This document shows positions 1 to 64,000 of a DNA stretch of 64,000 nucleotides, one piece after another. The DNA is from Ophelia neglecta (Eukaryota), in contig OZ260666.1 in NCBI GenBank assembly GCA_965285935.1, positions 36,084,001-36,148,000 of the forward strand, given 5' to 3'. The position numbers were made by a program, and so were the translations under genes. Below the pieces are notes generated by a model, which did no database searches, had not been told where the DNA came from, and saw only the letters and a program-made list of their open reading frames with translations. Every line of letters starts with the position of its first letter. The stretch's first letter is position 1.

Positions 1-21
1 TACAACGTGTAACACACTCAC

Positions 22-3000
22 ACTAATTTTGCCCATTTTGGTTTCAATGTTGGGTCGTAACTTATCCAGTCCATAGAAATTGAGGCTAACGAAAGTCCCA
101 ATGAGACAGACATTATAAAGATACTGAGGGCCCAGCCCCGTGGTGGGATGCTGCCGCTATTGGATGGCAACAAACTGGCCACCCTACCTTTCCGTATGCC
201 GCCTGCTTCAGTTATTTCTTTGTTTTGTTTTTCAATGTTGTTCGTATGTTTCAGTTCATCTTGTTTTCTCCTTCCATTCTTCTTATTTTCAATTTGAGGA
301 TTTTTTTGTTTACCAGGGTCCATTCTTTGGTCGAAGACGCTGCTAGTCGCTTGTGGCATAATTGTCTCCATCGGCATATTTTCACTCATGTTCGGACCTA
401 TTCTCCAAAGATAAAAATAAACAGGCTACAGAAGACTAGTAACAAGAACTAAGAAATAAATAATTCAAATGTGTTTTAGAAAAGATCAGTTTCAATATGT
501 TTGAGGAAGCACTTACCGCCTTCTTTTATTGGATCTGTCCCGCGCTTGCTACATGCAGGGTTTATTTTTTCATTAACTAGGACTATAAGCGAATTAACAA
601 GAAAAATAACTGATGCGAGCAAGGAACAAATGAATCCATTCTCAACAAAATACCACCCAGGACCCTTCACAAGAGATGCTTTCATCAAAGGGATGGCGCT
701 TGCAATCTCCGCAATCTATGTAAAAGAGGCAAATGCATGAGTGAAGGATGGCATGTTTGAAATAGATAAAATGAAATCAAAGCTTATCCTACGGTGGCAT
801 ATTGCTAAAAATATTTATCTCTTTTGAATACATTTTACGTATATAGTGTACACACGATCAAAATGAACTCTAATTTGATATGGTCATTAATTTATCCAAG
901 GAGATTTATACCACGACTTTGCATGGTCATTTCCCTTAAACTTACTAGTGGTCCCCAAATCTCAAACAGGAAAAGTCCAAAAGCATTGAAAACTGCCAAC
1001 ATCAATGCAACAGCAAATATAATAGCTTTCTTTTTCTTCTTTGCCTTATCCGTTTTGGCGCTCACCTTTCTTGGCCAGAAGGCAAAGAAAAGTGCTATGA
1101 CGCCAGTTATCAAGACTGGCATCAGGAAGACGACCTATAATTATAACTGCATCATTATATTCTAAAACATGGTTGTACATTAAACTATGTGGATTGTACG
1201 TCTCAATATAACAAGCAGCTTGGCCCCCCTTGTAATGTCATCTTAGACCATGTGTTATTCCTCCATAAATATTTCTTTGGTACGTAAAACCAAGCTGAAT
1301 ACAGATATAAATCAGAGACCACTGCTGTTAAATTCTGGCAATTTAGCTAGGAAAACGAACGCACACACGTTGTAAATTGAGAAAATATAATGGAGACAAA
1401 TACCACGAAAAAGTGTGATTTTACGGCCGGAAACATCGTCGTGCTCTGTCAATTGTTCATCTAGGCATGACTTAATGTCCAGGCAGAGCAGAAGGAAGCT
1501 ACTGATAACTATTTGTGTTGTTCTATACATACTCAGAAACAATACAAACGTTTAATATCGTTAACACTAACTATTTTGTAAAATAGCCGGACTGAATTCG
1601 GGTCAATTTAATGGCACTATCCTCGAGCAATGACTGTATTTTGTCATATTTGTATCCACTATTCAAAAGGTATGTTTAACACATAGCCTAGTGTAGATTT
1701 TTATACACTCGAATGCGACTTGATGATACTTTGATATTTACTTAAAATATGTTATGAAACATAAGTTCATCTGCTTACCAAACCATAGTTATCGACTGTA
1801 GCAGCCACGACTAGAGGTTTCTTGACGTCATTTGCCACTTGCGTTAGGTTACGTGATAGGTCTCGCATCTGCCGAAACTGTCTCCTATAGCTGACTGCTT
1901 TACGGGCGACTCGTTTGAAGAACTTAGCCGTCCGTAATGTGGTTAGGGCAGCTCTGGAGGCAGCCGGTCCGGCTAGAGGTATCAGGGACAGCCCAATAGC
2001 CGCAACGACAGCGCTGATGAAGGCGGGACAATTGTCAAAAACTGAGAATGTGTCTCCAAAGTCAATTACCTTCTGTAGTTCTTTAATCGCCTCGTCTAAT
2101 TTAGCCTCAAAGTCAAGTTTAGTTTTGATGATATCCTCCAATACTCCGTCAGCTTCGAAACTGATATTAAACCAATCCAGTGGTAGAGCCAGAATGGCCA
2201 ATATTGCGCCTGTCAGAGCCAGCACGTGACAGGAAACTGTGACCAAACGAAGCCATTTGTTGAAAATTTTGAAATTTTTTAAAAACTCTACAATCCACGC
2301 CAATCTTTGTCGCGAATATTCTTTGCAATCAAAAGGTAGAAGAATGACCATGAAAGGTAACGCAATGATCAGTATGAATCCTAGAGCCTGAATTATGCAA
2401 AAACCAACCAGATTGGTCACGTGATATTGAACATCTGCCAAAACGGCAGACAATAAGTAAACAAGCAGCCATTTCACTAAATGAAATATTGGCTGTTTGG
2501 TTTTAGTCACAACAAGAAACAATATGTATGCTATCACTAGAATGTTAAGTAGTATATGAAGGGCGTAATTAAAACTACTGCGCCAAATACTGCAGGTGTA
2601 GGTTTTGTCCGTGACTACGAACACCAGGCCGAGGAGGTTGAGTCCGATGGAAAAAAGAGGCCATGCCAATAACAAACCCCGCTGTATTAACACCCGGGTT
2701 TCTGCAGCACCCCTACAAAGAAAAATATTTACTATACAAGTTACATTGAATTTGACCGTGTATGTTTTTTGATTTTTTCTTTTACTTATAGGTCATCTAC
2801 ATAGATAACAAATCGCAACAGCAAAATGTATATTATTTTCATTAATTTTGATTTCTGGTAAATGGAGGAATTGATTTTGCCCAGCAATATATACATCTAT
2901 CTTACCTTTTCATGCCTACTTTCTTGACATTCATATTCGGTTTCCACATCCAACCATTGACATTTGTTCTCCAAACCGGAAAAGACAGCCATCCCAAATC

Positions 3001-4371
3001 CGATACAATGGGAACTTTCCAAAGAAAAAGTGTTAATACTGAGGAGACCAATGTCGCTACTGGCACTGCCGTGTAAACTTTGGCTAGCCGGTCGCTCCAC
3101 ATAACACTTATGTAGTCGTACGTGTCACATGACAGCGCTGAGCAGACGACACTGGCAAGGCCGAATCGGAGAACCCAGTGTGGAATCTCGAACAGGGAAA
3201 GAAAGGAATATCTTCCTGCTGAATGTCCAGTGAATGACAGGAATGTTACTATCGCGTCTCCGAATAAGATGAAAGATGTAACACATTCCAGACTAAAGCG
3301 ACTGAAAGGGAATGTGAGGTATTATAATACATATTATTAAAGTTACTTGCTGTTTGCCTTAATTATCTCTAATGAATTATCTTCTTGTTTTCGAGAATAT
3401 GCTGAAACTATGATGGTAGCTGATTTGCAGCATCTTCCTGGGTACGAATAAAACCCTACAGAAACTTGTAGCTTGCATACGCCACCGTTGTCACTCATTT
3501 TTCTTATCCCATTCATGTTTATGAATAAAGAGAGTAAACAAAGTTAAATTTTAGATATATGTCAGTTATTTTAATATGCAATGTGAAAAATATACAGTAT
3601 AAATGAATGCACAAAGAAGTCAGTAGCTGACCGCGTCCTTTTTAGTTACTATCCCGGGGAGTATAATCTTCACACGTTATTATAAAACATCTTTAAATTC
3701 GCTTAAATTGTGATCCACTATACATCTTATTTTTTAATTCGACACGCAACACTATTTAAATGATCTTAGATATTGACATAAATCACATGTTTTCTTGAAT
3801 CCATTCGCTAAATGTTGATACACAACATTGGCATTTCCTTAAATGGTGACACACGACATAGGCTTTTTTTTAATTTGCCGTTTGCTGCACTGACATTGCT
3901 CTGGCCGCACAATAAAGCTGTTTGCCGCAGTGACCGCTGCACAACAATAGCGCCAAAGGCATGCAACGTAGCACCATAGTAGCCATAAGTACAATGTCTT
4001 TGTCGTATATTGGTCTTGCTTAAGACTTAAAATCAGAAAGTAGCAATTGTCAAAGACTTAATTCTATAAAAGAATCCCAAATCTTGGTCCGATACTTACG
4101 TGTAGCCCCAAACGGCTGATATTGTTCTGATACCGTCATCAGTGATATTGGCACGACTCGAACGATCGCCAACCGGTGGAGAATGCGCATGGGCAATGAA
4201 GAGAAATAGAACAGGTATGCAGATGAGCATGCGCACAAATCCAATCCCTATTCCTGAGGTGACATATAAGCATTCCCTGCACCGTGACACATGCTTCGCT
4301 GGACCACCAATATCGTTCTCGAGTCCCTTCATATCACCCACAGTGACTCGCGCACCAGAACTTGTCGGCAT
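22..4371 (-). CDS. Uncharacterised multi-pass membrane protein, multi-exon, 3' end beyond left edge (>=788 aa in window)
   Basis: Exons 4100-4371 (ATG at 4371), 2906-3301, 1779-2712, 946-1134, 517-715, 22-397. All have GT/AG boundaries, and intron phases match through the chain (2,2,0,0,1; last donor gtgagt at 21-16). The spliced frame is open and has many hydrophobic segments. The start codon is inferred and no family was recognised. Confidence 0.85.
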
Positions 4372-4621
4372 TTCTGTAGATATAAATCAAAATAAGTATT
4401 AAAAAATAAATATGTTTTCTCCCACGCTATTAAATTTGGATCCATGACATTTGATCATATTTTATTATATTAAATGGACGTAGAATTCCGTCATGGTAAC
4501 AACTTTATCGACGAACAAGGAAAAAGAAGGAGAAAATGTACGAATGAAGCACTAAGAGCTTGTTAGTACTATGCCATGTAATACTATAATGAGCTACTCA
4601 TAAAGTGAAACACAAACAATA

Positions 4622-4791
4622 CAGTGTAACCTGTGAATTATGACCACCCAAGCGACTGGCAAATACTGGTCTGATTATACAATTGGTTTGTTAACACAGG
4701 TTATTTTACATTGAAACTGTATACTGCGGTCTTCGTATTAGTATGACAGGTGGTCTTAATATAGAGGTGGTCTTTAAGACAGGTTTCACTG
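4622..4791. mobile_element. Tc1/mariner(pogo)-type MITE, copy 1
   Basis: TIR cagtgtaacctgt / acaggtttcactg, TA on both flanks, internal gaggtggtc repeats; related copy at 37184-37362. Confidence 0.8.
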
Positions 4792-6025
4792 TATATCTAT
4801 CGCTCTATCGCTTTCCCGAAAGAGTGACCAGACTGAAGAGAAAAAGAAGAACTCATAAATAAATCTATAATATCCATGTCCTGCTCTACATTGTCCTTTA
4901 TATAAATCAAATAACACGACTGTTATACGCTTATTCCGTTCCAATTAAGTTCGCTCAGTATCCACCAGATCATTTGAATCATGATGTGTAACCTGATAGG
5001 CTATGCCATCTTTTATTCTTTAACTGACAGTTAAAACTGCCTAATCAGGTCAGTCAAGGAACTGGAAATAACTGATCACATTTGGTAGACGACGTCATAA
5101 ACTGGTCAGTTAATACGGGTGTAAATGGGGATTGGGCTATTATTTATTGACCAGGTTATTGGGCAGGCGACCTTATTACACAGTTGACCACAAACACAGC
5201 AATCACTGTGCTCGAATACTAGATAACAGCAGAGGAAGTACAACATGTTAACACTTGGTGTTAAAATTAGAGTACAGCATGTTAACACTTGTTAAAATTT
5301 ATAAAATAACTGTATTCCTGGTTCTGTTAAAAACATTCGTCAAATTATAGTTTCTATGTTTGAATCAATTAAATGTCGTTTGTGTTCAAAAGGGAAAAGG
5401 TTTGTTCTACTTTCATGTCTTATATTTATTTAAAATTATATTATAAATATATCTCGGTGTGTCCTGTTCGTGAGGGACAGAACATCCTGTTTAGTCATAA
5501 TCAACAAAGTAACGCGCCGATGCAAGTACTACTGTGCAATTACCAGGAAGCGAGGAATTCGACTCGGTTGAATGCACTCACACGCACTTTGTTCTTCATG
5601 ACTGGACATGTTGCCCTACAGTGTGGTTATAATTTAATTTGTGATAACCATTTGATTGGTATATACTATACTAGCAGGGATACAGTTGGTGACCGGTCAC
5701 GACCGTTAGGGCTGTCTCATCAGTTCCGAGTGGGAATACCCATGACCCTCCTACAATAAAACTCATTTCAAAGACTGAAATATACTCATAATCAACTTAA
5801 AGGGCCTATATAAGTACACCAGCGCTTCCCATGCAGGCCCATTATGTGTATTGTGAGTGTATTTAGTTCATCCTAGAAGTATGCTCATGTCTGAGATGTT
5901 GTTTATAAAGTATATGTTATATGAGTTTGACGAATCAACTTTTAAAAATATAGTTTAAAATTAACGTGCTACCCATAGCACTGTTTCTTTTGTGTTTATT
6001 TTAATCTCATCCATAACTCTTTATT

Positions 6026-6290
6026 GGGGGGGGGGGGTATTTCCGACCATCGGGATCGGCCTTTTTAGTTATTCGTGAACTGGGAATTTATGGTTAAATT
6101 TCATGTGAATCGGGATTCGACCATTGTCTGTGATTCGGGATCAAGGATTTGTTTTTACTGGAACCCGGGACCGTACTGTTTAATTTCTCGTAACTAGGGT
6201 ATCACTATTTCAATATATTGGGAAGCGGGAAATACCTTATCCCTAATGACATGATGCAGACTTTGAACATCCGTAATACGGGAGTTGCCC
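6026..6290. repeat. Degenerate repeat-element remnant with periodic gtgaNNcggga motifs
   Basis: G-run followed by about 7 spaced copies of a gtgaatcgggat-like motif; no clear second terminus. Confidence 0.4.
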
Positions 6291-7166
6291 ATTTTCCAAA
6301 CTTCAAATTTCATTAGTTACGGTGAATTATTATATATTCATCGCTTTCAAAACAATAAACGTATTTATGAGGAGACCATTGCAAAATGCGAAAACGATAT
6401 GGTCGCCAGACCTATAGGCTTGTATGTACCATAGTATCATAATATCAGACTATAGGCTCATATAGACGTCCATCTAGATGTGGCCATCCGAAGGCAGATC
6501 AGGCCGGTGAATCATGAAAGTATAAGCCCTTACAATCATATTTACGTAAAATAGGCGAAAGTCATATCTGCCCTACGGCATATATGCATATCTACCCGTT
6601 TCACATCTGCCCTTTAGTCACTGACTCGTATCGTCACGGTGATTGGGACCTTTTACAAGTCCACCCCAGGTAATTTTCGATAAACAACTTTAGCATTATT
6701 CTTAATAGTTGGTTGCGGATGTAGCACAATGGTAGAATACCAAACAAGTATCGTGTGGTGTGAAAATGAGATAAATAGCCGCGATTCATGATACTGCGGG
6801 TAATTTTAGTTGTTCCTTGATTATTTCAAGTTAGTTTTTAGCGAGAGAAATAATACCCTGGTGATTCATTGATGGTCTTCTATAGTTATTGAATTGTGGT
6901 CTCATCTGATTGACTCGAAAGCCAGAATGAAACCAAAGTGAAATTGAACCGGAAATGTTGGACGGAGGAATAAATAGGAAGGAATGAAAAGGAAGGATTA
7001 GTTCTAGATCAGCGGAAAGACACCATACATAATAGTGGAATTCAGTGAATTATTTACCCCCAATGATCAGCGCTAAGTTTCCGTCGTAAAATTAGCCGCA
7101 TTTTGCTAAAAAAAAACCCATCAATATCAAACCATAAGGATACCAATATCAACCAAATTCACTCAC

Positions 7167-7500
7167 CTCTTTATATTCGTCTTGTTCACTTGGCAGGTTG
7201 TGATACTTTAAGAAATACTGTTATTTCTTCATTCTCTTGAAACTATGGTCTTTGTGAGTATATCTCCTCTTCGGCCAATTGCATCTGTGCAATATACTGT
7301 TATACCTTCCGTCTCTTGGAACTATAATGTTTGTAAATGTATCTTTCTCCTCCGCACACTTCCTCTGTGTATATCTTGTTTGGAACAACAGTCAACAAAA
7401 AAACAATTTACCAACAGGGGCCATATATTTCAAGCAGTAATATCCTCCTACTGACACCAAGTTCTACTTGAATACATCCGCTAACAACCTCGTCCTGTTC
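7167..7500 (-). other. Possible non-coding 5' exon of the membrane-protein gene
   Basis: Strong donor AG|gtgagt at 7167/7166. The exon at 4373 has an acceptor (tctacag) 2 nt before the ATG, which implies an upstream exon. No frame is open across 7167-7430. The upstream boundary is a guess. Confidence 0.3.
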
Positions 7501-8051
7501 ACGTATGTAGTCATTTGTCGTATATACTTCTAAGCCTTACATTTCCGTGACCAGGGGCTAGTTATAGGGTCAATAGTGAATGAGACCACCGACATTAACT
7601 GACTGGGTTACAACAAGTTACTAACGTTAAAATTAATTATACGATTAAACATTAAAACACATTGATGAAAGCGCGACCCCAGATAGACTTGCAGGTAGCA
7701 ACCAGCACCTCTAAATATATTCAAGGCCAGATCGAGTTCTGTTACATTAACATATATTTAACCAACGATAGCCTAAGGAAATATTTCTGCAATATTCAAA
7801 CATAAATTAAGAAAAAGTGGACGGCCTCGTTCATAAAACATGTACACTGAAGGCTGACGCGGAAAAGAGAAAAAGCCATATGTACGGGTGTACATGTGAT
7901 TAAACCCCTTACTTTACCTCCCCCCCCCCCCCACTAACATCAAGAGTTGCGGCCAATTTGAAGTGACTGTGAGTCCTCATAGAAAGAAATCCGATAGGCG
8001 ATGTGGGGGTATAGCGTCCGTAATTCTTGTACTGCAATATCATTCCACTTA

Positions 8052-9375
8052 TGCTACAGTCACACGGCCATGTTACGGACCAGCGGATGCCTGCATATAT
8101 TTGGATAATGAAAACGCGTTATTTTTACCCCATAATAACGGAAATTTGAGCAAAAGTTACCTATATTCTGCGGACAATACGGATTAGTTGCGTATGTAAC
8201 GTATGACGTTAAACCTGCGGATGAGCCCATCCGCTGCCAACCCGCTGACACATGTCACGGACGACTGCCGGATGACCTACGGATTTACAGATGACTTACA
8301 CCCCAGTCACACAGAGCCATCGGTGATAGATCGCTAGTTGTCTTAGCCAGATTAGGGCGGGAACCGATGCAAACCTATTTACCACCGATATCACCTTTTG
8401 GTCACCTGTTTTCCACCGATCTAATGCGATTGGGTAAAGATGAGTTTCGTCGGGGAAAAACTACCGATTGGGATTTTTAAACGTGTTTAAAATTCTCGAT
8501 CGGTGAAAATATCTAATGCCACTGATGAACTGATACTAACCACCGATGAAAAAAGCTGAGAATAAAACTTGTAATAATTAAAAAAAAAAAGGTTTCACGA
8601 TTATGGGAGATAGGCATTGCAATAGCTCGTCGAACTTTTCCGGAGTCATCCTAATATAGTTCTGGAAGGAGCTGATGTCATCCTCCCTTAGCTCTGCAAG
8701 AATGGTGTGGTACTGCCCAAACTCAAGTATACTATCATCGGTTAACCAAGGTCTGGTCCATCATCACCTTTGCCTCCTATCCTCTTTATCACCTATCTAT
8801 TCCCGATCGGCCAACGATTACCACATATATCTCACCGACCATATCAGACGAAAAATGATTGGTGACTACTGACTTGCTCCCAAACACCGATCGATCGCCG
8901 ACATACCCGATTAAACACCGACTTACAAGCGATGATTACCGGTCATACCAGCAATGATTTTGACCGATTGAACAATTATTCACCACCGATACCCAGTCAC
9001 ACTAAAAGTAAGAAATGAAATCACTTATGACAACCGATGAAAATGAAAAATTATTAGGCCGATTGGGTGCCGATTTAAGCCGACCGTCTGTGTGACTGGG
9101 GCATTACGGAGATATGGGTATACGGATTTTACGTATGGCTAACGTATTTTACGTAAGGCTAACGTATATCCTGCGGATTCTTACGTTTATTTCACCCACA
9201 GCAAAATTTTGAGATTTTCAAAATTCCTGCTGCGGATCTCCGTAGGTCTGCGGATCCTGTGCATTGGGTTACGGATGGATACGGATGCTTACGGATGATG
9301 CGGATGTTTACGGATGTTTACGGATTTTTATCGTAAGCATCCGCAGCATACATAAGTGGCCGTGTGACTGTAGCA
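8052..9375. mobile_element. PIF/Harbinger-type MITE (outer element, about 516 bp once the nested element is removed)
   Basis: TIR tgctacagtcacacggcca / tggccgtgtgactgtagca; TTA TSD at 8049-8051 and 9376-9378; internal tacgga/cggat motifs. Confidence 0.85.
8299..9103. mobile_element. PIF/Harbinger-type MITE nested in the outer MITE
   Basis: TIR (ca)ccccagtcacacaga / tctgtgtgactgggg(ca); TTA TSD at 8296-8298 and 9104-9106; dense accgat/atcggt motifs. Confidence 0.85.
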
Positions 9376-10078
9376 TTAGTGAGCATCTGTGGTTGTGCCA
9401 CTTTAGCTCCGGGCGAATTCAAACGGTATGGTTTATGAATATGATATACCCTCCAAGATGGGGGGGGGGGGGGAGTGACTAGAATAAAAAATACAATTTC
9501 ACACAAAGAAAGTTAACAGTATAACAGTTATATCATAATTTCCTAATATATAGTTAAAGGAAAATTCTAGTGTAAGTATCATTTTTCGAATATATTCTGA
9601 ATTACCTGTTGCCTATATGTACAAGCTATATGCGAGTAAAGAAATACGGCAGGCACGACATTCGCGCCATACATGTACCCTGAAGCAAGTAGTGGCCCAA
9701 ACAGCCATGAAGCTTACTGCCATCGTAAGTTATCTGATATGTCACAGCAAGTAAGGAAGTATAAGATCACGCTCGTTAAAGTTATACACATATGGAAATA
9801 GCTCTTCTTGGAAGTCGCGTAAGAAGCAGGCCAAAAACATTCTCTAGTTTTAATAAGCAATCTACATTTTAATAACAAGTGAGTTATCAAAACGGTGCGA
9901 TATTCGCCCCAATGTATACAGAGATACGCCTATGTGTTGTTGTGGTACACACCACAATTTTGCGTGCCCTTTAATTGTGACTCTGTATTGTAACAGACTC
10001 TGGCTGACTGCCATAAGTTGCGGCCTTCCAGAACCTGGACATATCCCAGGATATCGTGTTCTGCCAGTAACATCCCAA

Positions 10079-10151
10079 TATTCCGAAGGTCCGTTATTCC
10101 GAAGGCCCGATATTCCAAAGCCCGCAATTCCGTAGGTCCGCTATTCCGAAA
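10079..10151. repeat. Short tandem repeat, about 16-bp unit tattccgaaggtccgN, about 4.5 copies (probable transposon subterminal relic)
   Basis: Units directly visible in the sequence. Confidence 0.7.
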
Positions 10152-13100
10152 TTTGTCCGAACTATAACGATAGCTGTTTTAATATTTATAAATAAATTAC
10201 TATTAAGAGTCAAATAGGGAAAATCTATATACAAAGAACAACGAGTTAAATAAAAAATAAAAAATCAATTTCTTGTTTGTTTGTGGTCACTGTATAATTT
10301 TTCATTCAAGCTTTGAATAAGCTCCCGGCCTGGTAATAAATGAGAACAGTTTATATGGGGCTTTTAACGTATCAGAGCCTGCCGCGCCAAAGCCCGTCTT
10401 CAACTGTCCAACATCGCGATGATTCGTCTCGGACAGCCGCGAGCCCCAAGCACCAGAATATCGATACCAGAATACCGAATATTTAACGACATGGTTATAT
10501 GTTGAAGGGTTCGGCTGCCAATCTCAAAAAAGGTCTTAATATCATTTCCATTTATTTCATTTGCTGGCATGTGTTGTGATCTACCATTTTATTTAGCCAC
10601 TTTATTTGGGGTCATCGTCATCGCCTGCGTGTCAGTACTCATACCAAGTTAGGAATAAGGGGGAGCATCAGCTCAGGACTATGGTGTCCTAGGCTCGTGT
10701 CCAAGATGGCTACGCAAACGTCATCAGAGCGAAATGCACGAAATTATTACCTGCCCTAAACAATAGAAATGAATTTTATTTATATAGTGTAAAGTGTATT
10801 TCAACAATTTTTTTTCTTTTTTTTTTTTGCAATCAACAACAATTTGAACCGACCTAACCCCGTTGTGCAACTATCCATTGGAACATTGCCTACTAAATAA
10901 ATTACTAGAAGCACTTAAAAGATCATTCTTCTAGTTTCTTAGCAGGCATCTTGACCACATGACCATGGGTAATGACACCCAGTTATGTGGCTTTCGTATG
11001 ATATATCAAAAACTATACAAGCAAACGAAGTAGGCCTTATAGACGGAAAATACTATTTGGTCACGCACCCCAGACTCAAGAAATCGATAGAGATGCACCA
11101 AATTGACAATTCAAATAGGACCTACCGCCAATCTGTGCTTTTCAAGACACAGGAAAATCGCAGGTGTCATTCTGTCAGGTATTATTAATTAAGAGAATGT
11201 AGTTTATTATTTATACGATACAATTCATGCTTCTTTGTTATTTAGGCGATAGGTATATTATTAATCAGAATGTGGTAATTAATTAAGCAGACCCACTTAT
11301 ATTTAGTTTGCAGTTTACTATTTCATAAATTTCATGGCTACAAACGAACCTCTATTTTGTTTATTTATAAATGTTGTACTGGTATTATGTTTTTCTTGCA
11401 CAAAATTTGGTTAAATATATACAGAAACGCTTAAAGATCGTGCGTTTCTAAGTCTCTGGTCGAATGAATGATTATAACAGTATATATTAACGTTCCTTTG
11501 AATAATTGGTCCAATCATAAATAAAAAAGCTATTTATCAAATTAGATTATTTGTTTTTGATGGGCGTTTGCTTCCTCTCAAGCAACTATCTCGAATTCAC
11601 AAAACAAAAAGTTGAGCTATCTGGTATTCACGAAAGTCAGAATTAATCAAAGATCATCAACTACAAATTGCAGTGACTTTCCATGATCAAGTTTATAATG
11701 GACCTTTTGATCTGCTTTAGTGGATTTCCATAAGCCATTGCTGAAATAAAACCGCGTGTGTTAGAAATGTTTTCAATGAAATTCAGCCGAATTAAGCAAG
11801 CTCTTCTTGGAGCGTAATATTCTTAATCCACGATTTAACTCATGTGTGTTTTGTCTGATGATATCGACTCCCCTTTATTCACTCAATCCTGATTTCAACC
11901 AAACAATAGAAAACGAGAATGTAACATAGGGAGCATAGAAAAAGGAGTGGTTATCTGGTACAAAACAAAATCAGTGATTAAAACCAGTCGAAAGTGGCTT
12001 TGCGTAATCAGCGCAGGTCACAGCGATGGTGAATATGATGACACAACACTGTACAATATATCTATAATTCAAGCCTAATCAAACACGAACCCATTAGCTC
12101 CGGGTTTTCGGCGCTGCTCTGGCGGCGTTACACTGTGAGAAATAGCAAAATAGAATCTCCCTAGCACTGGATCTATCTACATCACCCTCAAACTCTCAGT
12201 GCACGACAGAGAAATAGCGCCAAGCAAACAGCGCAGCGACCCAGAGCCGGAACCAGATAGCCACACATTCATCCCTATTACCTGGAGCCTATTTCTTATT
12301 GAGGATAACTAGGGTTGTGTCGCTGTCGCCATGACATTACCTTACACCGTTTTAACCAACCTGAGATACCGAGCAGGGTTTGCGTTTTCGGGTAAGCAGT
12401 ATCGCCTGGCCGACCGTCTCGAATGCTGAACTTAACTCAAGTAGCTTACTATTACTGCCTCCCGCTAACTTATGGCTGACCGAATATCGCTCTGCAACAG
12501 GAGTAGCATAGTCTATTTATTTAAAGAGTGTACCGGTCTGTATGTTGACTGAAAAGGCTCATCAGATTGTTGAACTACTTAGTCGCAGTGCCGCCCCCTC
12601 TGGCCTCTTTAAGGATAAAATAGTAACTGGGCGATAATTCTTATTAAAGGCAATTTCAGTCAAGTGAAAGCGTTCAAGCATTTAAGGACAGTTACCCTCC
12701 ACCCTACCTCTCACTCCCCCGCCCCCTACCCCCAAAGAATGGTATTTCATCAGGGAAGTGGCTCGGTTTTTAGGTCTTTGTATCCAGATCGAGAATCAGA
12801 GAGCTGCCAATGTCTTCCCCCCCCCCCCTCCCCCCGCCTAAATCCGCTACTGTTTCTCATTTTACCAGAAAGTGGGCCCGGACAAGGGCCTATTTCTGGA
12901 ACTACGCAAGATGGTTTCAGAGGGTTGGTACCGGGGACAATCCAGACATTGGCCTTGTCAACCTTGTAAAATTTACACCCCACCTCTCCTCCTGAAATCC
13001 TGGATTCGCCGCTGAGATGACTAATAAAGAACTCTGATATTTGTGATTTTGGTTTTGATGGTAAAACGAACTTTGCAATCTTCAAAACTTGTTTTTTTCT

Positions 13101-16100
13101 TAAGTTGTTTTCATTGGTTGAACGGTAGGGCCTCCGCTTAATCAATCTTACTATGAAGGTTTCCACATGTGAAATTTAAATGTTGTTCAGTGTAATAGTT
13201 ATGACGGAAAATCGTCCTTACTTTTGCATCAAAATCCTAATACGTTTTTATTTATTTACTAATGCTTCTTCAAAATAGCATTGTGTTCGAAGGTAACCTC
13301 GAAAAGAATTAAACTTTAAGTCGTGGTGGTTGAATTCTCGGGCGATTATTAGTGGGTTTTTTATAGCTAGGGGATTGGCATAAGTAACGTTAGACTTACG
13401 AGAACTCACTCAAGGTAAATCTTTGTATCGCGACCTTTTTAACAATTCCCCACATCAATAGCTGGTTCAGAAATCTTAGCGATAATCTGATGGCCTCTGG
13501 CACACTGGTTTTGCCACAAGCTGATAAGAGCATGCGCCATTTTAAATTTAGCTTAATTACTGTCTGTCGCTATTCCGCAGTGAATCATACTTTCTTGCCG
13601 AAAGCGGGTGGTGAAAGTATCGTGAATTTTCTACTGGCAGAGTGGCCTAATAATATTATTTCACTCGCAGGTCAGCCTAAGGTTAGTTCAAATTTCAGTG
13701 TCTATCAAACCTCGCCGTGTACTTTTCGTGCAAGCCACACTGCGCTCATCACCCGTTTTTCCTCCACTGCCTGTATAAAAAAGCCCATACACTGTCTGAC
13801 GAGCTATTTGGTGATCAATTAACCATGGTGGTGTACAAAAAACAGGACGGCATTTATTCTCCAGGCACTAATTGCTGTGGCGCAGATTAAAAAATCCAGC
13901 TGTGCGCCAGAAAACTGTGCTGTTCGGGCAGTATGATTGGTAACACAGTCAAGGTCTGCATGTGCATTAAGTAGGTACAACTGACAAATTACTGCATGGA
14001 TCACGCGAAAAACAGATAGCATCCTTATGTAGCTATGTTGGAATCAAAGCACATTGTCGAATGGACATTTTTATTGTTCCTGTGCGTCTCTGTTCTTAAG
14101 TTATTTGATCGGCTTTTTCGATAATGTTACTTTCGAACAATCATAGCATGGATCGATGATAGTGTGATTGACCATTCTCTAGCAATCTACCGATAACTTG
14201 AGATACATATAACCCCGACAGTAAATATCAGAAATATAAATGAAAGCCAATATAGCCTAATACCAAGATTTATCCTTTTATAAATTATCCCTTTTATAGG
14301 TAATTCATTCCCATGCCGGTTTTCCTGCCGTGGAATAGCTTACGGGTCTGTAAAGGAGTTATACTCTGAGCATTATTATACCTAGTATAGCTGTGTCCTT
14401 TGTCCGACATTCGTGTAGTCCTTTAAAAATACTCTACTCAAGTGCATTTATGTTTTGTGACCATGTATTTTTGACAAAAATCATAAAGGAACTTGTCCTA
14501 TTGGAAGATAATTCTTAGTCTCTGTGTTTCCATACAGCAACGCTCGTTTATTGATGCAAAATCATGCATGTGTGGGTAACTGGTATGAAAGAAATAGGTT
14601 TACATCTTTTGATATTCAATATGCCAGCACGCAGTCAGTATGTGCTAAGCTCGATCATTTACCCCCCATCTTTCGTGTGTCGTAGGCCCGATTTTATTTT
14701 CGCATCTTCTTAATAATCATAATATTAAAAACATATATAGTCCTTGCAGAGTGAAGATGACAATATATGAATAGTAGCAAAATTAATCTAGATCTGGTGG
14801 GTTCGTAGACTAACTGATGTTTATGCTGGTAATATGTAGCAACTTGAAGTTCCAAACAAATGTAAAACACTACTTTCTTTGGAACACCATGATGTGACAC
14901 TGCTTAAGAGGATTCGACTTTTGTCTTTACTTGACAATCTATCTTGTCACCGCACTATATGATTCTATATATTGATAGTAACTTGCAGACCCCAGTCGGC
15001 CAAATAGATTGGTTCACTAATTTAATCACGTTTTTATGTTACTCATTAACACGTCTGTTTCATTTTGGGTAAGTCCATAAACAGCTTATGATATTTACGG
15101 AATATTATTCAACCTACCCAACAACCGCGGTACCAATAAAATATCAAACAGCAAGTTAATGCGTTCGCTCACAATAAATAATTCTCACTTAAATTGTTGA
15201 TTGAGGAATATTGGTAGAATTCCTTAAATAAATGTTACCATCATTCTAAAAGGCTGGCAATGAACAGATAATTTAGATATCCTGGCGCAACTGATTATAG
15301 AGGCATTGACCTACAATGAAGTTAAATCCAGAGAAGGCACATGAATATGTATGTGTGCCAGCGTTACGTTTAAACATAATAGAAACGGAAGAAAGTTTAC
15401 AGTACTTCAAATTCAATAGGTGATATAAAAACTATCTCCAGTAAGCTACACACCTGCTCCAGCAGTTCGTGTTTGTACACAAACTTTATTAACTAGCTGT
15501 TGTTCTTTGACTTGCTAGTTTTTGTAGAGGAAATAACCGATAATTAGTTTTTTTTTCAAAAGTGGCATGTTGTCTGTGTTTATGGTAGTTTCCTAATTAT
15601 TGCCCATTAACGTCGATTACGCTATTCATAGTGAGTGACATATATCTGTTAAGAAGCAATCTCATGTATCTTAGGAAGAAAAGCTATACGATGAAGTTTT
15701 GACAGCCTGTAATTTGTCACCAGCATGTTAAGAGAGGTGTGACCGTGTTACGATTTGTCTTGGCAGAAACAAATTAACGTTATATCATAGGTTCTTTCAA
15801 AAAGTATCCTTACATTTAGGTTGTTTGGCAAAAACCAGCAGAATATTAACTCGAATACAAATAGGCCCCTTAAAAACAGGTCCATCACACATCACAGAAC
15901 ATGCATACACTCTAAGGTAAGGTTATAATGTAATAGCAATAAGTAGCTTCTTGAATAAAAGTGTTGTATATAAATGCAATATGTCAGGCACTTAAAAGTC
16001 ACAATTCTCTTCTTATTACACTAGGCGATCGCGCACGACGTGCCATAAAATTAAAGAAAATGCCAACAACGCGAAAAAGACAATCCCATTTGAATAGAAA

Positions 16101-19100
16101 ATAATAAATTATGTATTCACTCCATAGTAATGAAAATAAGGAAATTAGAGCACATGAATTTTATAGGACCACTCGTCTTTTGCAGTAAACTTTCTTTCGA
16201 GTTAAGATCCTATGCATGTTCAGAGTAAGCAAGTGCCACCAAATATTACTGCATATGACTGCATTCACACTATATGCCAGATTACCAATTGCAAAGCATG
16301 AGACTTCTGTGAAATGCTTTGTAAGAAGTTATGTCGGCAGTATATGCACACTCTTCATGCAGAAGGACTTGTGCTACACTTGTTCTCCTATTCATTTTAA
16401 ATATTTATGAAAAAAAAAATATATATATAAGCCACTTGTCGAAGAACCGACACCTAATTATAGCCTTAAAAGACATGTTACAGCTATCTTGTCCCATGTG
16501 TCAATATGTTTATAGATTGAACAGCTCGTGTAATGAGGTAAGTTCATGGCGGCATTGAAACATGTCGATCTTCTTGATATAACGCATCATATCAAAGAAA
16601 ATGATTGTGACTGTGCCAGCTTTAGGCTTCAAACTGATAGCCACATTGAAAAAGTGACAATTATGCAACTTTCCTGGCATTCTATTTGGATCAAACGACT
16701 GAATGTCAGTTAAGAACGTGATTACAGATCAATATGGCAAAATTTAGCAAATATGACAAGTTTTTAAAAGGTACATTTGTTGTAAGCACGCAGCAACCTA
16801 TTCGATATCAGATTCTTTTTAGCGACTAAAGAAAGATATTTGGCCGACAGCGCGTTTCCTCCATAGCAAAAGGAATGCATCTCGTTAGAATTCTTATAGC
16901 GTAAAGCCAATATCTGCATATGAAGGTGTTAATAAAGATTTGTCAATTTTCATCTTAGGTAGATGACTATTTAACTTACGAGCAGGAGACTATGGGACTC
17001 TCACCTAATTTCATGGTTATAGCCTACACGAAATATGTCCATTTTGTATTTTGACTTTAATATTGAGTTATCTACTCATCTAGACTGGGCTACTTTTCGC
17101 GTTATCTTTTTTACATATAGACTGATGGCTTTTATCTCAACTAAATAAAAGAGATGCGATCAGTTTCTTGCCACATCTGGTCGGGAAGGAAAGGAAATTG
17201 CTTGTTTTGATACCTTTACTTAGAAGCTAATTTAGATAATCAGGGAGAAATATATCATGTACGGAATTGCCGCATATTCTTTGTGCGCAGATGCGTCTTC
17301 GGTTATTTTAATGCAGCGACATCGATTACATGATGCAAGCCTATCATTAGCTTTTTATAGGACAGTTATAGTGGCCAATATAAAGATTTATTCGTGGATG
17401 GAACACAATGGTAGGGTATAAAAAACATTTTTACTTAATTTATGTTCAAATTAAGATTCTTTTTGCATTGTCATTTATTTGAAACATATATCTATTTAAG
17501 AAATCAGTCAAGGTAAATGACGTCGCCATTCCAGACACATCATTGTAATGACATTTTCAACTCAAACGTTTCGACCACAAGTAGCTTTCACTCCTCTCCT
17601 ATATGGTATTCATTTGACAAAACTGTTTATACTAAAGTAATAATACCTGATCTTACGGTTTCTACATGGTATTATATTGTTTAAGCTCAATGTTACTACG
17701 TAACTCAGTACTTCGAGCACCATGCTTTGATCAAAATATTACCCATTTGATTTATTTCTAATGGTCCGAGCATAAAGAGGAAAATTGGAAACATTAAAGA
17801 TTACTTATAATATGGCTGTGAAATCTTGTTTTATGTGCAAGTGTCTTGGTTTGCGGATAGTGTTTACATATATTTTTTTAACTGCATTGTGGTTTGACCA
17901 GTAATTGTAAAGTTTCAATTAAGGACAATGCAATATTTTGAAGTATAGTGAAAAATTGTTTGCACTTGTAGTGATCTCGTGCCTTAACCAGTTAGGTTGC
18001 AGTTTGTGTTTATCCTGGTGATCTAAACGAGGACTAAACTTGTTTAATTTATATTTGTTATGGTTAGGCGGCTTTTGATATGAAGTGGAGGCGCGGAGCC
18101 TTGTGGAGGTCAATCCCGCAATTTGGACAATATAAGAGCTATTAAACCTGTCATTAACCCTTTCCCGAACTCTGAAATCAATTCTGTCGAACGTTCTTCA
18201 TTGTCACTTTTAAATGAGTAAATTGGGTAAAGGAGGGTGGGGGGGGGGGGGGCTGCATGTTAGCCACCTTGGTTATGGACTAGACTGACAGGGTAAAGAA
18301 ACAGACTGCCAGCGCAGGGGGATTTTCCATACGAGACCCTCGAGATCCCCGCGAGACTGACTAGTGATCCCATGATCGTGACTAATTTTGCCTCGCTCAT
18401 TTCTGGGTTAATTTACCGTTTCCTTGGTTATCCACCTCCTACTGAATGATAGTTTGCGACGAAGCACAATGTACCATTCCCAATAAGTATAATAACCCTG
18501 ACTTATGTACACGCAAACGTGAATAACGTGTGTGCACGCAGTTGCTATATGTCAAAACATACATGGCCGACGGCTTGTGCAACCAAACTCTAAGATAGTG
18601 TTATGCATCTGTGACAATAAACGGTCTCTAGTAATCACGTTATAGCAATTAGTTTGCCCCCCATCCTGTCTATTATATCCGCTACCCACAATTACAAACT
18701 GTTTCTGTCTGTCGAACAGCCTGGCAATTAACTTTAATGGCGATTTATTAAATGTACGACTAGGGGGGGGGGGGGTTAAAATTAGCTAATAATGGAAGGT
18801 TAGAAAATTGTTGGTTCTCGGTACATTACTAGGTCAATTCGTGTGAAAACGGTGCTAGCGAAAGGACGTTTTCGATGGTGGCCTGGGAATAAGTTCGTGA
18901 ATTGACTTATAAGCATCACTGTTGTAGAGCCTGCTGGGAAAGGGAAGCTTTGAATTATAAAGGACAAACTATAAAAAAAAAATCACTTTTAGCCTTTCGG
19001 TATTACCAATAACCTTTAAATGATATCCATGTTGAATTGAAGGAAATGCAACTGTACTGACCATATGCCAGTTTTACTAATTTGCCTTTATGGCTTTCAG

Positions 19101-20812
19101 GAAATTCTGTTTGTGAGTGCGGCGTTTATTGTACTATTGACCAACGAAATTACATTTTTCATTATGTGATTTAGGTCAAGCAAGGATGCCAGTAGCTTAA
19201 TTGAATCATTTTCTCGTTTTGACCTTTCAGGATTGTAAGCCAATATCTTAGATAGCGTACCTGGCGCAGTATCACAAAGGAGGTATTAAATCAGACTAAG
19301 GCAAGGGGTCCATTTTATTGTCACCAACGTATAGCAATGGCCTCACTGTATTCACCTGTTCCAAACAGGTTAAACGTGTGGGTTAAAACGCAATGAACAG
19401 GTAGCGCAAGGGATTTGCATTTGTTCGGAAGCAAGGATGAAAATAATCATCGATTTGTCATGGCATTTATATTAAACGAATTTTAGAATCTCTTCTTGGA
19501 ACCTTTTTTTAAAGCATACTTATAGTTATGGAATTAGTGATTGATATTTCGTAGCCCTGCAGCTGAAGCAGATCACTGCAAAAAGATTTATTTCAACAAA
19601 AAATTAACACAATTATTTTTCTCTATGGTTATTGATGGATTTTATCCTATCAACAAACATGTGTGTAATTATGGAATCCCGTAAGCAGATACCTTACTTC
19701 AAAGGCATTCTACTGAAGCGGAATCGGAATATTGGCACACGGAGATATGATAATTTTTAGTTTTTCTCATCAGAAGTGGATACCCAACAGACAAAACTTA
19801 ATCATTAAGGTACAATGTTCCAATAAATGGGTAAGCCATCAGCAGAAACCGCCAACCACAAGCCCACATACGTCAAGTTCCAGCTCCCAAACAACAACTA
19901 AACTAGTTATATAATTATCAGTATCACCAGCAGTGAGAAGTATTCCAATAGAAAACGATCAAATTTAATATCGAAAATATTTCGCATAGGATGAAGATAC
20001 CTGATGTAATTATGACCCCTTATTTTTTTTCTAGAAATCTAGAGCTCTGGGAGATGCTGATTGTGTTTTCTTTCGACCATAAACACAAACGGAATAAATT
20101 AACATATATGTTGATCAAGATATGGATAATTTTTTTCAAACAACGCTTCGGAGATTTAACAAACATATGGCATAAGTAAATTAGCTTGCTAGAGTTATTC
20201 AAAAGTGATAAAGACATGCCAATTGATGAAACAAAGGTAACAGTAACCGAAGCAATTTCTGAGTTAATTTATGTTTTATTTTTTTGCACTAAAGAAATGC
20301 TTTGTACATTGGCTATGATACACATATATCATGCTGATTGTTTTGAAGTAAAATATAATAAACCCTTTTGCGATGCGTGTGTTTTGTTCATTACGTCAAA
20401 CATACATGGAACCTACATCTTACGCTGGGCTTCTTTGTCCATGGAACAAGTAATCGTTGTGTATGACATAAACATTACTGAAACATAAAATTCCTCAGCA
20501 TATTTACAGTAGGTTATACAAAACCCCGACCAGTGCGGCTCAAAATGTACATTTCTTGGCCAACACAGTTTTAGTCTGTCTGTCCTGCGGTTCCCAGGAA
20601 CGTCAATTCTATGTTTCAGGCATAAAGAAGTAGCGATGCGTAATTCACGCACTGGATAATGAAGTCAATGAAAACAAGGTTTTTTTCAACTTTTCAATAG
20701 CGGCACAACATAGCGCCTTTCCCCAGATGATCCTATTACTTTTATAACACTTGATGACTAACTTTTTTTTTCCTGATTTCTAGTACAACACCATGGTTTA
20801 CTTCTACTTTAG

Positions 20813-23800
20813 TCACGTAGCCAAAACATTAAGAAGGATAGCGATCTCAAAAAGAGAAATGGCGTATTTTTTAATAATATCTATTTTGATGGCGCAGTTT
20901 GTGGCCGCATTCGTAATGTCAGGCTTGGCTTCATCACTCGTTTGCGAGTCGGGTAGTCGGTGCTTCTTTGCCTTCCTCCCAGGGTCACTTCCCTCGACTG
21001 CTACTGGCACTTCGGGTTGAATTGTGTAAGATACGTTAGCGCTCCAGTCGGGGTTGTCTACCTTATCCGGCCGAGCAGGCTTTTCAGTTTGATCCTGTGA
21101 CAGTTTCTGAAGTAGACATTCCCTGTCCACCGTATAGGGCAAATACTCGGATGGGGATGCGGACTCTGAAACAAATATAATTAAGGCAAAGTGTGCATAA
21201 TCAATTTCCACACCCAGGCAGGAAACTAGGGAAGAGCCTAGAGCCCGGGGGGGGGGGGGCACTCTGTATATTGAGGTTATTACATATGTGCCGCCGTTTC
21301 GCCCCCCCTTTTTCGACCAATGTAGAATTTCGACCCCCGGTTTTTTACCTACAAGTAGAATTTCGACCCCTGTTTTTAGCATACGAACGACTTTTGACAT
21401 CATGATAAAAAGCCTGTATTCGTCGATCCATAAAGCTAGGTTAAATGTAGAATATTGACCTCTAGAATTTGCTGATGTGTCAATTTCCCCCTATAAATTT
21501 GGTTGAAATGTAGAATTTCGACCCCTATATTTGGTTGAAATATAGAATTTTGACCCCTATATCTGGCTGAAATGTAGAATTTCGACCCCTGTTTTCAGCA
21601 ATTTTGTAGAGTTTGCGCCTGTGATTTGAAGACTGGGTGGCACATATGTACCCATATCCAGACTGAGTGCCCCCCCCGGGGGGGGGGGGGCTAGAGTCAG
21701 TCAGATCAAACATTTCTTCTACTAACAGTAATTAAAATAAATTTTTGTCGGAGAGACAAATGCTCTTTCTTTTTCAATCAGAATTAAAATTGTTTTACTA
21801 TTTTACATGTAGTTTAAGGTGTTTATTTACCATTGGCATGGCACTTGCCGTTCTCACAATATCCGAACCCCTCTTTTATCGGGAAGCAGTCTAAATCTGT
21901 GGAACACGTGTTACCGATTGTGTCTGAAAAATATGAGAACATTCATTTGCGAAAACATTGCTATCAGGATGGCGAAATGGAAAAGAAAAAACATTTTTTT
22001 AAATGACAAATTTCACTGAAATAAACCACATGATACTATCCATAATAAAACTCACTAGGCACACAACTTGAGCCTACAGAGTCATGCATCTGTGAACAGG
22101 TGCAATGTTTGCGTTTGAAGCCATATGAGCTGGCATAAAGGTCACAAACATCCCCACACTGCAGACCCAAGGTACCATCACACACGAACCGCGACTTCAG
22201 AGAACATTTTTGTCCCAATGTCCGTCCTATAACAAATGGTACATCAAGTTGCCTTCAATCGCATTTTTAAAATCAGAACACAGTAAACAAGATGCATTGC
22301 ATATGTAGTTATCTATATATTTAAGAACAAGTTTTCATTTAAGGCCAAATTAATAATGTAGTAGGCCTATAATGTTTTCAATTTGCTGTCAATTTTCATT
22401 TGTTTCCCTCATACTTTTTCTGCACTTTCCCCTAATCAGATGATTGGTTATGAGTCGTTTCACACTTATGTTAGCGAACTGGTGAAAGTGTATCACCTAC
22501 CATGGCCACATTTTGTGCCGAGAATATCGGGGACATGGGATTCACGCTGACATTCACAATAACCACAAGGCCCACAGACAGCGCCACTTCCCTGAATGGC
22601 CGAACATTCCTCGTTGGATTTACAAGGTTCTCCGACTGCCCCTAACGAAAGGTAATAAATGATATGTGATCAGATAATAGTGAATGATGCCTGAAAACTC
22701 GACAAACTTCGGAAAGGTCGAATATGCATTCGCAAAGAGGCAATGAGGGGTACATAGATTTAGGAGTAAAAAGATATTCTTCAAATTTATCACACTGAGA
22801 TTGACCTGTAAATACCCGTATTGTCATCGTATAATTATATGTGCATTTCTATTAAGTTTTAAAGTTTGATAAACATTGATGAACCCATGGTATCTGACAA
22901 ATTGCATTATAAATATCTGTTGTATGACTATTGAAACAAGAAAATTAAATTTCAAGTAAGATAATTTTCTAACTGGCGACGCATTCTTGAGGAGAACTTT
23001 CCACCGCGGCGTAGTCCCAGCGACCGAGGACAAACCTAGACCAGGGAGTTGGCCGATGGTGCGACACCTTACAACCACATATCCCCCGTGCCACCGTCTT
23101 GTTACCTGAATCATAAAGAATTCCTGAAGAAAATGGGTATTAGTTCAACATGTATTCATCATACCTATGATTAATCTTCAACAGTAACACATCCAGGTCG
23201 AAGAGCCGAATATGAATAACACAAGGGTATGGAATGAGCAACTTTGACAGACTGCTTCATGTTGCCATAAACACGTGACGTATGTATAATATAATGCTCA
23301 TATATTAGAGTAAATAGGTATATATGACGATGTAGAAAAGTGACGATACTATGACGGCAAGAAGAATTTGTCAAGTTCATATGACCAGGTCTTCTTTCCA
23401 TACCCCAATTACAAAAACAATGATCTAATTGCCGTAAACTACATTTTACGTCTTATATATGGACTGAAGTACCAAGTTCTGCGAGAGCTTGATCATCGTA
23501 CCACTTTTTAGAAACGGGTGTGGGTATCCGACAGACGCAGAAAAATCCTTTGCCAAACAGAAAATAAACAAGTAATGCAAGAAAAAAAATCATGAAATCT
23601 AGTAGGGTTATTGTTTAAATACTAGGTACTATGGTAACTTTATCGAAAATGTTAAATTGGAATATAAAAGACACGCATAAAAATTGTACAACTATATGAT
23701 GCACCTGATGTGGAGAATAAAATCAAACGATTGACTGTTTGATTCGAAATACCTTAGACGACAGGTATTAAAAACAATAGCTTTGATCAGTTACTATGGA

Positions 23801-26105
23801 AATACAATGTGTTGCGTATATTCAGATAAGATTATATGAATAAAAGCATCAGCGGAAATTTCCTTCCAACGCATTTCGGTAAAACCAAAGTTTTGTATAT
23901 CAGTGGAAAGCCACACTTAAAGCAATATAATTTACAGCCGCATGCTGTTGCTAAATTGAAAGACAACTTTTATATCCAGTATCGAAAATAAAATAAACTG
24001 TAATTCAACGCATAAAAACACAATCCCTGCCCCGTTAGCATGTCAGCATATTGTCGTTAATAATGTCTAGCTTTAATAACAATAACCAACCCTTCAGTGA
24101 TTTACTTGAGGTGAATATATATGTGCATTTTAGATACAAGGGCTTGCATGTAGGCTATAATTTACGTATTTGGATGTGCGTTACCATAGCAACTATAAGC
24201 AAAACTGAAGTATGCATCACGTCTAAATATTCAGCATAAGCATACTCTTCACCTGGAAAATTTTATTCTGATATTGCTATGATAATTGATATCAATTTAA
24301 ATGTACCTGTTCAGATACTGTTTCGTGAATAGGGACAATAGAGATCCCAACTTCATACTTAGGTAACGTTTTCCTAATGTAACGCTTTAGGTAAAAACAC
24401 TATTGGAAAGCTAGGCAATATTTCTACAACAACATGCGATCCATGTTGAACTCAGAACTAAAATAGACAGCAATTTGACACATAAAAGCTCAACATCTGC
24501 TCTTTACCTACAAATAACCGATTGCCTACTACCTGTTTAGCAATGATGTTTTAGTCCATTTAAAAAAATTGGAGATACAAGAGATTTTATTCGGGAGTGC
24601 TACTGAGGTAGCTGAATGCTTTTGTCTATTCGACTAGGGCAAATCAAAGTAGTTTATCGAGGGAAAATGTTAACCATACATAGTTATACTATTGTTGAAT
24701 GATTCAAGCTGGTATCACACTTTGATCAATTTGGCTAAGTCTCTCACTTATCCGCTACCCTAAATACCTTGTGATTTTGCTGAAAACAGACACAACTACT
24801 TTCAACTATATCCGGAAGTTCGCATAACAATGTAAGAGAGATTAGTGTTTTACATCCATCATTGATGGTTCAACAATAGGAAGCATCATCATGGCTAACG
24901 GCTGAGCAAAACAAATGAAGCTTGACAAATATTTTGAGGAAGCATAAACATCTCCCATGTCAAGTTCAATGTTTGAAATAAAACGCAATCTTTTATACTT
25001 GGAACCCCTAAGAACTATCATTTGCATAAAAACAACATAAATGGTAGCCCTAGTTTGTACTATTTATTTTACCTTCTTCTTGTTGCTCGGCACCCAGGGG
25101 TAATATACAGATAAAGCCAAGTCTGTCATCACAGGGTCTCCAAGTGTCACAAGCTTCTCCGTATCTCACTGGACGGCAGTGGGTACCATATCTTGATGAG
25201 AAATGTATCATGGCATTAAAGAAAAGAAATTACATTAATACACATTTTATAATGAATGCATATATATATACATGTATATGTTTGAGTGTGTGGGTGTGTG
25301 TGTGTATGTACTTTGCATTTTGCCTTCAACAAGGTACACGTACCTTAGCCTTTGTGTTCTGTTAAGTACTCGTTTGTGCGACACTTCCGCACTGATGATA
25401 CGGATATGTTTCGAGATATCCTACTACCGGAAGTTCATAATATTAAGACAAAATCATCTCTATGGCTATTACATTATTATCGATCAATACCTCATTAATA
25501 AACATAAAAGATAATTGGCCAGCTGCTTACCTTTCATTCGGGACAAGTCCGTCTCTGCAAACACACACTCTCTCTTGACAGACACTCTGATAAGGACACT
25601 GCTCATCTCTCCCGCAAGCGTCACCAACTCTGGGATGATATACAAATCCTGAAATGAGTTTTTTCTCAACGATTGATGTTTTATCCCACAATGTAGACTA
25701 CAGGATGTTTCCATATTAAAAGCGAGATTTCAAGCTAAAATTTGCTGTCAGCATTTCGAGCTACTTGCGTATTCCAAAAACCTATAGTTTGCTGTCACTT
25801 TATAATGCATACTGATCTTATAGCGTTAAAAATCAAACAGAAAAGCATCGTCGGCTTTGACATTTCTTACTTGGATTGCAGATCTCAGTGAGAATTCCCC
25901 CGTCGTAGAGTTTGTCGAGGACAGTGCCGTTCTTACAAAGACAGCGAGGGCATTCATCCTTGTAACAGAGTGCTCCTGGCGGGCAGTCGTTATCATCAAC
26001 ACACCGGGATACCTCCCGGCTAAGGACTGCACCAAGCCATACCCCCGTCATGGCAAGCAACAGGCTGGCAAACAGCATGTTAAACTGAAAAGGACGAAGA
26101 GACAT
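20813..26105 (-). CDS. Secreted Cys-rich EB-module/EGF-like repeat protein, probably GPI-anchored (428 aa, 7 exons)
   Basis: Exons 25871-26105, 25531-25648, 25073-25191, 22974-23123, 22501-22641, 22056-22226, 20813-21165. Phases 1,2,1,1,1,1 all match; total 1287 nt = 428 aa + stop. N-terminal signal peptide (MLFASLLLAMTGVWLG). Modules such as VGDACGRDEQCPYQSVCQERVCVCRDG and VGEPCKSNEECSAIQGSGAVCGPCGYCEC, then a polar stalk and a terminal hydrophobic tail after TNAATN. Confidence 0.88.
21244..21690. mobile_element. Non-autonomous TIR element with CCCGGGG termini, in the last intron of the EB gene
   Basis: TIR cccgggg...gcactc / gagtgcccc...cggg; about 6 internal gtagaatttcgacccc repeats; ctagag direct repeat at 21238-21243 and 21691-21696. 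Confidence 0.8.
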
Positions 26106-29100
26106 ATCACCAAATAGGACACAACATCAGATTTCACTAACAAACCAATTAATACGTCAAAGTTGGTCAACTATCACGGCTACAGTATGCAAACTTAAAT
26201 ACTACATTCGAACAAGTGAAGTCTTAGTGTCAATACACGCATATACAATCCACGACCTTTGACAGTATGTGTTTGTAAATTATTTCGGTAGGGATCATTA
26301 CTTCTACCAGTAAACGAAACACGCAAGGATGGTCTAACTTATTTCTATAAGACTAATTATAAGCGACAGGTAGAAGCTTTTACTATCATTTTTCCAGTGG
26401 AAGCAGGATTTATCCATGAATAATATAAAATGGGAGAACTATATGGATATAAGAATATATATTGTTATGAGACGCAGAAAGTCACTAGGCATGTTACATT
26501 TGTATAAGCGCCAATGGGAAATTAAAGACAGGGAGAGGTCTTTAGTAACGCTCTTTAAAATGTCTCGGTTAAGTTTATTGCCTCCTCAAATAATACATGA
26601 CTTTTTAAAAAGGACATATTAGAAACAATTTTGTTATTGCTATACGTTATAAGAGGAAACGAGGATCGGATCATCGGGTATGTGCCCTCTCAGTACATTA
26701 AACCAAAATTAAGGTTACACCGAAGTACAAGTGCACGTTAAAGTGACAGTGCAAGAAGAAAGAAACATGTCTAAAACACCCCAGTTGAACAAATGTCTAC
26801 TTTCCAGGCTAAAATATGTGGATCCTTAGTATGATATACACAATGGTCAACCGGGCATTTCGGAATGTGTTATATAGATACATTTTTTGGGTCAAAGATA
26901 TTCGTCAAATGGGAGGCAACTACTTTACAATTCATTAGTGTGTTGAATGTGAATAGCATACACGAATGGAACATTACTTGTCCTTAAGAGCTACCGTTCA
27001 TTTGCAATAAGACTCCATCTGTAGATATCAATCGATCAAGGAGGACATTTCACCTCGAATGTGTGAAATGTATAGCGCATTTTGACTTCACATTGATTTT
27101 CACTTTCTTCATATAATGACGGTAATGTAAGAATAGATAAATCAAACTTTCCATGTAAAATATATACATGCAAGCGCTTTTGATAATGTTGATGTATATC
27201 CTAAGCAGTTTGGTTGTAAATATATTCACGACGGAGATATAATCTGCCCTTATGATGTGTCTGTACCATAGCATGAGGAGAACGTGCCGAAAGCAATGCT
27301 GAGAGCAAGCATAGTTCTACATTTAACTCGGATCTCTGAGACGGTGCTAAAAATAGCCGGGATCACCTTATTAAATGGCCGAAGGCAACAGCCGTCTAAT
27401 TAACTATTGAGTTCAAAAGATTACTAAGATGTTTGGCTGTAATAGGCGAATACATTGTTAATAACCTAATTTGTTGACTGAATGAATCCTGTCTGTGTTA
27501 TATATATGAAAAACACTGTAAAATGTGATTGCAGACATCGTTTCAATGGTTCGCTCATAATGACAGACGACATAGTACACCGGACAATGTATGTCATAGG
27601 TTTGTGGGTAAGGATGAAAGGGAAAAGTAGGGCTGCATGCAGGTACTGTGTCAAGTGCTCGCTCTTTCCTGCTGCTGTAATAAGTATGCGGGCATTTATT
27701 ACTGTCTCGACGTTTCATCCAATGACCTTGGTAGAATTTCGGTCTAAATGATCGATTACAACTCCACCAGAGTAAATACAGAAAGCAACGATAGAGGACG
27801 ATTGCCAATTCTATATAACTTTTGCAATCGGGCCATGAAACAAATTGCGTCTAAATTCCTGACGGGAGGGGCGATGCAAATTGATACACTCTGGCATAAA
27901 TAGTCCAATACAACAAATATATAACTTTTTTAACATTTTGCAATAATGTATATTTAAATCCTAACGGAAATAGAATCAACCTTAAAAGTGGAACTTTGAT
28001 TAAAACATTCCTATGCAACAGCCAAAAATAAATCATATTTTATAACCGAAAGGATTGTTGTGAATTTTCCCTTCAGAGAGGCAGACTGTCATTCGAGAGC
28101 AGACAGTTTACAACGAGGTGTCGGGTGCCACGAAAAGCTGACTCATTTGTCATTTTACACGTAAAATGACAACATGTTAAATATCAATCTAAAAGGCGGT
28201 TTTCATACTTTATTGACCTTCTATTATCAGCAGGTCATGGAAAGCTTTTCACAGAGGGCTTCAGAAATGGAGGCATACATTGCATGTTTATTGCAAACTG
28301 GTTAGTTTTGTACAAAATACATTTCCTGGTAGACTAGAATAGGCCCTACATATGTATGAAGATATATCAAATTAAGTACATTAAACTCAACTGAATATGA
28401 TTAGACGGAAGAACGCATTACAAGTAATATCCAAATGCTTCCCAGCTCTAATCATGCCCGCGATAACTAATTTGGGACAAGTTGCTTGTTTAATATGCAT
28501 GCATTTGGTATTATGTGCAATTTTTAACGAAATTAATAATGTAAATTTGAAACGTGTACCAAATACATCTTCAAAATCTACATGTGATATATGATATACC
28601 AATAATTTTATTCTATCATTAAGCCTCATATTATATATCACATGCTTCAGTCAGTGAAAACAAATACACAGTCAACAATAATCAGTGTTGCCCCATCATT
28701 ATTATGTGCCCCTATTATTTGTAATCCTGCTTTTTATTGAAGCTTCATATTGGTTGAAGTGGAATAGACCACAGCAAACTCGTCTCAGTGGGTGGTATAT
28801 ATAGTTATTCATGACAGAATGACATTTAGAAATATGCTTAATTGTCTGCCAAGGCCATGCAAAAAAAACAATGAAGATGTCCTTCAGTCTAACTACTTAA
28901 CCAACTCACTAAATAAACGTTGCCTAATTCATCATCGTTAATGGTACCTTGGTCATGGCTCGAGCAGGTCGTCTGAGACAAGACAAGACTCATGAATGAT
29001 GCGGCTGGGTGTGTAAAGTGGTCGAGCGGCGAGATGTGATTTCAAAATGAAAAGTGGAAATATTCACTTTTAATATGCAGTAAAGATACGAAGCATGCAA

Positions 29101-29747
29101 TGTTGTTTATTGCTCTATGTCGCCCTCAAAAATCAAAACATTGCAAATATCTTGAAAATGTAACCTAATAATTGCTCCATCATGTTCAGCTTTGGCCTTT
29201 TCACTGATCATTTTTGAAATTTTACACATTTGTCCCTGGGGCATTCCAAAGTATTTCCCCCTTTGGTATCAATGTTTCAAACAATTTTCCATTGATCAGT
29301 AAAAGCTTAACAACTTCATAGAAATAGGTAATACTTTAATGGATTCTGAAATTTAAATACTCCCGAATAAATTAATAACACATAACAAAAGTGAAACAGA
29401 GATATTTCAGTTTTTTCGTGAAAAAAATACACCTCAAATGAAACAATTTTCTGTTTTTGTCAGTACCATATTCTTTACGGGTTTTGTGGAAATGCAGCCT
29501 TATTTCTAGTGGCAGATTCCCTCACACCTTACAGCTGTGAGTGCCGATTTGAATTCTATGGAACCAAGCATTACCAGATTAACGAAATTGATATACTCCC
29601 ACAAAAAATGAGCCCCACCTCTGCATGCACTACTTAGTGTTCCACTGGATATATTATGCACTGTACCAGTTGATCGCATTGATATCTTACAAATCCAATA
29701 GGGTCCAAAATTTCCTGCTCCAAATACTGACTGTCACAATCGACTGG

Positions 29748-29796
29748 ACCCCCCACCCCCATCCCCATCCCCACCCCCACCCCCACCCCCACCCCT
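29748..29796. repeat. (CCCCAC/CCCCAT)n hexamer microsatellite
   Basis: About 8 units visible; explains the PHPHPH and GWGWGW ORFs. Confidence 0.9.
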
Positions 29797-30576
29797 CCTC
29801 GGGGAGGGATTCACAATGATAGGTGCGTTCATAAAAAGTATTATTATTATTATTTATCTTCAGTTCGAACTGGTGACAAACAAAACTAATCAACACAGAT
29901 ATTATGCATACTAAGTCCATAGGAAGATTTAAAGAACGTGCTTTAAAACATTCTTACACTGCAGGTTTGCCTTCAATGGACAAGTTAGAGATTACATGTG
30001 ACCTTTAACCCCACCGGGTATGATTTCCCTACACGTGCTTGGCTGTGGAATATAGACATCTCTGTGTTTTGACTATGTTAACACAGTTTGCCAGCCGGAG
30101 GTCATGTAGGGACTATGCGATGTTGACTATTAGATTAGTCTGGATCACCCATTTAGTTGTTCAGTACAGCTTACCCGACGCTGTTTATCAAACGAATGAT
30201 CCCAGATAGAGATAAATCATTTAACTAGATTAGAGGTCATAAGTATAACATTTGTAACGGCCCTGCATTGCATGATCCCATATTTCCTTATTTCTTTAAT
30301 GGGACACATTACACCACTATGATAGGTTTGTGACTCTCGTTATGTTGCAATCCCGAAAGTATCTAACTGCAACTAATGTCCGTACCGAATCCCAAGCGCA
30401 CCATTTTCATGGGTTGTGAGTTTCAAATGATGGTCTTTCAACAATGTTATTGAGTCGTGGATATTTGGCCAGCAACTTACCACTCTAATAAAACAAATAA
30501 TAATTATCATGTGAATATACGACACTGATATTATGACATGCAGAGCTAATGATTTGGCTGTATTGATTGGCATAAT

Positions 30577-30680
30577 TTAAGTTTCCCTTCGTAGCCGAGT
30601 ACACAGCTCCGCTCTCTTCGCCTGTGATGCGGAGAAGCTATGCGATAAGCATTAGGCTCTGCTGCGAAGGGTAAATTTAA
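30577..30680. mobile_element. Short foldback/MITE relic
   Basis: Imperfect inverted repeat ttaagtttcccttcgtagc / gctgcgaagggtaaatttaa with inner agctccgc / gcggagaagct. Confidence 0.45.
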
Positions 30681-33600
30681 GTGCGGTGTAGGAGATATAC
30701 GTAGAAATTGTTAGTTTTCGCACATTTTACTACTGAGAGCATTTTTACTATATTTTGTAGGAACAGTCATTTACCCATTTATTGCAATATATAAATTTCT
30801 TGTCTTATCGATACAATCAATTGATATATGACTGGCTAAGGCTTTATGTTTCAAACCAATATTTTGAAATAAACGTGTTACCATAGAAGCAACTTTCAAA
30901 ATATTTCTTTAAAGCTCGTGACAATTCATTTCTGATGCGAACGGTAATACAGGACGGATGAGCAACATTAGTTCGGACATGCAAGTAGAGTTGTAAAAGG
31001 TTCTAACTATACGCCTCGAACCTTTACTGACAAAATGCGTCGTTTACCAGAAATCTGCCGACTAAAATATAAGAAAATGCATTGATCAGTTTGATAAAAA
31101 CAACGACATAGCTGCATGGTTGTCAAAGATACAAAAACATTGCAGGCGAACTAGGCATCGCGCCCGTTATGCTTAAATTGACCGCCTGTCTATTACAGTC
31201 ACATAGCACAGTGGCTTAGCCGCTGGGTGTACAAGTGACTTCCGTTTAGAAGTGCGCAAGACCACAGCTGGGCAGCTCGAATACTTAGCGTGAGTCGGGA
31301 GAGATTGTCAATGGTCTATACGACTATTTATGGTTGTCAATGTTCGCCTTATTGTACTCAAAAAAATGTCTTCCAGCAGTCCACCCACTTCCACAATAAT
31401 AATACGCTCTTTCTGTTTTTAAGTGTGGTCACAGCTTCTCTATAGGATGCGCAACCACAAGTCCGTGAGAAATCATGGCCTTAAGTATCTTCGGAGAGAT
31501 ATTAGGTATTAGCTATTACTAACTTCATCTTGGTGGATGGCGCTCTGTGGCAATCCCCACGGAAGATCATAGGCTTGGGTAACAGACGATAGGGTTAATT
31601 TTTCCTGTTTATCGGAGTTAGGTGTGTTTTATTTGTCAATGATACACGTGCTTTCACCACAAATGAGTACGGAGAAAAGGACCCTCCCAGTGGTTGTTGT
31701 CAGATCAGAGAGGACCAGGAATATGTTTGACTATACAGGCCATTTATCTGAAATGACATATTAATTGGGGCAGTGGACTCGCAACTAGGTGTCATTTAAA
31801 AACATTATCTGTATGTAAGCCACTCGTTTTGAACGTGCCTGGTTGGTGTTAATCAGAATTTTGGTGTGTGTGTACACTGTCCAATTATTTATATCAACGA
31901 ATTTAAAAAACTTTCATGTAAACAGTAGTAGAATTTTCGTGGCCCTTGGTTAGAGTGTGTCATTGACTTCATGGAAAGAAATTACATTATATTTGATTAC
32001 CATTAGCATATAAGGGAAACATGGGAGTCAATACATGCCAGGTAAGACAATATCAGTAAGTAGAAGAGAATGGGTTTGCAACTTATTCTAAATTGACGTT
32101 GCAAGTAAAACAAAAGTTTCTCATTCACCATTTGTTCAATTATTGAACTCGGTCAAATAATTAAGTGAGGGATATGTTCTTCTCAACACAAGTGTACAAA
32201 TATTTCTCTCTGTCCGGTTATTTTGTCTCGAATCTATGTGTGAGAATACAGTATACTTTATTAAGTCTACTCAACACTTAACAAATTTATCCAGCAGGTA
32301 TTTGCCAAGCATACGCCACTAACTCTTGAATCGGTGAATTCTATTCCGCTAAATGCAAATGAATTCTTAGCTAAGAAAACGGCCTCAGGGAGAGCGACAT
32401 AGAGGCTAGCTCCTATTGAAACATGTGAAAACATCGTTCAACTTGCTGCCCGGTGGCAAATGTTGGAAAAGTACACATAGTGACATGATCTATATTTTTT
32501 CCCCAGGAGTGATCGATCGAAAGCCGAGAATAGACAGACCACGTGTTCTTCACATGGCATTAAGATCAATATTGACAGTCAAATGAACAATCGATTTGCC
32601 GTATAATCTTCTTGTTGTGTACAAGACGTTATTTATACTGAGCTGCATTTGTGCGGTTATAGCCTGAAACCCGTTTTCTCATATTTTATTCATTAGTAAC
32701 TGTAATCGTTTTTGTGCCACCCTATTACCTCTCAGCTAGCCACATGGCAATTTTTCCGAAAATTTATGCGCAAGCCTAATCCGTGACGTCACGGACCCCC
32801 TGGATTTTTAGGCACTTTCTCTTAGCACGCAGACCAGCATACAATCAACAGGTCAAGCTCATAGATTTCCCTAAAATGAGCAGGCCAATGGCAGGAATCC
32901 TTAATTCAGACAGTGATGATTCGGTTGCCTAGTTCATGCTACCATTTGTACGATTTACTCATTCTAACCTAGGCGAAGCAGGGAAGCCTTGGAAGGTACG
33001 GCCTCTACTCCGAGGGATAGTGAAGACGACAGCAATGTCGCAGACTAGGTTATTTTATTAATCAAGAATCGTCCATATAACCATTCCAATATCACGAGAA
33101 ATCAACAGCTGCAGGCCTAAAAGCTCCACAAAAGAAAATAAACTTGTAATGGGTGAATAATAATAAATTTAGAACTGTTATCACTTGCGATAAGAAATAA
33201 TCAACAGTTTTCGTGATGCGAGCCGAGGTCGAAACAATCGAGTCAGCGATCACCTAAGGAAAGAGATGAAATATGACCAAAGAGAATCTATTGTCAACTA
33301 AGCTCTCTCATAAATTTGAAACTAAGGTTGAAATTTGCTAAATAAACACAAGACCAGAGACGGATGAGAAAGGTTCATGCCCTCTAAGGAGGTAAAGTAT
33401 TCTTAATCGCCTAAACGGGCCGGGAAATGAAATGTTAACTTTATAAAGTATTGGCAGTGTGTTTGACGCGCGGGTCATCAAGAAGTCGTCACAGAGATTT
33501 ACTCTGTTTGATAGTCATGTATAATTAGCATACGATTGTAGAACAACGAGGGTACAATATGTTTCATCCATTAGTAAAATAATTTCATTTTTACTGCTTT

Positions 33601-36600
33601 CACCTATATTACAGACAACGCCTGATTGATGACGTATTTAGGTCCGAGTGGTCACATGACTAACCAACCGTGTTATTATTAGCCACTGTAGCGCTTAACA
33701 CTATGCTCAACATAGTCACTTTAATCTCAAATTGACCTGATTCACTTCTTATAAATAACTGAGCAGCTAAACTTGTATACGCCCAGAATGAAATACTGTC
33801 AAAATGTATTAGCGAAACGTCTTTTACCTTTTTGGAAAAGCTATGATTCCATATTGACCAACTTCCTCGCCAATGAAACATACATAAACGTATGTAAACC
33901 AATCGTTTTAGATACATATTGACGAGGAAAAAAACCTTTTTGATGATTTGCCTAACTGCGTTACATACAACAGTCAGGTGTTCTTTTTTATAACAAAAGT
34001 ACAAAGCGTTGTCCTCCCGTCATGGAGCAAGAAATAACAACATGATTTATATAAAGTACCAATTTGACACTCGGATTGCCTACACAATGATAAAAAATAC
34101 TGATATGTGCGTTACTATTAAAACAGTTTCATGTTTGTTTTTTTTTGGAGAAAACGTTCAAGATATAACCGGTTTGGCAATAAGTGAAGGTTGAATTTTA
34201 TACTAATAGTTTCGAAATTGATTTATAAAAACGAAAAGTTCATGTATTCCATATCCATCCTTCTATAAAGTACATAAAAGATTCATTTTCAAGGTGTCGT
34301 TATGTAGTGAGATAGACAAATTGATAACAGAGATACTCTATATCGCATTATTAATTTCGCGATTGCCATCTTTAACTACAAATAAGGCTCTTTCATTCTT
34401 TCATGTATCACATTTACGGCATTCTCTAACTCTAAAGCACTGGTCAGCAATGCTGGAAAAGACCGCCAGCATTATTCCTTGCCTGAAAAGGCCTTTGTTG
34501 GATACGCTGAATAGTACAATATAACTGCTCTTTCTTCAGAAAGGTATTCAGCATTGATTTATTTAAAAATAAGGAGACATTATGTCTACAAGCTATTATG
34601 GTGGAAACTTTCTAGACTGATGTTATCAAATTTGCAGCAACCCTTGTAAATACTCACGATGGCCTAAAGAACTGGGCAAAGTTGGTAATTACTGGCAGTG
34701 TTCATGTTCATTGAATTGAAGCCCCATCAGAATAAAAAACTGGTTTGTAAATGATTCATGTACAAGTATGTCAACTTTAAAGTGCCAGGATTCATCAAAA
34801 TAACAGCAGTTGTTTTCATTTGCAATGTTTCCAGGGAAGTGGAAACTAAGATTTCCTGAAAGAGTTTTTGTCAAACGTATGAGATCAAGCGAAAGCACAG
34901 AATTTTCAATGTAAATGTGGCATAACATTAAGGCATATATGATATATTATATAATGAATTATTCTGAATACACTGAATGTCGTAAATTTTTGGATACATA
35001 TTTTCTTCCAAGTCGAAAAAAATCCTTTTAAATCCACGTTTCTACGGCACCATTTGAATTCCCCTTACCAATATAGTAAACTTCATTGATAGCAATATTT
35101 CCACTTTGCAGCAACATGTGTGTCGAGACTTGTGATTTTTGTAAGAGTACTTTTTCGTCGGACTTAAACAGGAGACACCTTGCCCTTGTGGCGAAATTAC
35201 TGACCCGGGGATATCATGTCTACAAGGCAAAAAAAGGTGCATTTACCAAGTTCACAGATTTTGGTCGATCAGTTTGAGCGTAATAGATATACCTTAATGA
35301 CGTGTTGGGTCGTATGAAGGATTTCAAGTCTATGTTTAAGTTGGGCTTTCCGTGCTAAGTTCCGTGCTAAGTTTGTGGTTGTTTAATCACATTTAGCAGT
35401 AAGAGACGGTAATGTCTTTCAGTGATCTATTTCCTTTATAGGGTCAGTGACCATGTGCATTGCCTCATACAGAAATGTTTTGCAGATACACTATATGCCA
35501 TTGCGTTTAGCATTTGTACGTGTTCAATGATAGACAGCAGTTTTTCCTGTACACAGCAAAATGCCCCTCTGTCCTGGAGGTTTCTTTTTGGTTAATCCAA
35601 ATAGCTCGAACGAATTGGCAGTTTGTTTTTCTGTGTTTGACTCTCATCAAAGGTTTAAATTGTCAATTAAATGAGAATGTTTCTTGTAGAAGAAAATAGT
35701 GTATGTTTCGTGGTCACATATTTACCTTTAACTTCAGGGTTATTTACAATGTACTAATGCTAACATTAAATGTAACTAGACTAGCTATTTATTAAGCTTT
35801 ACTGTTATATATGTCCAAGAACTGCCCATTAAAGAGTAAACTTATTCGCACCTGAATCCTACAGACAATTGTTATTGCGAATTTGAAACCACATGGCTAT
35901 CTTTTCTACTAATAATAACAGTCCACGCGTATTCTATTACAAGTCATAAAATGTTATCTTTGGGAATGACCATTTGCTGATTGAATTAAAACTACCCATT
36001 AAACTTTGTCTGTCTGAGTTCTTAATTTATAGTCTACCTTCTAGGGAATCGTTCCAAAATATGCAATAACGCCTGAAGTTGTTTGTTCATACACATCGTA
36101 TACTGTAGTGAGGAGAAAGATATATAAAAGATAAAAAGACCGCCAAGAACGTATACGCCGGTGTCTGTAGTTCCATGTTATACAAGTAATGTTTCCTGAC
36201 TAATTAATGACAATATTCCCAGCTACTGTGTTAGAATTATGGTGCAATTGTGATTTACAACTGTGAACTAATCGGTCTCTATCGTACGATAAAAGCCTCT
36301 AGCTAAAGCTTCGTTCAAATATTCCCCCTGTCTTCTTTTCCCAACATCATTGGAAAGGCAGTGCCTGATTTATCATTGAGTCATATACTGACTTTCCTCA
36401 TCTATATCATGAAAAAAGAAGAAAATACAAATCCGTTACCTCAAACACACAATGTCCCAGCCCACATGCATGAGGCTAAGACATATATTCTTACACTGAC
36501 ACATTTTCCCTCTAATTTAAAGATACTGAAGTATTTTGCTGCAAACTTTAATTCAACAAATATTGGCATGTAATTTGAAACTAAATGAAAATAGCACTGA

Positions 36601-37183
36601 CATACAAAATATCGTGGAATCCTTTGTTTATTGTATCGTTGTACCGTGGTGGAACGTTAGCCTATCTAGTTGAATGAACGCGAGCGCAATACCAGGTAAT
36701 TGAAAGCTTCAACATGTTCTTCCAAAACACTTCACAATGGCGAAATTGAAAGACGGCAGCTTTTTAAACACAATCTAGACATTTTTTCCACCAGCAATAA
36801 CCTTACGATGTTATTAAATACAAGGACCACACACATTAGTTTAATATCATATCCTTATGCCTATATTTGATGCCGTCATGATGGCAGGTAATATCAATCC
36901 ATGGTTAGATCAAAACTATGGTATGTATAGGGTATAAGGAATATTACCGAAATTGCACGGTGACGATTTTGTGGTCGACAGATCTTATACCTGGCATAAA
37001 TCAATTACCCAAGTATTTCTATGATTATAAGCAACACAACACTTAAGTTTCATTGGTTAACTATTTTGAATGACATTTCCTTAATATAGAACATCCCGGC
37101 CTATAAGATATTATGTTTCTGGCACGTAACTTTTATGGAAGAAAAAATAGTTTGGCATTCCTTACAGTCTTTTTAAATATATA

Positions 37184-37362
37184 CAGTGAAACCTGTAAAT
37201 TAGGACCACCAAAGGAACTGGAAAATGATGGCCTGAGTTTGGAGGTGGTCTGTTTAAACAGGTTTTTTTAACAATGAAAGTATACAGCATGGTCCTCATA
37301 TTAGTGGTTTGAATTTACAGGTGGTCTGATTATAGAGGTGGTCTTTACAGCAGGTTTCACTG
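37184..37362. mobile_element. Tc1/mariner(pogo)-type MITE, copy 2
   Basis: TIR cagtgaaacctg / caggtttcactg, TA TSD; same layout as 4622-4791. Confidence 0.85.
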
Positions 37363-38600
37363 TATTCAGCCGTTGCTTAGCTTTTAAGAAAAGCCAGGTT
37401 AACATCCTATAAGTCATTTAATTTTCTACTCAATTAAAGCAACCACAAGAATACACCGACATATCTTGTATGTTTTTACTCTATTATTAGTCCGTTTCAT
37501 TGCTTGTCTCCCCTTAAACTGAGTCTCGCAGCCATGAATTGGGATCGCAATGCATTGTAAATGTTATAGATAATGACGTTTATTTCACTCATGTCTTAGC
37601 ATGAGATGATAAAACAGCTATAAAGACCCGTCAATATCAGCAGTCTTTTTCCGACAGTGTATCCATTAGGTCGGTTACATTCCTAATAGATAACATTCAC
37701 TGGTGAAAAAAATCAAGGAAAACGATGAATACTTTATACTTCAAATGGCCCGGTGAAACAATTATAGCCAAGTTACACTCTGCCGAATGTAAATTTTTAA
37801 TAGTATACATTAGTCTACTTAAAATAGTAGTTTAAACTCTTTTGTATATCTCAGTAAGGAATCGAAATTTTTGATCTAAATGATCTAAATAACTATGTTT
37901 AGGATATAAAAACTGTTTTAAAATACCTAAGTTATTTGCCCGGCCAAGTACGTGTATTGTATAAACGCTGAACAGCCCTTTGCTGTATTTTAAGTTATCA
38001 TGTTAAAGCTGCACCTCGACAGTCTACCCCAAAACCAATTCGTTACACCGCAAGAAGGTCACAACTACTTGACGAAAGCCGTAACTACCTGTCCTACTTC
38101 ATAAACGCCCGTCACAGTTTCTACAGTCCTCCAATATCAAATCTGTCCAAAACTGATGCTCTCAGTGGGATACAACAAAACCCGGGCATCCTTTTTAATG
38201 ACATTAAAGAGGCACCATTCAAAAGGAAACGACTCTTTCAGTAAATGTATTGTGCGGAAGGACTTTCAACTGTCACTGACAGTATGATCGGTGACACTAG
38301 ATGCGAATTAATGAAATAAACGAACGACCATATTTATTACACCAAGCTCCGATAGCACCATTCATAACAGAAGAATATAATAAGTGAAGTTAATTTCAGC
38401 AAAAAAGTAACAAGAAACGTAGAGTTGTGATTATATTTCATTTCGCACAGTAAACCATTTCACATGTATGTAGCTAAGATATCAATTACAAGGCCTAATG
38501 TACAAGTGTTTCTAGGTCCATGGAATTTGTTTTGATTGCTTTGTATCCTTAGTTCTAGTTTCATATTTTGGAAAAAAGCACTCATCAGTAAACAAAAATT

Positions 38601-39079
38601 GCCCCCCCCCTCGAGGCAGGTTGGTAGTGGCAACATCCCTCCACCTCCCCTCCCGAGTGACAGGCAGGGTGGTAGTAGTAACACCCCTCCACCACCCCTC
38701 CCGAGGGGCAGGCAGGAAGGTAGTGTTAACACCCCTTCACCTCCCCCCCCCCAAGGGGCAGGCAAGGTGGTAGTGGTAACATCCCTCCACCTCCCCTGCC
38801 GAGGGACAGGCAGGGTGATAGTGGTAACACCCCACCTCCCCTTCGGAGGGGCAGGCAGGGTGGTAGTGGTAACACCCCTCCACCTCCCCTCCCGAGGGGC
38901 AGGCAGGGTGGTGCTGTTAACACACCTCAGGGTGGCAGTGGTACCGCCCTCCCCCCCCCCCTCCCCCCGATGTGCAGGCAGGAAAATAGTGGTAATAACC
39001 CCCCTCCCGGAAGAACAGGGTGGTATAGGTAACACCCCCCTCCCCTCGAAGGGCATGTTTTAGTAGTAACACCCCACCT
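38601..39079. repeat. GC-rich minisatellite, about 47-48-bp unit, about 10 copies
   Basis: Unit aggcagggtggtagtggtaacacccctccacctcccctcccgaggggc repeated head to tail with no unique spacers. Confidence 0.92.
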
Positions 39080-42000
39080 TAAGAACACCAAATTTTAAGA
39101 GATATAGTTTTTGTTGAGAGAGTTTTCACTTCCTTAATTTCCGTCATTATACTGAAAGATTATGTGTTTCTGTTGAAATAAAAATATTATGGGTAAAAGG
39201 GTACTTACAATGTGTCGAAAATACTCCCTTAGGCAAAATTTGAGTAATATTGCATGGTCACTATTAATTGACACTAGGGCATATCAGATGTATGATTTAT
39301 ATGTTATACCTCTCGCAAGTGTTTCGCTTTACGCATACCACATATTTTCATAATAATGAACAGTAATTAAATGAAAATAGCTACAGAATAATACCGATCT
39401 CATATCACGCAATGTAGCTACCGTCTAGCCTTAGGGACATTAATGGGCACATAAAATATATTTAATGCGTTGAGGGGTCTAACGAGGGAACAAGAAACAT
39501 AATAAAGATTTGTATAATTTGTATGAAGCGTATTATGCTGCTTTTTTACGACTCGTTTTTACCTGAACAGTAATTACTGGAGATGCAAAAGGAAAGTCGT
39601 CCTTTCAATTTAAAATTCTATGTGCTATATCACTCCAGCAGCTAGCGTTATAAATATAACACCAAATATACAAGATGTTTTTCTTCATTGCACTGCAAAG
39701 CATTAAATAATTGCTTTGCTTTGGAGAATTAACTATCAAAAGTGTACCATTTCCAAGCTTGACAATTTAGTGAATAAAAATTGCTTGTAGCCTATTATAT
39801 GAACTTAAGTAAAGGAGAATAAATACCGACCCGGAGACTCCAACCTTTTTTTTTTTACAAATGTCCGTAGGGTGGCTGTATTATATATATGAACGCCCTA
39901 TAGAGTCAAAAGAGATTGGCCACCAACCTCCTGAGAACGGGCTGCCAGATTGGACTATCCTGACCTTTTAATCTGAATTTTCCAATCGATACAATGTTCC
40001 GGAATTAAAGATTCACCTGATGTTTCCTGGCAGACATCCGATAATAAGGATTAGAAGGTTTGTGATAAATTTGTCTGAAAAGTATCCGCTTGAAACGGAA
40101 CTAAGCGATCTTTTGCTTACTGAACTGGCGGCCAAAATTGTCAGCGTTCGTGGTAGGAGACATTCGATCACAATTTGGCTTAAACATCCACAGGTAATTG
40201 CTTGTGTACACCACGTCGGCGATAGTTAAATATTGTGTGACAACAAACTCGTGCAGTAAGTGTGTTGAAGCATCGCCACCCTCATCGGCTTCTACATCCC
40301 AGACCGTAGTTTAAAGGCTCGAGGCTGTCTGACTATCTATCATAATAAAGAACAAACAAGTAGACACGTACGTTGCTTGTTCAGAGATTTGTGGCCTTGT
40401 TCGTGTGTGAACTATGGTATATATGTCTGTATATATGTCACATTAAGCGTAATGGTTCTCTGACACATATATACAAGATTTACAGCAAAATTGGTTCCAT
40501 CACCTGTAGAGCTGTATAATATCATCCACCAGCACCCTGGAGGAAATTTCATTAATATAATAATTCTACATAACCATCAGCTAGCGCGCATGTGAAAAAG
40601 GGAAACTTTTCGGCCTTTTTGTGTGAAATCTGTTCAAATCACAGTCTACATTGATGACCCTAGTTAAGTTGTTCCGGCCCTTTAGGCGTTACGTGTATGC
40701 CGCAGACCGTCTGCTGGTTAATTGATTCTGCAAACGTCATTTGCTTTACTGCCAAATCACTGAATAACGTGATCACAGTGTCCGATTGATTTCTATACTA
40801 AATGAGATAAGTCAGACACGTTCAAGGGGTCGGGTGTGAATAAATTTGAGGGATGGGCAGTTTGGTTTTCGGTGCATTCGAATATTTTGCATATGACGCC
40901 TTTCTAATAATTTTATAAGAGTAGAACTATAGATATGGGAAAAGTTATATTTCCATCCTATTTACCCAGAAAGACTACTGTCAATGTCAAGGCCAAATTT
41001 TCTGTTCCAAGTCAACGGGCAAACTCTTAATTTGTTTACCTTGTGTATAGTTGACACTGCGATAAATTAACCAGGCAGCTCAGTTAAAATATTCTTGTAT
41101 ATAATTTGACCCGGGATGAATACTTATCTACGAGGAATCATGCCCAAATCGGGTTATATTACAAAGACACCGAGTTAGCACTGATATAGGCCTATAATAC
41201 CTCAAATATTAAAATGTCAGAAGAAAAAACAACTGAGTGCACCTTATTCGAGTGAGGCATCTGAGTGATAGAGTTTTCTACACCTGCTCTTGTTTTTTAA
41301 ATTATTTAATTAAATGTCGAGAAATCAGCAATATAATTAAAAAGGCCAAAGCAACACCTTTCACGCAATCCTACCATTAACACCTTGAACACAGCTTGAC
41401 GACTTTATTTACCTCTAAATTTAGAAAAACATACCTTATCATACATGTAATTGTGAAAGGCATACCCTAATAAATGTTTAAGAATCGTTTTTTACATAAT
41501 ACAGTACTTCGTTGGGGGATGGGTTTAACACCTGCCTTCACAATGATAATTTAATAAGACGTTTAGGTTGCGTAGGCATGTAGGCATCTTTATTCAGTAT
41601 TGATAAATGGGCGGTATTACACACTTTATAATAATTATGTACATTGTCAACGGCTTTTGGTCCATTTCGAGATCTAACTGTCGATGTCGTTACATACAAT
41701 AATACCTAGTGAAGTGACTACCTGAAATACCTGAAATGCGTAGGTAATTGTGCCTATAATCAAAGGCCTGAATGTATTGCCCTTTTGTCGACACCTGAGA
41801 GCTTGTTTAGGGGTCTGACTAATTCAGTCAAGAGACCCTCAATAAAGACATTGACTTACAAATATCTAATCTCGTAACCTTAAAGTTTATTGAAATAGCC
41901 TCGCTGTATAAAAACCATTTTGACGGAAGAGTGTCTTTTGCTACGCCCCTTTAAAAATATAGCTTCGAAAGCCGTATTGTGGAACAAGTGTCTCACAATA

Positions 42001-45000
42001 CATATGCAAACATATAGGAGACAGTACGAGTGCAATTGACAGAACTATTGAACATTTGCCATAAAATCGCGCACTGGGGAGGTTAATAATATCTTGTAGC
42101 TGTCGTTACTATCCAATACTTCAAAACATTTGAAATCATAGGTTGTTTTTTCACTATCACTCGATTACTCTTATACATCGAGACAACCTGTATTTTTGGT
42201 TAAAAGCACCCTCTCAAGTACACTGAACACCTGGCATTTATGTATATTTGTCATCAAACGCTTTACATGTCCTTGTGAATAGTAAAGATAAACTTTGTTC
42301 TAGAGGGGCGATCCATTGGTTTTTAAGACGTGAGGCTACTAGATATTTAAAACCATTGTCCCCCTCCCCCCGAACCCCGAACCCCTCCTCCTGCTTCCAC
42401 CCAGTTCTGGGGTAAAACGGAACACACCTAACGGCTGAAAATTAAATATGAAAGTGGCTCACCTTGCTTTAGTTCCTTTTGATATGAAAGCCTTATCCAA
42501 TAAGTACAATAAAACACGTTCATTCACAGTCTAATATGCGAACAGGACGTTAAATTCTCACCAAGGAAGATGTGATCAGCAAATAACCTCGGAGGATTCC
42601 TCAAACCACATTTCAAAAGTCTAACATTTCCCCGCGTTTTGGTAAGACTGGATCAATGGGTTTTTTTTAACAAACACGAACAGTCCTGCATTATGTAACC
42701 TACGCACATTACCGATGTGACCCTTGACAGAATCAATGATAATTGCCTCCAACGATTCCCACTGCCAGTCGGTAAGCTGTCTTTCAGTTTAATACATAGA
42801 CCAGACTACATAGCCATATTATTCACTATTGGATCATCATATGTCCTCACACAGTGAAGAAAACCGTGTCAATATATATTCTAGAAATGTGAACTATATA
42901 CACTGACAGTCCAATCAAATATGCGATCAATGGCAAGACATGGACTCAGTAGAAAATTAGTTGACATTAATGCTGTTTTAAGTAGACTTCTAAATCCTGC
43001 GGCCTACTCAATGAAGTGATAGATGGATTAACAGACTGAGGGTGGTAACCGCCGGTACCCGTCGACGATACTTCTGAAGATGGTTTTAAATCCGACCATC
43101 ATCGGGTAGCACACGTGTTGAAAATCAGTCACGTGCTCTCCAAGATTCAAAATGTGCTTAATGAGTTCTTGCTCTCCTTCTGATACGTATCAAATTGGGT
43201 AACCTATGAGTTTGTCCACTGCCTGTAAACTCCAGATTACCAATCAACTAGATTTGCTCCCTAATTCCAAATTGGTATGACACAGATAAAGGCATCCTAT
43301 TTGTATCTCTCGACACAAAAATAATATTCTGAAACGCCATTGCAGGTTACGAGTTCATGCGTAAAATGTGTTCAGCATACAAGTTAGGCGATATTGAAAA
43401 GCACCAGGCAGGGTATTGAACCCGTCTCTTTTGTGTTATATAATGTTACCGCAAACTGCATGCTTCTAAATTAGTGGCATCGGTAACTGGTAGTCAAGAT
43501 ATCCTTTGCAGTTAATTTGTTGTCCTTAGGAGACCACAGAGAGAAGCAGGTTTGCCCACCGCCGTTGATCCCGATACATTTTAAGGGCTGCTCCGAGACC
43601 ACATTCGGCCTGTCACTGTGCGCCATGTGCATCGTGCGCTGTAGGTTTGTAATTTGCGCTTTAAGCCCGCCTAGGCCTATATGGCCATGAATTCGCTATT
43701 TTTATATGCATTACTATAATTGTAAAAGATCTATGAACACTGGGTTGTATTCCATTTGTTTGGTATCATCTTAGTGGTTTCCTAAACCCAGATACTTTGA
43801 ATAAAACCGCTTTTAACAAACTATCAAGGTAAGCAGCTGTATTTTGTTATAACCAGCCGTTGATTATTTATTATCTTAAGTCTAACCTGAATCAACACCC
43901 TGAGGACCGCGTTCGGAATACAAGTGGACCTTTACAATAACTGTATGAATTGTATTGCTCCGCAAACATTTTCCGGCCAATTACACATATAGCATCATAT
44001 CTGTGAATGTTTATGACGAAAAATAGGATTAGATTTCGACGGCAGGGGAAATACTTTGTAATATTTAATTCCGCGACCGTTAGATTTTAAATTTAAAAAT
44101 TCAACAATACCAACAAATTATAAAAAGACAACCGATTTTAAAGTGAGAACGCTTGACAACTGTCCCTGTTGAGAAATATCGAGCAAACAAAATGGTCCTA
44201 TGTTAAGATTCATGATTAGCTGCACTAATAATTTAGATGGTAATTCAACTCGTCGATAAGTCTTCTCAGTATGACGGTTAGGGTCTCGAGTGCTCCTCGA
44301 GGACTCCAAACTCTAAAGGCAGGTGATTTGGAAACAAAAATTCACATTTAAACGTGATCTGTGCCAACATAAAATCAGAGCGGTGCTGTGATTAGGTCTC
44401 ACCTGCGTTCCTCTGTTCACAAGGGCAGTATGCATTCTATGCTAGACCTCAAAAGTTATATTGAATTCATTTTGGACATTGCTTAATGAGCCTTGCCCTT
44501 GTGACTTTTAAATCTTATCAGTTGAAAATTATATTTAAAGACCGGTACCTGCCAAAAGGGGAAGCTTAGCGAGTAGAAGAATAAAACATATATTAGTAGT
44601 GACCATTGGCACTTACAATGTAGTGGTCATTTGGCCATTAAAGGTTATTCACACTGGGCGTTCAGCCTTGAAATGGTCCATTTAACAACGATAGAACATT
44701 TGTCATTGGAGGTAATTGGTAGAGCACGCAAGCCTATTCAGATTTATTTTGGAGTATCGAAAAAGTACTGCATGCAATTAGCCGTGCATAAATGATGGCC
44801 ACATGTGCAAAGTAGGAGGGAGAATCACCACCCAAGTAGATATATATATTAGATCATGCACACGTCAGGGGGGTTCTCGAGTTCAACCATCTGTTCGGTA
44901 CCTGCCTGTTAGAATGATAACCAGGTATCTATATAATGCAATAAAAGGACTGTCATTGAAAACCCCGAAGGCGGTTGTTCAATCTCAGCTTGTTTTGCGC

Positions 45001-47934
45001 CTTGCCCAACTTATAAAAGATTATTAAATTTCAACTGCATGAGCTTTAAAAGAATCCAATTTTTAGCATCACTGGATCGCTGTTTTGTATAATAGTTGGT
45101 AGCTGGCGTCGGTCTTTTCAACAAGCCCGACTGCCTCAAATCGGCGTCATACAAACAGGATACATCGCAGCCCATGTCATTAAACACCATACAAAGCATC
45201 TCGTTTTAAACAATGCAATTTATATTTCATGAAACGTATAAGTTGTTTTTATTTAAGTGCCTTAAGCCTTATCTTAATTAGATTTACGATAAAATTGGTA
45301 AAGGAGAATATGATAAATGAAAGTAATGGATAAATTGTAATCTCATATCGTAGTTTAATGCGGGCAATATTAATAACCTTTTTTTCTAGTTTAGATATTT
45401 GTGAGTATCCGTTTTACTTATATAGCAATACATGACAACATTTGAGACATGTCGTAATATACATTCTATGTATTGTTTTTCTTTACATGTAGTTTTCGGT
45501 TATGGTTTCCGTTATATAAATCAATCACACATGGTTCATGTATATCTACTGATCTTGCCGACTTAGGCTTCGTGGTTATATATAACGGGCCGTGAAGATA
45601 TTTAGTTTACGCTTTTCTTTTACCCACATCTGATAAATTTAATAAGTTAGGAGTAAAATTACAACCTTATCTACATTAATAATTTTTGTTTTTAATTGTC
45701 TTCAGATAATTAGACATCAACAGACAGCTGCTCCCCCCCCCCCCCCTACTCCCCAGCCCCACCCCACTTGATTTATAACTGAAGAAGAAGACACACGCAC
45801 AATTTAACCACCAACAAGTGTGAACGTTTTAAAGTTACAACGGTGGTACAATCCTTCTGATCTGCTTCGCTGCGGAGTTATATTAGGCGGAAAATCGGCC
45901 GCCGCAAACAAACCATTTAAATCAAGCAAAGTTCGCCAATCAATCAATCAGGATCCGTAAATCAATAGCAAACTGTCGTTTTCAGGGATTCGATCATCAG
46001 GCGTTTCCCCGGGGGACCACTGAGCTAGGGCCTGAGACATCTAGCTCGGCCAATAACGAACTAGAGTCACCGAGTGGTTTAAGACAGCCCGATAAAGCAC
46101 CCGTCTGAACGGGCTGATAACCCTTCGTTTCTAGCCACGTTACACGGATATTAATATAATTCAGCTGCAGTATTCTCATTGGTGCGTGGTTTTCCAAACT
46201 GTGGACCATTGCAGACTTGCCTCAAAACCGAGGACAGATGTATAAACATATAAAGGCACCCGAACACAAATATCAAAGATCAAATGCAAGGAAGCCACGG
46301 ACTTCGGATATTGTGTACGAAGTTATTTCTGTAACATCTGCTATGAGTCCAACACATTTGTAAGCGTAAATACTTTTTAAACGTTTTGATAAGGTTGTAA
46401 CTCTCATTTGATGTTTACAGAATAAGAAAAAAACATCAATTTAAATGTGCTTCGCCACAACATGTAATAGTTTGCACTATTTCCACATCAATGTGTGACT
46501 AGGAAACATGCGACGGGACAAAGCTTAACAATGTTTTCAGCCAATAAAAATACGCTGTTGGACTAAAAAAAAATTGAATCCCATAACCTCAATTGTCAGA
46601 TTTGGCCTTAAGTATATCGAATTAGTATTTAATCCTTCGTTGTTGTTTTTCGCTTTTTTTGTGATACGCGTATGCCTATATTATATACCTATGTACGTTT
46701 AAATCCGTACATGTCTACATGCGCACGATCATGGATCGTTACGTGGAATAAACGAGAACGAATTGAGCGAAATCATACATACAATCTATACGCTATTCTG
46801 TCCAAATATTGACCCACCCTAAAGAGGCCATTAACCATACAGACGACTGAAACGCGCTCTGTGGTTAAAAAGAGATAACAAAGTATCTATCCCCGCATAT
46901 TATGTGTTATTTTGATAATTTGCCTAATGACAACTGGGGAGACAATTGCCTAGTTAGGTTACCGATGTAGTTATTTAGAAACGCCGTTGTTGCCCTAGTT
47001 TAGTCCAACGCTTGCTGTGCTTCATTATTGGAGGTCCAAAGAGCATCCGCTTTTGAACAAAATGAATGGATTTTTGCTGTCGAAGTCAGCATAGTTCTAT
47101 GTCAACCACCTTGCTTTGTGGCGCCCAAGGCGGGAAGCCATGACCCAGAGGTCACCATTCAAAGAACGCCTGATTAATACTTGACTCAACCTTTTACTGA
47201 TAATAGAATTGTTCCTACTAACACATATTTATCAAGTTTTGTAAAATAACGTTATATCAATCCTTTACGCCAATTTACTAATTCAAGTATGCTCTTCGAC
47301 GCCTACTTCCTACGAAAAGAATAAGTAGTATGCAAACTAAACCTGGACACTGCACTACTTTGTTCCTATCTAACACCTTGGTCTGCTAAACAGATTTGGA
47401 TGTGGTGTAACATACTTAGCCTCCGTTATTTTCTATTTTTATTGACAGTGAAGATTTGATTTGTCGTCAATTTTCGACTATGAAGCGCGCCTACAATTAC
47501 AGCTTAAGTGCCTTACTGCAGAGGTTACCGCAACAGTTTTGAAAAAGTACGATTTTAAAACCAGCCATGAATAGTGATTGGCCAAGACTCACTAATTAAT
47601 GAAGAGAAGAGGGGAGGGGGGGGGGGGCGTCCTTTTATTCCCAATGCATTGTTATTTGCATTGACGGAGCGGTCTAAGCAGTCTGTCGGAAAACAGGAAA
47701 AAAGGAAGCAGATGAATGCATCGAGAATGCATTATTCCTCACATATCGTAGTATTTTATGCATTGAGGGTATAGAGTTATGAACATCTTTACGGATTTCC
47801 TGTAATACACGTAACTAATATTATACGCTGTATGTGTTGCTTAAGTAAATGAAGAATAAAAACCAAAAAAGCACAGTGGCTTAAACCTTAAAGGTATATT
47901 TCTGGTCACAAGACTTTTCAATATCTCAACATGC

Positions 47935-50612
47935 TCACAAACTGCAAACATACGCTTTCCTGCTCCTGTACACTCAGTCGATCACGGCCAAATCTACAAA
48001 GAGAACAAATAAAGTTATCCTATTATTAATTTATTTCACAGGCAGCCAATGGAGGGCTTTCAACACTGGTGAAATTTGTTCGCCCCGTCCCGTGCGAGTA
48101 ATAACTCTGGCGGCGAGACAGCAAGGTTTTGGGAAGGGCCACAAGTAAGCCATTACTGTAGTCAAGTTTGGCAATGACTGTGGACTGGATGAGAGTTTTG
48201 CAGGCATCAGTGGTAAGATAGTTCCTGATCTTGCTGATGCTGTGTAACTGAGCATAGCATGACTTGATAATGGCTCCTACATGTCTTCCATACTGAGTGT
48301 GCTGTCAAGGTAACTGCCAAGATTCTTCACTGAGGCACTAGGCTGATTGCAGCACTGCCAATTGAAAGGGACAAATTGGAATGAGCTGACAGGCGGTGCC
48401 TAGGTGAGTAAAAGATGAGTTCAGATTTCTCTCCGTTCAACTTCAAAAGATTGAAACTCATCCACTTATACACACATCGCTGACACAATGTTGGAGCTTT
48501 GTTGACACGTTGCCCCAATTGGAGAGATTTTTTTCGTCAACAACTAAACTAACTAACACATTTGAAAACTAAAAACATACATTTTGGGAGGCATTTTCAA
48601 TTATTTGCATGACATATCATCAGTATCTGCATTCTAAAAGAAAAATTGCCTTATCATGACATAATACATATATAATTTTTTTAATATACTCAGCATCAAC
48701 AACACATATTATCATCTCTGTTCATTTAAGCATATGAGGATATGAAATATAAACAATTCAAAACTTCTCACTTGCAAATCCGGCAAAGAATGCCCCTACG
48801 TCGAAGGCAGTTGGAATACATCGACCATATTCCCAATCGATAAATTTTACACGACCTGAAAATAACATATTTACTACAGGCCTGTAAAACTTCGCAAAAC
48901 TTACCGACGCTTCACTATACAAAGATAGGACCACGCATTTTATTTCAACAGGAATTATGTAATAATGCCATGAATTACCACCCTTAGATTTGTCGTAAAT
49001 CATATTTTGAGGGTTAGGGTCAAGATGACAGATACTAGTCGAAGAACATTGTATAGCACAGCTATTTCCTGAAGATCTCTGGCCTCTTTCTCTAGGCACC
49101 TTTTGTCCATTACCTCATTTATGAGTCTGGTTAATAATGAAATCAACTAAATAAATCAACCGCTGGGGCTGAATGCTTTTTTTTTGAAGTCACTCGTGAC
49201 AAACTGCTTTGTGTTGGAAACATGGCAACTTTAAAAAATAATATAATACATGTATATGAATTTCTATGTCTTATATCCTCGAATTATGTATTATTGTGTA
49301 CCTGGCATTTTTCATCGCATCAGTAAGCTTGTCTGGGAGGTTGCTTAGGAACAAATTGATATACCCATCTGTCGTACTCTTGGGCGTCAAAAATTCAACC
49401 TTCACCTATTTCCTCTAGGACTTTATTCCAATTATTTGTACTGGCCTTTAATCTTGCCATTTCTTTGGCAGCACACCTTTGTAACGAATAATGTGAACTT
49501 TGAAGTGAACATATCCATTATAGTGAAAAAATTACATGTATTTCTAAAAGTAAAATGAATGATTAAGTTTGAATTATGAATGAAGAAATAAAGCAAACCT
49601 TGCTAAATGTTCAAATGTTCCGATAGCGTCTTGATACAGACAAATTCCGGGGATGTATCTATAAGCCATGCCTTTAGTAAACCTACAGTATACCGGCTCT
49701 CCACAACCCACGTGATGGAGAACCCTCATCATCAGGATCTCGTTGTCTCGGTCAACAAAGGAAGAGTCCTTTCCGTAAATTTTCACAAGCACCATATCTT
49801 CTTCATTTTCGTCGTCTATTAACCGACACCCAACAAGTTTGTTCATTAACCCGCCATGTAATTCCTACAATGAAAACAGTGTATAATCTTTTTTTTCATA
49901 CTATTCGTCCTCATGTGAATGGATTTTCTTTATTTTTTAAACACAAATGGTTTGTTGACATTCTTAACAATGTCAAGCATTTAATCTTAGTCTGATTTGC
50001 AAAATAATCATAGGCAGTATTAGCAATAATCCAGCGTCAATTTATATGGCAATGGTTTTATTTAATCTTGCGTTTTTACATGCGTGTCAACTAATATTAA
50101 TAATATTTTCACATGTCACGTGTACTTCTCTCTCGTCAAACAGCGGCTGATGAGCTTCAATGTGTTTAATTTGTGGAAAGACGAATTAATTTTCCGCCAA
50201 ACAAATAAACATGGGCCATATTTCCATTTAAATACGAGAATATAAGAGAATGATTTTAAACATTATGCTACAGGGTTTGGTTGATATATAAAGGCACTGC
50301 CAGTAGAATGACTCCTAATTTGAGATTCTGCCTGCGAGTCTTTACGCTAAATCCGTGTCACTGTCCTCAACCCCCGTCCCCTAGGTGGATCGGGGGGGGG
50401 GGGGGCATCAGTACACAGCCACTGTGATAACAGTGTGTGAATGGTACTAATGCAAGTAATGGTGACAATAGTACCATAGAAAACATTATGTTTCTTTTAC
50501 GCTAAAGAGCAGGTCTTCGGGAGTCCATGATGGCCTGACAACCTCCAGTATAGGCAGCACGTCCTTCTCATAACTCTCTAACTACCAAATCCAATATGGC
50601 TGTGGCCGCCAT
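47935..50612 (-). pseudogene. Ethanolamine kinase-like pseudogene (copy C)
   Basis: Exon 1 50501-50612 (5-nt deletion, TGA); exon 2 49599-49864; exon 3 49302-49476 (11-nt deletion, TGA); exon 4 48979-49126 (1-nt deletion); exon 5 48772-48855; start of exon 6 about 48530-48552; exon 8 47935-47993 (2-nt deletion). The rest of exon 6 and all of exon 7 are replaced by a LINE fragment. Confidence 0.9.
48031..48525 (-). mobile_element. Degenerate L2/CR1-group LINE fragment (C-terminal part of the RT ORF)
   Basis: Frameshifted motifs WMSFNLLKLNGEKSELI, VKNLGSYLDSTLSM and ARVITRTGRGEQISPVLKALHWLPV are typical of L2-clade ORF2. Confidence 0.85.
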
Positions 50613-51833
50613 GCTCCCTACACCGGATCAATCTCGATATTGTGAAGACATAGCGGATAGTATCTGTAACTATTGGGGGACCTGATATTACGACACGTAG
50701 CAAGGCAGTAATCATATTAATTGCCTACTTGGGACTAGATTAGGTCACCTGAGCTTTTCATCTGCACAAATGTCTCGAAAAAATATTGACAAGGTGAAAG
50801 TCCGTCCTACTTCATCTGAACTATTGGTATAGGTTCATTTCAAATGAACGGTTAAAAATAAGGACCATATATTATGTAATTACACGGTGAGCTTGTTGTT
50901 TGACAAAAAAGAAAACGAGAATTGTGCCGTTAATCAAAGCACTGGAATCTTTTTAGGTGATGCAAACCGTTGATTTCGCTATTGTGTCAAGGTTTCCTAA
51001 CATGAAACAGGAAAATGCAAAGCATGATGTCAAATATGAATAATATATCTATGTTACAATAGTCAACTCTTGTATTTTCATTTACGTTCTGTTTAAATTT
51101 GAAATAGAGCAAAGAGTATGCTTTGTAATTCATTAATGAACTTCATCTCGAGATAAAATATGGTCAATGAGTGACATGACATCAGTTAATGAAGAATCAG
51201 GTGCATAGCTGAACAAAGTCTAGCGAATATCTTATGCTGAAAAATGCGGCTGGTCATGAAGGAAAAGGTGAAAGCTATTACCGTGTTCAGAGGCTACGCC
51301 GTGATTTAGGCCCATAATATCTTACACTCTGCTTAGGCACATTAACAATTATTCAGTCATGATCGTATGTGTTATTACTCAATTGTAAACGACAATAATA
51401 CCATAGAACTGAAACCGTTAGGTTGTTGTTGGTTTTTGTTATGGCTGCTCACAATCACTTTTCGCGCCTTCCTTCAACTTCGCTTGGCCGTGAGAAGTAC
51501 GGGTTACGGTTTCACAAATGAAAGTTCACATCAACTTAACAATCCGTTTTTATTGCAATTGTCTAAATGTATATACTACAGGCTCGCTCTTCCGAATTTA
51601 TGATGGGGTTGGAAACGTCCTTACTCCTTGCTTCCCAAAGGCCAACTGAGACTCCCGCTCCCAACCAATGCTCAAAACTCGCCACTCTACATTCTTTTTG
51701 ACCCACGTAATCTCTGTTTGCCCATAGGATGGACTCGTCTGACCAATAGATTTCTTTTCTTTAGACTTTCCCTAGAAACGTTCTGGACCCTGCCTAGAGA
51801 TGCTTCGTACCTTACCTTTTTTATTTTCTATCA

Positions 51834-51895
51834 CTCCCAGATCACGAGTGACCGGGTGTGATTTCTCCCAGATCACGAATGATCGGGTGTGATTT
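51834..51895. repeat. 31-bp tandem duplication
   Basis: ctcccagatcacgagtgaccgggtgtgattt x2 with 2 mismatches. Confidence 0.8.
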
Positions 51896-53439
51896 TTCTC
51901 TAGGCCTAAATAAATTAACCTGAATCGTCTACTGCGGTGTACGAAGTGAATATACAGCCGAATAGTAAATTTCACCCGGTAACAGAACACATGTGAAGTC
52001 GTAGCCTTCAGGGTTAGTTTAGTTGTCAAATATTTTGTGTGATAATGTGGACTTTTCACTGTCTTTCGTTACTCCCATGATGATTTCCATCAGGTTTCTC
52101 GAAGATGTGTCGTTTGATAAAATCGCTATGATGTCGGTATAAATATTCTTTGATTACCATAGCCTTGTTTTTATCAGTAAACTGAATTAATCCATTATGT
52201 ATATTTGACCATTACAATATAAAATAAATACTTCTCAATTAGAGTATGCAGCAATCGGTTATTATAAGCACTCATTTTGATCCACGAATGACAAAAGGCG
52301 CATGCGCAGAAACTAATTCCGTAATGATTTGCCACACGTCTCTATGTATTTGAAGTATATCACTGGAAAGTTATTCGTAGTCGCTTCTAGGTACTGTCAA
52401 TTAAAAACGGAAGTACTGAGCGCCGATGACTTTCCAGTCATAAATGGTGTATGAGATTATTTGGTCCTTCACCTGTTAAGTTCCACGGATTCTTATTCGT
52501 ACGGTAATAAGATTCTGGGGACGAAATATACCAGAATATTGGGACCGGCAGACGTAATTTCCAGACTGGAACCCAAACCTAAAGGATTTCCTACACCGCC
52601 GGACTTACTATGGTACTATGGTTCCAAAACCGCGGAACTCCCAGGTTTAAGTTATGTAATACGGTTATTAAATTTAGCCCGCGGGGACCTTCAACACAGA
52701 GAACTCAATAAAGTTTACACTGGTACAAAACCTTGACTGGTGATGTGGGTGGGCTTGGGATGGCGATATTGGGTGTAACCAAAGAGGGGCTGAGGGTGTT
52801 GTCATCACCACACTCTATTGCCATTTTGAGCCAATATTATTAATAGATACTTTAGTAAAATGAATTAATCGTAATATGCAAGAAATGTATTGCTGATTTA
52901 GAAGTGCATTATTTTCGGTTATTACTTAATCTCCCTTGACTCTGATGATTTATCTACTGTAATCGACTTCACAGCTGGCCAGCAATTACAGCTATAGTAA
53001 CAAACATGTAGATAGCCAACGGTCCATTTTTGAAAAGTTGAGATGATTAGTGAACGTCTCAGTGTGCTTCGCCGCTATTTGTATTGGCCGGGCGGTGGAA
53101 ACAATCCGTTCGCAAAACTTTTTTTTAATAATTATTGTTTATTGCTTTTTAATTAATTTCAAAAAGTGAATACTGTTATAAGTTTATAAGTAAAGACATG
53201 ATACTTTGGAAACCCTTTGCTTCGTAGTTCGGTCGAGTGTTATCAAATACACTGAATGAAACCAAAATTAATATATATTGTGAAAGGGACATAGTGTCTT
53301 TATTTTTCCCATTTTTTAAAAGTAGTTTTGATTAGTATTACACTTGATATTGGTTGTGTGTTATGTACATGATACATTAATGAAAACACAGCCTTAAAGA
53401 TAAGTTTTAGTCATAAGATTATCGAATATCCAATTATGT

Positions 53440-56244
53440 TCACAGGCTGAGAACATAAGCTTTCCTTTTCTTGTATGCACCGAGTAAATCACGAACAAAT
53501 CTAGATGGAAAATAGAACAAATAAAGTTACAATGGGAAATTTATATATTTATATAATATTTATAACTATATATGGGCAAGATCGATGTTGTATAACAGTT
53601 GCAAAACAAAGTGTACGAACCCAATAAAATCAAAATCAATTGGGGATTTTTCAGCTTGTCCTAGTGCCCACAAAGCCGAAGAGAACATGAAAAACTGATA
53701 AATAAAATAAGAAATTATATTAATTCTTTTAATTTGCAAACCCAGAGAAAAAAAGAAAAAGATTTTACTTATTATTTGACTATATTAACACAACCGCCAT
53801 AGTTTACTATACAAATGTTTACCAATGCCATTTTGTTCTCTTCAATATACAATTCTTCTATTTCCGTTTGGGTAATTGCTGTTGCGTCTTTACCCTCGAA
53901 TTCATATTTGTACTCCAGAAACCAGCGAATCCATTTAAGTTGGTATTCTCTACTTGGGTACTTGCTTTCGTCAACAGCGAAACCAACTAACAAATTTAAA
54001 AACTATTAAAGTTTAAGAAAATATATACAATAAGGGGGAGGGGGCAGGGGCATTTTGAGAAATGCCCTTTATACATGAAAAAGCTTTATAAGTCACTTAA
54101 ACATGAAAAAGGACTTTATTTTGATATAGGAAATAGCTTCAGTATCTGTCTTACCTATTTACTTATTTATTCAGCTTCAACAATACATATTATTTGATCT
54201 CTTCTTTAAGGTCTATGTAGTATAAACTATACAATACTTCTCACTTGAAAATCCGGCGAAGAAAGCTCCAATGTCGAAGGAAGTTGGAAAAAACCGACCA
54301 TATTCCCAATCGATGAATTTTACACGATCTGAAAATAAATAATTGAATATTTGCATACATCAATTAGACACAACCTACACCGACGCTACAGAACATAAAA
54401 TGTATGACCTTTTATTATTTATATTCCAATATAGGCCTATTCTGTGTAATAATGCTACCCATTACCATTGGCTTTGTCGTAAATCATATTTTGAGGAACA
54501 GGGTCCATATGAGAGATACTAGTCGAAGAAGTTTGGATGGCATCCGCTAGTTCATGTAGTTCTCTGACCTCGTTCTCAAAGCTCCCTTTGTCCATTACCT
54601 CACTTACTAGTCTGATCAGTCAAAAATATGGAAAGAATATTATCCAGTGGGCCGTTTACTTAATAAAATAACCACTGTAGCTGAATGTTCTTTTGAAGGC
54701 AATCAAGGTTGCATGTTGCAAACCTGATTCATCATATTTTTATGCATTTACATTACATATTTTCTCAAATTATCTATTTTCACATTGCGGTGTACCTGAA
54801 ATTTTTCACCTCATCAGTTAGATTTTCCAGTAGGTTGCCATCGAACACACTTGCATAGCCTTCTGTCGTATTTTTGGGTGTCATGAACTGTTTTGCCCTG
54901 TCGCCTTCGCCTATTTCTTCTACGACTTTATTCCAATCATTTGAGCTGGCTTTTAATCTTGCCATTTCTTTGGCAACACACCTTTGTAACAGATAATGCC
55001 AATTAGAAAGCCAAAACAGTGTTTTATAGGAAGGACAACCAATTCATTCAGTAAAATTAACATGTTTGAATGAAATATGCCAATAGCATGATTGAAGAAA
55101 CAAAGCACACCTTGCTAAATGTTCATCGCCGATGGTGTCCTGATCCAGACAAATTCCGGGGTTGTATCTATAAGCCATGCCATTAGTAAACCTACAGTAT
55201 ACCGGCTCTCCACAACCCACGTGATGGAGAACCCTCATCATCAGGATCTCGTTGTCTCGGTCAACAAAGGAAGAGTCCTTTCCGTAAATTTTCATGAGCA
55301 CCATATCTTCTTCCTTTTCGTCGTCTTCCAACCGACATCCAAACAGTTTGTTCATTAACCCGCCATGCAATTCCTGTGATGAAAAGGTTTATTATGTCTA
55401 TTGTTCATATTGTGGATGTGAATTGGTTTTCTAAGTTTTTAACAGTTTTTGCCATCCTTCCCAAAGTGAAGCCTTTTTTTTCGTCGACTTTGCAACAGTG
55501 TCATTAGCCTTCATAGCATTAATCAAGAGTCAACGAGACACATGAGTGCAAAGCCCCTTTGCAATCCCGAGATAAAGTCATGGGCATAGGCCAAAAGTTG
55601 TAGCAGTTTTGTATCTCATCATTAAGTTGCTTGTCACAATCCAAAGAACACTATATGTGAAATACTGAGGGCAAAAGGTAATAGTGTCTGTAGAACAGTC
55701 ATTGGGTTAAATGTATTGACAAGTGTTATGTTTTGTTATGAGAATTTTGTAAATCTGGAGGTTAGCTTTGAACGCCAAAGCTGCAGTGACTTTCATAGCG
55801 TACATAGCATATTGAGGTCTGCTACTTCCGTTTCCGTTTCTTTAACTATCTCCATCCCTCCTCCCCCCCCCCACCCCACCCCACCCCACCCCTTCCCCTT
55901 CGGACACGAAACTTATATCTCTGCTATGCTTCGCTTCGCGGGATTACTAACGTTACATGGGTTTATATTAAAACACCCATGAGTTACACTAGAAGATCAA
56001 ATATCATAGCTGCAGCATTGGCAGTGTCGTATGCCTTAAGAGGCACATATTGCACATCTACGTACGAAGTGTACGCAAGCACGTAAAGTTGTCACCATTT
56101 CAAAAGAAAATAGTATGTTTCGTTTACCCTGAAGTGCAGATCTTTTGGAGCCCATGATGGTCTAACAACTTCCAGTATAGGCTGCACGTCCTTCTCAAAA
56201 CAATCTTCTCTAACTATCACATCCAACACGGCAAAGGTGGCCAT
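53440..56244 (-). CDS. ETNK1: Ethanolamine kinase-like protein (choline/ethanolamine kinase family), copy B, 364 aa, intact; divergent paralog
   Basis: Exons 56128-56244, 55111-55373, 54796-54981, 54466-54611, 54245-54328, 53823-53986, 53621-53694, 53440-53500 = 1095 nt with an open frame. Motifs GGLMNKL, VLMKIYG, VDRDNE, F.NGMAY, SHMDPVPQNMIY (Brenner), FIDWEY, YPSREYQLKW, LWALGQ. The symbol indicates the family, not orthology. Confidence 0.92.
55524..55950. mobile_element. Probable repeat-element insertion in intron 1 of copy B
   Basis: Homology with intron 1 of copy A stops after tagccttcatagcattaat and resumes near 56000; intron 1 is about 340 bp longer in B. Family not determined and boundaries approximate. 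Confidence 0.4.
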
Positions 56245-56413
56245 ACTGATTATGCCGGTTCGATCTAAATTTAGTATGCCTATTGTGAATAGTAGCTGCA
56301 ACACATCAAGGAAGCGATCATTATTAATTCCATACATTTGACTAGATGGAGTCACCGGTGTTTTTCAACTGCACATTATTCTCGATAGGGATTCGATGAA
56401 GTCTTCCTACTTA

Positions 56414-56716
56414 GGGTTCGAGCATTTGATAATGTAGGGGGGAGGGGGGAGAGAGAATTTTTTTTCAAAACATTTTTTTGCCTCCTCCAAAACTATCTTT
56501 TTCTTTCCTCATAATTCCCCTGCAAACATTTTTTTTCTTTTAGGTCTTTTATAATAATTTTTAGCCATTTGGTGTATTTTTTCGCAATGTGCAAGACAAA
56601 CATTTTTTTTCTTAAATAGTGTGACAAACTTTTTTTTGGCCAGAGCTGGCCAACAAACTTTTTTTCTAAATTTTTCTCATCCCCCCCCCCCCCTACATTA
56701 TCAAATGGGCGGCCCC
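56414..56716. mobile_element. Harbinger-type MITE upstream of copy B
   Basis: TIR core catttgataatgtagggggg / cccccctacattatcaaatg; TTA TSD at 56411-56413 and 56717-56719; T-rich interior; absent at the homologous site upstream of copy C (about 50810). Confidence 0.82.
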
Positions 56717-58047
56717 TTAATATTATCTTGTCGTTTGGTATAGCTTCATTTAAAACCTGCTCAAGCTGAACTGTCAGAGATCACGACTCTAAATAAACAA
56801 ATGGTGATCCTTAAATATAACGAGATGACTTTGCAATTGTGCAGTTGCTATTATGCTCTTGACACACTTTTACAGCATTTGAGCGGTTATCACGTGATGC
56901 AAATCGTTAACTTTGCAATTGAATCTAGGTTTCCGCATGCGATGACCAAAGATTCATAGAATTTTCTCTTTATTTCGATCCCCCATTAGAATTGTGATAA
57001 GTTTCTCCAGACGGTGCGATGGTTAATATCATAAATATGTCAGCAAAAAATAAGCTCTGATAACCAAAGATGGCCCTTTTTATCAGTTAGTCCAATTTGT
57101 GCCATTACAATAAAAACACGGCTTGTTATGTGCCTAGCTACACAGCGACTCTATTACCAGCGTATTGTGCTCGGACGTTTTTATTGCCTGTGAACTTCAA
57201 TCAGGTCTTTCATAAAACTTTTCAACAAAATGATTTTTGTTTCACATGAATCGTGAAAAGGGTTCCTTTATTACCATGACCTGGGTTCCCAATGACTCCC
57301 CTCCTTAAAAGGTACTAAGTTACATGCAATTATACCCTTTACAATTCATACTGTTTCTAAATATGTGTCAGGAGGACTATTTAAACAAACACAAAACATG
57401 GAAACTAGTCGCAATGAATATAAATCCTGTGCTATTGATTATGTGAGTGATATATGAGTGCCCATGCAGTTAATGTCACATTTAACCCCATCATCTTGGC
57501 AGGCTTCATTATTTAAAGATGGGCTAAGGGACGAAGCAATAGATACAAGGGGGGGGGGAGGGGGCTTTGAGGAAAACAAAACATCGATAAACCATCATTC
57601 CAATAACTACATTCACAACTAAAAGAATGTAAATGAAAGGTTTCGTATTTCGGTCGAGTGTATCAAACACGGATCTTGATCCGAAGTATATTGACGTGGC
57701 AAATTTATTATTCGGTTGGTCAGCATTTTATTGGCTTTCCGTTTCCGTTGAGAATGAAGATTTATGGATAGTGAAGGCAAGTCCCATGTTTATACAAATG
57801 CTTATCGATTTGCCCGCAGCCAGTTATCAAGACAAATAAAACCTAAGTATAGTATTAACTGTAAAAAGTGTCTATATTTTACACAAAGAATACAGTTTTG
57901 GCCATTTTGGGCGAAAATTGCTGTGAGCTTAACGGAAACTCTGTTGAAAAAGTTTTTAGTTATGTACATGGTAAATTAATGAAAACACAGCAGCTTTAAC
58001 CTTTAAGATAATTTCTAGTTATAAGATTATCGAATATCCATTTATGT

Positions 58048-60501
58048 TCACAGGCTGAGAACATACGTTTTCCTGTTCTTGTACGCACGTAATAAATCAC
58101 GAAAAAATCTAGATGAAGAACAGAACAAAGTAAGTCATAAAACGGCAATTATCAATTTTAATTGCGCTATTTTTATAACTATAAATGGGCAAGATAGATG
58201 GAGTATAAACAGTTGCAAAAAACGTACGAACCCAATAAAATCATAATCAATTGAGGATTTTTCAGCTTGTCCTAGTGCCCACAAAGCCGAAGAGAAAATG
58301 AAGAACTGGAAGATAAAATTGATTAACATACTAGGTCGTCGAGGCGAACCCAAAGGAAAAATATTCCAGTTATTATTTGACTATGTTAACACAACCGCCA
58401 CAGTATACTATACAAATGCTTACCAATGCCATTATGTTCTCTTCAATATACAATTCTTCTATTTCCTTTTTGGTAATTGCTGTTGCGTCTTTTCCCTCGA
58501 ATTCATACTTGTACTCCAGAAACCAGCGAATCCATTTTAGTTGATATTCTCTACTTGGGTACTTGCTTTCGTCAACAGCGAATCCAACTAACACATTGAA
58601 AAACCAATAAAGCATAAGAAAATATATATATTAGTGGTGATGGGGGGGGGGGGGCATTTTGAATGAATTGCATGTAATTATTATCTGCTTTATACATGAA
58701 AAATGACTTGATTTTGAAATAAGAAATAGCGTCAGTAATTGTTTTACCCATTTACTCGGCCTCAATAGTACTAATTATTTTATATATTCATTAAGGTCTA
58801 TGTAGTATTATCCATCCAATAACTTCTCACTTGCAAATCCGGCGAAGAAAGCTCCTATGTCGAAGGAAATTGGAAAAAATCCACCAAATTCCCAATCGAT
58901 GAATGTCACACGATCTGGAATTAAAATAATAAATATTCACACAGAAAAAACCTTGCACAACGCATACCAAAGCTACAGTACATAAAAGGTAAGACCTTTT
59001 AATATTTAAATTACAATATGTTCTGTGTAATAATGCTATCCATTACCATTGGCTTTGTCGTAAATCATATTTTGAGGAACAAGGTCCATATGAGAGATAC
59101 TAGTCGAAGAAGTTTGAAAGGCATCCGCTATTTCCTGTAATTCGCTGACCTCTTTCTCAAAGCCCTCTTTGTCCATAACCTCACTTTCTAGTCTGATCAG
59201 TCAAATAGAAAGAAAGCATATTACGAACAATCCAGGGGTCAGTTTACTAGATAAAATAACCGCTTTAGCTGAATGCTTTTTCGAATGCTCTCCTGACGAA
59301 ATGCTCATGTTGGAAACCTGACTAATTTTAGAATGGCATGTTTGTGCATTTACATTTTTCACATTATCAAATTCCCATTACTGTGTACCTGGCTTTTCTC
59401 ATCTCATTAGTAAATTTTTCTAGAAGGTTTCCTCCGAACAAACTTGGATAGCCTTCTGTCGTATTTTTGGGTGTCATGAACTGTTTTGCCATGTCTCCTT
59501 CGCCTATTTCTTCTAGGACTTTATTCCAATCATTTGAGCTGGCTTTTAACCTTGCCATTTCTTTGGCAACACACCTTTGTAACAGATAATACCATTTAGA
59601 AGTCAAAATAGTGTTTTATAGGGAGGAAAATGATTCATTCACTAATATTAGCAATTCAGTTTGAATGAAATATGCCAATAGTATGATTGAAGAAACAAAG
59701 CACACCTGGCTAAATGTTCATCGCCGATGGTGCCCTGATCCAGACAAATTCCGGGGTTGTATCTGTAAGCCATACCATTAGTAATTCTACAGTAGACCGG
59801 CTCTCCACAACCCACGTGATGGAGAACCCTCATCGTCAGGATCTCGTTGTCTCGGTCAACAAAGGAAGAGTCCTTTCCGTAAATTTTCATGAGCACCATA
59901 TCGTTTTCCTTTTCGTCATCTTTTAACCGACATCCAACCAGTTTGTTCATTAACCCGCCATGTAATTCCTATAGTAATATTTTTTTTCTTATAATATATA
60001 CTGTGCAAGGTATGATTGCTCATGTGAATTGTTTTTTTGACTTCTTAAGTTTCTTGCCATCCTTCCCGATGTGAAGCCTTTTATTCGTTGAATTAGCAAC
60101 TGCATTACTATAGCCTTCACAGCTTTAATTCACAGTATATTGTTTTGAAAGTAGGGTGTCTTTTATCATGCGTTTATGTTTTAAAATAATGTATAAAGTT
60201 GTCCATTTACCGCCTGGAACCCCATCTATGGGACCATGCGATACATCAGGATATCAAATATTATACCTGTAGCATATAAGCACTGTGTTATGCCTTATAA
60301 GAGACAAAAATTGCACCGCTATCTCTCAAAACTATGTACGTAAAGATGACAACATATCAATAGAAAACAGTATGTTTCGTTTACCCTGAAGTGCAGATCT
60401 TTTGGAGTCCATGCGGGCCTGATAACATCCAGTATAAGCTGCACGTCCTTCTCATAACACTCCTCCCTAACTATTACATCCAATGTGGACAAGGCGGCCA
60501 T
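58048..60501 (-). CDS. ETNK1: Ethanolamine kinase-like protein, copy A, 364 aa, intact; divergent paralog
   Basis: Exons 60385-60501, 59706-59968, 59389-59574, 59047-59192, 58831-58914, 58424-58587, 58232-58305, 58048-58108. Same exon sizes as copy B, open frame, motifs SHMDLVPQNMIY and FIDWEF. The symbol indicates the family, not orthology. Confidence 0.92.
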
Positions 60502-60704
60502 ATTTTTTTCAAGTACTGTGGAAATTAACCATCGTTCGGCATTCACCTATTTCGCTTTTCTTATATGGACTAAATGTGAATGGGTCATACCAAAAGTTTA
60601 CCGCAGCGTGAAAGTTCATAATTGGGTTTATTCACCGTTATAGTTCCTGACATATACGGTTATATATGTGACCCACGCCGCTTGCTTAGACAGGCACGAC
60701 ACAA

Positions 60705-62402
60705 TTTCCCAGTCATTGAATTTTACACGATGTAGAATTTGGCAATAGATTTGCTACAATTTTTTGTATAAAACATTAAATTTAATGATCAAATGTTTTT
60801 CTGGTTACCATTGGCTTTAGGGTAAATAAAGTTTTGAGTAACAGGGACAAGATTAAATGGCTCTCCACATCCCAAGTGGTGGGGAACCCTCATTATCAGG
60901 ATTTCGATGTCTTTCCGTACATTTTTATGAACACCTTATCATTTTCCTGTTCGAAATTTTTGTACCTGACATTGAACCATATTATTCATCAGACCGACCT
61001 GCAATACCCATGATGCAAAATATATCAATTTACAAAGCAACAAAAGGCATGTATTGAGTATTTATAGGGGGATCCTAGTATAGAAATCTTAGATTATCTT
61101 GTTATAACCGGTTTGAAATCACACATGTAGTCCCGGGTTACGAAAAAGTCCCTGGTGGCAAAGAGCATATACAATAATTCCTATATATTGAAATGTATCC
61201 CCCGTAAGCAATAATTGTAATTAAAGGTAACGTTTCTGCTAACACAGGTGAGAAGGAATTGTTTCCACTACAGCTGACCACAGTATACTTGTTTGTACTG
61301 GGACTAGCATGTTATCTCAGCAATTTTTTGTTTGTGGCCCCGTAGGAGGGCGCTGGGGTGCTTATCTTAATCATACCAATGCATAATGACAAGCCGTTCA
61401 GCAGGTAAGTGATCCAAAACACCAGTTTTACAGCGGCCTTATTAAACAACATTCCGTAACATATGTAAGAATCCGAATAAAAAACATTGACAGTGAACCA
61501 GCTCGCGGACACATTTAGACACACTCTGGCTTGTTGATGTTGTTGTTGTTGTTGTTTTGGGCTTTACGTGGCTTTCAACACTTATGGTCATATCGCCACG
61601 GGGCCTATTTATATGAAAGGGGGCTAATGCCCTCTTTAGAGTGCTGGAGTATACCTGTAGTAGACACTAGACAGGGAACCCCATCCAATCACATTAAACT
61701 GACACCGGGTTGACCAGTCCTGATACTACCCCAGAAATACCGGGCGCCTGGCAGGGGAGCTAACCGTACCTATTTTTACGTCTTGGGTTTGACGCTATCG
61801 GGATTTGATCCCCGATCTACCACTTGCGAGTTGGACACCCTAACCACTCGGCCAAGCTTTGGTGGTCACTCTGGCTTGAAGCACACACTATATGTGTGGT
61901 CCGGTAAATAAACAACATGTAAACTTTACAAAACTGTTCGTGTCTGGCAGGTTACATGTGCTCTCAGAACACAGGTGGTGTAGGCTGGGTCAAAGAGTTG
62001 ATCTTATCCAGACAATGGACATACCAAGTTACTACAGTTCAGGCCTACAGACAACATGGCTGAATAAGAATTTGATTGTTTATGTTCAAAGACATTGACT
62101 AGGCCTTGGTAGGGTGTTCCATCATCGGGTCCACCTATAAATATATTTAAAAACCTTAAAGACAATATAGTAACAGATCGGCAAGGCTTGATATCATTGC
62201 TACTGACAAAATCCACGCGGTCGCTAGTGCTCTCATTGAATGATGTATGCACTAACAATTGAAAGCAGATGAGTTGGAATATGTGAACCCTGGCAGGCAC
62301 GTCCTTTGTAGGCCTAGATGGTCTCATAATAAGTATATGAAGCACGTCCGTTTCATAACACTCCTTTTAAACTACTCCATCTCACATCGCTATGGCGGCT
62401 AT
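60705..62402 (-). pseudogene. Heavily degraded ethanolamine kinase-like pseudogene (copy D)
   Basis: Exon 1 relic 62289-62402 (ATG>ATA, in-frame stops, ECYETDV retained). Exon 2 relic about 60858-61005 is joined directly to the 3' end of exon 4 (about 60805-60850). Start of exon 5 at about 60705-60731. Confidence 0.8.
61534..61866 (-). mobile_element. Full-length tRNA-derived SINE (core resembles the Meta-SINE domain)
   Basis: Minus strand: A box TGGCCGAGTGG, B-box-like GATCAAATCC, core gtcaaacccaagacgtaaaaataggtac, (CAA)n tail. 12-bp TSD cactctggcttg at 61522-61533 and 61867-61878. Family assignment from memory. Confidence 0.88.
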
Positions 62403-62649
62403 ATTGATGATGTCTGATTTTGGCTATGGCAAAGCTATCATGAAAGAGCACCAGCAACCTCTATGGTGCTTTCATTAACGTAGTAGTTAAAGTATTAGGA
62501 TATGTGCCTTCTTCGATATTAACCGCGACACCCGAACCGGCGAGTAGTTTATATCAACAAAGTCACGGACTTCCGTTTAAAACAGCTGTGAGATTAAACA
62601 TCACATTTGAGGGTATATGCCACATTACATGATATGTAAAAGTGGTACA

Positions 62650-64000
62650 ATTTGATTTGATTTGATTTCTTTATTCCTCCTTACTAGGAGAGTTACAAAT
62701 GAACAAAATTAATACGTTACTATGTACAATAATTCACACATGCCATAAAACAAAAGACAATTAAATTAAAGTATATTGGTGTACATTCGACACCGTTTGT
62801 ACAAACCATTTATCACATATCACATATTGAAGGACCATCACACTCAATTTGTACCTAAACTACTGCCAATGTCTTATGCACTGACAAGCTTGTTCTTATG
62901 AGCTTGGTATAAACTATAAATCTGAGAGGCGGCAGCGCTGGCCGACTCCCCATCTCCCGCCAGGAGCCATTGCATAATGTCTGGGAAGGACCTGGTGTGG
63001 CTAGGGATCAACCCGCGAATACCACTCCTGTCCACCTCCAACACAGGACACACTAACAGGAAATGCTTTGCATCTTCGACTTCAGAGCGACATAGTCTAC
63101 AGAGCCTTGCACCCCGTGGGATGTTCTCATATCGTCCCCTTGTCACTTCCAGATCCGAGTCCTCCAAAACCAGTTTCACCATGACTCGACACGCTGATAG
63201 CGCCGCGGGAAATTTCAAAGACAATTTCCACCATCTGCTCATTTCCAATGAACCCCCTATCTTCCAAAAGGTCTTTGCGCCAGGAAACACAAGGCAGGCT
63301 GCTCCGAGGTGTTGTCCCGTAGCGTAGGCAATGGCTTGTTTCACTTGCCGTTTCCACTGCACTTTGGAGGGGATAAATGGAGTCGTGTAGCAGCAGATGG
63401 GACAGCCGATCATCGATGAAATCGGACCCGAACTGGATGGTTTAGCTTGTCCCAAATCGTCTTCTATTACCCTGTATGTAACCATGGTTCGTAATTGGGA
63501 ACCAGGAGCGGCGCTCAACACACTATGTAGCAAGATTAACCGTAGGTAATCCAGCTCACACTCCAGTGACCACCATCCTAGTGTAGCATAGCTTAGCGGC
63601 CCAGCTATGTTTTCGGAGATATGCTGAAACCGTTTCCCGGCCTGTTTGTGAGCTCTCTCCAATCTATCAGTGTCGACCGAGCGAAGTTTAACCAGCTCAA
63701 GTCCGTACAGAAGACCAGGGGTCTACACTAACTTTTCTCAGCACTTGCCCTAAGGCCAAGTAGCACCAGGAAACTACTTGCCCGCACCACAGTATTACAG
63801 TCCCAAATATATTTCTACCTATAAAACATACAAGTTAACCAACATTTGGGGAATTTTAGCAGGTTGCCCGGCGGGAAGTTAGTAACTAAAATCTTTGTGC
63901 CCGCAAGCAGATTTGAGGTGCCCCGGGACGTCGGGCAATAGTTAGTGTAGACCCCTGAAGACTCGGCATGACAATACTCTTGTAAAGTTTACTGGCCACC
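62650..64000 (-). mobile_element. LINE 3' portion (RTE-X-like, C-terminal CCHC knuckle), continues beyond right edge
   Basis: ORF ending at 62874 with GRYENIPRGARLCRLCRSEVEDAKHFLLVCP. After removing the MITE, the upstream frame reads KLYKSIVMPSLLYGLEL. AATAAA at 62670-62675 and (ATCAA)n tail at 62650-62668. Confidence 0.85.
63716..63957. mobile_element. 242-bp MITE with perfect 18-bp TIR and 5-bp TSD, inserted in the LINE ORF
   Basis: TIR caggggtctacactaact at both ends; aagac duplicated at 63711-63715 and 63958-63962. Confidence 0.9.

What the first reader, a model, noticed from the sequence alone, without database searches (positions are those of the whole stretch)
53440..60501. Ethanolamine-kinase paralogs with intact catalytic core but rebuilt substrate pocket: candidate kinase for a new substrate
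Seen: both intact copies keep the Brenner-motif H, D and N (SHMDLVPQN / SHMDPVPQN) and the metal-binding IDWE. Established (recalled family consensus): animal ETNK/CK read CHNDL, IDYEYxxxNxxxYDIGNHFxE and ASHFFWGLW, and the Glu and first Trp (CHKA E349, W420) line the amine pocket. Here HND is HMD, the motif Asn is Phe, NHFxE is AFFAG, and SHFFWGLW is F(I/M)FSSALW. Pseudogene C shares AFFAG and has HLD, so the changes predate the duplications. Inference: loss of the acidic residue and part of the aromatic cage suggests a larger, uncharged or hydrophobic acceptor (lipid, steroid-like or xenobiotic, by analogy with EcKinase-type relatives) rather than ethanolamine.
Basis: partly seen in the sequence, partly recalled or inferred. 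Interest (0 to 1): 0.78.

Follow-up and report, generated by a model that had tools for sequence, protein, structure and literature searches.

The report
Divergent ethanolamine-kinase paralogs, altered substrate pocket
Two neighbouring, intact and selectively maintained genes are offshoots of the ordinary ethanolamine kinase that keep the phosphate-transfer machinery but have replaced most residues that hold the amine substrate, so they probably phosphorylate something else; the same genome holds dozens of similar genes, so this locus is one example of a large, unstudied expansion.

Summary
Copies A (56244-53440) and B (60501-58048), both on the minus strand, are intact 8-exon, 364-residue genes of the choline/ethanolamine kinase family (PF01633). 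They are 85% identical, all their introns are GT-AG, and dN/dS is 0.37.

They belong to a clade of five intact genes on this chromosome (A, B, D, E, F), plus pseudogene C and an exon relic. Pairwise dN/dS within the clade is 0.10-0.37.

All catalytic residues are kept. Eight conserved positions are changed in all five genes: P-loop Thr/Ser to Met, β3 Arg to Lys, and N305, N337, N345, H346, E349 and W420 in CHKA numbering. W423, F435 and Y440 stay aromatic.

A fully canonical ETNK with the same exon plan, and a canonical choline kinase, lie elsewhere on the chromosome.

- A changed acceptor is plausible, but it is inferred from sequence alone. No RNA data exist and no assay was possible.
- The locus is not unique. 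The genome has at least about 50 ETNK-like copies in several arrays, each with its own altered pocket.
- 28 of 141 nearest public relatives, annotated "ethanolamine kinase 1-like", show the same pattern.

No close relative of this clade exists in public protein libraries.

The parts
53440..56244 (-). Gene A, ETNK-like kinase of 364 aa in 8 exons: 56244-56128, 55373-55111, 54981-54796, 54611-54466, 54328-54245, 53986-53823, 53694-53621, 53500-53440 (stop included)
   Evidence: Model built. All introns are GT-AG and the ORF is intact. Exon 2 matches PF01633 at 57 bits.
58048..60501 (-). Gene B, ETNK-like kinase of 364 aa in 8 exons: 60501-60385, 59968-59706, 59574-59389, 59192-59047, 58914-58831, 58587-58424, 58305-58232, 58108-58048 (stop included)
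   Evidence: Model built. All introns are GT-AG. Exon 2 matches PF01633 at 40 bits. B is 85% identical to A with dN/dS 0.37.
54466..54611 (-). A exon 4: Brenner phosphotransfer motif SISHMDPVPQN. H, D and the last N are kept; the motif's first Asn is Met.
54245..54328 (-). A exon 5: choline-kinase motif FIDWEYGRFFPTSFDIGAFFAGFS. D330 and E332 are kept. N337 is Phe, N345-H346 are Ala-Phe, E349 is Gly.
   Evidence: The exon length of 84 nt is identical to that of the canonical ETNK exon.
53621..53694 (-). A exon 7: FFMFSSALWALGQAEKSPIDFDFIG. W420 is Ser; W423, Q427 and F435 are kept.
   Evidence: The exon length of 74 nt is identical to that of the canonical ETNK exon.
59047..59192 (-). B exon 4: Brenner motif SISHMDLVPQN
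58831..58914 (-). B exon 5: FIDWEFGGFFPISFDIGAFFAGFA
58232..58305 (-). B exon 7: FFIFSSALWALGQAEKSSIDYDFIG
47935..50612 (-). Pseudogene C of the same clade. It has frameshifting deletions in exons 1, 3, 4 and 8 and a lost exon-4 acceptor. Exon 6 is reduced to about 20 nt and exon 7 is absent. It keeps CHLDPNPQN and DVGAFFAGFA.
60858..61004 (-). Relic of an exon-2-like segment with two in-frame stops, about 350 bp upstream of B's start codon

Best explanation
A and B are functional, cytosolic, ATP-dependent small-molecule kinases. They descend by DNA-level duplication from the animal ethanolamine kinase gene.

Shown:
- The genes are intact and have the same exon plan as the canonical ETNK of this genome.
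- They are under purifying selection.
- They keep every residue needed for phosphoryl transfer: the P-loop Gly and Asn, a basic β3 residue, the αC Glu, the Brenner His/Asp/Asn and the Mg-binding Asp-x-Glu.
- They have replaced the conserved residues that in choline and ethanolamine kinases hold the substrate's hydroxyl and charged amine. These are the P-loop Ser/Thr, the motif Asn, Asn-His, the terminal Glu and the first Trp. The replacements are Met, Phe/Tyr, Ala/Gly-Phe, Gly (Arg in F) and a small residue.

Inferred: the Asp of H-x-D still deprotonates an acceptor hydroxyl, but the acceptor is no longer ethanolamine or choline. An uncharged or more hydrophobic alcohol would fit a wider pocket that lacks the acidic residue. 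The clade is one specificity class within a very large lineage-specific expansion of ETNK-like kinases.
For: - Gene models and intact ORFs for A, B, D, E and F.
- Exons are about 91% identical between A and B, against 81-83% for six of the seven introns (for exons, for introns).
- dN/dS is 0.37 for A-B (bootstrap interval 0.24-0.57) and 0.10-0.26 for the other pairs in the clade.
- PF01633 match.
- A canonical ETNK (C9:51.21 Mb) has the same exon lengths and phases and fully canonical motifs. A canonical CHK lies at C9:46.80 Mb.
- Site table against 141 relatives: catalytic positions kept, eight conserved positions changed in all five clade members.
- Roles of those residues from the literature. 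In LicA the terminal Glu of the choline-kinase motif makes the charge-charge contact with the amine. The P-loop Thr (Ser121 in human CKα2) contacts the substrate hydroxyl or phosphate, and T29A leaves about 10% activity. LicA also has Lys where human CKα2 has Arg146, so Lys is compatible with catalysis (PMC4364537).
- The CHKα1 pocket residues are Tyr333, Tyr354, Tyr440, Trp420, Trp423 and Phe435 (PMC4814829).
- Tree: (A,B,D,F,E) is supported at 99*, with L001 as sister at 96*. The group sits inside the ETNK radiation and apart from the genome's canonical ETNK.
Against: - There is no expression evidence. No RNA run exists for this organism, and the only holders are DNA contigs.
- There is no structure or docking of the joined protein and no assay.
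- Half of the aromatic box (Y333, W423, F435, Y440 equivalents) is retained, so a cationic head group is not excluded.
- Residue-to-function transfer comes from choline kinases (LicA, CHKα). No ethanolamine-kinase complex with ligand was consulted.
- dN/dS of 0.37 between A and B is relaxed compared with the older pairs.
Confidence: 0.5

Rival explanations
1. A and B are still ethanolamine (or choline) kinases. They would be redundant or tissue-specific isoforms whose pocket drifted but still binds the small amino alcohol through the retained Tyr/Phe333, Trp423, Phe/Tyr435 and Phe440 and the catalytic Asp.
For: - Their closest named relatives are all ethanolamine kinases.
- The exon plan is the same as that of ETNK.
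- Four aromatic pocket positions and all catalytic residues are kept.
Against: - Six positions conserved at 74-85% in the family, plus the P-loop Ser/Thr, are changed together. They stay changed in five paralogs under purifying selection.
- The terminal Glu that pairs with the amine, and the P-loop hydroxyl residue whose Ala mutant loses about 90% activity in LicA, are both gone (PMC4364537).
- A canonical ETNK and a canonical CHK are already present in the genome.
Confidence: 0.2
2. The copies are non-catalytic (ATP-binding pseudoenzymes or regulators) or are recent duplicates drifting towards pseudogenes, as copy C and the exon relic already have.
For: - The array shows birth and death: pseudogene C and the relic.
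- A-B dN/dS of 0.37 is higher than for the older pairs.
- There is no expression evidence.
Against: - All catalytic residues are retained in five genes that have diverged to dS of about 1-2.5 with dN/dS 0.10-0.26. This is unexpected if catalysis were dispensable.
- The ORFs and all splice sites are intact.
- Exons are more conserved than introns.
Confidence: 0.1
3. The kinases act on a different but still cationic amino alcohol or related amine, bulkier or differently substituted than ethanolamine. The retained aromatic residues would supply cation-pi binding without the acidic residue.
For: - Y333, W423, F435 and Y440 equivalents are retained, and new aromatic residues (Phe/Tyr at 337, Phe at 346) are added.
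- Cation-pi contacts dominate head-group binding in CHKα1 (PMC4814829).
Against: - The acidic rim residue is lost (Gly; Arg in paralog F).
- The Trp that stacks on the cationic head in CHKα1 (W420) is replaced by Ser, Ala or Gly.
Confidence: 0.15

Closest known systems
Animal ethanolamine kinase (ETNK1/ETNK2, Drosophila eas; Pfam PF01633)
   Same: - Same fold family: PF01633 match.
- Same 8-exon plan, with exon lengths and phases identical to the genome's own canonical ETNK for exons 5-7.
- The best named public relatives are ETNKs from Porites, Anopheles, Ptychodera and fish, at 29-34% identity.
- All catalytic residues are present.
- The YPS/D-x-x-x-Q-L-K-W-I/L-R segment is shared with the canonical ETNK.
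   Different: - Only 34-36% identical to the canonical ETNK of the same genome.
- Not its ortholog (tree).
- The Brenner Asn, motif Asn, Asn-His, terminal Glu, first Trp and P-loop Thr are replaced.
- Present as a tandem clade of five intact genes rather than one or two genes.
Choline kinases with solved substrate complexes (human CHKα/β, S. pneumoniae LicA)
   Same: - Same motif register. The sister gene L001 aligns to human CHKβ chains 3feg and 2ig7, and IDWEF...DLAIYFVG pairs with [21 protein letters not shown].
- The catalytic Asp, Asn and Asp-x-Glu are shared.
- Lys at the β3 position, as in LicA Lys45.
   Different: - Lacks the terminal Glu that pairs with the quaternary amine.
- Lacks the first pocket Trp and the P-loop Ser/Thr.
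- Lacks the long α7-α8 hairpin with Tyr354 that is typical of eukaryotic choline kinases, as ETNKs do.
Uncharacterised 'ethanolamine kinase 1-like' paralogs of other invertebrates (for example Lineus longissimus XP_064621284, Paramacrobiotus XP_055350516 and XP_055348903, Ptychodera flava XP_070545797)
   Same: Same family and the same pattern of intact catalytic residues with three or more of six pocket positions changed. This is seen in 28 of 141 library relatives.
   Different: - None falls in the window clade among the 75 relatives placed in the tree, and every relative found is at most about 34% identical.
- Their pocket replacements are different residues.
- None has a known function.
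Insect ecdysteroid-kinase-like (EcKL, PF02958) and other expanded small-molecule kinase families
   Same: Working analogy only: a large, tandemly arrayed, lineage-specific expansion of a kinase-fold enzyme with a conserved phosphotransfer core and a variable acceptor pocket.
   Different: A different Pfam family. The window exons give no EcKL match. The sister gene L001 scores 22 bits on EcKL against 137 bits on Choline_kinase.

Membership tests
Choline/ethanolamine kinase family (Pfam PF01633) | Significant match to the family profile | tested here: met
   Searched exon by exon. Exon 2 scores 40 bits (B) and 57 bits (A) against a cut-off of 29. Exons 4, 5 and 6 give sub-threshold matches at the collinear profile positions 142-180, 180-209 and 218-267. 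The sister gene L001 scores 137 bits.
Choline/ethanolamine kinase family (Pfam PF01633) | Catalytic set: P-loop G..N, basic β3 residue, αC Glu, Brenner His/Asp/Asn, Mg-binding D-x-E | tested here: met
   All are present in A, B, D, E and F. The β3 residue is Lys instead of Arg, as in LicA.
Choline/ethanolamine kinase family (Pfam PF01633) | Strict Brenner motif (C/S)HNDhX3N as written in PMC4364537 | tested here: not met
   A and B read SHMD(P/L)VPQN. The Asn after His is Met (Leu in C, D and F; Ala in E). It is Asn in 85% of 141 relatives.
Choline/ethanolamine kinase family (Pfam PF01633) | [quoted passage not shown] | tested here: not met
   A reads VKFIDWEYGRFFPTSFDIGAFFAG. The motif Asn is Phe and the terminal Glu is Gly. 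The other specified positions are met.
Choline/ethanolamine kinase family (Pfam PF01633) | Phosphorylates ethanolamine or choline | not testable with these tools
   Needs an enzyme assay.
Orthologs of animal ETNK1/2 (the housekeeping Kennedy-pathway enzyme) | Is the genome's ETNK ortholog and groups with canonical ETNKs | tested here: not met
   A separate, fully canonical ETNK gene lies at C9:51,208,391-51.214 Mb. The window clade forms its own long-stemmed branch (99*) with L001.
Ecdysteroid kinase-like (PF02958) | Match to the EcKL profile better than to other kinase-fold families | tested here: not met
   No EcKL match for the window exons. L001 scores 22 bits on EcKL against 137 bits on Choline_kinase.

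The most novel reading that the evidence does not exclude
The roughly 50 or more ETNK-like genes of this (probably annelid) genome, including the A-F clade, form a phosphorylation-based system for neutral or hydrophobic small molecules such as xenobiotics, dietary or signalling metabolites. It would have arisen from ethanolamine kinase independently of, and analogous to, the insect EcKL detoxification kinases. Each array, with its own pocket signature, would handle a different class of acceptor.
Probability: 0.25. Interest if true: 0.7.

Novelty: new variant of a known kind. Interest (0 to 1): 0.45.

Why it matters
As far as I know (from memory, not searched here), no PF01633 member has a demonstrated acceptor other than choline, ethanolamine or close analogues. 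A selectively maintained clade lacks the amine-binding Glu, one cage Trp and the hydroxyl-contacting P-loop residue but keeps all catalytic residues. That makes it a concrete, cloneable test case for a new acceptor specificity in this fold. It matters more as a class than as a locus. The same genome carries dozens of such genes with different pocket signatures, and comparable "ETNK1-like" proteins are scattered through invertebrate proteomes without any functional study. If they prove to be metabolite or xenobiotic kinases, this would add a second animal example, besides the insect EcKLs, of detoxification or signalling by phosphorylation.

Tried and rejected
- First model with a 137-nt exon 4 (361 aa). 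Rejected in favour of the acceptor 9 nt upstream, which is conserved in D, E and F and gives 364 aa.
- Profile query made of L001 plus separate exon rows. MAFFT stretched the fragments, so the alignment was unusable and was not submitted.
- Word-index search with L001 found nothing.
- Word-index search with the 108-aa exon-2 ORF of A found nothing.
- RNA evidence: no RNA run holds the stretch. The three holders are genomic DNA contigs of one sample, cover the introns and show no intron-skipping joints.
- Identifying the organism through cluster names of the best hits did not work. The hits were unnamed Logan or ENA entries or came from distant phyla.
Only their 3-kb loci could be read.
- Literature search for a described PF01633 expansion found none.
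- Those tools saw single exons by reference. The joined models were used only inside local scripts, for alignment, a local BLAST against proteins already fetched, the tree and dN/dS. Structure prediction and superposition on CHKA complexes were therefore left out.
Full report
**What is there.** The window is G000:C9:36084001-36148000 of a 762-Mb animal genome. Earlier, unchecked notes of this scan call it annelid-like; I did not test that. On the minus strand lies a tandem array of choline/ethanolamine-kinase genes:
- B, 60501-58048.
- A, 56244-53440.
- A degraded copy C, 50612-47935.
- An exon-2 relic with two stops, 61004-60858.

Pfam PF01633 matches exon 2 of B at 40 bits and of A at 57 bits, against a cut-off of 29. 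Exons 4, 5 and 6 give collinear sub-threshold matches.

**Gene models.** Both A and B have 8 exons, every intron is GT-AG, and the ORF is 1095 nt, giving 364 aa.
- My first model used an exon-4 acceptor that gave 361 aa.
- C is a pseudogene. It has 5-, 11-, 1- and 2-bp deletions and a lost exon-4 acceptor, exon 6 is reduced to about 20 nt, and exon 7 is missing.

**The clade.** Three more intact members lie on the same chromosome: D (C9:36.158-36.161 Mb, 364 aa), E (36.237-36.240 Mb, 363 aa) and F (35.33 Mb, opposite strand, 363 aa). All have 8 exons and open frames.
- A and B are 85% identical. The clade goes down to 53%.
- Nei-Gojobori dN/dS is 0.37 for A-B (bootstrap interval 0.24-0.57) and 0.10-0.26 for the other pairs.
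- A-B exons are about 91% identical, against 81-83% for six of the seven introns (for exons, for introns).
- The genes are, or until recently were, under purifying selection.

**Canonical genes elsewhere.** At C9:51.21 Mb the genome has a fully canonical ETNK of 373 aa. It reads FSHNDLLLKN, IDFEYGAYNYYPYEIANHFCEYAG and GHLFWGLWGLVQ.
- Its exon phases match the window genes. Exons 5, 6 and 7 have exactly the same lengths (84, 164, 74 nt).
- This fixes the register of the motif comparison without gaps.
- A canonical choline kinase (FCHNDLQEG, IDFEYASYN) lies at C9:46.80 Mb.
- A and B are therefore extra, ETNK-derived paralogs made by DNA-level duplication.

**Residue comparison.** I aligned the clade with the canonical ETNK and 141 public relatives found by a full HMMER search seeded with the intronless sister gene L001. 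CHKA numbers are by motif arithmetic from residues named in PMC4364537 and PMC4814829.

Kept in all five clade genes:
- P-loop Gly and Asn, and the αC Glu.
- H304, D306, N311, D330 and E332.
- W423 and Q427.
- Aromatic residues at 333 and 440; position 435 is Phe or Tyr in A, B, D and E and Ile in F.

Changed in all five:
- P-loop Thr/Ser (CHKA S121) to Met.
- β3 Arg to Lys, as in LicA Lys45.
- N305 to Met, Leu or Ala.
- N337 to Phe or Tyr.
- N345 to Ala or Gly.
- H346 to Phe.
- E349 to Gly (Arg in F).
- W420 to Ser, Ala or Gly.

N305, N337, N345, H346, E349 and W420 are 74-85% conserved among the relatives. The P-loop position is Thr or Ser in about 80%.

What the literature says about these residues:
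- In LicA the terminal Glu of the choline-kinase motif makes the charge-charge contact with the amine.
- The P-loop Thr (Ser121 in hCKα2) contacts the substrate hydroxyl or phosphate, and T29A retains about 10% activity (PMC4364537).
- In CHKα1 the head group sits among Tyr333, Tyr354, Tyr440, Trp420, Trp423 and Phe435 (PMC4814829).

The pocket is only partly rebuilt.

**Relations.** In a maximum-likelihood tree of 82 proteins, (A,B,D,F,E) is a 99* clade on a long stem with L001 as sister (96*). It sits inside the ETNK radiation and apart from the genome's canonical ETNK. None of the 75 public proteins falls inside the clade.
- The best public relatives are 29-34% identical. Where named, they are ethanolamine kinases of corals, mosquitoes, a hemichordate and fish.
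- Word-index searches found nothing closer.
- This genome's own proteins are evidently not in the libraries either, so the absence of close relatives reflects sampling as well as divergence.

**Context that lowers the singularity.** The genome holds at least 72 PF01633 exon matches. About 52 of them are N-terminal-exon matches, so the count is roughly 50 or more copies including pseudogenes. They lie in arrays on C9, C5, C7 and C12, plus the intronless L001 on C1.

In the loci I could read, other subfamilies also keep H-x-D-x4-N and D-x-E but have their own altered pocket:
- SH(G/C)DWRNEN with IDLEFSGMTFETYDLAFYFAIGSK on C5.
- THMDVNRAN with IDFEYCGFNYYLWDLAYYMVLG at C9:51.76 Mb.

Among the 141 public relatives, 28 keep the five catalytic residues but change three or more of the six pocket positions. 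They include "ethanolamine kinase 1-like" proteins of a nemertean and a tardigrade.

**Interpretation.** The best-supported reading is that A and B are active kinases with a changed acceptor (confidence 0.5). The direction of change is loss of the acidic and polar residues, gain of Phe/Ala/Gly, and a small residue in place of Trp420. This fits a wider, less polar pocket.

This remains inference:
- No RNA data exist.
- They were used only in local scripts.

Rivals are retained ethanolamine or choline activity (0.2), another cationic amino alcohol (0.15) and loss of catalysis or decay (0.1).

**Verdict.** This is a real, well-defined, selectively maintained divergent ETNK clade. It is a new variant of a known enzyme family and one instance of a large unstudied expansion. 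It deserves moderate interest, and the interest attaches more to the whole class than to this locus.

Noticed in passing
G000 genome-wide (table); loci L002-L050: There are at least 72 PF01633 exon matches, about 52 of them N-terminal exons. They lie in arrays on C9 (7.7-9.9, 20.5-20.9, 35.3-36.24, 39.95, 40.26, 51.75-51.79 Mb), C5 (47.4, 56.98, 60.34-60.39, 101.6 Mb), C7 and C12. This is a very large expansion of a family that normally has 2-4 genes. Subfamilies differ in their pocket residues.
   Followed up: partly
L001:1408-2502 (- strand) = G000:C1:118.66 Mb: An intronless 364-aa ETNK-like ORF reading CHNDPKHSN and IDWEFAALGYPEHDLAIYFVGK. It is sister to the window clade in the tree. In exon 2 it is closest (45-49%) to the C9 9.9 and 20.9 Mb arrays. 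It is probably an intact retrocopy.
   Followed up: partly
window 56302-56901: A high-copy repeat just upstream of gene A. Summed contig depth in the DNA runs reaches 1,000-12,000, against about 10-25 in the flanks, and many contig joints and loose ends fall here.
   Followed up: no
L032:7838-7975 (-) and L033:1-84 (-) = C9:46.8008 and 46.8030 Mb: The canonical choline-kinase gene has two nearby alternative versions of the exon that carries the I-D-(Y/F)-E-Y-A-S-Y-N motif. This may be a tandem exon duplication or mutually exclusive exons.
   Followed up: no
window 55328, 55370, 56170, 56203, 56238, 58538, 58544: Single-base differences in the DNA contigs of the same sample fall inside exons of A and B. 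Three are synonymous and four are conservative replacements (E55K, L41M, D14E, T3A). None makes a stop. They are alleles or near-identical paralog contigs.
   Followed up: partly
window 1767-2693 (-): A 308-aa ORF rich in hydrophobic helices with no Pfam match. It may be a single-exon membrane protein or part of one.
   Followed up: no
window 38460-39063 (both strands): Overlapping 175-198-aa ORFs on both strands made of Gly/Pro/Thr-rich repeats. This is a low-complexity repeat rather than an evident gene.
   Followed up: no
window 62874-63662 (-): A 262-aa ORF with a Cys-rich tail and no Pfam match. It may be derived from a mobile element. Not tested.
   Followed up: no
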